Shown piece by piece: positions 1-64,000 of a stretch of DNA of 64,000 nucleotides (position 1 is its first letter; every line of letters starts with the position of its first letter). A program made the translations under genes and the position numbers. The notes under the pieces are model-generated. The model made no database searches and was not told the DNA's origin. It saw only the letters and a list, made by a program, of their open reading frames with translations. This DNA is from Candidatus Limnocylindrales bacterium (lineage in GTDB: Bacteria > Chloroflexota > Limnocylindria > Limnocylindrales > CSP1-4), in the NCBI GenBank assembly GCA_050014975.1, contig JBEKCH010000002.1, positions 12,158-76,157 on the forward strand, in the 5' to 3' direction.

Positions 1-469
1 CCGCCTGCTCTTCGGCATGGGTCGAGACGGCGTCATCCCGAGGCGGATCTTCGGCTACCTGCACCCCAAGACCGCGGCGCCCGTGATCAACGTCGGGATC
101 ATCGCCATCCTGGCGATCTTCGCCTGCACCCGCGACCTCAACACCATCCTGGCCATGATCAACTTCGGCGCGCTGTTCGCGTTCACGCTGGTGAACCTGG
201 CCGTCATCGGCCATTTCGTCATCCGCGGCGGCCGCCGCTCGCCCGGGGACCTGCTGCGCTACCTGGTCGCGCCCGGCATCGGCGCCTTCGTCATCCTGTG
301 GCTGTGGACCCAGCTTTCGAGCATCAACTGGCTCTTCGCCCTGCAGTGGCCGAGCGACCCGGCCCAGCTGATTCCGTTCATATGGCTGCTCATCGGCATC
401 GCCTATGTCGTGTGGACCAGCCGGTTCTTCCGCCTGCCACTCCCCGAGCTCAAGGAGACTCACCTCTAA
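1..469 (+). CDS. APC-superfamily amino acid/polyamine permease, C-terminal fragment (5' end lies outside the window)
   Basis: The reading frame is open to the window edge. The tail contains several hydrophobic helices ('INVGIIAILAIFAC', 'INFGALFAFTLVNLAVIGHF', 'GIGAFVILWLW') typical of the last TMs of APC permeases. Stop TAA is at 467-469. Confidence 0.65.
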   Translation, partial: RLLFGMGRDGVIPRRIFGYLHPKTAAPVINVGIIAILAIFACTRDLNTILAMINFGALFAFTLVNLAVIGHFVIRGGRRSPGDLLRYLVAPGIGAFVILWLWTQLSSINWLFALQWPSDPAQLIPFIWLLIGIAYVVWTSRFFRLPLPELKETHL

Positions 470-470
470 C

Positions 471-1697
471 ATGTCCGGCACCGACGAGGGCGGGCGGGCC
501 TCAGGGTCCGCCCGCAAGCCGGTCGCGCCGTATATGGCCGTCGGCCTTTCGACGATCGTCTACGGCGTGGCCGAGCGCAAGCACATCAAGGTCAACCTCG
601 ACATCATCGAAGACAACATCCATGCCGCCATGTCGATGGTCAACATCAACATGCCGGTCAAGCTCATCGCGCTCCCGGAAGGCGCCCTGACGGGCTTCAC
701 CGACGAGGCCTTCGACCTGCCGCACACGCTCGCCGCGCGCGAGCTGTTCATCGACATCCCCGGCCCCGAGACGGAGCGTCTCGCAGGCCTGGCGAAGATG
801 TACGAGACCTACATCGTCGTCCAGTGCAAGGCGCGCTGGCCGGAGGTGATGGACAACCGCTTCTTCAACACGCTGTTTATCATCTCGCCGGCCGGCGAGG
901 TGGTGCATCGCGCCGCGAAGAACCACATCTGGTGCCGCGAGCGCTCGTGCACGCCGCACGACGTCTACGACCGCTGGGTGGAGCTCTTCGGCGACGGCAT
1001 CGACTCGTTCTACCCGGTTCTCCGGACGGACGACATCGGCAACATCGGCACGATCTGCTGCAGCGACGGCGAATACCCGGAAGCCGTCCGGGCGCTTGCC
1101 TTCAACGGCGCCGAGGTTGTATACCGCCCCAGCGAGGCGATGCCGATGACCGGCAACTCGTACCCGGGCGGCGGCGGCTGGATGATCCAGAACCGCGGCC
1201 ACGCCCAGTTCAACAGCCTCTACATGGTCTGCCCGAACGTCGGCCCGGTGTACCTGCATCCCAAGATGCGCCATCCGGTCGATATCGCGGGCGGCAACTC
1301 GCACATCGTCGACTACTACGGCAACGTCATGTCGTACTCGGCTTCCGGGGCGAACACGATGGTCGCCGCCATCCTCGACATCGAGGCTCTTCGCCAGTTC
1401 CGGGCCATGAACCTGAACAGCAACTGGATGAAGGACCTGCGGACCGAGGTCTTCCGGCGCATGTACGAGCAGCCGATCCACCCCAAGAACCTGTGGCTCA
1501 ATCGCGATCCGCTGACGCACGAGGCGGTGGACGAGATCTACCGCGACAACATCCGGCGGCTCGTGAAGCGCGGCTCGTTCACACCCCCGGCAATCGAGTT
1601 CCAGGGCGCCTTCTACCAGGGCGAGGCCACGACGGAAGAAGCCTGGCAGGAAATCAAGCACTTCTGGGACGGCTGGGGCGAGGAAGAACCGAGCTAG
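471..1697 (+). CDS. carbon-nitrogen hydrolase (nitrilase/amidase superfamily) protein
   Basis: ATG 471 lies 1 nt after the permease stop. Glu-Lys-Cys triad contexts are visible ('ALPEGALTGF', 'HRAAKNHIW', 'ICCSDGEYPE'). The protein is longer at the C-terminus than the typical members I remember. Confidence 0.75.
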   Translation: MSGTDEGGRASGSARKPVAPYMAVGLSTIVYGVAERKHIKVNLDIIEDNIHAAMSMVNINMPVKLIALPEGALTGFTDEAFDLPHTLAARELFIDIPGPETERLAGLAKMYETYIVVQCKARWPEVMDNRFFNTLFIISPAGEVVHRAAKNHIWCRERSCTPHDVYDRWVELFGDGIDSFYPVLRTDDIGNIGTICCSDGEYPEAVRALAFNGAEVVYRPSEAMPMTGNSYPGGGGWMIQNRGHAQFNSLYMVCPNVGPVYLHPKMRHPVDIAGGNSHIVDYYGNVMSYSASGANTMVAAILDIEALRQFRAMNLNSNWMKDLRTEVFRRMYEQPIHPKNLWLNRDPLTHEAVDEIYRDNIRRLVKRGSFTPPAIEFQGAFYQGEATTEEAWQEIKHFWDGWGEEEPS

Positions 1698-1710
1698 CGA
1701 CCCATCGCTC

Positions 1711-3318
1711 TCACCTGGGAGGCGAGATGGGCGGCCGGCTCACAGCCAGGCCGCCCATCTCTTTGCGACGCGTCGCGTCCGACGAGCTACTTTCGCCGTT
1801 CGGGCCGTAGGTAGTCAGGCAGACCTCGACCAGGCATCTCTGGTCCAGCCGGACGTAGCCGGGTGGCAGGAGTGGGGGAGCGGCGCCCGGATCGGCGACG
1901 TAGAAGATCGTGCCTCCGGCCGCCGTGACGGCGGCGGGCACGGAGTGGATGACGGCATCGGGCGGGTAGGCGGCGGTGCCGAAGTACCAGGGTGGGTCGG
2001 ATGCGGCCAGGACGTGGAGGCGGGCGCGCACCGTGGGGCTGGCATCGGCCAGCAGCAGCAGGTAGTGGTTGGGGTCGGCGGCAACGAGATCGTGCGGGCC
2101 CACGCGCGACTCGATCTCGGGCAGGAGCGAGGCGGTTTCGGGGTGGGTGATGGCGGTGCCGAGGGCGAGCGAGGGGACGGCCACGGCGACCAGCAGCCCG
2201 CCGGCGAGACGGCGCGGCAGGGCGGCCAGGCCGGCTCCCCCCAGGGCGAAGAGCGGCAGCCACATGACGCCGGCGTAGCGCGCCTCCAGGATCGGGTGCC
2301 AGACGCTGACCGCGGCCAGCGCGACGACGCCGCTGCAGGCGAGCAGCAGGAAGCCGGCGGCGCGGCGACCGGACGGGGTGAGACGCCGCCAGCCCGCGGG
2401 CGCGAAGGCGACGGCGGCCAGCGCGACCGAGGCGGCGGCCACGGCGATCACCTGCAGTGCCACCAGGACGTCTCGGCCCGGCACCCCCGGATCGACCGGC
2501 GGGCCGGCGAAGAGCTGGCCGAAGGTGCCGGCGATCGTCTCGGGGCTCAGCGGCGGGATCCAGAAGCCCTGCCCGGCATGCTCGAGCTGGGCTTGTGCGA
2601 AGACCAGCCACGGGCTGAGGCTGGCGAACGCGAGCACGGTCGTCAGCCCGGCGAGAACGAGCGTCCGACGGGGCGGCCGAAGCCAGGCCAGGGCGGCCAG
2701 GACGCCCGCGAGGGCCACCGCGGCGAAGTAGTCGGTCCAGACCGCGGCGGCCGCGACCACGCCGTAGGCCGCCCACAGGGTGCCCCGCGGAGGTTGGGCA
2801 GCCGGAGGTTCGCTCCGCGGAGGTCCGACCGCCGACCGTTCGACCGCCCGCCAGAGGAGCAGCGTCGCGGCGACGACCAGCGTGCCGGCCGGCGCGTACA
2901 TCCGCGCGTTCTCCGAGGCCAGGACGGTCGTGGGCAGGATCGCCACCAGGGCCGCGGCCCAGAGGCCCGCGCCATCGCCGGCCACGCGACGGGCCAGCGC
3001 GGCACGCAGCGGGAGCAGGGCGATCCCCGCCAGGGCGGGCACGAGTCGCAGCGCGGCCGGGCCGTGCGAGAGCTGCGCGACCGGCCACTCCAGCACGTAG
3101 AAGAGCGGCGGCGCGCTGTCGCGACTCACGACCGCCAGCATCTCGCCCAGCGGCCGGATCACGACCGCTGCGGTGAAGTCCTCGTCGATGCCGAGGGGCT
3201 GCCGGGCCAGCAGCGCCAGCCGCAGCACCGCCCCGATGGCCGTGATCAGGCCCAGCGTCAGGCCGTAGCCGGGACGCCGAAGGCGGCCGAGGCCCACGCG
3301 ACGCCGGCGGACGCTCAC
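1711..3318 (-). CDS. GT-C fold membrane glycosyltransferase, GT39/ArnT-like (PMT_2-type)
   Basis: The protein is polytopic, with a first-loop acidic motif 'LGIDEDFT' after TM1 ('GLTLGLITAIGAVLRLALL'). The GTG start at 3318 overlaps the upstream stop (GTGA). The longer 927-aa ORF in the track is an R/G/P-rich spurious extension. Confidence 0.6.
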   Translation of the reverse strand: MSVRRRRVGLGRLRRPGYGLTLGLITAIGAVLRLALLARQPLGIDEDFTAAVVIRPLGEMLAVVSRDSAPPLFYVLEWPVAQLSHGPAALRLVPALAGIALLPLRAALARRVAGDGAGLWAAALVAILPTTVLASENARMYAPAGTLVVAATLLLWRAVERSAVGPPRSEPPAAQPPRGTLWAAYGVVAAAAVWTDYFAAVALAGVLAALAWLRPPRRTLVLAGLTTVLAFASLSPWLVFAQAQLEHAGQGFWIPPLSPETIAGTFGQLFAGPPVDPGVPGRDVLVALQVIAVAAASVALAAVAFAPAGWRRLTPSGRRAAGFLLLACSGVVALAAVSVWHPILEARYAGVMWLPLFALGGAGLAALPRRLAGGLLVAVAVPSLALGTAITHPETASLLPEIESRVGPHDLVAADPNHYLLLLADASPTVRARLHVLAASDPPWYFGTAAYPPDAVIHSVPAAVTAAGGTIFYVADPGAAPPLLPPGYVRLDQRCLVEVCLTTYGPNGESSSSDATRRKEMGGLAVSRPPISPPR

Positions 3319-4847
3319 GGCGTCGCCGCCCAGACGACCGGCTTGCCGGTGGGATCCCAGGCGACCGGCTGAGCCCGGGCGGCCGCCTGCGCGCCCAGGG
3401 TCGACGTCAGGTCCTCGAGGTCCAGCGCCAGGTAGATCGGATGCGCGGCCGGATCGGCCACCCTGGAGCCCGGCTCGTAGATCGTCACCGGCTCGGCAGC
3501 GTCCAGGAACTCGACGTCCATGGCCGAGTAGTCGTCCAGGATCGCCGCCGCTCCGGGATGAGCTGCCGCATACGAGGCCAGCGAGACGATCGGGTAGCTG
3601 TAGGCCGCATAGCGGTCGGCTACCGGCCTGGTGAAGTACGCCCAGCCGCTCCACACGGCGACCGCGGCCAGGGTCGCCGCTACCGTGGCCATCGCCAGCC
3701 AGCCGGCGGCGCGGTGCCAGCGTCGACGCGCCTGCTCCACGATCTCCAGGGCCCCGAGCCCGATCGCGACGCCGAGGGGCGCCGCCAGGCCGAGCGCCCG
3801 CAGGAAGTGGGGAGAGCCGCCGTCGGTCGCCACGAGCGGCGCGGCCAGAAAGACGGGCAGCGCCAGCAGGATCAGGGAGTGGCCGGGGTCGCGGCGCATC
3901 CGCCACAGCCGCACCAGGCCGGCGGCCGCGACGACGGTGAGCGGCAGCGGCAGCAGCGGCAAGCCCGCCACGTCGTGGCGCGCGTTCGGGTCGCCCGTCA
4001 GGCCGAACATCGCCACCGTCCGCAGTGTGTGGACGATCGGGTTCGTGTCCGCCTTCACGCCCGCGTTCAGCACGCTGGTCGCCAGCGCGCGGCCGAAGTA
4101 GTTCGCGGGGTCGGTGACCGCGACCGCCATCATCGGCGCCGCGACGACCAGGAAGGCGGCCGCGAATGGGACCCAGCCGGGGCGCAGGCGGTCGTAGGAG
4201 GGGCGGTCCACGCGCTTCAGCCACAGCAGCCACACAATCACGAGCAGCGGCAGCAGCTTGAGCGGCTGGTACGTGTAGAGGGCGGCGAGGGCCGTCACCG
4301 CCCCGGCCAGCGCCGCGGTCCCGCGGCCCGGCCGGGCGGCCCATCGCAAAATGGCGACCAGCGCCAGCGCCCCGAAGAATGGCACGATCGTGTTGCGCAT
4401 CCCGTCGCGGCTGACGCACACCAGCCACAGCGAGCCCGCCGCCCAGGCCGCCGCCACTACCCCCGTCCACGTTCCGAAGCGCCGGCCCAGCCACCCGATC
4501 GCCAGCACGCCCGCCACCCCGAACGCCGCCGCCGTGGCCCGCAGCGCCACCACACTGGCCCCGGCGAAGTTGAAGACGCCGGCCACGACGTAGGCGAAGA
4601 GCGCCTCGCGGCCGCCGTCGCTGGTGAACCAGACAAAGAAGTCGGCGTGGAAGCCGGGCTGGTGGAGCAGCCGCCAGGCGTCCAGCCCTTCGGCGGCCTC
4701 GTCGCCGTAGAGGCCGCCGGGATTGCTCGCCAGGTCGTAGAAGCGCAGGAAGATCGCCCCGGCGACGATGGCCGCCATGGCGACGATGGCCGCCGGCGCC
4801 CCGAACGCGAGCCAGCCCGATCGGGCCCGGAGAGGGGGCGCCCGCAC
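3315..4847 (-). CDS. GT-C fold membrane glycosyltransferase, GT39/ArnT-like (PMT_2-type)
   Basis: The protein is polytopic, with the motif 'GGLYGDEAAEGLDAW' after TM1. A GTG at 4847 ('VRAPPLRARSGWLAFGAP') sits just after the esterase stop at 4853. The start is inferred from where the hydrophobic, coding-like sequence begins. Confidence 0.6.
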   Translation of the reverse strand: MRAPPLRARSGWLAFGAPAAIVAMAAIVAGAIFLRFYDLASNPGGLYGDEAAEGLDAWRLLHQPGFHADFFVWFTSDGGREALFAYVVAGVFNFAGASVVALRATAAAFGVAGVLAIGWLGRRFGTWTGVVAAAWAAGSLWLVCVSRDGMRNTIVPFFGALALVAILRWAARPGRGTAALAGAVTALAALYTYQPLKLLPLLVIVWLLWLKRVDRPSYDRLRPGWVPFAAAFLVVAAPMMAVAVTDPANYFGRALATSVLNAGVKADTNPIVHTLRTVAMFGLTGDPNARHDVAGLPLLPLPLTVVAAAGLVRLWRMRRDPGHSLILLALPVFLAAPLVATDGGSPHFLRALGLAAPLGVAIGLGALEIVEQARRRWHRAAGWLAMATVAATLAAVAVWSGWAYFTRPVADRYAAYSYPIVSLASYAAAHPGAAAILDDYSAMDVEFLDAAEPVTIYEPGSRVADPAAHPIYLALDLEDLTSTLGAQAAARAQPVAWDPTGKPVVWAATP

Positions 4848-4852
4848 TCGCC

Positions 4853-5845
4853 TCAGCCCCGCGAGGCGGCCGCCAGGCGGCGCAGCTTGACCTCGTCGTG
4901 GATCGTCTCGCCGCCCTCGTGGCCGTTGAACGGGTAGACCTCGATTGACTTCGGCCCGGCGTAGTGGTTGTAGGCTGCGAAGACCGTCGAGGGCGGACAG
5001 GTCGTGTCCATCAGGGCCACGGAGAAGAGAGCGGGAGCCTTCGCCCGGGCGGCGAAGTTGACGCCGTCGAAGTAGGAGAGTGTCTCGAAGACTCGCTCGG
5101 CCCGGTCGCGGTGGATCTTCACGAAGCGGACGATCTCCTGGTACGGGTCGCCGTCGGTGATCTCGACGGCGCGGCGCCAGTGGCACATGAACGGCACGTC
5201 CGTAAGGGTCAGCATGAGATCCGGCACCAGGCCGGCGACCGCCAGCGCCAGCCCGCCGCCCTGGCTGGGGCCGTTCACGGCCAGGCGCGGCGGGTCGACC
5301 AGCGGCTGGGCCCGCGCCGCCTCGACGGCGCGCACGGCGTCGGTCATGAGCCGCCGGTAGTAGTACGTGGCCGGGTCGAGGATGCCGCGGCTGACGAAGC
5401 GCGGGTACTGGCCGGTCGCCGCGCCGGACTCGGGATCGGGCGTGTCGCCCGAGCGCCACGAGCTGCCCTGGCCGCGGACGTCCATCACGAGGTGGGCATA
5501 GCCCGCGCTCGCCGGCAGGAGCCAGTCGATCGGCCGGCCCCGGCCGCCGCCGTAGCCGATGAACTCGACGACGCACGGCAGCAGGCCCTCTTTGGCGAAG
5601 GGCGAGGACGCCGGGTCCGAGGGGGTCAGGAACCAGCCTTTGATCGGCTGACCGGCGAATCCGGCGAAGGTGACGTCCCAGACGTCGATGGCGATCAGGC
5701 CGGTTTCGACCGGCTCGAATCGAGGCGCCAGCGGGTGCTTTCCGGCGTCGGCCAGCGTGTCAGCCCAGAAGGCGTCGAAGTCGGCCGGTTCCTCGCGGGC
5801 GGGCTTGTAGACCCGCAACTCGGCCAGGGGCAGATCGAACAGCAT
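4853..5845 (-). CDS. acetylxylan esterase / cephalosporin-C deacetylase (carbohydrate esterase family 7)
   Basis: It resembles Bacillus Cah/AXE1 over the full length ('[15 protein letters not shown]', '[12 protein letters not shown]', nucleophile elbow '[11 protein letters not shown]', '[12 protein letters not shown]'). Confidence 0.85.
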
Positions 5846-5939
5846 GCATTCATCCTCCCGCTAGCTTCGGTTGCGCCGCCTTTGGCAGTTCGGTCGCCGT
5901 CGGTTCTGCCAGCCGCCGGTTGGACCGGTCTCCCGCAGG

Positions 5940-7526
5940 TTACTGGACGCGAGACTCGTGGCCTTTCCAGAACGGCTCGCGCAGCTCGGCCTTGAGGATC
6001 TTGCCCGTGCCGCCCTTGGGCAGCGCCTCGCGGATGTGGATGTCGCGCGGAACCTTGAAGCGGGCCAGCGTCTGCTTGCAGTGGTCGCGCAGCTCCTTCG
6101 TCGTCGTGGTCGCTCCCGGCTTGAGAACGACAAGCGCGACCGGGGCCTCGCCGAGCGCCTTGTCGGGCGCCGAGACGACCGCGCATTCGAGCACGGCCGG
6201 GTGGGCCAGAATCGCGTTCTCGACCTCGACCGAGGAGATGTTCTCGCCGCCCCGGATGATGATGTCCTTGGAGCGGTCCTTGATCAGGACGTAGCCCGCT
6301 TCGTCGATCACGGCCATGTCGCCGGTGTGCAGCCATCCGTCCACGATCGTGGCCTGAGTGGCCTCGGGATCCCGAAAGTAGCTGTCCATGACGACGTTCG
6401 AGCGGATGAGGATCTCGCCTATCTGCTCGCCGTCGGGGCGGACGTCGCGACCGTCCGTGTGCACGACCCGAAGCTGGACCCCGGGGATTGGCCAGCCGGT
6501 CATGGCCTGGCGCTCCTGGCGCTTCTCGGGCGGCTCGGACTCGGTCAGAAAGGTTCGAGGCTGGGCCACGGTGAGAATCGGCGAGGTCTCCGAGAGGCCG
6601 TAGCCGACGATCGTCTGGACGCCGAACGCCTCCTCCAGGCCGCGGATGAGAGTAGGCGAGGAGGGCGCGCCGCCGGCAATCAGCTGGCGCAGGCTCGAGA
6701 GGTCGTACTTGGGGCGATCCGGATGGTGCAGGACGGCGTTGAAGATGGCCGGCACCGCGAGGATGCGGGTCACCTTGTAGCGCTCGACGGCCTGCATCAG
6801 CGCCGCTGGCTCGAACTTGCGCAGCATCACGTGCTGCCCGCCGACCATCGTCAGGAAGTGGGGCGTGCCCCAGCCGTTGACGTGGAAGAGCGGGACCACG
6901 TGCAGCACCACGTCGTCCTGCGTGAACCCCAGGCCGATCTCGGCGTATAGCCCGTGGAGATACAGCTCCCGGTGGGTCATCGAGACGCCCTTTGGGAAGC
7001 CGGTCGTGCCGCTCGTGTAGAAGAGCTCGGCCATGCCGTTCTCGTCGATCTCGGGCGTGAGCGGATCGCGCGATCCGCCGGACAGGAGGGCCTCGTATTC
7101 GTCCTTGGCCACGCCATCGGGCGCGCCTTCCATGATCACGAAGCGAGGCTTCGCGGGCAGCTCGGCCGCCAGCGACTCGACCAGCGGCTTGAAGTCCTTG
7201 TGGAAGAAGAGGACCTTGGAGCCTGCGTGGCCGACGATGTAGGCGATCTCCTTGGGCGTCAGGCGGATGTTGATCGGGTTGAGGACCGCGCCGGCTTCGA
7301 GCACGCCGTAGTAGGCCTCGAGCAGCTGGTGGGTGTTGTAGGTCAGGAAGGAAACCCGATCGCCGGGCTTCACCCCGAGCTCCACCAGCACGTTCGCCAG
7401 CCGGTGGGTCCGCTCTCCGAACTGCCGGTAGGTGAAGCGCTTATCCCCGTCGACGACTCCGACCTTCTCGCCGAAGTAGGTTTCCGCGCGATCGCGGAAC
7501 TCCAGCACCGAGAGGGGAACGAACAC
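5940..7526 (-). CDS. AMP-dependent acyl-CoA synthetase/ligase (fatty-acid-CoA ligase family)
   Basis: AMP-binding motifs are present: 'YTSGTTGFPKGV', 'GWLHTGDMAV', 'IIRGGENIS'. The protein is 528 aa. Confidence 0.85.
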   Translation of the reverse strand: MFVPLSVLEFRDRAETYFGEKVGVVDGDKRFTYRQFGERTHRLANVLVELGVKPGDRVSFLTYNTHQLLEAYYGVLEAGAVLNPINIRLTPKEIAYIVGHAGSKVLFFHKDFKPLVESLAAELPAKPRFVIMEGAPDGVAKDEYEALLSGGSRDPLTPEIDENGMAELFYTSGTTGFPKGVSMTHRELYLHGLYAEIGLGFTQDDVVLHVVPLFHVNGWGTPHFLTMVGGQHVMLRKFEPAALMQAVERYKVTRILAVPAIFNAVLHHPDRPKYDLSSLRQLIAGGAPSSPTLIRGLEEAFGVQTIVGYGLSETSPILTVAQPRTFLTESEPPEKRQERQAMTGWPIPGVQLRVVHTDGRDVRPDGEQIGEILIRSNVVMDSYFRDPEATQATIVDGWLHTGDMAVIDEAGYVLIKDRSKDIIIRGGENISSVEVENAILAHPAVLECAVVSAPDKALGEAPVALVVLKPGATTTTKELRDHCKQTLARFKVPRDIHIREALPKGGTGKILKAELREPFWKGHESRVQ

Positions 7527-7701
7527 GGAAGACCTCCTCGCCAGTCAGGCGGCGGCGGGCGTCTCGTGCGGCGCCGGAAACGCCCCGTGACGCGGCACAA
7601 GATACCTGTCCGGGGCCATAGATGACAGGGCTCTGTGTGCGTTCGAATGCCGGGCCCGGCTCGACGGCGGTGGCGCGACTCCGGTCAGCGGGCGGCGCGA
7701 G

Positions 7702-8508
7702 TCAACGGGCGGGCGCGCCTGGCTGCGTGCGGGCTGCGACCGCGGCCACGATGAAGTCCACCCAGACTCCCTCCAGCTCATCCGGCGTGGATTCGGTTCG
7801 CTCCGGGTGGCACTGCAGGCCGAGGATCCAGCGACCGCCGCGGCTCTCCAGGCCCTCGACCAGCCGGCCGGCCTCGCTGTACGCCCAGCCACTGGGCCGC
7901 AGCCCGGGCGCCAGGCCCTCCAGGCTCACGGCCTGGTGGTGGAAGGAGTTGACCTGCAGCTGCAGGGCCGCATCATCGGGGTCTTCCGCGGCCAGGCCGT
8001 CGGGGGAGGCACCCGCCACCGCGCGACCGAGCCGGCTGTCCGGCTCGATCTCCAGGTCGTGGGTGTGGGCCGGCCCGGTGCCGTACGGCGTTCCGGCGTG
8101 GTCGGGCACGTCCGCCAGCAGCTTCCCGCCGGAGAAGACGTTGATCGCCTGGAAGCCGCGGCAGATGCCGAAGACCGGCAGCAAGCGGCGTTCGGCTTCG
8201 CGCCAGGCCGCCAGCTCCAGCTCGTCGCGCGGCCGATCGATCTCGGCGGCGCCGCTCGCCGGCTCGCCGTACAGGGCCGGGTCGATGTCGACCCCGCCGG
8301 AGAGCAGCAGCCCGTCCATCTCGGCCAGCAGGCGGTCGCGCTCCTGCGGGGGAGTGGCGACGTCGAGCAGCGCCGGGGTTCCGCCATGGCGAGCGATCTC
8401 GGTCGCGTACAGCTCGTTCTTGTGAGCCGCCAGGTCCGGGTCGTTCGTGCGGGCCGGGTCGGAGACGGTTATCACGATCAGCGGTGCGGATGAGGCGCGG
8501 TCCGGCAT
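7702..8508 (-). CDS. class I glutamine amidotransferase-like hydrolase (peptidase C26, gamma-glutamyl-GABA hydrolase PuuD-like)
   Basis: It has the catalytic Cys context 'GICRGFQAINV' and the His context 'LGLQCHPE'. Confidence 0.8.
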   Translation of the reverse strand: MPDRASSAPLIVITVSDPARTNDPDLAAHKNELYATEIARHGGTPALLDVATPPQERDRLLAEMDGLLLSGGVDIDPALYGEPASGAAEIDRPRDELELAAWREAERRLLPVFGICRGFQAINVFSGGKLLADVPDHAGTPYGTGPAHTHDLEIEPDSRLGRAVAGASPDGLAAEDPDDAALQLQVNSFHHQAVSLEGLAPGLRPSGWAYSEAGRLVEGLESRGGRWILGLQCHPERTESTPDELEGVWVDFIVAAVAARTQPGAPAR

Positions 8509-8628
8509 GCCAGGGAGGATACAGCGGCCGGGCGATCGGAAGGTCGGCCCGCGCCGCGCGTCTCGTCTGGCCCAATGCCGTGGCGGGCGGCGTGGCGGGC
8601 CACGGGCGGGCGGGGTGCCGGGCGGGAT

Positions 8629-8661
8629 GGCAGAGCCGCTTGGGGGGGAAGCGGCTCTGCC
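8629..8661 (-). terminator. intrinsic-terminator-like hairpin retained downstream of the MCP gene relic
   Basis: A perfect 13-bp stem (ggcagagccgctt / aagcggctctgcc) encloses a 7-nt homopolymer loop (C7 on the minus strand). It begins 7 nt after the relic's TGA. Confidence 0.5.
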
Positions 8662-8667
8662 ACGAGG

Positions 8668-8960
8668 TCACGCCGATCCCACGCGCCCGGTCTCGGCGGG
8701 AACCTGCCAGTCGCTGGCGCGTCGCCGTTGGACTACGTTCGTCGGCTTGCCCGTATCATCCGACCGCAGCCGGAATCGTGCCACGAGGTCGTCCAGTTGC
8801 CGCGCATCTCGGTCAGCGTAGCCGCGGAGGCAGCCACTTCCTCGGCCTGGGCGGACATCTGCTCGGTGGCGGCGGAGACTTCCTCGGCCGAGGCCGAGTT
8901 CTCCTCGCTGATAGCGGTGCTCGATTCGATCGACTTGCCAGCAACGTCGTCGAAGCGACC
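8668..8960 (-). pseudogene. relic of a methyl-accepting chemotaxis protein gene (extreme C-terminus only, frameshifted)
   Basis: Minus-strand translation gives 'GRFDDVAGKSIESSTAISEENSASAEEVSAATEQMSAQAEEVAASAATLTEM'. After a 1-nt frame change near 8805 it continues 'ARQLDDLVARFRL...' to a TGA at 8668-8670. This is the canonical end of an MCP signalling domain. No upstream HAMP, sensor or TM part is present, and no start codon. Confidence 0.6.
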
Positions 8961-9053
8961 AGCGGAGTTGGGGCGAGGGTCATACCTGGCGGCGGCTCAC
9001 TCGGGGCGCGGGTGTGCGAGTGCGCGAGGCGAGCCGTTTCGCCGCGATCCGGG

Positions 9054-9824
9054 TCAGTGGACGGCGGTCCCCAGCAGCGACCCGATTCCGAACGTGACGG
9101 CCGCGGCCAGCCCGCCCAGGGCGGCCTGTCGGATGCCGGTCCAGAGGGCACGACGGTGCGTGAGGCGACTCACCGCCAGGCCGATGGCGAAGAGAGCGAT
9201 GCCTGAACCCGCGATGCTGAGGCCGAAACAGACTCCACCGCCGCCCAGGACCAGGAACGGCAGCAGCGGCACGAAAGCGCCCAGGGCGAAGGCGGACAGC
9301 GAGCCCATCCCGGCCGCCACTGGCGAGCCCATCGTCCCGGCCGAGAGGCCTATCTCCTCGCGTACGAAGGTGTCGATCGCTCGCTCCGGGTCCCTCATGA
9401 TCCGCTGGACGATCAGATCCGCCTCGGCCCACGAGAGCCCCTTGGCCTGGTAGATCTCGCGCAGGATGGCCCGCTCCTGCTCCGGCGTGTGGTGGAGCTG
9501 GTGGCGCTGGAGCTCGATCTGGTAGTCGAGCAGCTCGCGCTGCGAACGAACGGATACGTACTCGCCCACGGCCATGGAGAAGCCGCCCGCCAGCAGTCCG
9601 GCGACGCCGGCGATGACGATGGAATGGGGATCCTCGCCTGCCGCACCCGCGACGCCCATGATCAGCGAAAGGTTGCAGACCAGGCCGTCCGTCGCCCCGA
9701 AGACGATCGGCCGGACGACGCTCGCGCCGCGGGTCTCGTGCGGACTCGCCGGCGGCTCGAGGAAACGACGAACGCGGGTCCGGATCCTGGCGAGCCTGGC
9801 GGGGCTGTCCGTGGCGCGATACAT
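9054..9824 (-). CDS. VIT1/CCC1-family iron/manganese transporter
   Basis: It has the signature 'FGATDGLVCNLSLIMGVAG', a central helical ('EQERAILREIY') region and C-terminal TMs. Confidence 0.8.
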   Translation of the reverse strand: MYRATDSPARLARIRTRVRRFLEPPASPHETRGASVVRPIVFGATDGLVCNLSLIMGVAGAAGEDPHSIVIAGVAGLLAGGFSMAVGEYVSVRSQRELLDYQIELQRHQLHHTPEQERAILREIYQAKGLSWAEADLIVQRIMRDPERAIDTFVREEIGLSAGTMGSPVAAGMGSLSAFALGAFVPLLPFLVLGGGGVCFGLSIAGSGIALFAIGLAVSRLTHRRALWTGIRQAALGGLAAAVTFGIGSLLGTAVH

Positions 9825-9877
9825 CGGTCCTCTCTTGTAATGTGCTGGGCTGGCACACGGGATTGTCGCGCATTCGA

Positions 9878-11269
9878 TCAGGTCACGGAGTGAGTGGGCG
9901 GCATGCTACGGGCCGCGTCCGGGGAGTTGCCGCGGCGGTGGTCGCCGCTGCGCAGCTCGCCGCGCCGCGACAGGCGCAAGGCTATGGGCCGGGGCCACGG
10001 CCCGTCCGTGCCCGCCATCGGGTGCAGCGCGTCGGGCAGGCGCCGCGCGGCGACGACGGCGACCCAGCCGGAGAAGAAGAGCAGCCACATGTTCGAGCCG
10101 ATGGCTCCCGCGCCCAGTACGAGCCAGACGACCGCGCCGCTCTGGAACATCAGCACGGCCGGCAGCGCGAAGACGAAGCCGTGCGGCCAAAGCGATGGCG
10201 AGGCGAAGATCGAAGCCAGGCCCAGGGCCGCGAGACCCCGCCGGCCGGAGAAGAGCAGGGCCGCGGCCACGGCCACGACGGAGAGCGCCATGAACGCGGT
10301 TCCGGGCAGATCGCGCGCGTACGAGAAGCCGAACATGGAGACCACCGCCGGCTGCGACTCGGCCCGGTAGCCGAGCCCGGCGAACCACGCCGGCCAGGAG
10401 TCGAGGCCGACGAGCGGCAGGGTTACCAGCGCGATGGCGGCCAGCGCGACCAGCCCCACGACCAGCCCGCGCCAGCGCCTGGTTCGAACCAGCCACAGAG
10501 CCGGCAGCCCCGACTGGACCTTCAACAGTCCGTCCAGGACGAGGCCCGCGCCGGCTCGAAAGGCCAGCGCGAACAGCAGGAAGGTCAGGCTGGCGACGTT
10601 CCCGGATTCGAAACCGATCATCAGCGGCGGGAAGGCGAGCAGCAGCAGGCTCCAGATCGGTCGAAGGCCCAGCACTCGGAAGGATGCGTAGGCGCAGGCG
10701 ACCAGGAAGCCGACCCAGGCCACCGCCATGGGTGGGTTGGGCAGCCGCGACAGCAGCCCGAAGAAGGGCAGCAGCGGCGGCGGATAGAGGAAGAAATCCT
10801 GGCCCGGGCTGGCGGGCCAGGCCGAGACCGGACCGGTCATGTAGGGCTGGCCGCCCGCCAGCCAGCGCCCCGCCGCAGCCAGGTACACGTCGAAGTCGTA
10901 CAGGTGGTTGGTCTGCTGCCACAGCAACAGGTCGAAAAGCAGCCAGCCGATGACGACCCAGACCACCAGGGCGAAGCCCGGCCAGGACCGGCCGACCGGC
11001 GAGACGGCCGAGCGCAGGCGCAGGCTCGCGAGAACGGCCGCGCTCAGGACCACCCACAGGAGACCGAACGGCAGGCCGCCGATCGGGCGTCCCAGCTGCC
11101 CGGCGAACGCGGCCGCGACGATGGCAATCGCCGCGGGAATGGCGGCGTCGAACCGGCCTGCGCGCGCCCACCGCAGGCCGGCGATCTCGGCCACCCAGCC
11201 GCGAACGCCGTCTAGGAACGACCACAGGCCCTCAATCACCCGGCAATTCCAGGTAGCCCGCTCGAGCAC
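9878..11269 (-). CDS. polytopic membrane protein, GT87/DUF2029-like glycosyltransferase
   Basis: It has many TMs and a loop 'YLAAAGRWLAGGQPYMTGP...DFFLYPPPLLPFFGLL' typical of DUF2029 mannosyltransferase-like proteins. A GTG start lies at 11269, and the start is uncertain. Confidence 0.55.
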   Translation of the reverse strand: MLERATWNCRVIEGLWSFLDGVRGWVAEIAGLRWARAGRFDAAIPAAIAIVAAAFAGQLGRPIGGLPFGLLWVVLSAAVLASLRLRSAVSPVGRSWPGFALVVWVVIGWLLFDLLLWQQTNHLYDFDVYLAAAGRWLAGGQPYMTGPVSAWPASPGQDFFLYPPPLLPFFGLLSRLPNPPMAVAWVGFLVACAYASFRVLGLRPIWSLLLLAFPPLMIGFESGNVASLTFLLFALAFRAGAGLVLDGLLKVQSGLPALWLVRTRRWRGLVVGLVALAAIALVTLPLVGLDSWPAWFAGLGYRAESQPAVVSMFGFSYARDLPGTAFMALSVVAVAAALLFSGRRGLAALGLASIFASPSLWPHGFVFALPAVLMFQSGAVVWLVLGAGAIGSNMWLLFFSGWVAVVAARRLPDALHPMAGTDGPWPRPIALRLSRRGELRSGDHRRGNSPDAARSMPPTHSVT

Positions 11270-11324
11270 CGACGGATCTGCGTTCCAGGCGTTGGAGGTC
11301 GCCTCGTTGGCAGCGGGGCGTGAG

Positions 11325-11909
11325 TCAGGCCGGCTCGGCCGGTTCCCACCATTTGGTCGGGGAACGCAGCGGGTTGGCCCGGGCGATCAGCTCACGGAAG
11401 CCGGCCCGAGGTGGAGAGAAGATGTCCACGACGAGACATGCCGTACCCAGCGTTCGGCCTTCGTGGGGGACGTCCGGCGGGATGACATAGAGGTCGCCTT
11501 TGTGAAGCAGCCGTGTCTCGTCGCCGATGGTGAGCTCCATCTCGCCCTCCAGGACGAGGCCGAACTGCTCCTCGGGGTGGTTATGGCTCGGGAATCCCCG
11601 GTCGGGGCCGAAGGTGAGGAAGTTGAGGAGCAGGTTCTGCCCGAAGACCGGGCGGAACGAGACGCCCTCGGCCAGCTCGTACAGCGGCTGGGCGTCGAGC
11701 GGCCCCATCCAGGCGCCCATGCTGCCAGTCGCCTCGGGCCCCGCCGTGGACGGGGGGCTGGTCCGGAAATAGGGCTCCGACTTGTCGGTCACGCCGCACC
11801 GCCCGGCCGGATGGCCACCGCGGCGCGCGTGGCGCGGCACCACCCACGCTGGGTTCGAGCGATCATCGAACCACCTCGCTATCTCGACGGGTCGAGCCGG
11901 CTCCGGCAC
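11325..11909 (-). CDS. cupin domain protein
   Basis: It carries the cupin motifs 'FPSHNHPEEQFGLVLEGE' and 'GDLYVIPPDVPHEG'. The start is uncertain (GTG 11909, GTG 11792 or ATG 11720). The N-terminal extension keeps a coding-like third-position bias. Confidence 0.65.
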   Translation of the reverse strand: MPEPARPVEIARWFDDRSNPAWVVPRHARRGGHPAGRCGVTDKSEPYFRTSPPSTAGPEATGSMGAWMGPLDAQPLYELAEGVSFRPVFGQNLLLNFLTFGPDRGFPSHNHPEEQFGLVLEGEMELTIGDETRLLHKGDLYVIPPDVPHEGRTLGTACLVVDIFSPPRAGFRELIARANPLRSPTKWWEPAEPA

Positions 11910-12281
11910 GACGCCGGTAATCTACCTTTGCTACACGCTTCGCGTGCGACCGGGTCGCCAGGGGCGTCAGCGGGCCACGTCTCGACGGCGCATCCCCCAC
12001 CTGCCCACAGCCAGCCCGGCGGCAGCCAGGACGAGGCAGGCGGCCACTCCGGCGGCGTCCCAGTTCCCGACCATCGGCTGGCCCATGTGCGCGGTGAGGG
12101 CGAGCTGGTGCACCCAATCCGGCAGCTTGAGCGCCGGGAGATCAGGTCGATCAGTACGTCGCGACAACGACAAGGGCGACGCAGCTCCGTCCCGGGATTC
12201 GAGCGCGTCGCGGGATCGTCGCCGCCCGACCATCCGGCAGGGCGCCTCGTGCTTGCACTGCGTGCCTCGCAGGATGTCTTT

Positions 12282-12794
12282 ATGATGCTCCCGTCTATCG
12301 GACTATCCCAGAGTTGGGAGTGCTGCGACGTGGTTCTGGACCCGACGGAGCGCCGAGTGCTGCGAGCGTACCTGCGGGCGGTGGCGCTGGCCGAACCTCT
12401 CCAGCGCGAGCTAGCGGCTCGACACGGCATCTCGCTGGCCGACTGGCACGCCGTCCGCGTTCTGGCGCGCCGGGGCGAGATCCCGATCAGCAGCTACGGC
12501 GAGGAGCTCGGCGTCCCGCGCTCCACGATCACCAACCTGGTCGATCGTCTCGAGCGAGCGGGATTGGTCGAGCGCCTGCCCGGCCCGACCGACCGCCGGG
12601 TGACGCTGGTGCGGCTGGCGCCTGCCGGCCGCCGGGTGGTCGAGGAGACCGACCTGTTACGCGACAGCCCGGTCGCTGTCCGGCTGCTCACGCTCGAGCC
12701 GGCCGCGCAGGCCGCCCTCGCGGAGCTTCTCGAAAGGGTCCTTGCTGAACCGTTCGAGCCCGTTTCAGCCGGTAACGGCGAGGCTGCCCGATGA
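12282..12794 (+). CDS. MarR-family transcriptional regulator
   Basis: It has the winged-helix region 'ISSYGEELGVPRSTITNLVDRLERAGLVERLPGPTDRRV'. The stop overlaps the start of the downstream MFS gene (ATGA at 12791). Confidence 0.8.
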   Translation: MMLPSIGLSQSWECCDVVLDPTERRVLRAYLRAVALAEPLQRELAARHGISLADWHAVRVLARRGEIPISSYGEELGVPRSTITNLVDRLERAGLVERLPGPTDRRVTLVRLAPAGRRVVEETDLLRDSPVAVRLLTLEPAAQAALAELLERVLAEPFEPVSAGNGEAAR

Positions 12795-14647
12795 CGCCAA
12801 CCCAGCCTCCCCGCCGCCTGGCCCACATCGACTACCGCTGGATCGCGCTCTCCAACACCACGCTCGGCGTTCTCATGGCCGGGTTGAACGGCAGCGTGGT
12901 GATGATCGCGCTGCCGGCCATCTTCCGCGGCATCGGAGTCGATCCTCTCGGCCCGGGCGAGTCGGATTACCTGCTCTGGACGCTCATGGGTTACACGCTG
13001 GTGACCGCGACGATCCTCGTCAGTGCGGGCCGGATCTCGGACATGTACGGCCGTGTCCGCCTCTACAACGCCGGGTTCGCGATCTTCACGGCCGGGTCGG
13101 TTCTGTGCTTCTTCGTCCAGGGCCAGGGGAACGGGGCGGCGCTCGAGCTCATCGTCTTCCGGCTCGTCCAGGCGGCTGGCGGCGCGTTCCTCTTCGCGAA
13201 CTCGGCGGCGATCCTCACCGACGCCTTCCCGCCAGATCAACGCGGCCTGGCGATGGGCATCAACCAGATCGGGATGCTCGCCGGCACCTTTTTCGGTTTG
13301 CTGCTCGGCGGCGTCCTCGCCGCCATCGACTGGCGGGCGATCTTCCTCGTCAGCGTCCCGTTCGGCCTCTTCGGCACGGTCTGGGCGTACCTGATGCTGC
13401 ACGAGACGGCGACGATCCGGAAGCATCAGCGCCTCGACATTCCGGGCAACATTCTCTTCGCCGTCGGGCTCACGCTCGTGCTCATCGGCTTCACCTACGC
13501 CATCCAGCCCTACGGGCAATCGAGCATGGGCTGGGGCAACCCGTGGGTGATCGGGGAGCTCGCCAGTGGGGTCGCCCTCCTGGGGGTCTTCGTCTTCGTC
13601 GAGGGGCGCGTGGCCGATCCCATGTTCCGTCTCGAGCTGTTCCGGATCCGCATGTTCGCGGCCGGCAACATCGCCGGCTTCCTCTCGTCCCTGGCCCGAG
13701 GCGGTCTCCAGTTGATCCTGATCGTCTGGCTGCAGGGGATCTGGCTGCCGCTCCATGGCTACGCCTTCGAGGACGCGCCGCTGTGGGCCGGCATCTACAT
13801 GCTGCCCATGACGCTGGGCTTCTTCGTCGCCGGACCGTTGAGCGGCATGCTGTCCGATCGATACGGCGCTCGCTACTTCTCGACCGGCGGCATGCTGATA
13901 TCGGCGGCTGCCTTCGTGGGTTTCCTTGCGCTCCCGGCCGACTTCGAGTACGCCCCCTTCGCGCTGCTCATGCTCATGCTGGGGATAGGCCAGGGCGCCT
14001 TCGCCTCGCCCAACACGGCGTCGATCATGAACGCCGTCCCGCCCGAGCACCGCGGCGCGTCCTCGGGCATGCGGGCGACGTTCCAGAATGTCGCCTCGAG
14101 CCTGAGCATGACGCTCATCTTCACCCTCGTCATCGCCGGCCTGTCGTCGAGCCTGCCGCGGGCAATGTACGGACACCTCACCGCCGCCGGGATCCCAACA
14201 CCGCTGGCGACGCAGCTATCTGGCATCCCGCCCATGAGCGCCCTCTTCGCGGCGTTCCTGGGCTACAACCCGATGGCGACCCTCATTCCGGGATCGGTAC
14301 TCGCCGGGCTACCGAGCGCCACCCGCTCGACGATCCTTGGAACCTCGTTCTTCCCGCAGCTGCTGTCCGGGCCATTCCACGATGGGCTGCAGATCGTGTT
14401 CTCGGTCTGCGTCGTCCTGTCGCTCGGCGCCGCCGCGGCGTCGTGGCTGCGGGGCCGACGCTACATCCACGATTACGAGGTGGGTCAAGCGGAGCCAGAA
14501 GCGCCGCTTCGCGCCGCGACGGCCGCGTCCTCCCCGTCGGCGTCCCTACTGCCGGCGTCCCTACTGCCGGCGTCGCCACTGCCGGTGTCCTCCCTGCCGG
14601 CGTCCCAACCGCAGTCCGCGGCCGACCCGCCGGCAAGTTCGGCCTGA
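12791..14647 (+). CDS. MFS transporter, DHA2 (EmrB/QacA-like, 14-TM) drug:H+ antiporter family
   Basis: The protein is 618 aa with 'VVMIALPAIFRGI' and 'GRISDMYGRVRLY' motifs. It is coupled to marR and has a P/S/L-rich repetitive tail. Confidence 0.85.
   Translation: MTPTQPPRRLAHIDYRWIALSNTTLGVLMAGLNGSVVMIALPAIFRGIGVDPLGPGESDYLLWTLMGYTLVTATILVSAGRISDMYGRVRLYNAGFAIFTAGSVLCFFVQGQGNGAALELIVFRLVQAAGGAFLFANSAAILTDAFPPDQRGLAMGINQIGMLAGTFFGLLLGGVLAAIDWRAIFLVSVPFGLFGTVWAYLMLHETATIRKHQRLDIPGNILFAVGLTLVLIGFTYAIQPYGQSSMGWGNPWVIGELASGVALLGVFVFVEGRVADPMFRLELFRIRMFAAGNIAGFLSSLARGGLQLILIVWLQGIWLPLHGYAFEDAPLWAGIYMLPMTLGFFVAGPLSGMLSDRYGARYFSTGGMLISAAAFVGFLALPADFEYAPFALLMLMLGIGQGAFASPNTASIMNAVPPEHRGASSGMRATFQNVASSLSMTLIFTLVIAGLSSSLPRAMYGHLTAAGIPTPLATQLSGIPPMSALFAAFLGYNPMATLIPGSVLAGLPSATRSTILGTSFFPQLLSGPFHDGLQIVFSVCVVLSLGAAAASWLRGRRYIHDYEVGQAEPEAPLRAATAASSPSASLLPASLLPASPLPVSSLPASQPQSAADPPASSA
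14540..14614. repeat. 15-bp tandem repeat (5 copies, degenerating) encoding the (A/V)S(L/P)LP tail of the MFS transporter
   Basis: The units read gcgtccctactgccg x2, then gcgtcgccactgccg, gtgtcctccctgccg and gcgtcccaaccgcag. They are in frame with the CDS. Confidence 0.8.
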
Positions 14648-14656
14648 GCCGGGTCG

Positions 14657-15535
14657 ATGGCAGAGCCGAGCTCGGCGCCACGGCCGCCGGGTCGCGACAC
14701 CATCCCGCTGGTCCACGACGGTCTGGATCGCCCGTATCTCCTTCGAGCACCGCCCGGCCCGGCCGTGGATCCAATGCCACTCGTGGTGCAGATCCACGGT
14801 CGCGGCATCGACCCGGTGCAGTTCGATCGGCTGACCGGGTTCGGCTCCCTGGCCCACGAGGCGGGCTTCGCGCTGGCGTTGCGGAGCGCGGTCGGTGAGA
14901 TCTGGAACGACGGCCGCAACCCCTCGGCGGCGCGGAGCCGGCCGAACGACGTCGGCTATCTGGCGGCCATCATCGACGACATCGAGGCTCGGCTGCCGAT
15001 CGACACCCGGCGTGTCTACGTCGTCGGGATGTCGAACGGCGCCACGATGGCTGGCCGGGTCGCCTGCGAGCTGGCCGAACGCATCGCCGCAGTCGCGCAG
15101 GTGGCCGGCACCGCCGCGGCCGGTGTCGCGGCCGGATGTCGCCCGGCTCGCCCGGTGCCGATACTAAGCATTCACGGCACTGCCGACGATTACGCGCCGT
15201 ACGCGGGCGGAGTCCGTCACAGTCTGCGCAGCCGCGTGGTGCTCAGGCATGCCAGTGGGCCCTGCGTGGGTATCGACGACTGGGCCCGATTCTGGGTCGC
15301 GGCCAACGGCGCACGCGGCGACCTGGCCGTCAGCGCGCTCCCGCCCGATACGACGATCCGGACCTGGCATGGCCCCACGCCGTCTAGCGACGTGGTGTTC
15401 TATCGCGTCGAGGGCGGCGGCCACACCTGGCCCGGCAGCCGCTTCCCCCTGCCGGCCCTGCTGTTCGGGCGAACGTGCCGCACCTTCGACGCGACGAAGG
15501 TGAGCTGGGACTTCCTCGCGGCGCACGTCCGGTAG
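14657..15535 (+). CDS. alpha/beta hydrolase, PHB-depolymerase/LpqC-like esterase family
   Basis: It has 'PLVVQIHGRG', 'NDVGYLAAIIDDI' and a nucleophile elbow 'VVGMSNGATMA'. No obvious signal peptide is present. Confidence 0.65.
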   Translation: MAEPSSAPRPPGRDTIPLVHDGLDRPYLLRAPPGPAVDPMPLVVQIHGRGIDPVQFDRLTGFGSLAHEAGFALALRSAVGEIWNDGRNPSAARSRPNDVGYLAAIIDDIEARLPIDTRRVYVVGMSNGATMAGRVACELAERIAAVAQVAGTAAAGVAAGCRPARPVPILSIHGTADDYAPYAGGVRHSLRSRVVLRHASGPCVGIDDWARFWVAANGARGDLAVSALPPDTTIRTWHGPTPSSDVVFYRVEGGGHTWPGSRFPLPALLFGRTCRTFDATKVSWDFLAAHVR

Positions 15536-15631
15536 CCGACGGTCCAATCCGGCCGCGGTGGGGCACGCGCCCGGATGAGGTCAACAGAACGCATGGTCTA
15601 ATAGCCTGCGGCCGCCTATACTGGGCCCCTG

Positions 15632-18600
15632 GTGGCTGCCTCGACCGAGCCGCGCCCCGGGCGCGGCGATTCTCTCGACCTGTTCAGCCCCGCGGTCGCC
15701 GAGTGGTTTCGCTCGGCCTTCGCGGCGCCCACGCCCGCCCAGGCCCGGGGCTGGGCGAGCATCGCGGCCGGGCGCCACACCCTGATCCACGCCCCGACCG
15801 GCAGCGGCAAGACCCTGGCCGCGTTTCTCTGGACCCTCGATCGGCTCGCCCGGGAGCCGCGGCCGCGAACGGCCGGCGCCGTCGGATCCGTGCGCGTCCT
15901 CTACGTCTCGCCGCTCAAGGCCCTGATCTACGACGTCGAGCGCAACCTGCGGGCCCCGCTGGCCGGCATCCGGCTGGCGGCCGAACGGCTGGGCGAGCCG
16001 GTGCCCCGGATCGAGGTCGGCGTGAGGACCGGCGACACGCCGGCCGAGGAACGGCGCCACCTCGTTCGCAACCCCCCGGACATCCTCATCACCACGCCGG
16101 AGTCGCTGTACCTGATCCTCACCAGCCAGGCGGCCGAGATCCTGCGAGGCGTGGAGCATGTCATCGTCGATGAGATCCACGCTCTGGCGGGAACCAAGCG
16201 CGGCGCACACCTCGCGCTGAGCCTGGAGAGGCTGGAGAAGCTGACCGCGCGGCCGCCGCAGCGGATCGGCCTGTCGGCGACGCAGCGACCGGTGGAGACG
16301 ACCGCCCGCTTCCTCGGCGGCGTCGGACCCGGCAAGGCGGGCGAGTCGCGCGAGGTCGCCATCGTCGATGCCGGCTCGCGCAAGGCTCTGGAGCTGAGCG
16401 TCCGCGTTTCGGTCGAGGACATGAGCAAGCCCGGCGAGCTGCTGCCGGCCGACGGACCACCCGGCGGGCCGGTCGCCGGGCCGGAGGCGCGCAGCAGCAT
16501 CTGGCCGGCGATCCACCCGCGGATCCTGGAGCTGATCCGCGAGCACCACTCCACGATCATCTTCTGCAACTCTCGCCGGCTCGCCGAACGGCTGGCCAAC
16601 AAGCTCAACGAGCTGGCCGGCGAGGAGCTGGTGCGGGCCCACCACGGCTCGCTGGCGCGCGAACAGCGCGTCCAGATAGAGGAGGCGCTCAAGGCCGGAC
16701 GGCTGCCGGCGATCGTCGCCACGAGCTCGCTCGAGCTCGGCATCGACATGGGCGCTGTCGACCTCGTCATCCAGGTGGAGAGCCCCGCCAGCGTGGCCAG
16801 CGGTCTGCAGCGTGTCGGCCGGTCGGGGCACCAGGTCGGCCAGCCGAGCCGCGGCGTCATCTTCCCCAAGCACCGCGGCGATCTCCTGGAGTGCGCGGTC
16901 GTGACGGCGCGAATGCACGAAGGCGCGATCGAAGAGACGAAGCTGCCGCGCAACCCGCTCGACGTGCTGGCCCAGCAGCTGGTCGCGATGACGGTCCGCG
17001 AGCCGTGGACCGCGGACGAGCTGTTCGAGACGGTGCGTCGGGCGGCGCCGTACGAGAGCCTCGGCCGCGACGCCTTCGAGACGGTCCTGGGGATGCTGGC
17101 CGGCGCCTATCCGTCCGACGAGTTCGCGCAGCTGAAGGCGAGGCTCGTGTGGGACCGGGCCACGGGACGGGTCGAGGGGCGGCGTGACGCGCGCACGGTG
17201 GCGATCACCAGCGGTGGCACGATCCCGGACCGGGGGCTCTATCCGGTCTTCATGGTCGGCGAGGCGGGCACTCCCGGTCGCCGGGTCGGCGAGCTGGACG
17301 AGGAGATGGTGTACGAGAGCCGGGTCGGCGAGCTGATCGCGCTCGGGGCCACGAGCTGGCGGGTGGAGGAGATCGAGCCCGATCGGGTGGTCGTGTCGCC
17401 AGCGCCGGGCGTGCCCGGCAAGATCCCCTTCTGGCACGGCGACGGCCTGGGCCGGCCGATCGAACTCGGGCGGGCGATGGGTGAGTTCGTGCGCCAGCTC
17501 GAAAGCGACCTGGCGGGCGGCCAGCGCGGGCGGGAGCGAGCCCGGCGGCGGCTCCTCGAGCACCACGACCTGGACGAGCTGGCGGCGGAGAACGTGCTGG
17601 GCTACCTCGCCGAGGAGCAGGAGGTCGCGGGCTGGCTGCCCACGGATCGGCGAATCGTCGTGGAGCGGTTCCGGGACGAGCTGGGCGACTGGCGAGTGGT
17701 CGTGCTGACGCCCTTCGGCGGGCGAGTGCACGCGCCCTGGGCGCTGGCGATCGAAGCGCGGCTCGAAGAGCGCCTTGGCCAGGGCGCCCAGACGATCTGG
17801 TCGGACGACGGCATCGCCATCCGCCTGCCGGAGGGCGATGCCGCGGGGGGCGGGTGGGGCCTCGGCAAGGATGCGGCGGTTGCTCGCGAAGGCTCGATCC
17901 AGGACCTGCTGTTTCCATCGGCCGAGGAGGTCGAGGACCTGGTCGTGGGCCGGCTGGGGAGCTCCGCGATGTTCGCGGCGCGTTTCCGCGAGAACGCGGC
18001 CCGGGCGCTGTTGCTGCCGCGGCGCCGGCCGGGCTCGCGGACTCCTCTCTGGCAGCAGCGGCAGCGTTCGGCGGGATTGCTCGCCGTCGCGAGCCGGTAC
18101 GGCTCGTTCCCGATCATCGTCGAGACGTACCGCGAGTGCCTGGCCGACCTGTTCGACCTTCCGGCGCTGAGGGAAGTCCTGGGTGGAGTGGCGCGGCGCG
18201 AGATCGAGGTTCGCGACGTGGAGACGGTCGCGGCCTCGCCCTTCGCCGGATCGCTGCTGTTCGACTACCTGGCGGCGTACATGTACGAGGGCGACGCCCC
18301 GCTGGCGGAGCGGCGCGCCGGGGCCCTGGCCCTGGACCGCGAGCTGCTGCGCGAGCTGCTCGGCCAGGAGGAGTTGCGCGACCTGATCGACCCGGCGGCG
18401 CTGGCGGACCTGGAGCTGGCGCTCCAGGCGCTCGTCCCCGAGCGGGCGGCCCGTTCCGCGGACGCGCTGCACGACCTCTTGAGGCGCCTGGGCGACATGT
18501 CCGAGGAGGAGGTTGCGGCGCGGATCGCGGAGCCTGCCGCCATCGCTGCCTGGCTGGCGGCGCTGGAGGGCTCGCGGCGCGCCATCGCCCTGCGCATCGC

Positions 18601-20353
18601 CGGTGAGCGGCGCTGGATAGCCATCGAGGACGCGGCCCGGTACCGCGACGCGCTGGGAGTGGCGCTGCCGGTGGGAGTGCCGGCAGCCTTCCTCGCCCCG
18701 GTGGAAGACGCTCTCGGCGGACTGGTGGCGCGGTGGGCTCGCGGGCACGGGCCGTTCCTCACCCCGGAGCCGGCGCGGCGATGGGCGGTGCCGGGGGCAC
18801 GGGTCGAGGAGGTGCTGGAGCGGCTGCTGGAAGCCGGATCGATCCTGCGAGGCGAGTTCCGGCCGCGCGGCACGGAGCGCGAATGGTGCGACCCCGACGT
18901 GCTGCGGCAGCTGCGGCGACGCTCTCTGGCGCGCCTGCGGCGCGAGGTGGAACCGGCCGAGCAGGTGGTCCTGGCGCGCTTCCTGCCGGCCTGGCAGGGA
19001 GTCCGACCGATCGCCGATGCCGGCGCCCGCACCCTCCGCTCGGAGGAGGCGCTCGAACGGCTGGCGGAGGTCGTCGAGCAGCTGGCGGGCGTGCCGATTC
19101 CGGCCTCGGTCCTGGAGCGTGATGTGCTGCCTGTCCGAATCCCCGGCTACCAGCCGCGCCTGCTGGACGAGCTCGGCGCCCTGGGCGAGGTGAGCTGGGT
19201 CGGGCGAGGCAGCCTGGGCCGCGACGACGGCCGGATCGTGCTCTACCGCCCGGGTCGAGAGGCGCTGCGCGACCTCGCCGCCGGCGATGCGGAGCCGCCC
19301 GATGCCGAGCTGCACGAGCGGCTGCGGCGGCGGTTGCGCGACCGCGGTGCCTCCTTCTACAGAGAGCTGGCGGCCGCGGCCGGCCCCGTCTCCGAGCGGC
19401 AGGTCCTGGATGCGTTGTGGGACCTGGTCTGGGCCGGCGAGATCACGAACGACACGTTCGCGCCGCTGCGCGCGCTGCGCTGGCGGCGCCCGACGGGGGA
19501 GCGGCGGCCGAGGCCCGGCCGGCTGCAGCTTGGCCCGCCGGAGGCCGCCGGGCGGTGGTCGCTCGTGGAGCCGCCTGGTGGCGGCGGCACGGCCACAATC
19601 CGGCTGCATTCGCTCGCGACTGTCCTGCTCGATCGCCACGGCGTGCTCACTCGCGAGGCCGTCGCCGCGGAGGAGGTGGCGGGCGGCTTCAGCGCCCTGT
19701 ACCCGGTTTTGCGGGCGATGGAGGAGTCGGGGCAGATCCGCCGTGGCTACTTCGTCGATGGGCTGGGCGCCGCCCAGTTCGCGCTCCCCGGGGCCGTGGA
19801 CCGGCTGCGGTCCATGCGCGAGGCTTCCGCCGCGCCGGCCGCTGTGGCCGGGGCCACGGCCTCTTCCGGCCCGGCGGTCTATCTGCTGGCCGCCGCGGAT
19901 CCGGCGAACCCGTACGGTGCGGCGCTCGCCTGGGCTCGCCGCGGCGAGGCCGACCGGCATCCCCTGGCGCGAGCGGCCGGCGCGTACGTGGTCCTGGTGG
20001 ACGGCGCCGCGGCGCTCTACCTGGAACGAGGCGGGCACTCTCTGCAGACGCTGCCTGCGGCCGGCGACCGGGACACGGCGCGGGCCGCCCTGGCGGCCCT
20101 GCGCGAACTCGTTGAGGGTGGGCGCTTCCGCGAGCTGGCGATCACCCGCGTCGACGGCGAGCCGGTCGGCTCGTCCGGCTGGCGGCCGCTCCTGGTGGAG
20201 TCCGGGTTCGCGGCGGGGTACCGCGGCTTGGTACTGCGGCCCTCCGGCCGGCGGGTGGTGGCTGCGGGACGGGGCCTGCCTCCGGAGACGGCCGTCGAAG
20301 GCAACTACTGGCGCCGCCCTTCCGACGCCCACCGCCCCGGGCCGCGCCGCTAG
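15632..20353 (+). CDS. lhr: ATP-dependent DNA helicase Lhr (large helicase-related protein)
   Basis: The protein is 1573 aa, with Walker A 'HAPTGSGKTLAAF', DExH box 'IVDEIHALAG' and motif VI 'QRVGRSGH'. The long C-terminal domain and overall length are typical of Lhr. Confidence 0.9.
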   Translation: MAASTEPRPGRGDSLDLFSPAVAEWFRSAFAAPTPAQARGWASIAAGRHTLIHAPTGSGKTLAAFLWTLDRLAREPRPRTAGAVGSVRVLYVSPLKALIYDVERNLRAPLAGIRLAAERLGEPVPRIEVGVRTGDTPAEERRHLVRNPPDILITTPESLYLILTSQAAEILRGVEHVIVDEIHALAGTKRGAHLALSLERLEKLTARPPQRIGLSATQRPVETTARFLGGVGPGKAGESREVAIVDAGSRKALELSVRVSVEDMSKPGELLPADGPPGGPVAGPEARSSIWPAIHPRILELIREHHSTIIFCNSRRLAERLANKLNELAGEELVRAHHGSLAREQRVQIEEALKAGRLPAIVATSSLELGIDMGAVDLVIQVESPASVASGLQRVGRSGHQVGQPSRGVIFPKHRGDLLECAVVTARMHEGAIEETKLPRNPLDVLAQQLVAMTVREPWTADELFETVRRAAPYESLGRDAFETVLGMLAGAYPSDEFAQLKARLVWDRATGRVEGRRDARTVAITSGGTIPDRGLYPVFMVGEAGTPGRRVGELDEEMVYESRVGELIALGATSWRVEEIEPDRVVVSPAPGVPGKIPFWHGDGLGRPIELGRAMGEFVRQLESDLAGGQRGRERARRRLLEHHDLDELAAENVLGYLAEEQEVAGWLPTDRRIVVERFRDELGDWRVVVLTPFGGRVHAPWALAIEARLEERLGQGAQTIWSDDGIAIRLPEGDAAGGGWGLGKDAAVAREGSIQDLLFPSAEEVEDLVVGRLGSSAMFAARFRENAARALLLPRRRPGSRTPLWQQRQRSAGLLAVASRYGSFPIIVETYRECLADLFDLPALREVLGGVARREIEVRDVETVAASPFAGSLLFDYLAAYMYEGDAPLAERRAGALALDRELLRELLGQEELRDLIDPAALADLELALQALVPERAARSADALHDLLRRLGDMSEEEVAARIAEPAAIAAWLAALEGSRRAIALRIAGERRWIAIEDAARYRDALGVALPVGVPAAFLAPVEDALGGLVARWARGHGPFLTPEPARRWAVPGARVEEVLERLLEAGSILRGEFRPRGTEREWCDPDVLRQLRRRSLARLRREVEPAEQVVLARFLPAWQGVRPIADAGARTLRSEEALERLAEVVEQLAGVPIPASVLERDVLPVRIPGYQPRLLDELGALGEVSWVGRGSLGRDDGRIVLYRPGREALRDLAAGDAEPPDAELHERLRRRLRDRGASFYRELAAAAGPVSERQVLDALWDLVWAGEITNDTFAPLRALRWRRPTGERRPRPGRLQLGPPEAAGRWSLVEPPGGGGTATIRLHSLATVLLDRHGVLTREAVAAEEVAGGFSALYPVLRAMEESGQIRRGYFVDGLGAAQFALPGAVDRLRSMREASAAPAAVAGATASSGPAVYLLAAADPANPYGAALAWARRGEADRHPLARAAGAYVVLVDGAAALYLERGGHSLQTLPAAGDRDTARAALAALRELVEGGRFRELAITRVDGEPVGSSGWRPLLVESGFAAGYRGLVLRPSGRRVVAAGRGLPPETAVEGNYWRRPSDAHRPGPRR

Positions 20354-20439
20354 CCGGGCGCGAGACCAGGCCGTGGGTGTATGGTCGGGCCGGCAGGCCC
20401 GGCCGCCGCTGCGCAAGGGCTTCGCAGGAGGCGCCAACG

Positions 20440-20718
20440 ATGAGCGAGATCGCGGTCGAATGCTCGCGGGTCGACGGCGGCTGGGTCGCCTGCGTCACCG
20501 TCACCGATCACGGTTCGAGCCGCGACTTCGAGGTGGGCGTGACCGAGGCTGAGCTGGCAAGGTTCGCCCCCGGCGCGATTGACCCGACGGACCTCGTCCG
20601 GCAATCCTTCGAGTTCCTGCTGGCGCGCGAGCCCAAGGAATCGATCCTGCGTTCCTTCGGCCTGTCGACGATCATCCGCTATTTCCCCGAGTACGAGCAC
20701 GAGATCGCCCGCCGCTGA
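20440..20718 (+). CDS. conserved hypothetical protein (92 aa)
   Basis: An AGGAG Shine-Dalgarno sequence (20426-20430) lies 9 nt before ATG 20440. The third-position bias is coding-like. I recall the C-terminal motif 'ILRSFGLSTIIRYFPEYEHEI' from uncharacterised actinobacterial proteins. Confidence 0.6.
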   Translation: MSEIAVECSRVDGGWVACVTVTDHGSSRDFEVGVTEAELARFAPGAIDPTDLVRQSFEFLLAREPKESILRSFGLSTIIRYFPEYEHEIARR

Positions 20719-20774
20719 TCACGTGGTCATCGCGTCGAAGGCGCGGAGCGGCCGGAACGTGTTGCCGATGAGGC

Positions 20775-21899
20775 TCAGGCGCCCCGCAGGCCCAGGAACG
20801 TTCGAACGCGAGCCGTCATGACCCGTCGCAGGGTCTCGGTGGTCCGCTCCGGGCTGCGTCGCCAGTGCAGACGCCAGACACCGACCGCCGAGACGGTCGT
20901 GCGGGCGATCCCCGGCCACTGCGACGGCAGGAGCCAGCGGAAGGCGTCGGGGTGGCCCCAGGCCCAGGGCACGATGGCCCACACGAAGACGAAGTAGTCG
21001 ATGCGCGCGGGCCTCGCGAAACCGAAGAGGACCTGGAGCTGGACCAGCGTCTCCGGCAGGGTCACCGCAGTGAGCAGCACGGCCAGGATCAGCCAGATGA
21101 TCCCCCACAGCCGGCCGCGAGGCGTGAGGATGGGCCAGAAGACGACCGGCAGCCATTTCAGCGTGGTGGCGACCATCCAGAACAGACCGGCCGCCACCGG
21201 CCCGCAGAACTGGGCGCCGAAGAGAAGCAGCGCCAGCGGCAGGTTGATGTTGCCGGTGTCCAGGTTTGCCGCGATCGGGAACGCGAGCAGGATGAGGAGC
21301 ACGGTGGTCGTCATCGGCCGGCGCCTGTAGGCCCAGTGCACCGACCACAGCAGCGCCAGGACAGTCGCGCCGCGCCAGACGAACCAGGCCACGTCCCATG
21401 GCAGCAGCGACCAGGGCACGAAGAGCGGCAGCATCCACGGCGCGTAGACGTAGGGCATGAAGGGGCCGGTCGGGTGGTACGGGTCGCCGCCAGCCAGCCA
21501 CAGCCGGCCTGCGGCCCAGTAGGCTCGCGCGTCGGCGCCCGCGGCTTCGCCCCGGGCGATCAGGCCGGCCAGGATGACTCCGGCCAGGATGCCGAGCAGG
21601 ATGGCCAGTCCGAGCCGTCGGGGATCGCGCAGGCGAGTGAACTCGCGCCGCAGCGCGCGGCGGAAGACCCCGGCCCGACGCCGGGTGGGCATGTCGATCA
21701 GGTTTGAGGTGGCCGGCAGCGAGAAGACCCGGTCCGCGAGGGTGTTCGGCCGGCCCTTTCCGGCGCCGATCGCCGCCTGCTCGGCGGGTCGTCCGTCGGC
21801 TGCGGCGGCACGGTCGCTCATGGCCGGAGCCCGGGCCGCGATACGCGCGACTCTGTGCGGGGTGCCCGGCCGGCTGCGGGTCTCGCGGCGGAGAGGCAT
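20775..21899 (-). CDS. polytopic membrane protein, GT87/DUF2029-like glycosyltransferase
   Basis: It has 'AYWAAGRLWLAGGDPYHPTGPFMPYVYAPWMLPLF' followed by many TMs. It is a paralogue-like relative of 9878-11269. The start is uncertain. Confidence 0.55.
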   Translation of the reverse strand: MPLRRETRSRPGTPHRVARIAARAPAMSDRAAAADGRPAEQAAIGAGKGRPNTLADRVFSLPATSNLIDMPTRRRAGVFRRALRREFTRLRDPRRLGLAILLGILAGVILAGLIARGEAAGADARAYWAAGRLWLAGGDPYHPTGPFMPYVYAPWMLPLFVPWSLLPWDVAWFVWRGATVLALLWSVHWAYRRRPMTTTVLLILLAFPIAANLDTGNINLPLALLLFGAQFCGPVAAGLFWMVATTLKWLPVVFWPILTPRGRLWGIIWLILAVLLTAVTLPETLVQLQVLFGFARPARIDYFVFVWAIVPWAWGHPDAFRWLLPSQWPGIARTTVSAVGVWRLHWRRSPERTTETLRRVMTARVRTFLGLRGA

Positions 21900-22321
21900 G
21901 CGCCGAGCTGCTCGGCAGCGGACACCTCCAAGGTGCTTCTCCAGTGCGTGAAATCGATCATGCGAGGCCTCGAGCCGTAACGCAAGTGGCGACCGGCCGG
22001 GATCGCCGCGGCTCGTTGCGCGCTAGCCCATTCTGCGCCCTGCGTTCCGCCCGGCGGAATGCCAGGCGCGGGTTCGGCGAACCGCGGCGCTCGATCCGAG
22101 GATCCGGGCTGGGCACCCAAACCGAACCGGTGGCAAGGGCGATTGTGAGCGCGGCGAGCCACCGGCGGCCTTGAGTATAGACCCGTCGCTCGGGCACCAG
22201 CCGTTGGCGCCCGGCTCGCTGAGGGCCGGTCGCCGCACCCATGCCGCCCTCGTCCTTTGACCTTCCCGTGTCGGGAGATCTGGGTAGGCAGGATGCGACG
22301 GCGCCGCTAGGCTATCGGCCA

Positions 22322-23725
22322 ATGAATCGCTCCATCGTGTCCATGCTCATCGGCACCTTCGTGTTGCGCGTGAGCACGAGCATCACGGGCGGCATGCTGG
22401 TCTTCCTGATCGATGACCTGACGCACGGAACCAGGACGGGTCCGGCGGCGATCTCGCTTCTCACCGGCGGGTTCTACGCCACGGAGCTCACCGGCGCGAT
22501 CGTCTTCGGCGTGCTGGCCGATCGCTACGGCCGCAAGGTGATCATGTTGTTGGGGCCGATCTTCGGCGGTATCGCGGTCTTCTTGACCGGCCTCACCACC
22601 CACCTGCCCCTGCTCTGGGTCACGCGCCTGCTGGAGGGCGGTTCCACGGCCGCCTCGATCCCGTCCACGCTCGGCTTCATCGCCGCCGAGACGTCTCACG
22701 ACGAGCAGCTGCGAGGCCGCGTCGTCTCGCTCTTCGAGCTCGTCTCGCTGGGGGGCATGCTGGCCGTGGGGCCGGCGCTGTCCGGGCTGCTGTGGGACGC
22801 ATACGGCCGGCCGGCCTTCTTCCTCAACTGCGGCTTCTACATGCTGGCTCTGTGCCTGTACGCCTACGGCGTGTCGGAGGTTCCTCACGACCGGGCGGCC
22901 AACCTTGCCGGTAGGGGACCCGGGCCGGCGGGCGAGCATGCCGGCTCGGAGCTGGGCCACTACTGGCGCATGGCGACCAGCCACAAGGTGCTGCTCTTCG
23001 CTCCGACGTGGCTGGCCATCAACGCCATCCTGGGGATGTGGGCTGCGCAGGCGCCGCTCCTGCTCAAGGGCAACGAGCACGACCCGAGCCAGTTCCTGAT
23101 GCGTGGCGTCTCGGCCACGACGATCGGCGTTGGCGAAGCCGTCTTCGCCGTCTTCTTCGGCCTGGGCCTGCTGTTTTGGGGGGCCGTGTACGCTCGCTTC
23201 CGGCGTACCACGTTGCTCCTGCTGGGCGTGGGCGCCTTCGCCGTCATTGCCGTTGACGTCGTGCTGATCAACCATTTGGGTGGCACGCTGATCAACCACC
23301 TGGATGCCACGTCGTTAGGGCTGCTGTTGGGCCTGGCGGGCCTTGGTCTGGTCGCGCTCTTCGTCCTGTCCGGAGCGACTCCCGCCGCGTTGGGCCTTTT
23401 GGCGGACGTCAGCGAGGGGTTTGACGAAGACCGCAGCGCGATCATGGGCCTGTACTCGGTCTTCCTCGGTCTGGGTCAGGTGATGGGCGCCCTGATCGGC
23501 GGCGCCGCGGCCACGTGGCGCGGCATCGACGGCCTGGTGGTCGCGACCGGCATCCTGTTGGTCATCGGCATCACCGCGCTCGTGCGCCTGCGAGGGGCGG
23601 AACTGGGACTGGAGCTGGCAAACGCGAGCGCCGGCGCTCATGCTGAGGTCGGTCCAACCACCATCGCGCGCATCGCCCTGGCAAACGGCACCGGCACGGG
23701 GCCGGATCATCCGCAGCGGCATTGA
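22322..23725 (+). CDS. MFS transporter
   Basis: It has about 12 TMs and a motif-A-like 'GVLADRYGRKVIM'. ATG 22322 was chosen where the hydrophobic sequence starts. Confidence 0.75.
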   Translation: MNRSIVSMLIGTFVLRVSTSITGGMLVFLIDDLTHGTRTGPAAISLLTGGFYATELTGAIVFGVLADRYGRKVIMLLGPIFGGIAVFLTGLTTHLPLLWVTRLLEGGSTAASIPSTLGFIAAETSHDEQLRGRVVSLFELVSLGGMLAVGPALSGLLWDAYGRPAFFLNCGFYMLALCLYAYGVSEVPHDRAANLAGRGPGPAGEHAGSELGHYWRMATSHKVLLFAPTWLAINAILGMWAAQAPLLLKGNEHDPSQFLMRGVSATTIGVGEAVFAVFFGLGLLFWGAVYARFRRTTLLLLGVGAFAVIAVDVVLINHLGGTLINHLDATSLGLLLGLAGLGLVALFVLSGATPAALGLLADVSEGFDEDRSAIMGLYSVFLGLGQVMGALIGGAAATWRGIDGLVVATGILLVIGITALVRLRGAELGLELANASAGAHAEVGPTTIARIALANGTGTGPDHPQRH

Positions 23726-23735
23726 AGGAGGAACG

Positions 23736-24581
23736 ATGACCGTCGCCATCGTTACCGATTCCGGATCGGACCTGACCCGGGAAGAGTTGATCGAGGCCGG
23801 GATCCGCCAGGTGCCGCTCACCGTCTCCTTCGGCGAGAAGAGCTACCTCTCTCCCGACGAACTGTCGCCCGAGGAATTCTGGCGCCAGGCGACCGCTCCC
23901 GGAAGTCCGTTCGCCCGCACGGCCGCATCGAGCGCAGGCCAGTTCAAGCAAGCCTTCGAGCGGGCCTTCGAGGATGGAGCGGACGGCGTCGTGTGCGTCT
24001 GCATTAGCGAGACGCTTTCGGCCACGGTCCGTAGCGCCAGGATGGCGCGGGAGATGCTGCCCGACCAGGCGATCGAAGTCGTCGATTCGCGGTCCGCGTC
24101 GATGGCCATCGGGACGCTGGCGCTGCACGGTGCGGCAATGGCGGCCGAAGGCGCGTCCGCGACGGAGATCGCCGAAGCGCTGACCCGCCGGCGCGACCGG
24201 TCGCTCTTCTACGTGGCTCTCGAGACGCTCGAGTACCTGCGCAGGGGTGGTCGAATCAGCGGTACCAGGGCCGCCATCGGCGGGCTCCTGTCGGTCAAAC
24301 CGATCATGACGATCGAGAACGCTCTGGTCGTCCCCGCGGACCGGCCACGCACCCGCGCCAGGGCTCGCGAACGGCTCATCGAGTTCATGTCGAAGCGGCC
24401 GCTCGAGGAATTGCACGTCATGTACTCGCCTCCGATCGACCCGGCCGGCTTTCGCGACGAGTTGCTGGCGCGCCTGCCGGGGCCTGCTCCCAGGCTGGTA
24501 ACCGCGCACCTGATCGGGCCTGTGATCGGCGCCCACGTCGGTCCGGCCGCATACGGCGGGGTACTCGTTCTGGCCGAATGA
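23736..24581 (+). CDS. DegV-family fatty-acid-binding protein
   Basis: The N-terminus reads 'MTVAIVTDSGSDLT'. The protein is 281 aa. A GAAGGAGG Shine-Dalgarno sequence lies 5 nt upstream. Confidence 0.85.
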   Translation: MTVAIVTDSGSDLTREELIEAGIRQVPLTVSFGEKSYLSPDELSPEEFWRQATAPGSPFARTAASSAGQFKQAFERAFEDGADGVVCVCISETLSATVRSARMAREMLPDQAIEVVDSRSASMAIGTLALHGAAMAAEGASATEIAEALTRRRDRSLFYVALETLEYLRRGGRISGTRAAIGGLLSVKPIMTIENALVVPADRPRTRARARERLIEFMSKRPLEELHVMYSPPIDPAGFRDELLARLPGPAPRLVTAHLIGPVIGAHVGPAAYGGVLVLAE

Positions 24582-24790
24582 TCGGCCGGCTCCGACGGCC
24601 CGGCGTTCCATCCCGCGGCCCGTGAGCGCCTCGGAGGACTGACCGGGGCGTAAGGGCGACCGCGGACTTGACCCTCCGATAGTTCGGCAGGAATGCCTTG
24701 TGAATGCCACAACGTTAGGACTTTGGGCCCTTATGCCAACGGTCCCTCCAGACTGGGCGGTTTTCCCGGCGAGGTCTATACTCGCTGCCA

Positions 24791-24895
24791 GGTGGAACCT
24801 GCGGTGCCGCTTTCCGGGTAAAGCGGAAGGCCGCCGCGACGTTGTCGGGGACGTTCGAGGAAGCAGGCCGAGCCACTCGATCGGTTGCTTCCACC
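24791..24895 (+). promoter_or_regulatory. candidate structured 5' leader of gdh
   Basis: A TATACT -10 box lies at 24777-24782. Nested pairings follow: GGTGGAA 24791-97 with TTCCACC 24889-95; CCTGC 24798-802 with GCAGG 24863-67; and a hairpin CCGCTTT 24807-13 / AAAGCGG 24820-26. GC-rich DNA gives chance pairings easily. Confidence 0.3.
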
Positions 24896-24926
24896 GCCCG
24901 TCCCGGCACTGGAGGGTTTCGAGAAT

Positions 24927-26192
24927 ATGGCGACCGAGCAGATCGCGAGCGCGATCAACGCATGGGACGTCGCCCAGCGGCAGTTCGACCTGGCAGCCGA
25001 GCACCTCAACCTTTCTCCCGGACTCCGCAGGGTTCTGCGCGAACCCAAGCGCGAGCTGACGGTCCATTTCCCGGTGAAGATGGACGACGGCTCGGTCCAG
25101 GTCTTCACGGGCTATCGGGTTCAGCACAACCTCGGCCGAGGCCCGGCCAAAGGCGGCATCCGCTATCACCAGAACGTGACTCTCGACGAAGTCAAGGCGC
25201 TGGCGATGTGGATGACCTGGAAGTGCGCCGTCGTGGGCATCCCCTTCGGTGGGGGCAAAGGCGGCGTCGTCGTCGATCCGAAGAAGCTGAGCCAGCGCGA
25301 GCTGGAGGGCCTTACCAGGCGTTTCGCGACCGAGATCAGCATCCTCATCGGCCCGGAGAAGGACATCCCGGCGCCTGACGTGAACACCAACTCCCAGACC
25401 ATGGCCTGGATCATGGACACGTACTCGATGCACGTGGGATACACCTCTCCGGCCGTGGTCACCGGCAAGCCGATCCCTCTGGGCGGGTCCGAGGGTCGCA
25501 ACGAGGCGACCGCTCAGGGTGCCGTCTACACCATAGTCGCGGCGGCTCGCCACCTGGGCATGGACGTGCGCAAGTGCAGCGTCGCGGTCCAGGGCTTCGG
25601 CAACGCCGGAGCAATCGCCGCGCAGCTCATGGCCGCGGAAGGCTCCAAGATCATCGCCGTCAGCGACTCGACGGGCGCGATCTACAAGGCCGACGGGTTC
25701 GATCCCAATTCGGTCATCGCCTGGAAGCAGGAGCACCACACCGTCGTGGGCTTCCCGGGCACCAAGGAAATAAGCAACGCCGAGCTGCTCGAGCTCGACT
25801 GCGACATCCTCATTCCGGCCGCCCTGGAGAACCAGATCACGGCCGCGAACGCGGGCAGGATCAAGGCCCGGATCATCGCCGAGGCGGCCAACGGACCGAC
25901 GACGCCCGAGGCGGACGAGATCCTCTACAAGAACGCCAAGTTCGTCATCCCGGATATTCTCTGCAACGCCGGCGGCGTGACCGTCAGCTACTTCGAATGG
26001 GTCCAGGATCTCGACCGCGACTTCTGGACCATCGACCATGTCAACGAGAAGCTTCGGGCAATCATGATGAAAGCCTTCGACAGCACGCTCGACATGAGCC
26101 TCAAAGAGCGAGTCAACATGCGGACCGCCGCATATATGCTGGCCGTCCAACGGGTCGCGGACGCGACCTCGCTGCGGGGCCTGTACCCGTAG
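24927..26192 (+). CDS. gdh: glutamate dehydrogenase (Glu/Leu/Phe/Val dehydrogenase family)
   Basis: It has the catalytic-Lys region 'GPAKGGIRYH' and the dinucleotide fold 'VQGFGNAGAIAA'. The protein is 421 aa. A GGAGGG Shine-Dalgarno sequence lies upstream. Confidence 0.9.
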   Translation: MATEQIASAINAWDVAQRQFDLAAEHLNLSPGLRRVLREPKRELTVHFPVKMDDGSVQVFTGYRVQHNLGRGPAKGGIRYHQNVTLDEVKALAMWMTWKCAVVGIPFGGGKGGVVVDPKKLSQRELEGLTRRFATEISILIGPEKDIPAPDVNTNSQTMAWIMDTYSMHVGYTSPAVVTGKPIPLGGSEGRNEATAQGAVYTIVAAARHLGMDVRKCSVAVQGFGNAGAIAAQLMAAEGSKIIAVSDSTGAIYKADGFDPNSVIAWKQEHHTVVGFPGTKEISNAELLELDCDILIPAALENQITAANAGRIKARIIAEAANGPTTPEADEILYKNAKFVIPDILCNAGGVTVSYFEWVQDLDRDFWTIDHVNEKLRAIMMKAFDSTLDMSLKERVNMRTAAYMLAVQRVADATSLRGLYP

Positions 26193-26215
26193 GATTCGAC
26201 CGGGCAATTCTCTGC

Positions 26216-26249
26216 GCGGCCCCGACGTTCCCCCTCGCGTCGGGGCCGC
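26216..26249 (+). terminator. intrinsic-terminator-like hairpin after gdh
   Basis: A perfect 12-bp stem (gcggccccgacg / cgtcggggccgc) with a 10-nt loop lies 24 nt after the TAG stop and is followed by ttctcc. Confidence 0.6.
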
Positions 26250-26416
26250 TTCTCCGTCGCGCCCGAGCCGCAGGCCGAAGCGGTCGCGGCGAGCGCTGCT
26301 GCGCCCCACGCTCCGCCGGCTCGACCCGGTGCTACGATCCCACGGCTGACGACTGCGCGGTCCGGCCGAACGGCCACGTACCGCCGATCCGGCGCCGGCC
26401 GGGACTAGGAGCACCG

Positions 26417-27022
26417 ATGCTCGACCACGAAGAGAAATTCCTGTTCAAGGAGGAGACCCTCCAGCTGGCCAACGCCCTCTCCGAACCGGGCGTGCTGGAC
26501 AACGTCGAGGACCTCCTGACCGACGTGATCACCAGCCCTCGCTTCGACTCCGAGGTCTTCACGCTGGAGCGATCTCTGCAGGTGATGCTGGGCGCACGCG
26601 CCGGCGCCACACTGGTCGGCCTGCTCACCGTGACTCCCGAGGTCTTCGACGAGACGGCCGAGGTGCGGATCCCGCCCGAGGTCCAGGAGCGCCTGATCGC
26701 CTGGCGGGCCCGCTTCGGCCTGGCCATCGACAACGCCCTCAACTACCTCAACAACCCCGACGGGATCCAGGGCCACAACTTCTCCACTCAGATCGCCCAC
26801 GTCGATGAGCGGCGAGTGCTCCAGGGCCGCCTGACGCTGGTCCGCTACAACAACGAGCCGCAGTTCTTCCTGGCCGACGCGAGCGTCTTCTTCGGCCTGG
26901 TCGTCGACATCCTGGAGCGGCTGGGCCCCCATATCGACCACGAGACGATCGATGCCGAGACGGTGAGCCGATTGCGCGAGGTCGTCGCGCTCGTCGATCG
27001 CAAGACGGTCAGCCGAGGCTGA
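26417..27022 (+). CDS. hypothetical protein (201 aa, acidic, no TM)
   Basis: An AGGAG Shine-Dalgarno sequence lies 5 nt before ATG 26417. Codon bias is coding-like. I recognise no family. Confidence 0.6.
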   Translation: MLDHEEKFLFKEETLQLANALSEPGVLDNVEDLLTDVITSPRFDSEVFTLERSLQVMLGARAGATLVGLLTVTPEVFDETAEVRIPPEVQERLIAWRARFGLAIDNALNYLNNPDGIQGHNFSTQIAHVDERRVLQGRLTLVRYNNEPQFFLADASVFFGLVVDILERLGPHIDHETIDAETVSRLREVVALVDRKTVSRG

Positions 27023-27033
27023 CCCCGCCGCGA

Positions 27034-28125
27034 CTACGCCCCGGCCACCGCGCTGTGCCGCCGGCGTGCGACCCGCCGCAGGACCCACAGGATCCCCAGC
27101 AGGAGCGCCAGCCCGAGCACGATCGGCAGGCCGACGATGACTGCCCACACACCGATGGTGACCAGCCCCTGGCCGACGCGGATGAGGGCCGCCGCGGCCT
27201 GATCCACCTGGGCGCCGAGATCCCAGTCCTGGGTCGCCTGGGTCGTCACGGTCACGGTCGGAAGCGAGAAGGTCACGTTCAAGGTGCTCATCGCGGCCTG
27301 ATTCTTGAGCTCGTCACGCTGGGCGGTCAGCTCCTCGATCTGGCCCTGGGTGGTGCTGAGCTGCTGCTCGACCGCGAGGACGTCGGCGGTCGTCGTGGCT
27401 CTGGCCATGATCGACTGCAGGGCGGCTTCGGTGACCTGCAGGTTGGCCAGCCGAGCGTCGTAGTCGACGACCTGGGAGGTGACGTCCGTCGAGTTGGTCT
27501 GCTCGGACACGACCCGGCCGGCGAGGCCACGCATCGCGGCGATGGCGGCGTCGAACTTAGCCGCCGGAACACGGTAAGTCACGCTGGCCGTGGCGGACTC
27601 CTTGTCGCCCGATTGCGATGACTGACTGACGTCGCCGCCCATGCCGACGATGGCGGACTTCGCCTGGGCGACCGCCTTGTCGATGTCCGACACCTCGAGC
27701 GACATGGAGCCGGTCTTGACGATCTGGGTCGTTTCGAGAGTGGCGGTGTTGGGAACCACGGTCGAGGTCTGGTTGGTGCCGACCGTGTCCGAGGACGTCC
27801 CCGAGGACTCGAAACCGCCGGCGCCCGTCGCCGGCGACGCGGCCGGCAGCGCGCCCTTCAGGCTGGCATCGCCCGGCGCCAGTGCAGCACGGGCGGGGCT
27901 CGGTCCGGGTGTGCCCGAGTTCGGGCTGCCGACGACGTAAGCGGCGCCGAGCAGCGCCACGACGGCGAGCGCAGCGATGAGTCGGCTGAGAGGCATGCGG
28001 CCGACATGGGCCTTCGCTATTTGGCGAGCGACGGAGCCCACGACGTTTGTGGGTGCTGCGGGCGGTGCTGGTGGTGTGGCGTCTGGGTGGTTCGCCTGGC
28101 CGGGTTCGTGGGCTTGGGTAGTCAT
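27034..28125 (-). CDS. DUF4349-domain membrane protein
   Basis: It has an N-terminal TM, an S/T/P-rich linker, a coiled region 'YDARLANLQVTEAALQSIMARA...EQQLSTTQGQIEELTAQRDELKNQ' and C-terminal TMs. ATG 28125 was chosen as the start. Confidence 0.7.
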   Translation of the reverse strand: MTTQAHEPGQANHPDATPPAPPAAPTNVVGSVARQIAKAHVGRMPLSRLIAALAVVALLGAAYVVGSPNSGTPGPSPARAALAPGDASLKGALPAASPATGAGGFESSGTSSDTVGTNQTSTVVPNTATLETTQIVKTGSMSLEVSDIDKAVAQAKSAIVGMGGDVSQSSQSGDKESATASVTYRVPAAKFDAAIAAMRGLAGRVVSEQTNSTDVTSQVVDYDARLANLQVTEAALQSIMARATTTADVLAVEQQLSTTQGQIEELTAQRDELKNQAAMSTLNVTFSLPTVTVTTQATQDWDLGAQVDQAAAALIRVGQGLVTIGVWAVIVGLPIVLGLALLLGILWVLRRVARRRHSAVAGA

Positions 28126-28234
28126 CGGATCGCCCTCAATGCTCTGCTCGGGAGGCCGCGGCTCGAGCGGCTGTCGGAAGGAGGACGCCCGGAGGGCGGG
28201 CGCGGTTCCAGAAGCCGGCCGAACGGGCACCGGC

Positions 28235-28273
28235 GAGTGGCGCCGGGGAGTGGCGCCGGGGAGTGGCGCCGCC
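28235..28273. repeat. 13-nt direct tandem repeat x3 (gagtggcgccggg), between panC and the DUF4349 gene
   Basis: There are two perfect copies plus one variant (gagtggcgccgcc). The last copy abuts and overlaps the panC stop codon at 28273-28275. Confidence 0.8.
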
Positions 28274-29127
28274 TAGGGCAGGGGTTCGTTGTCGATGAGG
28301 CGGACCGCGCCAAAGCGCACGGCCATGGACAGGAGCGTCGGCCCGTCGACGCGTTCCAGCTCGCGCAGGGTGGCCGAATCGGCGCAGCTCACGTATTCCG
28401 GCGCGGCCAGAGGCTCGGCTGCCAGGGTCATCCGCATCGCGGCCCTGAGGATCTCCGCGTCTCTCTCGCCGGCATCGTACCGGGCGCGGGCGGCCGACAG
28501 CGCCCTTCGCAGAACCGGGGCGGCCGCCCGCTGCTGGGGAGTGAGCCGGACGTTCCGTGAGCTCAGCGCCAGGCCGTCCGGCTCGCGCACGATCGGGCAG
28601 GCGACGATCTCCGTGGCCACTCCCAGGTCCGCGGCCATCCGCCGGATCACGAGCAGCTGCTGGGCGTCCTTCTGGCCGAAGTAGGCGCGATCCGCCCCGG
28701 CCAACCCAAGGAGGATCGCCACGACCGTCGTCACGCCCTCGAAATGGCCGGGCCTGGCCGCGCCTTCGAGTGGCTGCGTCAGCGCCCCGACCCGGACGCT
28801 CGTCTCGAATCCGGGATGGTAGATCTCTTCGACGGGCGGGATCAAGAGCAGGTCGGCGCCGGCCGCGCCACAGACCCGCACGTCCGCCGCCTCGTCGCGC
28901 GGGTATGCCTCGAAGTCGGAGGTCTCGTTGAACTGGAGCGGGTTGACGAAGATCGTCACCAGGACAGTGGCGTTCTCGGCATGAGCCCGGCGGATCAGCG
29001 AGGCGTGGCCCTCGTGCAGGGCGCCCATCGTCGGTACCAGGCCCACGGGCCGGCGTGCCCCGGCCAGCGCCTCGCGCAGATCGGCCCGTGTGCGGACTAC
29101 ATGGGGAAGCGCGACCGGCCGAACCAC
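28273..29127 (-). CDS. panC: pantoate--beta-alanine ligase
   Basis: It has 'LVPTMGALHEGHASLI'. A GTG at 29127 lies 4 nt after the panB stop. Confidence 0.9.
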   Translation of the reverse strand: MVRPVALPHVVRTRADLREALAGARRPVGLVPTMGALHEGHASLIRRAHAENATVLVTIFVNPLQFNETSDFEAYPRDEAADVRVCGAAGADLLLIPPVEEIYHPGFETSVRVGALTQPLEGAARPGHFEGVTTVVAILLGLAGADRAYFGQKDAQQLLVIRRMAADLGVATEIVACPIVREPDGLALSSRNVRLTPQQRAAAPVLRRALSAARARYDAGERDAEILRAAMRMTLAAEPLAAPEYVSCADSATLRELERVDGPTLLSMAVRFGAVRLIDNEPLP

Positions 29128-29131
29128 GGCC

Positions 29132-30058
29132 TCAGAGGTCCCGGTCGAGCGGAATGCCGGGCCCCATCTCGATGCCTTCGGCCCGATCGAGAACGCTCCT
29201 GCCAAGGACCTCGTCCAGGATCGTTTCCTCCATCCGCGTACTCTGCTCGGGGCCGGGGAAAACGCCGGCGCGAACGTCTTCGCGGTATGCCTCGGCGGCG
29301 GATCGGATCACCGAGTAGAGCTCGGCATAGTGAGTGGCATGGCGCGGCGTGAAGTCGGGGTTGAGGCCCAGCAGATCCGTGATGACCTGGACCTGGCCGG
29401 AACAGCCCGCGCCGGCGCCGATGCCGATCGTCGGAATGCGCAGCCGCTCGGTGATGGCGGCGGCCAGCTGCTCGGGCACGAGCTCCAGGACGACCGCGAA
29501 CGCGCCGGCCTGCTGGACCGCCAGGGCGTCGTGAAGGAGCTGGCGACCGGCCTCGCGGGTCTTGCCCTGGACTCGATGGCCGCCCAGCTGATGTATCGAC
29601 TGAGGCGTGAGGCCGATGTGGGCCATGACCGGGATGCCGGCCCGAACGATCGACTCGATGGTGCGGGCGCTGCGCTCGCCGCCTTCGAGCTTGACCGCCC
29701 CGGCCCCGCCTTCGCGCATCAATTCGCCCGCATTCTCCAGGCTGGCCTGCGGCGTCACGCCGTAGGAGAGAAACGGCATATCGACCACTACAAGGGCCCG
29801 CTTGGTGCCTCGCACGACGGCCTTGGTGTGGTGGAGCATCTCCGCCATGGTGACGCGGACGGTGCTGTCGTAACCGAGCATCACCTGTCCCAGGGAGTCG
29901 CCCACGAGCAGCATCGGAATGCCGGCCTCGTCGAGGATGCGGGCCGTGGGGTAGTCGTAGGCGGTGAGCATGGCGATCCGCTCACCTTCGGCGTAAAGCC
30001 TGGCGATGGATGCTATCGTCAGCCTGCCGGCCTGCTGGGGCGAGGGCGCCTGGCTCAT
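29132..30058 (-). CDS. panB: 3-methyl-2-oxobutanoate hydroxymethyltransferase
   Basis: It has 'LTAYDYPTARILDEAGIPMLLVGDSLG'. The ATG overlaps the coaBC stop (ATGA). Confidence 0.9.
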   Translation of the reverse strand: MSQAPSPQQAGRLTIASIARLYAEGERIAMLTAYDYPTARILDEAGIPMLLVGDSLGQVMLGYDSTVRVTMAEMLHHTKAVVRGTKRALVVVDMPFLSYGVTPQASLENAGELMREGGAGAVKLEGGERSARTIESIVRAGIPVMAHIGLTPQSIHQLGGHRVQGKTREAGRQLLHDALAVQQAGAFAVVLELVPEQLAAAITERLRIPTIGIGAGAGCSGQVQVITDLLGLNPDFTPRHATHYAELYSVIRSAAEAYREDVRAGVFPGPEQSTRMEETILDEVLGRSVLDRAEGIEMGPGIPLDRDL

Positions 30059-31596
30059 GAGGCCGCCTCCGGCCTCGAGGCGGCGGCCGGCCTGGCTCCC
30101 TGCTCGGTCTCGGCCACCGGCGAAGGCTCGGTCGAATTCTCGGTGGCCTCCCGGGCCGCGCCTCGAGAGTCGAGGCGGATCAGGATGCGATCGAGCAGAA
30201 GCTCGGCGACCTCTCGCTTGGTGAGCATCGGCAGCTGTTCCGGCGCGCCTTCCGGATAGTAGATGGTCACCCGGTTCGTGTCGGTGCCGAAGCCTGAGCC
30301 CGGCTCGGTCACGTCGTTGGCCACGAGCATGTCCACGCCCTTGGCCCGCACCTTGTCCGCGGCGCGATCGGTGGCACCGGTTTCGGCCGCGAAACCGACC
30401 AGGATCGGGCGCAGCGCTCCCGAGGCCCGAACACCGGTACGAACACGCTCAGAGGCTTCGGCCAGCAGATCCGGCGTGGCGTCCAGCTCGAGATTCATGC
30501 CGGCGGCCCGGCCCAGCTTCTTGTCGGACGCGGTCTTGGGGCGGAAATCGGCGACGGCCGCGGCCATGACCAGGACGTCGAAAACGGGGCCCTCGGGCGG
30601 AGTCAGGGCGCGGAGGGCGGCCTGCATCTCCGCGGCGGTTTCGACGCGAGCGACGTGAGCGCCGTTCGGCGGATCGACGTTAACATGGCCGAGGATGAGG
30701 GTCACCGCCGCGCCGCGGTCGAGGGCGTCCTCGGCGATGGCGATCCCCATCTTGCCCGTGGACCGATTGCCGACAAAGCGGACCGGGTCGATGGGCTCGG
30801 CGGTGCCACCCGCGGTGATGACGATGTGGCGACCGGCGAAGTCGATGTGGGGTGGGCGGACCGGCGTGGCCGGGGCCGCCGCAGGCTCGGCCACAGCCGG
30901 TTCGGCCGAAGCTTCGGGCTGGGCCGTAGGTTCCGGCTGGGCCGCGGGTTCGGCCGCCGCAGGTTCCGGCTGGGCCGCGGCTTCGGCCGCCGCAGGTTCA
31001 ACGTTCGCGATCGCGACGCTCGGGGAGGGTGAGATGCCGCTCAGCGCCTCCACGGTCGCCTCGACGATGCGTTCCAGGGCGGCCAGCCGCCCCAGGCCAT
31101 CCATCCCGGAGGCGAGCGGCCCCCGCTCGGGCTCGACGATCCGGTAGCCGAACTGGCGCAGCCGGACGAGGTTCCCCTGAGTGGCCGGGTGGGCGTACAT
31201 GCCGCCGTCCATCGCCGGTGCCACGACCACGGGAACGGAGGTGGCCAGGCAGGCAGCCGTGATCGCATCGCCGGCTAGGCCATTGGCCATGGCGCCCAGC
31301 CAGTGGGCCGTGGCGGGGGCGACCACGATCGCCTCGACGTCGTTCGCGGCGCTGATGTGCCCGATCCGCCCGTCTGGCTGGAGTGCCAGGACATCGCTGT
31401 CGACCGGGTGGTGGCTCAGCGTCTCGAGAGTGAGCGGCCCCACGAACGCCGTGGCGGAAGGCGTCATGAGAACCCGTACGTCGGCGCCTTCGGCCTGGAG
31501 CAGGCGCAACAGCTCCACGGACTTGTATGCGGCAATCGAACCGGTGACGCCGAGGGCGATCCGACGCCCGGCCAGGCGGCCGCTGCCTTTCTTCAT
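30055..31596 (-). CDS. coaBC: bifunctional phosphopantothenoylcysteine decarboxylase / phosphopantothenate--cysteine ligase
   Basis: The N-terminal domain has 'GVTGSIAAYKSVELLRLL' and the CoaB domain has 'GNRSTGKMGIAIAE'. A P/A/E-rich linker of about 45 aa sits between the domains. The ATG overlaps the coaX stop (ATGA). Confidence 0.9.
   Translation of the reverse strand: MKKGSGRLAGRRIALGVTGSIAAYKSVELLRLLQAEGADVRVLMTPSATAFVGPLTLETLSHHPVDSDVLALQPDGRIGHISAANDVEAIVVAPATAHWLGAMANGLAGDAITAACLATSVPVVVAPAMDGGMYAHPATQGNLVRLRQFGYRIVEPERGPLASGMDGLGRLAALERIVEATVEALSGISPSPSVAIANVEPAAAEAAAQPEPAAAEPAAQPEPTAQPEASAEPAVAEPAAAPATPVRPPHIDFAGRHIVITAGGTAEPIDPVRFVGNRSTGKMGIAIAEDALDRGAAVTLILGHVNVDPPNGAHVARVETAAEMQAALRALTPPEGPVFDVLVMAAAVADFRPKTASDKKLGRAAGMNLELDATPDLLAEASERVRTGVRASGALRPILVGFAAETGATDRAADKVRAKGVDMLVANDVTEPGSGFGTDTNRVTIYYPEGAPEQLPMLTKREVAELLLDRILIRLDSRGAAREATENSTEPSPVAETEQGARPAAASRPEAAS
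30880..30999. repeat. 33-nt tandem duplication (plus degenerate copies) encoding the P/A/E-rich CoaC-CoaB linker
   Basis: Positions 30928-30960 and 30961-30993 differ at one position, and a third partial copy follows. The repeat is in frame ('EPAAAEAAAQPEPAAAEPAAQPEP'). Confidence 0.75.
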
Positions 31597-32462
31597 CGGG
31601 CGTCCTCCGAGATGATGTGGATGGAGCCGGCGGCGCTGCCCGTCCAACCGGCGGTGGTCTCGCCTGGAACCGCGGGCGAGCCGTTGGCCACGGCCCACAG
31701 GATGGCCAGCCCCTTGAGGGTGAGTTCCGGGTCGATGGCGTCCACGCCTGGCAGGTTGCGAACCCATGGCGCGCCGGACAGGCCACCGGTCAGGACGACC
31801 TGGATGGATCCTTCCTCGACCTTCTGGGACCGTGCCAGCTCCGATCGAATGCGCTCGAGCAGCCCGAGCGTCAGGGCCTGGTAGCCGAGGACGGCGCCCG
31901 ACTGCATGGCCGACACGGTGTCCGTGCCGATCGCTCTCTTCGGCTCAGCCAGCTCGATCCGGGGCAGGCGGGCCGTCCGCGACGCGAGCGCCTCGAGCCC
32001 GATCTCCAAACCGGGAGTGATGGCGCCGCCGACATACCCGCCGTCGCGGGCCACGCAGTCGAATGTGGTCGCGGTCCCGAAATCTACGACGATCGCCGGG
32101 GCTCCATACAGCCGCCCCACGGCCAGGGCGTTCACCAGGCGGTCGGCGCCCACCTCGGCCGGCCGCTCGGTTCGAACGGGGATCGGCATGATCGCGGCCG
32201 TGGCCGAGAGCAGTGGCAGGCCTCGCTGCTCGGCCACCGTCTCGGCGGCGCTCGTGAGGGCCGGCACGACGGACGCAAGGCAGATCGCGGTGACGTCCGT
32301 AAGGGTGGCGCCGTCCAGGCGGAGCAGCCCGTCGACGAGCATCTCCAGCTCGTCCGGAGTAGCCGAGGGGTGTGTCGCCGCCCGCCGACTGGCCACGATC
32401 GCCTCGTCCTGGACCAGCCCCAGGGTGATGTTGGTGTTGCCGATGTCAAGCGCCAGAAGCAT
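31593..32462 (-). CDS. coaX: type III pantothenate kinase
   Basis: The N-terminus reads 'MLLALDIGNTNITLGL'. It has an ASKHA fold pattern and a C-terminal tail of about 30 aa. Confidence 0.85.
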   Translation of the reverse strand: MLLALDIGNTNITLGLVQDEAIVASRRAATHPSATPDELEMLVDGLLRLDGATLTDVTAICLASVVPALTSAAETVAEQRGLPLLSATAAIMPIPVRTERPAEVGADRLVNALAVGRLYGAPAIVVDFGTATTFDCVARDGGYVGGAITPGLEIGLEALASRTARLPRIELAEPKRAIGTDTVSAMQSGAVLGYQALTLGLLERIRSELARSQKVEEGSIQVVLTGGLSGAPWVRNLPGVDAIDPELTLKGLAILWAVANGSPAVPGETTAGWTGSAAGSIHIISEDAR

Positions 32463-32671
32463 GCTCCGATGATACTGCCCCGCGGCGAGCCTCAGCCGCG
32501 TGTGTCCTTCTCTTGAGATGTCGTTCCGGCAGAGGATGCTATTCCGGACGCCGGTGCTGCCGAACTCCGGCTGAGCGGGCCTTATCGTCTTGTCCGGAGG
32601 GGCCCCCTGCGGTACGATCCAACGGTCGGTCACCGGCGCTTCAACCCGTCACCCCCGCTGCCCCAGGAGGA

Positions 32672-33106
32672 GTGGTGTCGTCCGTGCCGCCAGCGAAGTT
32701 CTTCGTGAATCGCGGCATCGTCTCGAGCCGGATCGACCTTCTCAATGTCCTCCGTCCCCTGGAGAAGCAGACCGTGGCTTACCGGCATTACCGCGGCCAC
32801 GAGCTGGTTCAGCATGGGATGGGCTGGGTGGAGCGGATCGTTGCCGAGGAGCCGGAGACGTCGACGTTCTTCACCCCGCTCTCGATCTGCCTGAACGTGG
32901 ATTCGTTCGAGCATCTCGAGTTCGAGACCCGTCCCGACCAGCTGCTCACGTATCGACTGGTGCAGGGGGACGAAGCCATCGTGATCGATTTCGCGCCCGG
33001 CGGCGTTGCGGCCGCCGGCCCGTTCGAGCCCCGTCAGCTCGAATTCGACACTTCGGGCTACGTCCAGATGGAGTTGCTCGGCCCCGACACCGCCGAAGGT
33101 GAGTAA
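32672..33106 (+). CDS. hypothetical protein (~144 aa)
   Basis: An AGGAGG sequence lies immediately upstream of tandem GTG codons at 32672 and 32675. Codon bias is coding-like. I recognise no family, and the start is uncertain. Confidence 0.5.
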   Translation: MVSSVPPAKFFVNRGIVSSRIDLLNVLRPLEKQTVAYRHYRGHELVQHGMGWVERIVAEEPETSTFFTPLSICLNVDSFEHLEFETRPDQLLTYRLVQGDEAIVIDFAPGGVAAAGPFEPRQLEFDTSGYVQMELLGPDTAEGE

Positions 33107-33284
33107 GGGGACCCCAGACCAGCCGCTTCGGGAACCCCCGGCAACGGATGGATCTCGACCGTCAGGAGCGCAGTGGGCCGCGCCAGCGCGCGGTCGGCAG
33201 GAGAGACGCGCCGCCCGGGTCTGGGAACCTCCGGGTGGTCAGCGATCGGTTGGAACGACCAGCAGACAGCCGGAGGAGAAACCG

Positions 33285-34655
33285 TTGGATGCAGTCACGG
33301 GCCCGATAGCCCGCTACTTCAAGTTCGCCGAACGCGGCACGAACTTCCTGACCGAGTCCCGGGCCGGCCTGACCACGTTCATGGTGATGTGCTACATCAT
33401 CTTCTTGAACGGCAGCATCATCGCCGGGCCACTTCATCTCGACCCGATCGCCGTTGCTGCGGGAACCTGCCTGTGCGCAGGCGTGTTGACGATTGCCATG
33501 GGCCTCGTGGCGAACTACCCATTCGCTCTTGCCGCGGGCCTCGGCATCAACGCCATCGTCGCTTACACCCTCGTGGCGCCGAAGGCCAACGGAGGCCTGG
33601 GCATGACGCCGGGGGCCGCGATGGGCGTCATCGTGGCCGAGGGCGTGATCATCACGATCCTGGTCGTCCTGGGTCTCCGGGAGGCCATCATGCGGGCGGT
33701 CCCGCTCGCGCTCAAGCGGTCCATCGGCGTTGGCATCGGACTCTTCATCCTGTTCATCGGGCTGTCCAACGGCGGCCTGATCGGCGGCTCGAATTCCGCC
33801 TATGGCGCGGTTCCTCCAGTAGGCCTTCGGCCGATCGTGGAACTCTCGCAGTGGATCTTCCTGGTTGGCCTACTGCTCACCTTCGTGCTGTACGCGCTGC
33901 GCGTCAAAGCGGCGCTCATCATCAGCATCGTGGCGACGTCCATCCTGGCCTTCGTCACCGGGGTGACTTCGGCTCCGCCGCACTGGACCGTGACGCCGGG
34001 CTGAGGCGGGCTCTTCTACTCTGACGTTCCTGGTGTCTTCACTCGGGTCGCTCTCATCACCGCCATCCTCACCATCTTCGCCATCATGCTGAGCGACTTC
34101 TTCGACACCATGGGAACGGTTACTGGAATCGCCGCCGAGGCGGGCCTGGCGAGCGAGGACGGCTCCGTTCCTGGTATTGGGCGGACCCTCTTCGTCGACT
34201 CCGTCGCCGCGGCGGTCGGCGGCTTCGTCGGGGTCAGTTCCAACACCACCTATATCGAGTCGGCGGCAGGCGTTGCCGAAGGGGGACGCACCGGTTTCAC
34301 GGCCATCGTGACCGGCGTGCTGTTCCTTGTCGCGATCTTGCTTTCGCCACTGGCCAACCTCGTGCCTGGAGTTGCGACGGCTCCGGCCCTCGTGCTGGTG
34401 GGCTACCTGATGTTCACGTTGATCAAGGACATCAACGTTGCGGACCTGGAGTACGGTCTCCCGGCCCTCATGACGATCATCGTCATGCCGCTGACCTACA
34501 GCATTACGGACGGGATCGGCGCAGGTTTCATCACGTGGGCGCTGCTGAAGGTCGTCAAGCGGAAGTGGCGCGACATCCACTGGCTGATGGCTGTGGTTAC
34601 TCTTGCTTTCGTTGTGTACTTCGCCCAAAACTGGATTCTCGTGGTCTGGCACTGA
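33285..34655 (+). pseudogene. NCS2/AzgA-family purine (adenine/guanine/hypoxanthine-type) permease interrupted by a single in-frame TGA at 34002-34004
   Basis: A TTG start at 33285 follows a GGAGGAG Shine-Dalgarno sequence. The two track ORFs (33006-34004 and 34086-34655) are in the same frame. The sequence reads through as '...APPHWTVTPG*GGLFYSDVPGVFTRVALITAILTIFAIMLSDFFDTMGT...'. The family motifs 'RGTNFLTE' and 'DFFDTMGT' are present. Confidence 0.75.
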
Positions 34656-34749
34656 GCCAAGGCTCGTTCTGCGGCCGGCGCTCGTGAGGGCGCCGGCCGC
34701 CTCTGCTTTTGCGAGGGCTTCGCCCTCGCCATCCGCTAGCATTCGCTCG

Positions 34750-36027
34750 ATGTTCGAACGCACAGTGCTGCTTGACGGACCACGTGTTATCACGTCGCGG
34801 CTTGCCGGGGCTCGCTCCGTATCGCTGGCCGCGTACGTCCTCGCCGGCTCGCGCCTGGAGTCGCCCGAGGAAGCGGGCGCGGCACACTTCATGGAGCACA
34901 TCACCTTCAAGGGGACGGCGGCATATCCCACCACCCGCGCCGTCTCCGAGGCGATCGAGGGGATCGGCGGCAGCTTCAACGCCGCCACCGATCGCGAATC
35001 GACTGTCTACTGGGTCCGCGTGCCGCTCCGCGAGGCGGTGCGCGGTATGGACGTCCTGGGCGAGCTGATCGTCAGGCCGCACCTGAGGGGCGAGGAGATC
35101 GAGTCCGAGCGGGCCGTGATCGTCGAGGAGATCCGCTCGTATCTGGACGACCCCGGCGAGCACGTCCACACGCTATTCGACCTGGCCATGTTCGGCGACA
35201 CGCCCCTGGGGCGCGAGATTGCCGGCAGCGAGGAAAGCGTCCGGGCCCTGACCCGGGAGAACCTGCGGGCCTTCTGGGCCTCGGCCTATCGTCCCGGCAA
35301 CGTCGTGGTCTCGGCTGCCGGCGACATCTCGCACGAGGAAGTGGTAGCCCTAGCGGAGAGGGCTTTCGGCACGGGGGCGGCTTTCCGGCCCGTCTTCGAC
35401 CCGGCTCCGCCCCTGCCCGCGGGCGACCGGATCGTCGTCGCTCGGCGACATACGACGCAGGCTCAGTTGTGCCTGGGTGTCCCGGGCTTGCCACGAGATG
35501 ACCCAGGGGCCTGGACACTTGAGATACTTAGCGCCATCCTCGGGGATGGCATGAGCAGTCGCTTGTTCCAGTCCGTCCGCGAGGAGAAGGGCCTCGCCTA
35601 CGACGTGAGCTCCTACATCGTCGACTATGCCGACGCGGGGGCCCTGGTCGTCTCCGCCGGCGTCGATCCAGCTCGGATCGGACCGGCTGTCAAGGCAATC
35701 CTGGCGGAACTTGCCCGGCTGCGCGACGAGCCCGTGCCCGCCGACGAGCTGGCGCGCTCCAAGGCCTACCTGGGCGGCCGGATGGAGCTCAGGATGGAGG
35801 AAACCCGCCACCTCGCCTCCTGGCTGGGTGGGCAGGAGGCGCTCCACGATCGGGTGCTCACGCTCGAACAGGCCCTTGCGGAGCTGGGTGCGGTGACCTC
35901 TGACGGGATTCTCGAGATGGCGGGGCGACTTGTGCGCGACGACCTGCTCAGGCTCGCGGCAGTTACGCCACGCGGCCGAAGGCGCGGACTGGAGGCGATG
36001 CTGAGACTGCCGGGAGGCACGGGGTGA
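34750..36027 (+). CDS. M16-family (pitrilysin/insulinase-like, M16B-size) zinc peptidase
   Basis: It has the inverted zinc motif '[11 protein letters not shown]' (HxxEH). The protein is 425 aa. Confidence 0.85.
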
Positions 36028-37874
36028 GAAACGGTGCGAGGCCGCGTCGGAGATCGCCGGTCCGGGCGCCGGGTCCGGCGCAGCCGTCGGAGCCGCCGCC
36101 GCAGGTCGACGAATCCGTCGCTCAGAGCAGCGATGACGTTGTCGAGCTGCTTGTCCGCGTGCCGATCGAGGCGCTGGCGGGCGAGCCGCTGGAGCCGCCA
36201 GAGGAGGACGCTTCCCAGGCGGCCTCGAGGCGAGATACCGCTGCCGATGAGCTCGTCAGGCGCGGCGTCGCCGCTGATCCGGCCGAAGTCCTCTTCGAGG
36301 CAGTGCTGGAAGCTGTCGAGACTGCCGAGGTGGAGGCGAGGGCCGAGGTGCCCCAGCGGCCTCGCGCGGCCGCCCGCATGCCTGCCAGCCCGACGGACCA
36401 GGTCCGCTTCGCCCGACTTCACCTTCGGACCGGGTCGCTCTTGCAGGCCCGATCCGCGTTCGAGGCGCTGGCTGCGGAGAACCTTCTCGACCAGGCGGGG
36501 ATCCTGGACCTGGCGGAAGTCCGCTGGCGCACGGGGGACCTGCCAGGGGCAGGCATCGCCGCGATGGCGTACGTCCGCGGGGGTGGGGATGAAGCCCTGG
36601 GCTTCGTGATCGCGGCCGAGGCTGCGGCCGCGGATGATCGCGACGCGGAGGCTCGACGCTACGCCGGACGAGCCATCGAGCGCAGCGTGCCCAGTCTCGA
36701 TACCTACTTCGCCGGGGTTCCGCGCCGCATGATCTGGCCGGAGAGCAGCTGGACGTCGCCTGGCGCCGTGGAGATCGATTCGGCGGCCGTCGCGACTTCG
36801 ACAGCGCCGGCCGAGGCGCCCCCGGTCCCGCCGAAGGGCAGTCTGCCGATCCCTGCGGTCGAGCCCGAGGCGGTCGAGCCGGAGGTCGCCGAGCCGGAGG
36901 CGGCGGTGCCCGAGGCGGCGGTCGAGCCCGAGGCGGTCGAGCCCGAGGCGGCAGTGCCCGAGGCTGCGGTCGAGCCCGAGGTCGCCGAGCCGGAGGCGGC
37001 GGTGCCCGAGGCGGCGGTCGAGCCGGAGGCGGCGGTCGAGCCGGAGGCGGCAGTGCCCGAGGCTGCGGTCGAGCCCGAGGCGGTCGAGCCGGAGGTCGCC
37101 GAGGCGGAGGCGGCAGTGCCCGAGGCTGCGGTCGAGCCCGAGGCGGTCGAGCCGGAGGCGGTCGAGCCGGAGGCGGTCGAGCCGGAGGCGGTCGAGCCGG
37201 AGGCGGTCGAGCCGGAGGCGGTCGAGCCCGAGGCGGTCGAGCCCGAGGCGGCGGTCGAGCCCGAGGCGGTCGAGCCCGAGGCGGCGGTCGAGCCCGAGGC
37301 GGTCGAGCCCGAGGCTGAGGTCGAGCCTGGAGTCGCACCCGAAGCCGTCGCCGAGCCCGTCGCCGAAGCCGCCGCAATCTCGGCTGCGGAGCTGCCCGAG
37401 CACGAGCCCGAGCCGGAGGCTGCTCCAGTGCCTGGGCCCGCGCCGAACGCGTGGGAGGGCGAGATTTCGGCCGGAGTCTCGGCCCTCGCCGCCGGCGACG
37501 CCCTGATGGCGGCCCTTCACTTTGCCGTCGCCCTCCGCACGGCGCCGGAATCCGCGCGGGCCGTGGTCGATGGCATAGGCGAGCGAAGCGACCTGCCCCT
37601 GGAGCTGGTGCGCGGCGACGCCCTGAGACTGCTGGGCAACGAGTCGGATGCCGATCTCGCCGACGCCTCCTTCGCCTCTAAGTTGGGCCAGCCCGCGCCC
37701 GCACCAGACGCCACTCCCGCGCCCGCGCCGGATGTCGCGCCCGCGCCGGATGTCGCGCCTGCGCCGGATGTCGCGCCCGCGCCGGATGTCGCGCCTGCGC
37801 CGGATGTCGCGCCCGCGCCAGAATCCGCGGGCAAGCTCGAGCCAGACGAACCGCCGCCGATCTACTGGGAGTGA
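36024..37874 (+). CDS. repeat protein: helical (TPR-like) N- and C-terminal regions flanking an acidic AVEPE array and an APAPDV array
   Basis: The GTG at 36024 overlaps the M16 stop (GTGA). The protein is 616 aa. The repeats keep the reading frame. The N-terminal boundary is uncertain. Confidence 0.65.
36855..37330. repeat. 15-bp tandem repeat array, ~31 units (gcggtcgagcc[c/g]gag = AVEPE, with [10 protein letters not shown] variants and higher-order periodicity)
   Basis: Read directly from the sequence. A run of 8 near-identical units lies at about 37141-37260. Confidence 0.9.
37719..37819. repeat. 18-bp tandem repeat, 5 full copies plus a partial one (gcgcc[c/t]gcgccggatgtc = APAPDV)
   Basis: Read directly from the sequence. 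It is in frame near the C-terminus of the same CDS. Confidence 0.9.
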
Positions 37875-37948
37875 GGTGCCGTCTCGGCGAGGTCGGGCGA
37901 CCGGCTAAACTCACCCTCGGACCACCCAGCCGTAGCGAGATCCGTGCA

Positions 37949-38410
37949 GTGACCGAGCGAACCCTTGTCCTGGTCAAGCCCGACGGCGTCCAGCGCCAGC
38001 TGGTCGGACGCATCCTGGCCCGCTACGAAGAGCGCGGCCTGCGGATCGTGGGGCTCAAGCTCGTGAAAGTGGATCGCGAACTGGCGGAACGGCACTACGC
38101 CGTGCACGAGGGCAAGCCCTTCTTCGAGGGTCTCGTCGCATTCATCACCTCGGGCCCGCTCGTCGCCGTTGCGCTCGAAGGTCCGGGCGCCATCGCCCTG
38201 GTTCGGGCGATGAACGGCGCGACCAATCCGCTCGATGCGCTCCCCGGAACGGTCCGCGGGGACCTGGCGGTCGAGATGGGCCAGAACCTCGTTCATGCCT
38301 CGGACAGCGCGGAGTCCGCCGCGACCGAGCTCGACATCTGGTTCTCGGCGGACGAACTGATCTCGTACGGTCGCGAGATCGATCGCTGGGTCGTCGGGCC
38401 GACGGCCTGA
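37949..38410 (+). CDS. ndk: nucleoside-diphosphate kinase
   Basis: It has 'TLVLVKPDGVQR', 'YAVHEGKPFF' and the active-site 'NLVHASDS'. The GTG at 37949 gives a typical 153-aa protein. Confidence 0.9.
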   Translation: MTERTLVLVKPDGVQRQLVGRILARYEERGLRIVGLKLVKVDRELAERHYAVHEGKPFFEGLVAFITSGPLVAVALEGPGAIALVRAMNGATNPLDALPGTVRGDLAVEMGQNLVHASDSAESAATELDIWFSADELISYGREIDRWVVGPTA

Positions 38411-38495
38411 GCCCACTTCACAGGGCGGGCGGCCAGAGCGGATGATTGGTCTGGCGCCGCACGGTCGCGTCGCGAGATCGCGGACGCCGTGCCGG

Positions 38496-40244
38496 TCAGT
38501 CTCCCGTGTCTGGTGCGGGTGACGCGCCGGCGGTCGCGGACGGGCTCTGGCTCGGCGTCGTCGTTGAGGGTTGCGGCGGCAAGGTGGTGCCCGAGGTCGG
38601 CTCGGCTGTCGGCGCCGCGGCCGGCCCGCTGCCGCTTTCGACGCCGCCCGGATTCGGCAGCAGGCCGGTGGTCTGGTCGAGCGTGATGCCGGACTGCGAT
38701 GCGCCCGAGGCCCCGAACCCACCGAAAGCGACCACCGCGGCGATGAGCGCGGTGGCTAGCACGAGGGCACTGGCCTCGAACGGGCGATTGAGCCGCCAGG
38801 CCATGGCCAGCCGATGCCGGATCGAGAAGCGCGCACGTCGAGGCGGAACCCCCTCGGCCTCGGCCTCGGGCTCGACGGGCTTCGCCACCGGCTCGGCCTG
38901 GCCGAGCGGTAGGTCATCCGATGCAGGCACCGCGCGGGCAACCGCGTCCGCATCGGCCGACTCGTGTCCCAGCTGCGGCAGGCGTGGCCAGCGCGGCCAG
39001 TCGGCGCCGGCGCGGCGAACGGCGACCGTCGGCGGCAGCAGCCCCACGGCGAGCAGTCTCGCGTAGTAGGCGAGCGAAAGGAGGATCGCGGCCAGCCCAA
39101 GGAAGTCCATCCAGCCGGGGAGGCCCAGCTGAACGAGCGTGGCCCGCGCCTCGAAGACGGCGCTGCCGGGCCAGCCGAGTGTGGCGACCACGATGGCTAC
39201 CAGGGCCAGCCCGAGGAGGGGTGCACGGCGCAGCCAGCCCCGGAGCTCGCCCAGGTTCGACGTCTGGAAGGCCCATGAGGCGGTCGCCACCCAGGCCACC
39301 AGAGCCGACTTGGCGATGACGAAGACGAGGAGCCAGAGCCGGGCCGCCGGCATGGCGTCGGCGTCGCGGGCCGTCAGGGCCAGCAGGACGAAGCCTGTGT
39401 CCTGGACGATGGAGTAGACCGCGATCTCTTCTATCTCGTCGTGGAGCATCGCGCCCACGGCTCCGAAGATGAGCGTCGACACCGCCACGACCTGCACGGC
39501 AACGACCGCCCGGTCGAGCCAGTCGCCGGGCACCCCGAAGATGCTGGCGTTCCAGCTGAGCGCGACCAGGCCGAAACTCGTCGGAATCCAGACCAGCGAT
39601 AGGACCAGCCCCAGGCCCTCGCCGCTCCGGCTGAGCAGCGCTGCCGGTACGTGGAACGGCACCGCCCCCGATCTGACGGCGACTGCCGCCGCAAGGACGA
39701 GGAACGCCAGAGCGAGCACGAAGGTGGGGTCGTCGCTGTTCCAGTTAGTGTTGAGGATCGTGACTGCTGCCAGAAGAGAAGCCGCGATCACGAGCGCAAG
39801 AGTGCGCATCTCGGCGATGCCGACGGTCACCCCCAGGGGCGTCGACCGGATCCTGCTGGCCACGAGCGCGGCCGGGGCCGTGGCCGCGGCCGCGGCCACC
39901 ACGGTGACGGTCGGATCCGTTGATGAAATGGCAATGCCGACTCCCGCGAGCATGGCCAGCGCCGCGGGCGCCAGCCGCTCGGGCCAGCCGGTTAGCAGGC
40001 CGATCAGGCACAGCAGCAGGCAGCTCGCGGCCAGCGCCGTCAGGAAGAACCCGACGAACCAGGAAGCGGCCAGCTGCACCTCGCCGACGGTCGTCGTGTC
40101 GTCCGGGTTGATCAGGAGGGCGGCCATCAGGGCGCCGGCCACGCTGCCGATGGCGACGAGCCGCGACAGCCGGGCGTATGGCTGGGCCAGCAGTCCCAGC
40201 AGCATGCCGAAGACGCAGACGAGCAGGAATGCGATCAGGGTCAT
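38496..40244 (-). CDS. NuoN/MrpD-like (proton-conducting antiporter-type) membrane subunit, divergent, with an extra TM and an S/T/P-rich tail
   Basis: 'AVPFHVPAALLSRSGEGLGLVLSL' and 'GAMLHDEIEEIAVYSIVQDTGFVLLAL' line up by eye with the two hallmark motifs of the Proton_antipo_M family ('PFHxWxPDxxEG', 'QxxxKRxLAYSSIxxxG'). Several normally conserved residues are replaced. The ATG overlaps the upstream stop (ATGA). Confidence 0.6.
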   Translation of the reverse strand: MTLIAFLLVCVFGMLLGLLAQPYARLSRLVAIGSVAGALMAALLINPDDTTTVGEVQLAASWFVGFFLTALAASCLLLCLIGLLTGWPERLAPAALAMLAGVGIAISSTDPTVTVVAAAAATAPAALVASRIRSTPLGVTVGIAEMRTLALVIAASLLAAVTILNTNWNSDDPTFVLALAFLVLAAAVAVRSGAVPFHVPAALLSRSGEGLGLVLSLVWIPTSFGLVALSWNASIFGVPGDWLDRAVVAVQVVAVSTLIFGAVGAMLHDEIEEIAVYSIVQDTGFVLLALTARDADAMPAARLWLLVFVIAKSALVAWVATASWAFQTSNLGELRGWLRRAPLLGLALVAIVVATLGWPGSAVFEARATLVQLGLPGWMDFLGLAAILLSLAYYARLLAVGLLPPTVAVRRAGADWPRWPRLPQLGHESADADAVARAVPASDDLPLGQAEPVAKPVEPEAEAEGVPPRRARFSIRHRLAMAWRLNRPFEASALVLATALIAAVVAFGGFGASGASQSGITLDQTTGLLPNPGGVESGSGPAAAPTAEPTSGTTLPPQPSTTTPSQSPSATAGASPAPDTGD

Positions 40245-41194
40245 GGCTTGTCGCCCGGGTTCGGGCGCGACCGCCCCGGCTTCCTGGTGGCGGGCTTCTT
40301 CTCGGCCTGGTTCGACGCCGGCGTTCGCCGGACGGGGCCGGCGGAACGGCGCCTGGGCTCGGGCTCCGGGGCCGCCCAGGCGGCCCAGGCGTCCGGCTCG
40401 ATCGGATCCGCCGTCATCGGCCTGCGCGACTGGGACTGCCCCTCGGGTTCGGGCCGCGGCATGGGTTCCGGCTCTGCGGGGGCGTCGGCGAGGGGCCGGA
40501 ACGCGCCGGAGACCACGGCGGGGGCGGGTATTTCCACGGGCCCAGGTTGGGCCGCTACCGGTTCGCCGGCTATCGGCTGGCTCGGCTGCGGTTCGGCCGT
40601 CAGCGGTTCGTTCGCCTGTCCGGCTGGCGCGGCCTCCGCCCTGGCAGTCGGAACGAGCACGCTCGTCGCCCCGGCGATACCGACCAGCAGGGCGGCCATG
40701 GCCAGCTGCTCCAGCGCCGGGGTCGGCCCCGACCAGGCGCCGACGAGAAGGGAGCTGCCGAGGGTCAGGAGCGCGACCCCGACGCCCATTCGAAAGACGT
40801 CCCGACCGGCCAGAGGCGCCATGGCCAGAGTCACCAGCGAGAACCCGGCGGCCTGGGCAACGATCGGGCCCGCCAGAGGATCGACGGGCTCGATGGCCAG
40901 ACCGATTGCGAAAGCGGCCACGGCGACCGCTCCCTGGGCAACGAGACCAATCTCCGAACCGGCGCTATCCAGCGAGGCGGAGGTGACCGTCGCCCACAGC
41001 AGATACGAGGCCAGCATCGCTCCCAGGATTCGAGCCGTCACCGCCAGGGAATCGGGCAATGGCGAGGCCACGAGCGACGAAGTCACGGCTGCAAGCATCA
41101 GACCGAGCACGACGATCCGCCCGTCGCGGGCGGTCACAGCCGCCACGCCACCTATCACGACGGCGATGGCTGCCAGGACCGGCGGGTCGATCAC
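40241..41194 (-). CDS. polytopic membrane protein (~7 TM) with a long P/A/E-rich C-terminal tail; possible remote NuoJ/NuoK-like fusion
   Basis: A GTG start lies at 41194. The segments 'VTARDGRIVVLGLMLAAVTSSLVAS...ARILGAMLASYLLW' and 'AGRDVFRMGVGVALLTLGSSLLVGA' resemble NuoJ- and NuoK-type helices by eye only. Confidence 0.5.
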   Translation of the reverse strand: MIDPPVLAAIAVVIGGVAAVTARDGRIVVLGLMLAAVTSSLVASPLPDSLAVTARILGAMLASYLLWATVTSASLDSAGSEIGLVAQGAVAVAAFAIGLAIEPVDPLAGPIVAQAAGFSLVTLAMAPLAGRDVFRMGVGVALLTLGSSLLVGAWSGPTPALEQLAMAALLVGIAGATSVLVPTARAEAAPAGQANEPLTAEPQPSQPIAGEPVAAQPGPVEIPAPAVVSGAFRPLADAPAEPEPMPRPEPEGQSQSRRPMTADPIEPDAWAAWAAPEPEPRRRSAGPVRRTPASNQAEKKPATRKPGRSRPNPGDKP

Positions 41195-41234
41195 GTGGCC
41201 CCGACGGGACGGGCGTTGGGGGCGCGCCGGCCGG

Positions 41235-41852
41235 TCATGGCGTCGCGCTTGGTGAAGCAGCCGGCGCCGGCGTTGCGGTGGCGGTCGCCGGCGATTGCCA
41301 CGACGGCAGGATGCCGAACTGGTCGAGCGGCCAGTAGCGCAGCCAGGCGCGGCCGATCACGGTGGATAAGTCGATAGGCCCGAACGTGCGCGAGTCCTGT
41401 GAATCCGATCGATGGTCGCCCAGGACGAAGAGCTGGTTCTTCTCGATCGTCCAGGTGTGCTTCGCCGGATCCACCGGCTCGGTCGGCTGGCCGTCGAATA
41501 CGTACGGCTCGTTCAGGGCCGTGCCGTTGACGAACACGCGGCCGTCGTGGATGTCGACCGTATCTCCGGCCACGCCGATGACCCGCTTGATGTACGGCGC
41601 GCCGGAGGGGTCCGGGGCCGAGCCTGCGGGTGGGTTGAAAACCACGATGTCGCCCCGATGGTAGCCATCGAAGAGGGGTGTCACCTTGTCCACCAGAACG
41701 TGCTGATTGGGCATCAGCGTGTTCTCCATGGATTCCTGCTGGACCTGGTAGGGCTGCGCAACGAAGGTCTGGATCGCGATGAAGACGATGAAGGTCAGGA
41801 GCAGCGTCTCGAGCAGCTCGAAGAGGCAGCCCAATGTGCGATGGCGGTTCAC
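41235..41852 (-). CDS. lepB: signal peptidase I
   Basis: It has the catalytic Ser box 'ESMENTL', the Lys box 'IKRVIGVAGD' and 'GDHRSDSQDSR'. A GTG start lies at 41852. Confidence 0.9.
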   Translation of the reverse strand: MNRHRTLGCLFELLETLLLTFIVFIAIQTFVAQPYQVQQESMENTLMPNQHVLVDKVTPLFDGYHRGDIVVFNPPAGSAPDPSGAPYIKRVIGVAGDTVDIHDGRVFVNGTALNEPYVFDGQPTEPVDPAKHTWTIEKNQLFVLGDHRSDSQDSRTFGPIDLSTVIGRAWLRYWPLDQFGILPSWQSPATATATPAPAASPSATP

Positions 41853-41873
41853 AAGTCCGCGAGTATAGGGGCT

Positions 41874-43970
41874 GTGCTATCGTCCTGCCCCGTGGATCTC
41901 CCGAGCAGGTTGAGCTGGCTGAGCAGCGGTCGATTCCTACGAGCACTGGGTCCACTGGCCGGCCTTGTCCTCGTCGCCACGGTTCTCTACACCGCGACCA
42001 GCATCGACCGCGTGCCCCCTACGTACCAGATCAAGCTGAGCTCCACGGAGCCCGGTACGGGCCTGGCCCTGACCCTGACCACGATCGATGTCTCCTTCAG
42101 CGAGAGGGTCAAGGAGGACATTGCCAGGAATGCTTTCTCGATCAGCCCGCCCGTCGATGGCTCGTACCAGTGGCAAGGCACGACGCTGATCTTCACTCCG
42201 TCCGGGAAGCTGCCCCTGGCGACGACGTTCAAGGTCCAGATGGCTCCCGGCGTCCAAGATCTCGCCGGCAACGCCCAGGGCAAGGGTCAGGACCTGACCT
42301 TCACGACGGTCGGGGCGCCCAAGGTGACGTCCGTCGTTCCAGCGCGCGGAGCCGCAGCGGTGCCGGTGGACGCCACGATCGAGATCACGTTCGATCGGCT
42401 GATGGACACCCAGAAGGTCCTGGCGGGCCTGAAGATCGAGCCCAACATCCCGTACACGGCCGCCTGGAACGGTCCGGTGCTGGCGATCACCCCCAAGGAC
42501 CAGCTCTCCTTCGCGACGACCTACAGCGTCGAGGTTGACGAGCCTGCGGTCGACACCGACGGGACGCCGCTGTCGGCGTACCAGACGAGCTTCACCACCG
42601 TTGGCATCGGCCTCCACGTCAGCGCCTTGATCCCCGCGCCGAACGTGGCCGGGGTCAGTATCCAGACTCCGATCGCCGTTATCTTCGACGGTCCGATCGA
42701 TCCCACAACGGTCAGCGACGCAATCAGCCTGACCCCGCCGGTGAGTGGCTCGACCCAGGTCGCGACACTGCCCGACGATCGACCGGCCACGATCCAGCCG
42801 ACCGAATCGCCCTCGGCCGCTGCTTCATCCGCCGGCAGCGGAGACAACGTGCTGGTCTTCACGCCGGACGCGCCGCTGGCCGCCCACACCACCTATTCGG
42901 TGTCGATGAGCTCGGGTGTGCGTCGTACCAACGGCGAGGCGGCCTCCGCGGAGTCCTGGTCCTTCACTACCGGGGAGCCGACTTCCAGCGCTTTGAACCA
43001 GATCGTCTTCCTGTCCAACCGCGGCGGCGTGGCCAACGTCTGGCTGATGAACCCGGACGGATCGAACCAGCGTGAGGTCACGGCCGAGCTCGTTCCCGTG
43101 AGCGGCTTCGACATCAGCGGTGACGGCAGCACCATCGCCTACGGCGCCGGAGGCCAGGTCAAACGGATGAAGATGGACGGCACGAACCTGCAGGTTCTCA
43201 CGGCGCCTGGAGCCTTCGAGTACGCACCCAAGTTCACGCCGGATGGAACCGCGCTGATCGTGGCGCGGCGCGACGCCACCGGGGCCGACCTCGGCTACTG
43301 GCGCATCCCGCTGGTCACCGGTGCGGATTCGAAACAGATCGCACCCGACGGCGCGCCCGGCCTCGGCAGCGTCACCCTGCAGGGCGATGGTCTCACGGGA
43401 TCGCCCGGCGAACCGTCATGGGCGCCGCGGGTGGCCTTCTCGGCGGACGGCAATATCATGCTCGTCGTCCGCGGGCTGGACGGCGAGGTGGAGCTGGTCG
43501 ACGTCACCGGGGCGAACCCGCCGGTACAGCTGGGTCTGACGGGCGACTCGCAGCCGATCTGGGATCAGCAGGACGGCGCCTTCTACGTCGTCGCCACATC
43601 CGACGGCGGCGCCAGCTGGTCGCTCTGGCGAGTCTCGACCAGCGGCGCCACGGCCAGGATCGCCCCCGCCGTGGGCGATCTGGCCATCTCCGTGGAGGGT
43701 GGGCTGGCTTCCGTGGTCAAGAGCTCCGATGGGTCGACACACATCGCGTACTCGGTTTCGGCCGGCTCTGCGAGCTCGAGCGTGCTCACGAACGATCCCA
43801 TCTGGAGCGATGGCTCGCCGTCTTTCTCGCCCGACGGGTCGCTCATCGTTTTCGGTCGCTTCGAGACGGCCAGCCCGACGACTTCGGACGGGATCTGGAT
43901 CATCGGACCCAACGGCACCGACCTCACGAACCTGGCCACGGACGGCGCCTATCCGCGCTGGATGCCGTAG
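41874..43970 (+). CDS. membrane-anchored surface protein: N-terminal TM, 3-4 Ig-like (SbsA/Big_5-like) domains, C-terminal TolB-like beta-propeller
   Basis: A repeating pattern '...I(E/D)(I/V)xF...LxFTPxxxLxxxTxYxVxV...FTT' occurs three or more times. PD40-like repeats follow ('IVFLSNRGGVANVWLMNPDGSNQREVT', 'SPSFSPDGSLIVF'). The start is uncertain (ATG 41841, GTG 41874/41892 or TTG 41910). Confidence 0.7.
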   Translation: MLSSCPVDLPSRLSWLSSGRFLRALGPLAGLVLVATVLYTATSIDRVPPTYQIKLSSTEPGTGLALTLTTIDVSFSERVKEDIARNAFSISPPVDGSYQWQGTTLIFTPSGKLPLATTFKVQMAPGVQDLAGNAQGKGQDLTFTTVGAPKVTSVVPARGAAAVPVDATIEITFDRLMDTQKVLAGLKIEPNIPYTAAWNGPVLAITPKDQLSFATTYSVEVDEPAVDTDGTPLSAYQTSFTTVGIGLHVSALIPAPNVAGVSIQTPIAVIFDGPIDPTTVSDAISLTPPVSGSTQVATLPDDRPATIQPTESPSAAASSAGSGDNVLVFTPDAPLAAHTTYSVSMSSGVRRTNGEAASAESWSFTTGEPTSSALNQIVFLSNRGGVANVWLMNPDGSNQREVTAELVPVSGFDISGDGSTIAYGAGGQVKRMKMDGTNLQVLTAPGAFEYAPKFTPDGTALIVARRDATGADLGYWRIPLVTGADSKQIAPDGAPGLGSVTLQGDGLTGSPGEPSWAPRVAFSADGNIMLVVRGLDGEVELVDVTGANPPVQLGLTGDSQPIWDQQDGAFYVVATSDGGASWSLWRVSTSGATARIAPAVGDLAISVEGGLASVVKSSDGSTHIAYSVSAGSASSSVLTNDPIWSDGSPSFSPDGSLIVFGRFETASPTTSDGIWIIGPNGTDLTNLATDGAYPRWMP

Positions 43971-44085
43971 GCGCCGAGCGCTCCGGCCTCCACGTCGCCA
44001 GCGCGGGCCATACGTCCCGAGTCGGCGGGACCATTCGCCCCGCTTCGGCGGCGGTGACTGCATATGCAGGGGGTCCTTCCGCAGT

Positions 44086-44115
44086 TTGACCCCTCCTTTG
44101 GGCCGTTGATACACT
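44086..44115 (+). promoter_or_regulatory. sigma-70/SigA-type promoter candidate for hppA
   Basis: TTGACC (44086-91), an 18-nt spacer ending in TGa, then TACACT (44110-15). It lies about 110 nt upstream of ATG 44226. Confidence 0.4.
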
Positions 44116-44225
44116 CCGCCCGGCCCGAGTATGCAACCACCTATCGGATCCGGGCTCCAAGCCCCAGAGGCGCGCCGTCCCGCCGCGCTCCATCGTGCCG
44201 TCAGAGAAGGAGTCGCTTGCCCCCT

Positions 44226-46442
<2,217 letters not shown>

Positions 46443-46455
46443 CCGGTGTCTTGCG

Positions 46456-46491
46456 GCGCGGGCCGGCGCTCGAGCGACCGCCGGCCCGCGC
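46456..46491 (+). terminator. GC-rich hairpin after hppA (no U-tract)
   Basis: A perfect 13-bp stem (gcgcgggccggcg / cgccggcccgcgc) with a 10-nt loop lies 14 nt after the stop. Confidence 0.5.
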
Positions 46492-46569
46492 CCACTGCCC
46501 GGCCGCGCCGCCCGCTGTAACCCTCGCTTGCCGGAGCCCTGACGCCAACCCGTCACCAAGGAGAGCCGC

Positions 46570-47406
46570 GTGGACCTGTCCATCCAGGCCCTGATCATTG
46601 GGCTAGTCCAGGGCCTCACCGAGTTCGTGCCCGTCTCCAGCTCGGGTCACCTGATCCTGGTGCCGTGGGCTCTCGGCTGGACGGACCCTTTCATCGACTC
46701 GCTGGAGTTCACCGTCCTCCTCCACATGGGCACGCTGGTGGCGTTGATCGTCTACTTCTGGCACGACTGGCTCGTGCTGATCCCAGCGGGACTGGCCAGC
46801 ATCAGAGATCGCTCCATCGGCGGCGATCCCGACCGCAGGACGGCGTGGCTCCTGGTCGTGGCCACCATCCCGGCCGTCGTCGTCGGACCCCTTCTCTCCG
46901 ATACCATCGAGAACTGGGTCCGCGAACCGGCCCTGGTTGCGGCCATGCTCTGTGTCGGCGCGGCCATCCTGTGGCTGGCCGATCGGTGGGGCGCCAAGGT
47001 CCGAGACATGGATTCGATGACGTTCGGTGGCGCGCTCGGGATCGGCATCGCCCAGGTCCTGTCTCTCGTTCCGGGCATCAGCCGGTCCGGCGTCAGCATC
47101 TCCGCCGGCCTGCTCGAGGGTCTCAACCGTGAGGCGGCCGCGCGGTTCAGCTTCCTGATGGCCACGCCGGTCGTGGCCGGCGCTGGAGTCTGGGAGGCCC
47201 GCAAACTGATCACCGGAGAGGGGGGCACCAGCCCGGAGCTGCGCCTCTTGCTCATCGGCTTCGTGGCCGCCGCGACCTCGGGCATCCTGGCCATTCACTT
47301 CATGCTCGAGTTCCTGCGCCGCCGGCCGGTTACCCTCTTCGTGGTCTATCGTGTTCTCGCGGCCGCAGCGGTCTTCGTGATCCTGCTTTCGCCGCACGGG
47401 GCATGA
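46570..47406 (+). CDS. uppP: undecaprenyl-diphosphate phosphatase
   Basis: It carries the 'GLTEFVPVSSSGHLIL' and 'VPGISRSG' motifs. Confidence 0.9.
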   Translation: MDLSIQALIIGLVQGLTEFVPVSSSGHLILVPWALGWTDPFIDSLEFTVLLHMGTLVALIVYFWHDWLVLIPAGLASIRDRSIGGDPDRRTAWLLVVATIPAVVVGPLLSDTIENWVREPALVAAMLCVGAAILWLADRWGAKVRDMDSMTFGGALGIGIAQVLSLVPGISRSGVSISAGLLEGLNREAAARFSFLMATPVVAGAGVWEARKLITGEGGTSPELRLLLIGFVAAATSGILAIHFMLEFLRRRPVTLFVVYRVLAAAAVFVILLSPHGA

Positions 47407-47452
47407 GAGGGCGGATGATGCAGGCACCTACCCTGGGGGGCCGGTAAGCTTC

Positions 47453-47917
47453 ATGGAAGTCATGAAGCAGCTCCGGCAGCGCGAGATCCGCGATCTGCTC
47501 GGCCAGCGACAGATTCGTACCCAGCAGGAGCTCGCGACCGCCCTGCGCGACCGGGGCTTCCGCGCGACCCAGGCGACCATCAGCCGTGACGTGGCGGAGC
47601 TGGGCCTGATCAAGTCGAACCGCGACGGGGTTCAGGCATACGTCGTGCCCGCCCGGGTCATCGAAGCGGAGAGCACCGGCGAAGAGCGGCTCCGGGCCCT
47701 GTTGCACGATCTGCCAGTCGAGATCCGCGAGGCGGGCCTGATTCTCGTCGTGAGGACGCTCCCAGGCTCGGCGCACGCGATCGCGGCCGCGCTCGACCGC
47801 ACTCGCTGGCCGGAGGTCGTAGGCAGCATCGCCGGCGACGACACCCTCTTCGTCGCCTTTGCCGACCGCATGTCGATGCAGCGCATTCGCGGTCGCCTGC
47901 TCCAGCTGGGCAGCTGA
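47453..47917 (+). CDS. argR: arginine repressor
   Basis: It has the wHTH region 'TQQELATALRDRGFRATQATISRDVAELGL' and the C-terminal 'GSIAGDDTLFV'. Confidence 0.85.
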   Translation: MEVMKQLRQREIRDLLGQRQIRTQQELATALRDRGFRATQATISRDVAELGLIKSNRDGVQAYVVPARVIEAESTGEERLRALLHDLPVEIREAGLILVVRTLPGSAHAIAAALDRTRWPEVVGSIAGDDTLFVAFADRMSMQRIRGRLLQLGS

Positions 47918-47968
47918 GCCGTCACGTCCCGCACCCGCACGCGCGCGACACCACCGCAGGCATGGACC

Positions 47969-48014
47969 GGCCCCGCGGCTCGGGGAGGAGGAGGAGGATC
48001 CGAGCGGCGGGGCC
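47969..48014 (+). terminator. long hairpin 3' of argR with a (GGA)n loop
   Basis: A 15-bp stem with one mismatch (ggccccgcggctcgg / ccgagcggcggggcc) carries a 16-nt loop ggaggaggaggaggat and is followed by gcgttgttgc. Confidence 0.5.
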
Positions 48015-48106
48015 GGCGTTGTTGCTGGCTTCTGGCCGAAGAATGGCCAGTTTCGTTTCAGGTTACCAGCCCTCATAGGTCCCTCCCCGTTCGGGACCTA
48101 TGTTCT
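48015..48106 (+). ncRNA. candidate small RNA / 3'-UTR element in a locally AT-richer island
   Basis: Hairpin CTGGCC 48032-37 / GGCCAG 48045-50 is followed by a U-rich linker (tttcgtttcaggtta). A perfect 10-bp hairpin then follows (CATAGGTCCC 48074-83 / GGGACCTATG 48093-102, C-rich loop) and is followed by ttct. No promoter was identified. Confidence 0.25.
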
Positions 48107-48239
48107 AGCCATTCGGGTGCTCGCCACCTTGAGTGGTCAGGGGGACCGGTCGCACCACTCGGCGGTTGGGGAGAGCGCTCGCACTGCCCGCTGCGCCTGC
48201 CGGCCGGGGCATTGGACTCCGGAAACGGTGCTCATCGCT

Positions 48240-48268
48240 TTGACATGGGGGAGGGGGGCGGCTAGGAT
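48240..48268 (+). promoter_or_regulatory. strong sigma-70/SigA-type promoter candidate for greA
   Basis: Consensus TTGACA (48240-45), an exact 17-nt spacer, then TAGGAT (48263-68). Confidence 0.55.
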
Positions 48269-48279
48269 ACGCGCCGGCC

Positions 48280-48320
48280 GAACTTCAGGGCACCGCGACG
48301 GTGGCTCCTGAAGTTCTTTT
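48280..48320 (+). terminator. terminator/attenuator-like hairpin in the greA leader
   Basis: GAACTTCAGG 48280-89 pairs with CCTGAAGTTC 48307-16. An inner CACCG/CGGTG stem is present. TTTT follows at 48317-20. It lies between the predicted TSS (~48275) and the greA start. Confidence 0.5.
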
Positions 48321-48383
48321 CCTTATCCCGGGCCGTTGAGGTCCCGCCAGGGTCGTTTTCGACAGATACGGAGCCCCTCGCTG

Positions 48384-48848
48384 GTGAACAACAAGACTCA
48401 GTACATCTCGGAAGAGGGTCTGGCCAAGCTGCGAGCCGATCTCGAGGAGCTGGTCAACGTCCGTCGAGCCGAGATCGCCCAGCGGATCCACGACGCCAAG
48501 GAGCACGGCGATCTCGCCGAGAACGCTGAGTACGAAGACGCCAAGAACGAGCAGGCGTTCGTCGAGGGCCAGATCCAGCGCCTGGAGGCGCTCGTCAAGA
48601 ACGCCACCATCATCGAGGGCGGCCACGGCACCGATCACGTCCAGATCGGGTCGACCGTGAAGGTCGAGGGCTCGGACGGCCAGGAGCAGTTCACGATCGT
48701 CGGCTCGACCGAGGCCAGCCCGCGCGAGGGCAAGATCTCGAACGAGTCGCCGGTCGGGCGCGCACTCCTCGGCAGGCGCAAGGGCGAGACGGTGGTCGTG
48801 CACGTTCCGGCGGGGGACTTCTCCTACAAGATCCTCGATATCCGCTGA
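48384..48848 (+). CDS. greA: transcription elongation factor GreA
   Basis: It has 'GDLAENAEYEDAKNEQAFVEGQIQRLE' and 'SNESPVGRALLGRRKGE'. The GTG at 48384 gives about 154 aa. Confidence 0.9.
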   Translation: MNNKTQYISEEGLAKLRADLEELVNVRRAEIAQRIHDAKEHGDLAENAEYEDAKNEQAFVEGQIQRLEALVKNATIIEGGHGTDHVQIGSTVKVEGSDGQEQFTIVGSTEASPREGKISNESPVGRALLGRRKGETVVVHVPAGDFSYKILDIR

Positions 48849-48865
48849 CCGGGGGCGGCTGAGCC

Positions 48866-50449
48866 GTGTATTGGGCCGACGAGCTGGCTGCGGCCGTTTC
48901 GGGCCGCCAGGTGGTCAACGATTCGAAGTCGCCCTCGGGCACCGTACACGTCGGCAGCCTGCGCGGCGTCGTCCTGCACGACGCCATATACCGGGCCTTG
49001 CGCCAGGCGGGGATCGAGGCCTCGTTCCTCTACGGCGTCGACGATATGGACGCCATGGACTCGCAGGCGCTGCTGACCCCCGACGCGGTCGAGCGCTACA
49101 TGGGCGCGCCGTTGTCGCGCGTGCCCGCTCCCGAGGGGAGCGACGCGGTCAACTACGCCCGACATTTCGTGGGCGAGATCTTCTTTCGGATCTTCGAGCC
49201 GCTCGGTATCAAGCCCGAGTTCTACTGGGTCAGCGAGCTATATGCGGCCGGCAGCATGGACCCGTACATCAAGCTGGCCCTCGATCGGGCCGATCGAGTA
49301 CGGGCGATCTACCTGCGCGTGAGCCACGTCGAGCGCTCGAGCGGCTGGCTGCCGATCCAGGTGATCTGCGAGCAGTGCGGCAAGATCGGCACCACGTACG
49401 CCACGGAGTGGAACGGCGAGACGGTCGCGTACAGGTGCCTGCCCGATCTCGTATCGTGGGCTCATGGCTGCGGGCACGAAGGGCGTGTTTCGCCGCTGGG
49501 CGGCCGGGCCAAGCTGCCCTGGAACCTGGAGTGGGCCGCCAAGTGGGGCCTGCTGGGCGTGACGATCGAGGGCTGCGGCAAGGACCTGGCCACGGCCGGC
49601 GGCTCGCGTGACCGCTCGGACGCGATCAGCCGCGAGGTGTTCGAGGTGGAGCCGCCTCGAAACGTCGCCTACGAGTTCCTCAACGTCGGCGGCCGCAAGA
49701 TGTCCACTTCCAGGGGCCAGGGCGCCGCCGCGCATACGATCGCCGAGGTCCTCCCGCCCGAACAGCTGCGCTTCCTCTTCTTGCGCCCGCGGCCCAGCCA
49801 GGTGATCGATTTCGACCCCGAGGGCGAGACGATCCCGCGCCTCTTCGACGAGTTCGATCGGATCGCCGCCGCCACCGCCGGGCGCGAGGTCAAAGGCGAG
49901 TTGCCGGCCGACTACGAACGCCTCTTCGGCTACTCGCTGCTGGGCGAGTCCCCGGACGTTGCCGCGGCCGCCGCCGCATACCGGCCCGCCTTCGCGCATC
50001 TCGCTCTGCTGGCGCAGATCCCCGGCGTGGACATCCCGGAGCGGATGGCGGCCGAGAAGGGCGCACCGCTCAACGAGGTCGAAGCCGCCATCCTGGCCGA
50101 ACGAACCGCCTCGGCCCGCGCCTGGCTGGATACCTATGCGCCCGAGAGAGCGCGTCTCGTCGTCCGCCACGATGCCGTGCCGGAGGAGGTGTCCGCGTTG
50201 GACGCGGTGCAGCGTGCCTACCTCGTCGCGCTGGCCGCCGCCGCAGCAGCGGAGAAGCCCGGCTCCGGCGACGCCTGGCAGGGCCTGATCTTCCGCGTAG
50301 CCGCCGAGAGGGAACTCGCTGCCGGCCGCGCCTTCGGGGCGCTGTACGCCGCTTTCCTCGGCCGAACCAACGGCCCTCGCGCCGGCTGGCTGCTGGCCAG
50401 CCTGGATCCCGCCTTCGTCGTCGGCCGGCTGCGGGCAGCGGCGGGGTAG
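48866..50449 (+). CDS. lysK: lysine--tRNA ligase, class I type
   Basis: The N-terminus reads 'MYWADE'. It has a HIGH-like 'GTVHVGSLRG' and a KMSKS-like 'GGRKMSTSRG'. The protein is about 527 aa and starts 17 nt after greA. Confidence 0.85.
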   Translation: MYWADELAAAVSGRQVVNDSKSPSGTVHVGSLRGVVLHDAIYRALRQAGIEASFLYGVDDMDAMDSQALLTPDAVERYMGAPLSRVPAPEGSDAVNYARHFVGEIFFRIFEPLGIKPEFYWVSELYAAGSMDPYIKLALDRADRVRAIYLRVSHVERSSGWLPIQVICEQCGKIGTTYATEWNGETVAYRCLPDLVSWAHGCGHEGRVSPLGGRAKLPWNLEWAAKWGLLGVTIEGCGKDLATAGGSRDRSDAISREVFEVEPPRNVAYEFLNVGGRKMSTSRGQGAAAHTIAEVLPPEQLRFLFLRPRPSQVIDFDPEGETIPRLFDEFDRIAAATAGREVKGELPADYERLFGYSLLGESPDVAAAAAAYRPAFAHLALLAQIPGVDIPERMAAEKGAPLNEVEAAILAERTASARAWLDTYAPERARLVVRHDAVPEEVSALDAVQRAYLVALAAAAAAEKPGSGDAWQGLIFRVAAERELAAGRAFGALYAAFLGRTNGPRAGWLLASLDPAFVVGRLRAAAG

Positions 50450-50584
50450 CCTCGGCAGCGCAGACCCTTCCGCCGTCGCCCCGGCCGGAAGCCGCGCGCC
50501 CGCGGAGCCGATGCCCGGCTACACTCTGGTTTGAGAAGCAGATGCGGCCCGGCCGCCGGAGGAGACCACGGGAGTGAGAGAGGA

Positions 50585-51907
50585 ATGAGCATCGGGCTGG
50601 CGAGGCTGCGCGAGGAGCCGGATCGGATCCGCCAGGGGGCGATCGACAAGGGCGAGGACCCGACGGTCATCGATCAGGCCCTGGCACTGGAGGGCAGGCG
50701 CCGCCAGTTGCTGAACGACACGGACGAGCTCAAGGCTGAGCGCAACGCCGCGTCCAGGCAGATCGGGGAGGCCATCCGCAAGGGCGCCTCCCCCAACGGC
50801 CCCGAGGTCGCGGTCTTGAGGCAGACCTCGACCGCAGCCGGCACCCGGATCGAGAAGCTGGACGCGGAGCTCGCCGCCACGGAAGCCCAGCTCGAGGAGC
50901 TGCTTCTGCGCATCCCAAACCCCGCGGACCCGGACGTGCCGGTGGGCGATGCCTCGGCCAACAAGGTCGTCCGAACCTGGGGCCAGCCTCTTCCGAAAGA
51001 GTCGACCGTCGATGGTCGTCCCTGGACGCGCCGCCCGCACTGGGAGGTCGCCGAGGACCTTCACATGCTCGACCTGGCTCGTGGGGCCAGGATCACCGGC
51101 TCGGGCTTCCCCGTCTACACTGGCCAGGGGTCGCGGCTCCAGCGCGCGCTGATCGACTTCATGCTGGACATCCACACCGCCGAGCACGGTATGACCGAGA
51201 TCTGGCCGCCGGCCCTGGTCAACGCCGCGTCCGCGCGTGGCACCGGCCAGATCCCCGACAAGGAAGACCTCATGTACGTCGTCCCGCGCGACGAGCTGTA
51301 CCTGGTGCCCACCGCGGAGGTTCCGGTCACGAACCTCCATCGCGACGAGATCTTCGATGCCGACCAGCTGCCGATCCGCTACGCCGCATACTCGCCCTGC
51401 TTCCGCCGCGAAGCCGGGGCAGCGGGCAAGGACACACGCGGCATCCTCCGGGTCCACCAGTTCGACAAGGTCGAGATGGTCTTCTTCGAGAAGCCCGACG
51501 CGTCCGGCGAGGCGCTCGAGTGGCTGACCGGTCGGGCGGAGGTCATCCTCCAGCGCCTCGGCCTGGCCTATCGCGTCCTCCTCATGGCCACCAAGGACAT
51601 GGGCTTCGTGCAGGCCAAGAAGTACGACCTGGAGGTCTGGGCTCCCGGCGTCGAACGCTGGCTCGAGGTCAGCTCCTGCTCGAACTTCCGCGACTACCAG
51701 GCCCGGCGGATGGCGATCCGCTACCGGCCTGAACCCGGCGCCAAGCCCGAGTTCGTGCACACGCTCAACGGCTCGGGGCTGGCGCTGGCCCGAACGGTCG
51801 CCGCCATTCTTGAGAGTTACCAGCAGCCGGACGGCAGCCTGATCATGCCCGATGCGCTGGCGCCGTACATGCATACCCACCGGGTGGACCGCCAGGCCGG
51901 ACTCTAG
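50585..51907 (+). CDS. serS: serine--tRNA ligase
   Basis: It has an N-terminal coiled-coil arm and a class II core ('FRREAGAAGKDTRGILRVHQFDKVE', 'TLNGSGLA'). Confidence 0.92.
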   Translation: MSIGLARLREEPDRIRQGAIDKGEDPTVIDQALALEGRRRQLLNDTDELKAERNAASRQIGEAIRKGASPNGPEVAVLRQTSTAAGTRIEKLDAELAATEAQLEELLLRIPNPADPDVPVGDASANKVVRTWGQPLPKESTVDGRPWTRRPHWEVAEDLHMLDLARGARITGSGFPVYTGQGSRLQRALIDFMLDIHTAEHGMTEIWPPALVNAASARGTGQIPDKEDLMYVVPRDELYLVPTAEVPVTNLHRDEIFDADQLPIRYAAYSPCFRREAGAAGKDTRGILRVHQFDKVEMVFFEKPDASGEALEWLTGRAEVILQRLGLAYRVLLMATKDMGFVQAKKYDLEVWAPGVERWLEVSSCSNFRDYQARRMAIRYRPEPGAKPEFVHTLNGSGLALARTVAAILESYQQPDGSLIMPDALAPYMHTHRVDRQAGL

Positions 51908-52032
51908 GCGACCGAGGCTGCTCACTGGCTCGAGGTCGTACAGGATGAACGCGGCGGCGGTTTCTGCCAAGATTGCGCCGCTCAGGCCCGCCGTCGGGCA
52001 GGTGTCTGATCGTGAGAAAGCCGGAGGAATTC

Positions 52033-52911
52033 ATGGAAGCTGACGGCCGCCGAAGCGAACGACGGTGGGCAGGCCTCGGCGGGCTGGCCATGTTGGCCGG
52101 CTTCGCGGCGCTCGCCGTCGCCGGGTGCAGCGCCTCCTCGGCTACGCCCCAGACGATCTACGTAACGCCCTCCCCATCCCTGCCTGCGGCCTCCACCGCT
52201 CCCATTTCCGCCCCGACGGGGACGGCGACGGCCGCGCCCACGACGGCACCGTCCGCGGCTCCGGTCGCCGTGGCTCCAACGGTTACCAGCACCACGGTCA
52301 ACTCGTCCGCGCCGGACAACAGCTGGACCGTCACCTTCCGTGAGCCGGTGGTATCCGGGGTTGCCGAGGCGGTGTTGAGCGCGATGAACGACTCGATCGA
52401 CACGAGAGTCGGCGCTTACATCAGCTCGTTCAATGGGACCGAGCTGCCCGCCGTCGCCAGCGGCGAAGGTCCGAGCACCCTCAACGGCGACTTCTCGGTC
52501 GCGTACCTCTCTCCCTCCCTGCTGAGCCTGCGCTTCACCATCACGACCTACATCACCGGCGCGGCCCATCCGCTGACGGAGGCGGGGAGCATCAACTTCG
52601 ACGTCAGCTCGGGCGCGGTGATCCAGCTCTCGGACCTGTTCACGAGCCCGGCCTCCGCTGTGCCGGTGCTCCAGACCCAGGCCCATGCCAAGCTCAGCGC
52701 ATTGCTGGGCGCCGATCTGTCCTGGCCGGCGAGCGTCACCATGGCGGACTTCGAGACGGGCTGGGTCTTCACCCCGGCCGGCCTGGAGCTGACCTGGTCG
52801 CAGGGCACGATCGCCAGCATGGCGGCCGGCACGCCGACGATCTCCATCCCCTGGCCGTCGTTGGCGAGCGTCATCGCCACGCCCGGCCCGGCAGCCGGGT
52901 TCGTGGCCTAG
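52033..52911 (+). CDS. lipoprotein with DUF3298/RsiV-PdaC-like domain
   Basis: It has the lipobox 'LAVAGC', an A/P/T-rich linker and 'ITGAAHPLTEAGSINFDVSSGAVIQLSDLF'. Confidence 0.6.
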   Translation: MEADGRRSERRWAGLGGLAMLAGFAALAVAGCSASSATPQTIYVTPSPSLPAASTAPISAPTGTATAAPTTAPSAAPVAVAPTVTSTTVNSSAPDNSWTVTFREPVVSGVAEAVLSAMNDSIDTRVGAYISSFNGTELPAVASGEGPSTLNGDFSVAYLSPSLLSLRFTITTYITGAAHPLTEAGSINFDVSSGAVIQLSDLFTSPASAVPVLQTQAHAKLSALLGADLSWPASVTMADFETGWVFTPAGLELTWSQGTIASMAAGTPTISIPWPSLASVIATPGPAAGFVA

Positions 52912-52983
52912 TGCCGCGGCCGCCATTCTCGCCCCTCGCCGGTCATCGCTGAGGATGCTGCGCGTCCCAGAAAGGCTCATCTC

Positions 52984-54525
52984 GTGATGCGAGCTCCCGG
53001 CCGGCACTGGTGGATCCTGGGCGCGATGGTCTTCGCGCTGTTCATGGTCATGCTCGACATGACCGTCGTGACCGTGGCTCTACCCTCGATCCAGCGCAGT
53101 CTGAACGCGAGCGAGCAGAACCTCGAATGGACGGTGAACGCCTTCTCGCTTGCGCTCGCCTCCCTGACCATGCTCGGTGGAAAGCTCGGCGACAGATTCG
53201 GGCGACGACGGCTGTTCCTCGCCGGGCTGGTGATCTTCACCGCCAGCTCCGCGGCGTGCGCGCTCGCGCAAACAGACGGGCAGCTCGTAGCCGGTCGTGC
53301 CGTACAGGGTGTCGGCGGCGCCCTCATGGGGCCGCTCTCGCTGTCGATCATCGTGGCCGCCTTTCCGAGGGATCGCCTGCCCATCGCGCTGGGCATCTGG
53401 GCAGGCGCCTCGGCCGTCGGCCTCGCCATCGGGCCGCTGGTCGGCGGCTTCCTGGTCGACGCGGCCGGCTGGTCGAGCGTCTTCTGGATCAACGTGCCGA
53501 TCGGGGCGGTGGGTCTCTTCGTAACCGCGTGGGTCGTGCCGGAGTCGACAGATCCGACGACGCGGGCGCTCGACCTGCCGGGTACCGCGCTCGCGACCGG
53601 AGGTCTGTTCGCGTTCGTGTGGGGACTCATCGAGACGAGCTCAAACGACTGGAGCTCGCCCGATGTGCTCTCTCGGCTGATTGTCGGGGCGCTGCTGCTC
53701 GCCGTATTCGTCCTTCGCGAGGCCGTCACAGCCGCGCCGATGCTTCCTCTCGGCTTCTTCCGAAGCGTGCGCTTCGGCACGGCGAACATCGTCATGCTCG
53801 CGCTCGGGTTCGCGATGTTCGGCGTGATCTACTTCCTGACGCTTTTCATGCAGAACGTGCAGGGTTACTCGGCGGTCGAGACCGGCATCCGTTCGCTGCC
53901 GCTGACTTTGATGGTCGTCCTCGTGGCGCCCCTGGCCGGCCGCTTCAGCGCGCGATTCGGCGCCCGGCCCTTCGTCGTCGTTGGCATGGTGCTCTGCGCG
54001 GTCGCGATCGTCGGGCTCTCCCGCCTGGCGCCCGCTTCGCCATACGCCGACATGTGGCCCTGGCTCGTCGTCTTCGGCGCCGGCGCCGCACTGACTATGC
54101 CAGTGCTCGCGGCGACGGCGATGGCTAGCTCGGATGCCGCGAAGTCCGGGGTGGCATCCGGGATGCTGAACACGTCGCGCCAGGTCGGTACCGCACTGGG
54201 CGTCGCCGTCCTCGGTTCGATCGGCGCCACGGTCGCCCGCGGCGACTGGGTGAGCTGGACGAGCGGCCTGCCCGCGTCTCTTCAGCCCGGCGCGCATGCT
54301 CTCGAGCCGCTAGTAGTCCTCGGTCGAGGCGGCCAGATCCAGAGCATCGCCTCGCAGACGGTCGGGCCGGCCGGTGGCGCGCTGGCGGCTCAGCAGGCAG
54401 TCCAGGCGTTCAGCCACGGGATGACACAGGCGTTCGTCATCGCGGCTGGCGTGGCGCTGGTCGCCGCCGCCGTGGCCGGCATCGGTCTCGCCCAGCGTCG
54501 CCGTGCCGCCGCTGCCGTTCAGTGA
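52984..54525 (+). CDS. MFS transporter, DHA2 (EmrB/QacA-like, 14-TM) family
   Basis: It has 'MLDMTVVTVALPSIQ' and 'GGKLGDRFGRRRLF'. The protein is 513 aa. Confidence 0.85.
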   Translation: MMRAPGRHWWILGAMVFALFMVMLDMTVVTVALPSIQRSLNASEQNLEWTVNAFSLALASLTMLGGKLGDRFGRRRLFLAGLVIFTASSAACALAQTDGQLVAGRAVQGVGGALMGPLSLSIIVAAFPRDRLPIALGIWAGASAVGLAIGPLVGGFLVDAAGWSSVFWINVPIGAVGLFVTAWVVPESTDPTTRALDLPGTALATGGLFAFVWGLIETSSNDWSSPDVLSRLIVGALLLAVFVLREAVTAAPMLPLGFFRSVRFGTANIVMLALGFAMFGVIYFLTLFMQNVQGYSAVETGIRSLPLTLMVVLVAPLAGRFSARFGARPFVVVGMVLCAVAIVGLSRLAPASPYADMWPWLVVFGAGAALTMPVLAATAMASSDAAKSGVASGMLNTSRQVGTALGVAVLGSIGATVARGDWVSWTSGLPASLQPGAHALEPLVVLGRGGQIQSIASQTVGPAGGALAAQQAVQAFSHGMTQAFVIAAGVALVAAAVAGIGLAQRRRAAAAVQ

Positions 54526-54568
54526 CGCCTACGGCACTGGAGCGGCTGACGCGACGGCGCCAGCTCGG

Positions 54569-54994
54569 TCAGGTTGTCGCCCTTCCCGTCCTGTCGCCCT
54601 TGCCGTCGTACCAGCTGCCGAAGTGCCTCGCATAGAGCTCGTCCAGCAGAGTGTCCGCCTCGTCGGCCAGCGCGCCGAACGCGCCGACGAGCCAGCGTCC
54701 CTCAGCGGACACGGTTGAGCCTCCGCCACCTGCGCCGCCGGTCCGTCGCTCGAGCAGCGTGACGCCGAGGTGCGCCTCCGCCCGATGCACGATATGCCAG
54801 GCCTTGCTGTATGCCAGGCCCATGTCGGAGGCGGCCCGGCGGAGCGATCCCGTCGCCTCGACCCGGATGAGCAGCTCGCGGATCCCTCTCCCAAAGACAG
54901 GAATACCCCGGTCCTGCAGCCAGATTCGCTGGGCGGGACGGATACCTGCAGGACCTGTTTCTACGACGGGTGCGCCTGAGCTGGCTCCGGCCAT
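54569..54994 (-). CDS. ModE-N-terminal-domain-like winged-helix regulator (no Mop domains)
   Basis: 'GSLRRAASDMGLAYSKAWHIVHRAEAHLGVTLLERRTGGAGGGGS' parallels the E. coli ModE N-domain ('...ISYKSAWDAIN...ATGGKGGGGA'). Confidence 0.6.
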   Translation of the reverse strand: MAGASSGAPVVETGPAGIRPAQRIWLQDRGIPVFGRGIRELLIRVEATGSLRRAASDMGLAYSKAWHIVHRAEAHLGVTLLERRTGGAGGGGSTVSAEGRWLVGAFGALADEADTLLDELYARHFGSWYDGKGDRTGRATT

Positions 54995-55078
54995 CGACCA
55001 CTCCTGCCGAGCGTTATCCTCAGAAAACGATAACGCTCCGCAGCGGCAGCCGTCGGCCGAGTTCGCCAGCGAAGCCGT

Positions 55079-56041
55079 CTATCGGCCGGTCCGAGGCCCG
55101 GCCGAAACGGGCGCCTCTTGGGCAGGTGCGACCGCCTGTCGGGCTCCCGGGTCGGTGGCGAGAGAGACGACGACGATACCGAGGAACGTGGTCGCGGCGC
55201 CGGCAAAGTCCAGCAACGTGAGCGGCTCGCCCAGCAGGAGCCAGGACGACGCGAGGCCCACGACGGGCACGGCCAGGAAGCCCATCGTCGTTGCCAGCGG
55301 ACTGAGCGCTCGCGAGATCGACTGGCTCAGCCAGAAGGCGAGCGCGGTGGCGAGCGGGCCGCTGTAGAGCACGGCGGCGACGGCACTGGGCTCCCAGTGG
55401 ATCGGCCGACCGACTTCCAGCAGGAGCGCGGCGGCCACAAGCGGCACGAGCGCCACCAGCAGCTGCCAGGGCATGAGGTCGAGCGGTGTCCCGCGCCACT
55501 CATGGCGCCGGATATGGATCGTGGTCGCCGCCCAGAGCACGGCGCTGACGATGAGTCCCGCGCTGCCGAGCAGCTGCCCGGAGGACTGCCAGTCGATGGC
55601 CTGCGGGTTCAACAGCAGGCCGATCCCGGCCAGACCAATCAGCAGCCCGGCAACCTGCCGCCCGGCGCCACCGGCGCGCAGTGTTGGGAGTTGGATGAGC
55701 GCCACCCAGAGGGGCATCGTGTAGACCAGGATCGACGACCGGCCGGCGGAGATCAGCGGCAGGGCAAAGTTCATGAGCGCGATCCCGGCGGCCATCTGGC
55801 CGATGCCCACGGACAGGACGACCGGGATGTCGTGGCGGGAAGGCAGCCGCAGGCCGCGCCGCGCGGCCAGCACGGCCACGATCACGGCCAGCCCGGTCGC
55901 AACCCGAAGGGTGCCGTAGGTGAACGGGGGCAGGTCTCGCAGACCGATCTTCGCCACCGGCCAATGCACGCCCCAGACCAGCGCCAGGCAGGCCAGCAGC
56001 AAGTAGGGCCGTGCTCGCATGCCGCCCAGTCGCGCTCGCAT
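55079..56041 (-). CDS. EamA/DMT-family transporter
   Basis: It has about 10 TMs in two EamA-type halves. The protein is 320 aa. Confidence 0.8.
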   Translation of the reverse strand: MRARLGGMRARPYLLLACLALVWGVHWPVAKIGLRDLPPFTYGTLRVATGLAVIVAVLAARRGLRLPSRHDIPVVLSVGIGQMAAGIALMNFALPLISAGRSSILVYTMPLWVALIQLPTLRAGGAGRQVAGLLIGLAGIGLLLNPQAIDWQSSGQLLGSAGLIVSAVLWAATTIHIRRHEWRGTPLDLMPWQLLVALVPLVAAALLLEVGRPIHWEPSAVAAVLYSGPLATALAFWLSQSISRALSPLATTMGFLAVPVVGLASSWLLLGEPLTLLDFAGAATTFLGIVVVSLATDPGARQAVAPAQEAPVSAGPRTGR

Positions 56042-56054
56042 CCCGTCTGGCCGC

Positions 56055-56807
56055 CTATGCGCCGCTCGCGACCAGGCGCTCGATGGTCAGCGGCGTGCCC
56101 GGTCGCAGGACCGGCACGGTCGTGCTGACGTCGAGCCGGGCGCAGAACGGGACGTCGTCCCCGGCGCCCAGCCCCGTGACGAGCCGGCCGGAGATGGAAT
56201 CCCGGAGCGGGGTCAGCAGGTCCGGATAGCTCGCCTGCAGCTGGACCGCGGCCTCGGCCGCCTCGGTCAGGCTGACGTCGGCGCCACGCGACCGGAGCGC
56301 TTCGCTCAGCCGCTCGACGAAGACGCCGGCCGTCACGCCGTCGTCGAGGGCGAACCGGCCGAGGGTGCCGGCACACACGATGCCGACCCGCGCGCCCATC
56401 GGCTCGGCCAGCTGGACCGCTGCCTCGGCGCAGGCACGGGCGTTCAGCAGGCACCCGACAAGCGTCGCAGGCGCGCCCGCCACCCAGCTCAGCACCTTCG
56501 TCCCGTTCGACGTGGACAGGATGACGACGCGTCCCCTGACGGCGTCGGCGCTAGCCAGCGCGGCGGGGGAGTTGTCGAAGTCGAAACCGGGCGGCGCGTA
56601 GCCGTGCCGCTCTCCGGCCAGCAGCCCGTCGTGCTGACGCGCCAGGCGTCGCGCCGATTGCAGGCCGGCGGTGACGTAGAGTCGCGAGCAGCCCAGGTCC
56701 AGGAGCGTGGTGATCGTGGAGCTCGCCCGCAGCACGTCGATGACGATGCAGACCGTGCGGCTCCAGACGCGTGCCTCGGACGGCACCAGCGCCACGTCTA
56801 TCTCCAT
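56055..56807 (-). CDS. comB: 2-phosphosulfolactate phosphatase family protein (ComB-like)
   Basis: It has 'VIDVLRASSTITT', 'LAGERHGYAPPGFDFDNSP', 'LSTSNGT' and 'IVCAGTLGRFALDD'. Confidence 0.75.
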   Translation of the reverse strand: MEIDVALVPSEARVWSRTVCIVIDVLRASSTITTLLDLGCSRLYVTAGLQSARRLARQHDGLLAGERHGYAPPGFDFDNSPAALASADAVRGRVVILSTSNGTKVLSWVAGAPATLVGCLLNARACAEAAVQLAEPMGARVGIVCAGTLGRFALDDGVTAGVFVERLSEALRSRGADVSLTEAAEAAVQLQASYPDLLTPLRDSISGRLVTGLGAGDDVPFCARLDVSTTVPVLRPGTPLTIERLVASGA

Positions 56808-56938
56808 CGACCTGGGCCTCCGTTTTGCGCGGCCCGCCCGCGACGCACGTCGCGTGCGACGGCCGGGCTACAGATAGGGCGGCGGGGCGCCAGTCCCTCT
56901 GGGCCCCGCCGCCCTGGTTTGAACGGCTTCGGCTCGAC

Positions 56939-57787
56939 CTACGCCACGGGGGCGGGGGCGAGCTTCAGCTGCTTGAACTCCTTGACCTGGCCGCGGATCG
57001 CCCGCTCGGTCGGCAGGCGCTCGATGCTCGAGGCACCGAAGAAGCCCTGCACGCCCGGCATCCGCGCGAGCGCCGTCCCGACGTTTTCCGGTTCGTCGAA
57101 TGGGCCGCCGTGGCAGAGCACGAGGATGTCCTTGCGGACCGAGCGACCGGCCTCGGTGACCGTCATGACCCGGTCGATCGCCTGGTCGAGCGACAGGGCG
57201 ACCCCGGCGCCGATCGTCCCGGCCGTGGTCAGGCCGACGTGGGCGACCAGCTGGTCGGCGCCGGCTTTCGCCATGGCCTTCGCGTCGTCGGCATTGAAGA
57301 CGTAGGGCGAGGTGAACAGGTCGATCTCGTGGGCCAGCCGGATCGCCTCGATCTCCTTGTCGTAGCCCATGCCGGTCGCTTCCAGGTTGGCCCGGAAGTT
57401 GCCGTCGATGAGCCCGACGGTCGGGAAGTTCTGGACGCCGTCGAAGCCTATGTCCTTGAGCTGCTTGAGGAAGACCGGCATCAGCCGGAACGGGTCGGTC
57501 CCGTTGATGCCGGCGAGGACCGGCACGTCCTTGACGACGGGCAGGACCTCGGAGGCCATCTCGACGACGATGCCGTTGGCGTCGCCGTAGGCGAGCAGGC
57601 CGGCGAGGGAGCCCCTGCCGGCCATCCGGTAGCGTCCCGAGTTGTAGATGATGATCAGGTCGCAGCCGCCGGCTTCGGCCATCTTGGCCGAGATGCCGGT
57701 GCCGGCACCGCAGCCGACGATCGGCCTGCCGGTCGCGGCCTGGGCACGGAGTCGCCGTACCACCTCGGCGCGAGGAATGAATGGCAT
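56939..57787 (-). CDS. phosphoenolpyruvate-hydrolase-like TIM-barrel protein (homologue of the C-terminal half of plant Tm-1)
   Basis: It has '[50 protein letters not shown]'. Confidence 0.7.
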
Positions 57788-57829
57788 GGCCGCTCCTCCT
57801 TGTTGGGTTGTCGCAGTTCTCTGGTACGC

Positions 57830-59044
57830 CTAGCGCTTGGCTATCATCGCCTGCAGGCGATCGACCATAGCGTCGGCAAAGGCGGGGTCGTTGATGGCGA
57901 GGTCGAGCTCGACAAGCTCGACCTTCGAGCGGTCGAGGTTGGCGCGGATCGCGCCGAACAGCGCAGCATCCGCCACGGGGTCGTGGAACGGCATGCCCTC
58001 GACGTCGATCGCGCTCACGCCCTTGAGCGGGACGAACAGCGCGGTGGGTCCGGTGGTCTTGTTGAGCTTCTTGGCGATGATCTCGCCGAGCTTCGCGCAC
58101 TCCTCCGGCGTCGTGCGCATGAGCGTCACTTCGGGGTTGTGGATGTAGATGTTCCGCTTCTCGAACTTCTCCGGAAGGGTGTCACGAGGGCCGAAGTTGA
58201 CCATGTCCAGGGCGCCGAGCGAGACGATCTGGGGAATGCCGGTCCGGCCGGCGGCGTCAAGGCGCTCCGGTCCGGCCGACAGGATGCCGCCGACCAGCTC
58301 GTCGCACCATTCGGTGGTCGTGACGTCCGCCACCCCATCGAAGACGCCGTCGGAGATGAGCGCCTCGAATGACCGGCCGCCGCTTCCGACTGCGTGGAAG
58401 ACGAGCACTTCGTAGCCGCTCGACTCCAGCCGCGCCCGGACGCGGTCGAGGCACGGCGTCGTGACGCCGAACATCGTCGCACCGATCAGCCGCTTCTCCT
58501 CAGCCTTCGGCATCGTCTGCTCGACCATGCCGCCGATGGCTCCGGCGGCGTTGGCGAAGATGCGACGCGAGAGGCGGTTCAGCCCGGACACGTCGACGAC
58601 GGAGTGCATCATCGTGATGTCCTTGACGCCGACGTACGGGCCTACGTTGCCCGAGGCCATGGTCGACACGATGACCTTGGGGATGCCTACTGGGAGCGCC
58701 TGCATGGCTGTGCTCCCGATGGACGTGCCGCCCGAGCCGCCCATGCTGATGACGCCATCGAACTTGCCTTCGGCGAGGAACTTCACCGCGAGCGCCCGCG
58801 CACCCAGGCCCATGGTCTCGATGGCGTGGCCCCGGTCCCGCTTCTCGCGGAGCTCGGCGAGCGAGCCCCCGCCGGCCTCGGCGGTTAGGTCGGCGGGGCT
58901 GTCGGGCTTGAACGTCGGCTCGCCCAGGATCCCGGCGTCCAGCACGAAAGTGTTGAGCCCGCGAGCGCGAATCAGGTCGCGGACGTAGGCGTACTCTCGA
59001 CCCTTGGTATCCAGCGTGCCGATCAACAAGACGGTCTTCGCCAT
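57830..59044 (-). CDS. UPF0261 / Tm-1-like ATP-binding protein
   Basis: The N-terminus reads 'MAKTVLLIGTLDTKGREYAYVRDLI'. The protein is 404 aa and lies 42 nt upstream of its usual TIM-barrel partner. Confidence 0.75.
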   Translation of the reverse strand: MAKTVLLIGTLDTKGREYAYVRDLIRARGLNTFVLDAGILGEPTFKPDSPADLTAEAGGGSLAELREKRDRGHAIETMGLGARALAVKFLAEGKFDGVISMGGSGGTSIGSTAMQALPVGIPKVIVSTMASGNVGPYVGVKDITMMHSVVDVSGLNRLSRRIFANAAGAIGGMVEQTMPKAEEKRLIGATMFGVTTPCLDRVRARLESSGYEVLVFHAVGSGGRSFEALISDGVFDGVADVTTTEWCDELVGGILSAGPERLDAAGRTGIPQIVSLGALDMVNFGPRDTLPEKFEKRNIYIHNPEVTLMRTTPEECAKLGEIIAKKLNKTTGPTALFVPLKGVSAIDVEGMPFHDPVADAALFGAIRANLDRSKVELVELDLAINDPAFADAMVDRLQAMIAKR

Positions 59045-59377
59045 AGCCTCTCCTTCACGCGGTTCGGATGCGGGCCCATTGGCCCGCCCGCTGCAGATGC
59101 TCCGACCGTTCGCCCGTCGCCGCCGAGCGCATCACACATCGGAAATCGGGGCGGCGACTGCGGAACGGCCGCTTCAGATTGGCTGCCGCTGGAGGACCGG
59201 ACTCGCGCGTGCAACCGGCAACCGCGAGCCTGTCCGGCACGGTACGAACGACCCGGGTCCCTCCTGGCGAGAGACCCAACCATCACGAACGCTTCTCGCC
59301 TCCGGGGCGCCTCGGCCGGGTTTCGGCCGCTCGCCGCCGCCCCGTTCGATGGACGGCGTCATGCCCCTGTGGCGAGT

Positions 59378-60346
59378 TCATCTCTGCGCGGCCACCTCCT
59401 TTCCCGCGGACCGGCAGATCGCTGCGACCTCCTCCGCCACGCGGGCCGCGGACAGGCCGTACAGCTCGAGCAGCGCTGCATTGGATGCCGACTCGCCGTA
59501 GACGTCCTGCATGCCGAGTCGCTTCACGAAGGTCGGGCGGTGCTCGGAGAGGGCCTCGGCTACGGCGCCGCCGAGGCCGCCGATGACGGTGTGCTCTTCC
59601 ACGGTGACCACGGACCCGGTCCGGTCCGCGGCTGCGACGATCGCCGCCACGTCGAGTGGCTTGATCGTCGGCACGTGGAGCACGTGCGCGTCGATGCCCC
59701 GTGCGGCGAGCAGCTCCGCGGCGTCGACGACGCGCGGCGTCTGCGTACCGGTGCTGATAAGCGTCACGTCGCGACCCTCGCGGACCACGACGGCTCGGCC
59801 GAATTCGAACGAGTACGAGCCGTCGAAGAGCCGCTGCGTCGCGTCACGCACCAGCCGGACGTAGACCGGCCCGTGGTATGAGGCGCACCAGCGCAGGGCC
59901 TGAGCCGCCTCGACGTCGTCGGCGGGACAGACGGTGACCATGCCCGGCATCGCCCGCATGATCGAGACGTCGTCCACGATGAGGTGCGTCTTGCCGGTCA
60001 CGCCCGTGAAGAGCCCGGCGTAGCCCGGAGTGATCTTCACGTTGAGTCCCGTCTGGGCAATGAGGACGCGGATCTGGTCCAGGGGCCGGACCACCGCGAA
60101 GGCGACGAACGTGCTGACGAATGGGATCAGACCCATCGTCGCCAGGCCGGCGGCTACGCCCAGCATGTTCTGCTCGGCGATGCCCATCTGGAGATACCGA
60201 TCCGGGTGGCGGTGCTCGAAGATGTCGGCCCTGGTGGAGCTGCCCACGTCGGCGTCGAGCATGACGATGCGGGGGTCGGTGTCGGCCAGCTCGCTGACAG
60301 TTTCGCCGAAGACCTCGCGCATGGCGCGACCCAGGGGCAGTGTCAT
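59378..60346 (-). CDS. transketolase, C-terminal (pyrimidine-binding) subunit of a split enzyme
   Basis: It has 'MGIAEQNMLGVAAGLATMG'. The ATG overlaps the N-subunit stop (ATGA). Confidence 0.85.
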   Translation of the reverse strand: MTLPLGRAMREVFGETVSELADTDPRIVMLDADVGSSTRADIFEHRHPDRYLQMGIAEQNMLGVAAGLATMGLIPFVSTFVAFAVVRPLDQIRVLIAQTGLNVKITPGYAGLFTGVTGKTHLIVDDVSIMRAMPGMVTVCPADDVEAAQALRWCASYHGPVYVRLVRDATQRLFDGSYSFEFGRAVVVREGRDVTLISTGTQTPRVVDAAELLAARGIDAHVLHVPTIKPLDVAAIVAAADRTGSVVTVEEHTVIGGLGGAVAEALSEHRPTFVKRLGMQDVYGESASNAALLELYGLSAARVAEEVAAICRSAGKEVAAQR

Positions 60347-61230
60347 CGCGCGCCTCCATCCGTGGCGGCAACGGTTTCGCCCAGGTCGGCCATCGCCGTG
60401 GCGAATTCGTCCGTGGTGAGCGGCCGCGTGTGCCAGTAGTAGTGGCCCTCCATGAACGAGACGCCCTTGCCCTTGACGGTGTGGGAGATCACGACCGTCG
60501 GCCGGCCGTCGCCTTGGCGCGCGCGCTCGAGGACGGCCACGACGTCGGGCATGCGGTGGCCGTCGACCTCCAGGACGCGCCAGCCGAAAGCAGTCCACTT
60601 GGCCACGAGCTCGCCCGGCGTCTCTGGTGGCAGGCGGCCGTCGGGTCCGTCCCCGGCCCAGCCGTACTGCTGGAGCTTGTTGTGGTCGACGATCGCGATG
60701 AGGGTGTCGAGACCGTAGCGGGCCGCGACCATGGCCGCCTCCCAGACCTCGCCTTCCTGGCACTCCCCGTCGCCGAGCATGACGTACGTTCGGACGTCGC
60801 CCCGGCCGGTCAGGCGTGCTCCGAGGGCGATCCCGACTGCGGCCGAGATGCCCATGCCGAGCGATCCGGTGGACATGTCCAGCCCGGGCAGCTTGGTCAT
60901 ATCCGGATGCCCTTGCAGCCGCGTCCCGGCTGAATCGAAGGTCGCGAGCTCCTCGACGGGGAAGTAGCCACGGAGGGCGAGCGCCGCATACAACCCGATC
61001 GACGAGTGGCCCTTGGAGAGAACGAACCGGTCGCGATCCGGCCAGCCGGGCTCCTCGGGCCGTATTCGCATGACGCAGAAGTACAGGGCGGCGAGCATGT
61101 CGGCCGCGGAGAGCGGCCCGCCCAGGTGCCCGGCCTTGGCTTCGTTCACGGCGCGAATGATCTCCACGCGGATGCGCCTTGCGGTTTCCTCCAGCCGGCT
61201 GATCTCCGCGTCCTGCGTTGTGGTGGTCAT
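60343..61230 (-). CDS. transketolase, N-terminal (ThDP diphosphate-binding) subunit of a split enzyme
   Basis: It has 'GHLGGPLSAADMLAALYF', 'SKGHSSIGLYAAL' and 'GDGECQEGEVWEA'. Confidence 0.85.
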   Translation of the reverse strand: MTTTTQDAEISRLEETARRIRVEIIRAVNEAKAGHLGGPLSAADMLAALYFCVMRIRPEEPGWPDRDRFVLSKGHSSIGLYAALALRGYFPVEELATFDSAGTRLQGHPDMTKLPGLDMSTGSLGMGISAAVGIALGARLTGRGDVRTYVMLGDGECQEGEVWEAAMVAARYGLDTLIAIVDHNKLQQYGWAGDGPDGRLPPETPGELVAKWTAFGWRVLEVDGHRMPDVVAVLERARQGDGRPTVVISHTVKGKGVSFMEGHYYWHTRPLTTDEFATAMADLGETVAATDGGAR

Positions 61231-61505
61231 GACGCTTCCTCTGGAGCGCAGCCCGCGCCCCGGAGGACGGGGCACGGCCGCGGGCGAGAATTGACCGACG
61301 AAGCGCGCGGATCGAAACCGTCCGACGCCACGTCACGGAAGCCGTAGCTGGGGCCGGGAATGAAGACGTCTGGCTCCGGCATCGGATTCCTCGTGCTCAT
61401 GACGGAAACCGAGGTCGGGACGGGAGGTTCTCGGCAGTCGTAATCAACAATCGATCCTACTCCTCAACGCGCTCGACCGAAAGCCGGCTCGGTCGGAGTG
61501 AGCCA

Positions 61506-61976
61506 TCATGTCCAGGCCTCTCTCACCGGAAGGGACGCCAGGGCGCGGACCACGAACTCGATCTGGCTCATGCACGCGACTCGCCAGATCCCGCTGTCGA
61601 TGAATGCCCGATGCTGCTCCGGAGTGCGGATCTCGCGGCCGACCAGCGCCCGGCAGTCGACTGCGCCGTGCTCGGCCCGGAAGTCGTCCATGAGGCGGGC
61701 GATGACCTCGCGGGCCAGGCGCTTGGCCCGTGCGTGACTCCTGAACCGGCGCGCGGCCAGGAGTCCCACGGCCAGCGAGGCTCCGGAGATGGCGCCGCAG
61801 ACGCCGCCGCTGTAGGCGACGCCCCCGTTGAGGGCCATCGCCGCCGAGGGGTCCAGGGGATCGGGCAGGCCGAAGGCCTCCTTGAGAACCATGAAGGTCG
61901 TCTCGGCGCAACCGAATGAGTTGGACTCGTCGAGGAAGAGGGTCCTCGCTCGAGCTGCTGCTTCGTCAGCGGTCAT
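61506..61976 (-). CDS. C_GCAxxG_C_C-family (putative redox-active) protein
   Basis: It has 'FGCAETTF', 'GGVCGAISGA' and later Cys residues ('DCRAL', 'VACMS'). The protein is 156 aa. Confidence 0.75.
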   Translation of the reverse strand: MTADEAAARARTLFLDESNSFGCAETTFMVLKEAFGLPDPLDPSAAMALNGGVAYSGGVCGAISGASLAVGLLAARRFRSHARAKRLAREVIARLMDDFRAEHGAVDCRALVGREIRTPEQHRAFIDSGIWRVACMSQIEFVVRALASLPVREAWT

Positions 61977-62064
61977 CTCCGGCGGCTCTCCCCGTTGCTG
62001 GCATTGCCTGGTCCCGAGCCCGAGCCCAAGCAGCCCCTGGCTGCCGACTCGGACCTGCGACCGG

Positions 62065-62433
62065 TCAACCCTTCGTCTTCTTCTCGTAAGAGCCGGGCAC
62101 GACCGGCGGCGTGAAGACGCAGAGAAGTTCGAGCGGCGCCGGGCCGTCGCACTCGGTGGCGTGGAACGTCCCGGCCGGGATGAAGACCGCAACGCCGGCC
62201 TCGAGCTCGGCCGGGCCCGCGTCGCAGATGAGCCTGCCCCGTCCGGAGAGGCAGTAGACCGTCTCCTCTGCGGCCTCGTGGACGTGGCCCGTGGGCCGCG
62301 CGCCCGGCTCGTAGACGGAGACGCCCATCGAGAGGCGCCTGGTCGGGGCGGTCTGAGGGCCTATGTAGGCGTGCCAGTTGCGACCGGGCATGGGCGTGAT
62401 CGCGGTCTCGGCCCGGCTCATTCGCGTGAACAT
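62065..62433 (-). CDS. cupin domain protein
   Basis: It has 'TGHVHEAAEETVYCLSGRG' and 'VFIPAGTFHATE'. The protein is 122 aa. Confidence 0.7.
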   Translation of the reverse strand: MFTRMSRAETAITPMPGRNWHAYIGPQTAPTRRLSMGVSVYEPGARPTGHVHEAAEETVYCLSGRGRLICDAGPAELEAGVAVFIPAGTFHATECDGPAPLELLCVFTPPVVPGSYEKKTKG

Positions 62434-62519
62434 GACGTCCTCGCTTCGTCGCGCGGCGTGTCCATCCGCCGTTCTGGCCGACCTCAGCAGGTCGGATGCT
62501 CGATGTCGTTGCGTGCCCG

Positions 62520-64000
62520 TCAGGCCCGGCCGGCGGCGGCCTCGTCGGAGCGCCGGCGACCGGACAGCCGGATGAGGTCCTCGTGCAGCTCGAACCAGAC
62601 GCTGTGGTAGCTGTCGACGCGCGGCGAGGCCACGAACCGCTGGTCGCCGTCCCGGGCGTGGGCCAGGGCGCGATCAAGCCGTTCGCGGTAGCCGGCCATC
62701 CGTCCGAGCTTGTTGCCGAGCGGGGTAAGCCAGTCGACGACCTCGCCGTGGAGAGCGCCGAGCTGCTCGAGTATGGAGGCGTCGTAGGCGGCGTCGGCAT
62801 GGTCATTGAAGACCTGCTCGCCGCCGACGTCGCGGAGCTGCCAGGCTGTGACCAGGTCCTTCAGCCTGCAGTCGAGCAGGAGGAAGCGATCCAGGGCGGC
62901 CGCGCAGGTCTCCTCGCCTCCGCTGCGGTCGCGATCCGCGGCGAACACGTCGAGGGCGCGCAACCTGCCCTCTCCCGTCAGCCGGAACGAGCCCGCCACA
63001 ACCTCCGCCAGGCCTTCGGCCACGAAACCGTCCACGAAGGGCCGGACCTGTTCGGCAGTGCTGGACAGCGTGGTGGCCAGGCCCTCGGGCGTGACCAGGC
63101 CCTTGATGAGGAGACCCCGGAGCACGTCGTCGGCCGTCAGCTCGGCAGTTGTCGGTGCCTCGGCCGGCGCCTCCGCGGCCGGCTCACCTTCGGCTTCGCC
63201 GATCGGGATGCCGAGCTCCTTCGCCCAGGCCAGCAGCGTGGCCGCCTCCGGCACGATGGCACAGCTGCCGTCGACCTCACCGGCGAATATCTCGCCGGTG
63301 CTGCCGTCGATGGTTATGACGTCGCCGCACGGGAAGGTCCTCCCGCCGACGGCCATACCGGTCTCCGCCACCTCGATGGCGCTCGCGCCGACGACCGCGG
63401 GGATTCCCCAGCCGCGGGCGACCACGGCCGCGTGGCTGGCCAGCCCGCCGCGGGCGGTGAGGACCCCGGCGGCGCTGGCCATGCCGTGGACGTCGTCCGG
63501 CGACGTCTCGGATCGGACGAGGATGACGGTCCGACCCGCCTGGGCGATCGCCTGGGCCTCGTCGGGCGAGGTCACGATCTCGCCGTGAGCCACCCCCGGT
63601 GAGGCGGGCAGACCGACGGCCAGCGGCTCGGGCCCGCCTTCGCGGCGGATCGAGGTCAGAGGCGGATGAGCGAGCTGGGCGGCCACGCGCCTGACCGCTT
63701 CCTCACGGGTCAGCGGGAAGGCAGGATCCTGGGCCATGTCGACCGCCATCCGCAGTGCGGCCTGGGGGCTTCGCTTGCCGACGCGGACCTGGAGCATCCA
63801 GAGCTTGGCCTGCTCGATCGTGAACTCGATATCGCAGAGGTCGGCGTAGTGGCGCTCGAGCTGGGAGGAGTAGTCCCGCAGCTGGCGGCCCACGGCCGGC
63901 AGCCGAGTGTCAAGCACAGAAACGGGCTCGGTCTGGTGAGTGCCCGACACCACGTCCTCGCCCTGGGCGTTGAACAGGACGTCGCCGTACAGCGTTGGCT
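62520..64000 (-). CDS. pyruvate,phosphate dikinase-like protein (ATP-grasp + phospho-His swivel domains) with a non-canonical C-terminal ~210 aa; 5' end lies outside the window
   Basis: The frame is open to the window edge ('...LFNAQGEDVVSGTHQTEP'). It has the phospho-His motif 'LTARGGLASHAAVVARGWGIPAVVG' and 'GDVITIDGSTGEIF'. Where the PEP/pyruvate TIM barrel should begin, the sequence diverges ('...LRGLLIKGLVTPEGLATTL...'). Confidence 0.8.
   Translation of the reverse strand, partial: PTLYGDVLFNAQGEDVVSGTHQTEPVSVLDTRLPAVGRQLRDYSSQLERHYADLCDIEFTIEQAKLWMLQVRVGKRSPQAALRMAVDMAQDPAFPLTREEAVRRVAAQLAHPPLTSIRREGGPEPLAVGLPASPGVAHGEIVTSPDEAQAIAQAGRTVILVRSETSPDDVHGMASAAGVLTARGGLASHAAVVARGWGIPAVVGASAIEVAETGMAVGGRTFPCGDVITIDGSTGEIFAGEVDGSCAIVPEAATLLAWAKELGIPIGEAEGEPAAEAPAEAPTTAELTADDVLRGLLIKGLVTPEGLATTLSSTAEQVRPFVDGFVAEGLAEVVAGSFRLTGEGRLRALDVFAADRDRSGGEETCAAALDRFLLLDCRLKDLVTAWQLRDVGGEQVFNDHADAAYDASILEQLGALHGEVVDWLTPLGNKLGRMAGYRERLDRALAHARDGDQRFVASPRVDSYHSVWFELHEDLIRLSGRRRSDEAAAGRA

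Follow-up and report, generated by a model that had tools for sequence, protein, structure and literature searches.

The window analysed here is a 64,000-nt (64-kb) stretch of DNA that ends in ten genes, all on the minus strand (54569-64000; Table 1). The host is an uncultured soil Chloroflexota, a Limnocylindria bacterium. The ORF list, together with Pfam and NCBIfam matches, bears out both the shared strand and the family assignments made in an earlier note on this DNA. The gaps reported there are correct as well: 86 nt between the PPDK-like gene and the cupin, 88 nt between the cupin and the C_GCAxxG_C_C gene, 42 nt between UPF0261 and the TIM barrel, and 13 nt between ComB and EamA. The ATGA that joins the two subunits of the split transketolase (TK), in which the ATG of TK-C overlaps the TGA of TK-N, can be read directly at 60346-60343. 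The note was silent on the wider gaps, which measure 275 nt (C_GCAxxG_C_C to TK-N), 333 nt (TK-C to UPF0261), 131 nt (TIM barrel to ComB) and 84 nt (EamA to the ModE-N regulator).

Table 1. Features of the gene cluster and its downstream limit
Feature	Position	Strand	Evidence or remark
PPDK-like gene (truncated PPDK, VadK-type), 3' two-thirds	62520..64000	-	frame open to window edge
C-terminal 210-aa domain of PPDK-like protein	62523..63152	-	winged helix, then helical domain
Cupin_2, single-domain, 122 aa	62065-62433	-	Cupin_2 E 3e-17
C_GCAxxG_C_C protein, 156 aa	61506-61976	-	Pfam + NCBIfam
Split TK N subunit (ThDP/PP-domain)	60343-61230	-	Transketolase_N E 8e-54; NF004559 288 bits
Split TK C subunit (Transket_pyr + Transketolase_C)	59378-60346	-	Pfam + NCBIfam
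Invariant 23-nt motif GCGGCAGCCAATCTGAAGCGGCC	59167..59189	-	in 333-nt spacer, ~125 nt 5' of UPF0261 start
Tm-1-type UPF0261 + UPF0261_C, 404 aa	57830-59044	-	Pfam + NCBIfam
PEP_hydrolase-like TIM barrel, 282 aa	56939-57787	-	PF09370 E 4e-123
ComB family (2-ph_phosp), divergent; 2-phosphosulfolactate phosphatase fold	56055-56807	-	PF04029 195 bits
EamA/DMT-superfamily transporter, 320 aa	55079-56041	-	Pfam + NCBIfam
ModE-N/HTH_1 regulator without Mop/TOBE, 141 aa	54569-54994	-	Pfam + NCBIfam
Convergent MFS gene	52984-54525		downstream limit of cluster

The cluster is limited downstream by a convergent MFS gene, while its upstream limit lies beyond the window edge. In contigs with an identical cupin, four further same-strand genes are found upstream, coding for a transaldolase, an aldehyde dehydrogenase, an SDR and an MBL hydrolase. 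Because these near-identical contigs extend the cluster past the window end, it is part of an island that counts at least 14 genes, all with the same orientation. The full gene order is found again in about a dozen Limnocylindria assemblies (protein identities 54-97%), and the arrangement thus exceeds chance. No Rfam family reaches the gathering score in the cluster, no terminator-like site is present on its coding strand, and no importer gene is encoded within the window.

The spacer upstream of UPF0261 contains a 23-nt motif that occurs once in the window, with 0 copies expected by chance. Its 15-nt core is shared without a mismatch by 10 related loci, whose flanks vary, and an RNA structure at this site has no covariation support. 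On these grounds, the motif is a candidate operator or promoter element.

Recurrence and separability of the modules

A neighbourhood analysis of about 300 loci reveals that the island consists of three recurring uncharacterised modules in varying combinations, not of one PEP-centred pathway. Module 1 would comprise the cupin, the C_GCAxxG_C_C protein and the split TK, together with the upstream transaldolase, MMSDH-type CoA-acylating aldehyde dehydrogenase and SDR-MBL pair. Module 2 would correspond to the PPDK-like protein, and module 3 to the UPF0261 protein, its TIM-barrel partner, the ComB-family phosphatase and the EamA transporter. These modules are separable, which speaks against the proposal that the ten genes form a single route: the TK is present in 5-6 and UPF0261 in 6 of 80 PPDK-like-centred loci, and UPF0261 in 12 of 54 TK-centred ones. 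On the other hand, several families do co-occur past close relatives, as had been suggested, since GCAxxG-cupin-TK-SDR-MBL plus the PPDK-like gene is found in Acidimicrobiia and Limnocylindria. It also holds that no described pathway matches this combination of parts.

The best explanation, to which we give somewhat less than even confidence, is that the window genes are part of a modular catabolic island of at least 14 genes built from modules 1-3. As the modules have no obligate linkage, a shared substrate remains a proposal. Less probable, at perhaps one chance in four, is that the modules are functionally independent, share no substrate and were brought together by island dynamics in Limnocylindria; the locus would then hold a TK/transaldolase catabolic unit, a VadK-type regulator that serves SDR-MBL or else other genes, and, with a role unrelated to these, a Tm-1-type kinase unit. 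The scarcity of TK and UPF0261 around the PPDK-like gene fits this alternative, as each module is far commoner alone than together and the UPF0261/barrel pair occurs without the TK in most of 80 loci, across many phyla. In addition, the 275- and 333-nt spacers and the motif 5' of UPF0261 suggest separate transcription units. However, the modules re-associate in other orders and orientations where UPF0261 is merely 50-57% identical, with PEPhyd-UPF0261 divergent from transaldolase-...-cupin-TK in four loci (L082, L090, L094, L103), whereas 26 more distant TK loci, used as a control, lack the partners save for one transaldolase. The single strand and the missing terminator-like sites also argue against independence.

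The cupin-transketolase unit

TK-N carries the GDG...N ThDP motif, and TK-C finds its top PDB match in the split-chain transketolase of Carboxydothermus (6YAJ, E 4e-80). The cupin lies immediately 5' of TK-N in 44 of 52 loci from Chloroflexota, Actinomycetota and Dormibacterota, and is an obligate upstream partner of the split TK. Structure comparison found no close characterised structure for it, and it could be a lyase or dioxygenase instead of an isomerase. Among the 54 loci with TK-C at or above 59% identity, the cupin is found in 46, GCAxxG in 19, the transaldolase in 16, the aldehyde dehydrogenase in 12, and SDR and MBL in 10 each. The C_GCAxxG_C_C gene is accordingly a recurrent accessory of cupin-TK, also in the Acidimicrobiia, where GCAxxG-cupin-TK-SDR-MBL is present in two loci (L122, L123). 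The 26 loci with TK-C at 51-58% identity have one transaldolase and none of the cupin, GCAxxG, aldehyde dehydrogenase, SDR, MBL, PPDK-like, UPF0261, barrel or ComB genes.

It is unlikely that the split TK and the transaldolase are housekeeping enzymes of the non-oxidative pentose-phosphate pathway amid unrelated genes. Such a role would agree with the presence of all catalytic motifs, with a nearest solved structure that is a functional split-chain TK, with a transaldolase in the same cluster, and with non-exhaustive scans that found no second TK in the closest relatives. It is opposed by the tight coupling to the cupin, to a Liv-type ABC importer (often in one operon with cupin-TK, and running in its direction in about 20 loci) and to GntR/FadR regulators (adjoining it in about 30), and by a transaldolase far from housekeeping models (101 bits vs a cut-off of 367). 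Moreover, one Limnocylindria-type MAG, MGMJ01 (L116, L146), holds the cupin-unit type plus a second split TK beside EPSP synthase, and cupin-TK is also found in Actinomycetota, whose members normally have a full-length tkt.

Sister TKs are located in iolD-iolE-tkt-iolG-iolB operons that have no iolC, iolJ or iolA, and therefore the TK clade handles keto-deoxy sugar acids in other contexts. The lower pathway of myo-inositol employs the cupin isomerase IolB, the kinase IolC, the aldolase IolJ and the MMSDH IolA: a cupin-fold isomerase leads to a 5-keto-2-deoxy sugar acid, which gives a C3 unit and malonate semialdehyde, the latter being oxidised by MMSDH. The same logic is proposed here, and the aldehyde dehydrogenase of the island is a bona fide MMSDH-family member (604 bits vs a cut-off of 448). 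The cluster differs in having no IolG, IolE, IolD, IolB, IolC or IolJ, its cupin falls outside the KduI/IolB family, and cleavage would proceed by transfer (TK or transaldolase) instead of kinase plus aldolase. Another split TK, AptAB, which Carter et al. are said to have described in 2018 as the apulose-4-phosphate transketolase of D-apiose catabolism, likewise serves by description a specialised sugar route in a transporter-linked catabolic operon, but homologues of apiose isomerase and apulose kinase were not seen.

In the sulfo-TK and bifurcated sulfo-TK/sulfo-TAL sulfoquinovose clusters (SqwGH, SqvD, SqwI; PMC12890257, PMC11659671), split TK and transaldolase are also recruited to a specialised route in which a sugar kinase is not needed, a small isomerase-type gene is paired with each C-C transferase, and they too encode an aldehyde dehydrogenase and a transporter. 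Unlike them, the present cluster has no gene annotated as a sulfoquinovosidase, an SqvD/SqwI-type isomerase, a sulfoacetaldehyde reductase or a TauE-type exporter; it has kinase, barrel and phosphatase genes in addition, and the importer of its relatives is Liv-type. The hosts of this type of cluster are soil and peat Chloroflexota and Actinomycetota, in contrast to anaerobic Firmicutes or Spirochaetes.

The PPDK-like kinase and the UPF0261 group

The window part of the PPDK-like gene encodes the end of the ATP-grasp domain, a phospho-His swivel domain (GGLASHAAVVARG) and a C-terminal extension; the complete gene, in a contig with identical cupin (L161), encodes 711 aa. The PEP/pyruvate TIM barrel (PEP-utilizers_C) is absent according to Pfam/NCBIfam searches, and the alignment to PPDK ends near residue 530. 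A full-length homologue scores 506 bits against NF004531/PRK05878 (cut-off 456). A role as PEP-making dikinase was considered and rejected, given the absent PEP/pyruvate domain and the passed NF004531 model. Judged by its sequence, the protein is a member of the autophosphorylating histidine kinase family of VadK (Mycobacterium tuberculosis Rv1127c), which has an operonic partner, Rv1126c (EMBO Rep 2026, PMC13400623). Both are truncated PPDKs that pair ATP-grasp and phospho-His swivel domains without the PEP/pyruvate barrel, the catalytic His motif is present in the window protein, and in each case a partner module of about 200 aa goes with the kinase. This module is fused at the C-terminus here and separately encoded for VadK, whose neighbours are methylcitrate-cycle genes, whereas those in the chloroflexotal host are SDR-MBL, cupin-TK and others.

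The fused 210-aa domain has 1307 homologues and an AlphaFold pLDDT of 96; its PDB fold matches are confined to the winged helix, and its helical part contains invariant His/Asp/Glu residues. Among its homologues are actinomycete proteins of about 200 aa that stand alone; one of them shares an operon with a truncated PPDK in a Mycobacterium sp. Stand-alone and split versions adjoin truncated PPDKs, and the homology may extend to Rv1126c itself.

The UPF0261 protein shares the fold of MarK (Novosphingobium, PDB 9MPY; E 1e-72) and tomato Tm-1 (PDB 3WRY; E 4e-85). It conserves the DTK ATP-site motif and two catalytic-site His, equivalent to MarK His219 and His304, and is a putative ATP-dependent small-molecule kinase. 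The earlier view that UPF0261 lacks a known function in bacteria became outdated with the MarK kinase, the first catalytic function of the family, described in 2025 (PMC12624787), and still holds for the barrel-partnered subtype found here. The pocket differs from that of MarK (F283 to M, I285 to N, H348 to I) and is identical or similar to that of Tm-1 (GALDMVNFGP), AcvCDEF carboxylase/phosphatase genes are not partners, and the association with a PEP_hydrolase-like barrel resembles the Tm-1 fusion. This barrel, which matches the Mll9387 structure 2P10 (E 8e-106), adjoins UPF0261 in 71 of 80 loci, a near-universal pair. ComB follows the pair in 16 of 80 loci, all from related Chloroflexota-type MAGs, and joins it in Limnocylindria only. 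Although it belongs to the Pfam family of the ComB of coenzyme M biosynthesis, it falls under every NCBIfam equivalog cut-off (e.g., 142.7 vs 175) and has no ComA, ComC or ComDE nearby. The position of EamA after ComB is kept in close relatives, while the ModE-N regulator, for which some near-identical contigs give a call of 84 aa, appears in 5 of 80 UPF0261-centred loci.

The usual partners of the PPDK-like gene elsewhere are a hint of non-sugar chemistry, against the catabolic island preferred here. In its 80 loci the top ones are a 582-aa PpsA/PigC-like swivel-domain protein (43) and an unknown P-loop protein (38), with CoxM and CoxS-L genes between them and a cyclase-family hydrolase nearby. 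The island might, with low probability, be part of a larger system that acts on a phenolic or N-heterocyclic compound: a CoxLMS-type Mo enzyme would hydroxylate it, the PpsA-like and PPDK-like proteins would activate it by phosphorylation as a phenylphosphate-synthase-type dikinase, and TK/transaldolase would be restricted to a side chain or ring-cleavage product. In the closest relatives (L241, L242) the transaldolase has a PpsA-like gene about 3 kb upstream, and both kinase families are able to phosphorylate phenols (MarK, AcvAB, HpeHI). Nevertheless, the PpsA-like swivel protein, the P-loop protein, the CoxLMS-type molybdenum hydroxylase and the cyclase-family gene are all absent from the 64-kb window. 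The pocket of UPF0261 is polar and resembles that of Tm-1, the recurrent neighbours showed neither a carboxylase nor a ring-cleavage dioxygenase, and the presence of TK, transaldolase, MMSDH and SDR speaks for carbon skeletons of the sugar type.

The phosphoryl-transfer theme holds up, as the cluster encodes a His-phosphotransfer protein and members of two further families, one of ATP-dependent kinases and one of phosphatases. The more specific claim of PEP chemistry rested on family names, "PEP hydrolase-like" being a fold label, and that of a sulfonated substrate finds no sulfonate-specific gene among the annotated cluster genes and recurrent neighbours. The linear route drawn from them, with PEP-type activation of a phosphorylated, possibly sulfonated C3-C6 compound, TK cleavage, dephosphorylation by ComB and export by EamA, is very improbable: the kinase, TK, phosphatase and transporter genes share a strand and the characterised ComB acts on phosphosulfolactate, but the PPDK-like protein belongs to a regulatory kinase family, the ComB homologue has no ComA partner, the modules are separable, and no GH31 sulfoquinovosidase, TauE sulfite/sulfonate exporter or desulfonating enzyme is found in that gene set. 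The paired isomerases of the bifurcated sulfo-TK/sulfo-TAL clusters give it a formal precedent (PMC11659671).

A catabolic reading of the island

From gene identities, domain architecture and module co-occurrence, which are observed, we infer every enzymatic step and the substrate of the modular catabolic island. Module 1 would be a specialised ketol-transfer unit, its substrate class being, as a guess, a 5-keto or deoxy-keto sugar acid or a cyclitol-derived intermediate. SDR and MBL would oxidise or hydrolyse an imported compound, and the cupin would isomerise the product to a ketose-type donor. TK and transaldolase would then pass a C2 or C3 ketol unit to glyceraldehyde-3-phosphate, yielding xylulose-5-P or fructose-6-P, and the residual acid-aldehyde would be oxidised to acyl-CoA. 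Module 2, an ATP-driven, autophosphorylating His kinase fused to a winged-helix/helical protein, most likely tunes the flux or expression of the neighbouring pathway. Module 3 would be a branch in which a polar small molecule is phosphorylated, transformed and dephosphorylated. For the island as a whole, our best guess at the substrate is a ketose-type sugar acid or a cyclitol-derived compound.

Layout and extent of the gene cluster

The ten minus-strand genes listed in the earlier note were all recovered, and their family assignments were confirmed with Pfam and NCBIfam (see table). Larger spacers absent from that list precede TK-N, the first gene of the split transketolase (TK; 275 nt), UPF0261 (333 nt) and the ComB-family gene (131 nt), and the low end of the cluster is bounded by a convergent MFS gene. 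Within the cluster, no Rfam family reached the gathering score, Rfam searches of the spacers for riboswitches or leader RNAs at E values up to 1 returned nothing relevant, and no terminator-like site was detected on the coding strand, the terminator and sigma-70 promoter scans being uninformative at the 70% GC of this genome.

Coordinates of the cluster genes, the conserved motif, further ORFs of the window and the comparison loci
Feature	Sequence	Position	Strand	Remark
Ten-gene cluster	window	54569-64000	-	
PPDK-like gene (truncated pyruvate phosphate dikinase)	window	62520 to beyond 64000	-	past window edge, frame open to 63998
Cupin_2 protein	window		-	122 aa
C_GCAxxG_C_C protein (GCAxxG)	window		-	Pfam/NCBIfam
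Transketolase_N gene (TK-N)	window	60343-61230	-	ATGA overlap with TK-C read at 60346-60343
Transket_pyr/Transketolase_C gene (TK-C)	window	59378-60346	-	
23-nt motif	window	59167-59189	-	
UPF0261 protein	window	57830-59044	-	42-nt gap to barrel
PEP_hydrolase-like TIM barrel	window	56939-57787	-	
ComB-family protein	window	56055-56807	-	13-nt gap to EamA
EamA transporter	window		-	320 aa
ModE-N-type HTH protein	window		-	141 aa
Variable cluster end (ModE-like, EamA)	window	54569-56041		
ORF outside cluster	window	15632-20353	+	
ORF outside cluster	window	44064-46442	+	
ORF outside cluster	window	48866-50449	+	
ORF outside cluster	window	50531-51907	+	
Inositol-type operon	L140	6340-13794		
Gene set with PpsA/PigC-like protein	L107	385-8321		Limnocylindria
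Fused VadK-like gene and phosphatase	L123	16029-19384		Acidimicrobiia
Fused VadK-like gene and phosphatase	L305	8327-11372		Nocardia sp.
Stand-alone C-terminal domain and truncated PPDK	L321	2432-7373		Mycobacterium sp.

In contigs encoding an identical cupin, the same strand continues past the window in the order transaldolase (360 aa), aldehyde dehydrogenase (475 aa), SDR (261 aa), MBL hydrolase (298 aa) and PPDK-like protein (711 aa), followed by the other nine genes, and the unit therefore comprises at least 14 genes. The upstream aldehyde dehydrogenase belongs to the CoA-acylating methylmalonate/malonate-semialdehyde dehydrogenase family (NCBIfam, 604 bits against a cut-off of 448), while the nearest NCBIfam models of the SDR are gluconate 5-dehydrogenase and KduD. 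The transaldolase, at 101 bits against a cut-off of 367, falls far under every housekeeping NCBIfam transaldolase model and retains a VK(L)PAT motif, which we take to be the Schiff-base lysine site. A PDB search with the MBL hydrolase returned no close characterised relative. The window UPF0261 protein is 85-93% identical to proteins from Candidatus Limnocylindrales/Limnocylindria MAGs of fens, peat and soils.

At the low end of the cluster, the regulator matches ModE in its N-terminal domain alone (TIGR00637, 53 bits against a cut-off of 98.5), and a full ModE molybdate regulator, with an HTH and a C-terminal Mop/TOBE part, was accordingly rejected. This end varies among near-identical contigs: in L161, L162 and L164 the ModE-like protein is called at 84 aa with no HTH match and EamA at 307 aa, as opposed to 141 and 320 aa in L163 and the window. 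These length differences could be strain variation or a frameshift. Among the plus-strand ORFs noted outside the cluster are a 1573-aa Lhr-type helicase and a membrane H+-pyrophosphatase, and two more, read by eye, presumably encode lysyl-tRNA synthetase (class I-type) and seryl-tRNA synthetase.

An invariant motif of 23 nt, GCGGCAGCCAATCTGAAGCGGCC, precedes the UPF0261 start by about 125 nt. The window contains one copy, and 10 related loci share the exact core between varying flanks. The conserved region upstream of UPF0261 has no RNA covariation support (covariation term +0.91), so that the motif is more likely a candidate operator or promoter element.

The cupin-transketolase unit

The two TK genes are adjacent and together cover the PP, Pyr and C domains of a split-chain TK. 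The translation of TK-N contains the ThDP-binding motif LGDGECQEG...IAIVDHN and that of TK-C, in its Pyr domain, the cofactor-activating Glu in MGIAEQNM; among solved structures, TK-C is closest to the split-chain TK of Carboxydothermus (6YAJ, E 4e-80).

Conservation of the neighbourhood was assessed in three sets of 80 loci with flanks of up to 10 kb, centred on UPF0261, on TK-C and on the C-terminal domain of the PPDK-like protein, which were scored by tblastn and ORF clustering; a fourth set of 79 loci, centred on a second split TK type, was left out of partner scoring. Cupin, TK-N and TK-C form a very tight unit. The cupin is found in 46 of the 54 loci whose TK-C is at least 59% identical to that of the window, and in 44/52 loci it immediately precedes the TK on the same strand. 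The hosts of these TK-C loci include Acidimicrobiia, other Actinomycetota and Dormibacterota. The other neighbours in the 54 loci are GCAxxG (19), transaldolase (16), aldehyde dehydrogenase and UPF0261 (12 each), SDR and MBL (10 each), barrel (8), PPDK-like (7) and ComB (5), the aldehyde dehydrogenase lying immediately downstream of the transaldolase in 9 of the 16 TK-linked transaldolase loci. The 26 loci with a TK-C of 51-58% identity served as an internal control set, and the scored partners are absent from them save for a single transaldolase.

The order GCAxxG-cupin-TK-SDR-MBL is present in two Acidimicrobiia loci (L122 and L123); in L123 it is followed by E1 alpha/beta genes and a tartrate-dehydrogenase-like gene, and the opposite strand of this locus encodes a PPDK-like protein together with a phosphatase of the PTP family. 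In about 20 loci cupin-TK points in the same direction as a Liv-type ABC importer, whose binding protein is encoded, for example, at 7117-8502 of L088, and in about 30 the unit adjoins a GntR/FadR regulator gene. The context of the TK, comprising cupin, ABC importer and GntR regulator, is catabolic. PDB searches with the cupin and with the ABC binding protein found no close characterised relative, the latter search being uninformative on the substrate. No second TK was detected among the large ORFs of the window scanned with Pfam. As to the earlier note's refuting condition, that the split TK be the sole, housekeeping pentose-phosphate transketolase, one related Limnocylindria-type MAG (MGMJ01) encodes a second split TK beside EPSP synthase in addition to a cupin-linked TK; a non-exhaustive scan with this second TK returned few Limnocylindria and found no counterpart in the closest relatives.

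The distant sister TKs provide an analogy. Five of them, with 51-58% identity to the window TK-C, are encoded within operons of the inositol type (L135, L137, L140, L142 and L156), whose source MAGs carry the labels Thermomicrobiales, Chloroflexia, Sphaerobacteraceae, Verrucomicrobiae and Steroidobacteraceae. The L140 operon runs iolD-iolE-tktN-tktC-iolG-iolG-iolB together with a sugar ABC system and lacks iolC, iolJ and iolA. Most simply, the TK replaces the kinase and aldolase steps on 5-dehydro-2-deoxy-gluconate, which suggests a transketolase-dependent variant of inositol catabolism in these operons. A description of such a pathway was not found in a literature search.

By analogy with these operons, the small cupin that precedes the TK in the window may be an isomerase making a ketose-type donor. 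Because of this cupin analogy, together with the tight pairing of transaldolase and methylmalonate-semialdehyde-type dehydrogenase, the gluconate-5-dehydrogenase-like SDR and the GntR/FadR regulators, we think that the substrate may be a sugar acid of the keto or deoxy-keto type, or else a compound derived from a cyclitol. Its cleavage would proceed via ketol or dihydroxyacetone transfer onto glyceraldehyde-3-P, and the residual acid-aldehyde would be oxidised to an acyl-CoA. Both the substrate class and the cleavage route of the TK unit are what we infer from these relationships. The sulfonated substrate entertained in the earlier note found no support: neither the cluster nor its recurrent neighbours include, as far as annotated, a gene for a sulfoquinovosidase, a sulfonate exporter, a desulfonating enzyme, an SQ/SEu isomerase or a sulfoaldehyde reductase or dehydrogenase. 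Sulfo-TK/sulfo-TAL sulfoglycolysis was rejected on this lack of an annotated sulfonate gene.

The UPF0261/barrel pair and the VadK-type kinase

Pairing of UPF0261 with the barrel is almost universal (71 of the 80 UPF0261-centred loci) and extends over Chloroflexota, Rhodothermales, Verrucomicrobiota, Omnitrophota, Gemmatimonadota and Firmicutes. In 16/80 loci, from MAGs labelled as Limnocylindria and related Chloroflexota types, ComB comes after the pair. The gene content around the pair outside Limnocylindria hints at a role related to carbohydrates. The commonest partner of the pair in other phyla is a second type of cupin, which shares about 32% identity with that of the window. Second-cupin loci outside Limnocylindria include L054, L059-L061, L064 and L069-L078, among others; those of Rhodothermales lie beside ThuA-like, large dehydrogenase and sulfatase genes, and those of Anaerolineales beside an ABC transporter and a xylose-isomerase-like TIM-barrel gene.

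The first catalytic assignment for UPF0261 came in 2025 with MarK of Novosphingobium, which phosphorylates the phenolic hydroxyl of acetovanillone in an ATP-dependent reaction that forms ADP (PMC12624787). The window protein matches Tm-1 with an E value of 4e-85 and MarK with 1e-72. The DTK of the ATP site (D12-T13-K14), H217 and the His of IHNPE align with MarK residues, the equivalents of His219 and His304 being kept. A MarK-type substrate specificity was discarded, since the hydrophobic or pi-stacking pocket that takes up acetovanillone is altered (M for F283, N for I285 and I for H348) and the cluster contains no carboxylase genes of the acvCDEF type. The GALDMVNFGP motif of the window protein is instead identical to that of Tm-1, and the two halves of a Tm-1-type pair are encoded by adjacent genes. 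The retained DTK and His residues and the Tm-1-like pocket therefore point to a Tm-1-type, barrel-partnered member of the family, which is predicted to be kinase-competent and to act on a more polar substrate. The barrel resembles 2P10/Mll9387, and literature searches on UPF0261, PF09370 and Mll9387 retrieved only the MarK and Tm-1 papers, with no published function for the barrel. The ComB homologue is a clear family member yet scores under every equivalog cut-off (TIGR00298, 142.7 against 175; NF010700, 160 against 332), and no ComA-type gene is present in the cluster. The equivalog function, 2-phosphosulfolactate phosphatase, was rejected on these cut-offs and on the missing coenzyme M context (ComA, ComC).

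In the PPDK-like protein, the alignment to PPDK covers the ATP-grasp and phospho-His swivel parts and stops near residue 530 of 874. Pfam and NCBIfam detected only the PPDK_N tail and the PEP-utilizers mobile domain in the window, and the PEP/pyruvate-binding TIM barrel (PEP-utilizers_C) is absent from the protein. Its score with TIGR01828 is 555 bits against a cut-off of 843, and the missing PEP domain rules out a canonical PPDK. A split dikinase, in which the neighbouring barrel would serve the PPDK-like protein, was rejected as the main reading because the barrel occurs with UPF0261 in 71/80 loci and with PPDK-like in 16/80. The full-length protein from a near-identical contig passes NF004531, the family of M. 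tuberculosis Rv1127c (506 bits against 456), and the swivel His motif GGLASHAAV is read in the window protein; an ATP-grasp and a swivel His with no PEP domain are the features of the VadK/Rv1127c type. Rv1127c was described in 2026 under the name VadK: this kinase, derived from PPDK, uses ATP and Mg to phosphorylate itself on His and controls flux through the methylcitrate cycle, a biochemistry known only for the M. tuberculosis protein (PMC13400623). Its operonic partner Rv1126c raises VadK solubility and is washed off only with 2 M NaCl (PMC13400623).

At its C-terminus the window protein has a domain of 210 residues that is modelled with confidence (pLDDT 96). The first ~75 residues of this domain are a DtxR/MarR-like winged helix, the only part matched in a PDB fold search; the helical part, which carries invariant His, Asp and Glu residues, had no match at E < 0.001. 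The domain has more than 1300 homologues, many of which are stand-alone proteins of ~200 aa from actinomycetes with hypothetical or MarR-like annotations. In a Mycobacterium sp. (L321) the stand-alone gene shares an operon with a truncated PPDK, GntR, acyl-CoA dehydrogenases and enoyl-CoA hydratase; in Nocardioides and proteobacterial loci (L310, L311, L316) it is a separate gene beside a truncated PPDK; and in Nocardia kinase and domain are fused. On these stand-alone, operonic and fused forms, we read the window protein as a predicted VadK-type kinase fused to its partner module, and this module may be Rv1126c itself.

A PTP-family (Y_phosphatase3) gene lies immediately after, or overlaps, the fused VadK-like gene in Nocardia sp. 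(L305) and Acidimicrobiia (L123), a neighbour that fits a regulatory phospho-switch. The pairing of VadK-like gene and phosphatase is conserved across Actinomycetota and also occurs in some Limnocylindria loci. The commonest partners in the 80 PPDK-like loci are a 582-aa PpsA/PigC-like swivel protein (43), MBL (42), SDR (40), an uncharacterised P-loop protein (38), an IolM/Tdh-like zinc dehydrogenase (26) and transaldolase (17), with TK (5-6) and UPF0261 (6) being occasional. A conserved Limnocylindria gene set adjoining cupin-TK or PPDK-like (L107, similar in ~40 of L241-L320) comprises the 582-aa protein, which carries a C-terminal phospho-His swivel domain, and a GntR regulator, a CoxM-like subunit, a molybdenum hydroxylase in which CoxS and CoxL are fused, a hydrolase of the cyclase family and a ~300-aa protein that has a P-loop-like motif (GGESNHGKS) and matches neither Pfam nor NCBIfam. 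Of the phosphoryl-transfer/PEP theme that the earlier note had assigned to the cluster, phosphoryl transfer is real and PEP nominal.

A modular island and its possible role

About a dozen Limnocylindria assemblies, at protein identities of 54-97%, retain the full gene order, which has therefore been maintained over considerable divergence. In L082, L090, L094 and L103, barrel-UPF0261 is divergent from transaldolase-...-cupin-TK, with UPF0261 50-57% identical to that of the window. A mosaic describes the cluster better: within Limnocylindria its modules come together in varied orders and orientations, a pattern that argues for a functional relationship and not for a single obligate linear pathway. 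The single linear route first envisaged is accordingly disfavoured; co-occurrence across phyla applies to cupin-TK and to UPF0261/barrel, and conservation of the full order to Limnocylindria assemblies. The region is a real, conserved, uncharacterised multi-module island, and its modular catabolic reading has, in our estimate, slightly less than an even chance of being correct.

More doubtful is the specific proposal of an undescribed, kinase-independent TK/transaldolase pathway for a keto-sugar-acid or cyclitol-derived compound in uncultured Limnocylindria/Acidimicrobiia, coupled to a VadK-type kinase and a UPF0261/barrel/ComB unit. Such a pathway would be a non-sulfonated analogue of sulfo-TK/TAL, akin to a transketolase variant of inositol catabolism; the VadK-type histidine kinase, physically coupled to it, would tune its flux, and the Tm-1-type UPF0261/TIM-barrel/ComB unit would process one of its products. 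The closest known analogues of the island are the sulfo-TK/TAL and apiose routes, VadK/Rv1126c, the MarK/Tm-1 family and ComB.

The iol operons with a split TK instead of iolC and iolJ are directly testable in cultured relatives. If the proposal is true, it would extend the newly described VadK class of PPDK-derived regulatory kinases beyond Actinomycetota and show a VadK-type kinase fused to its partner protein. It would also offer a tractable genomic context for the Tm-1-type UPF0261/TIM-barrel pair, and the first metabolic context for a barrel-partnered UPF0261 family conserved from bacteria to plants. Finally, it would add a new branch to the few specialised TK/transaldolase routes (sulfoquinovose, apiose), one that sits in abundant, uncultured peat and soil bacteria.
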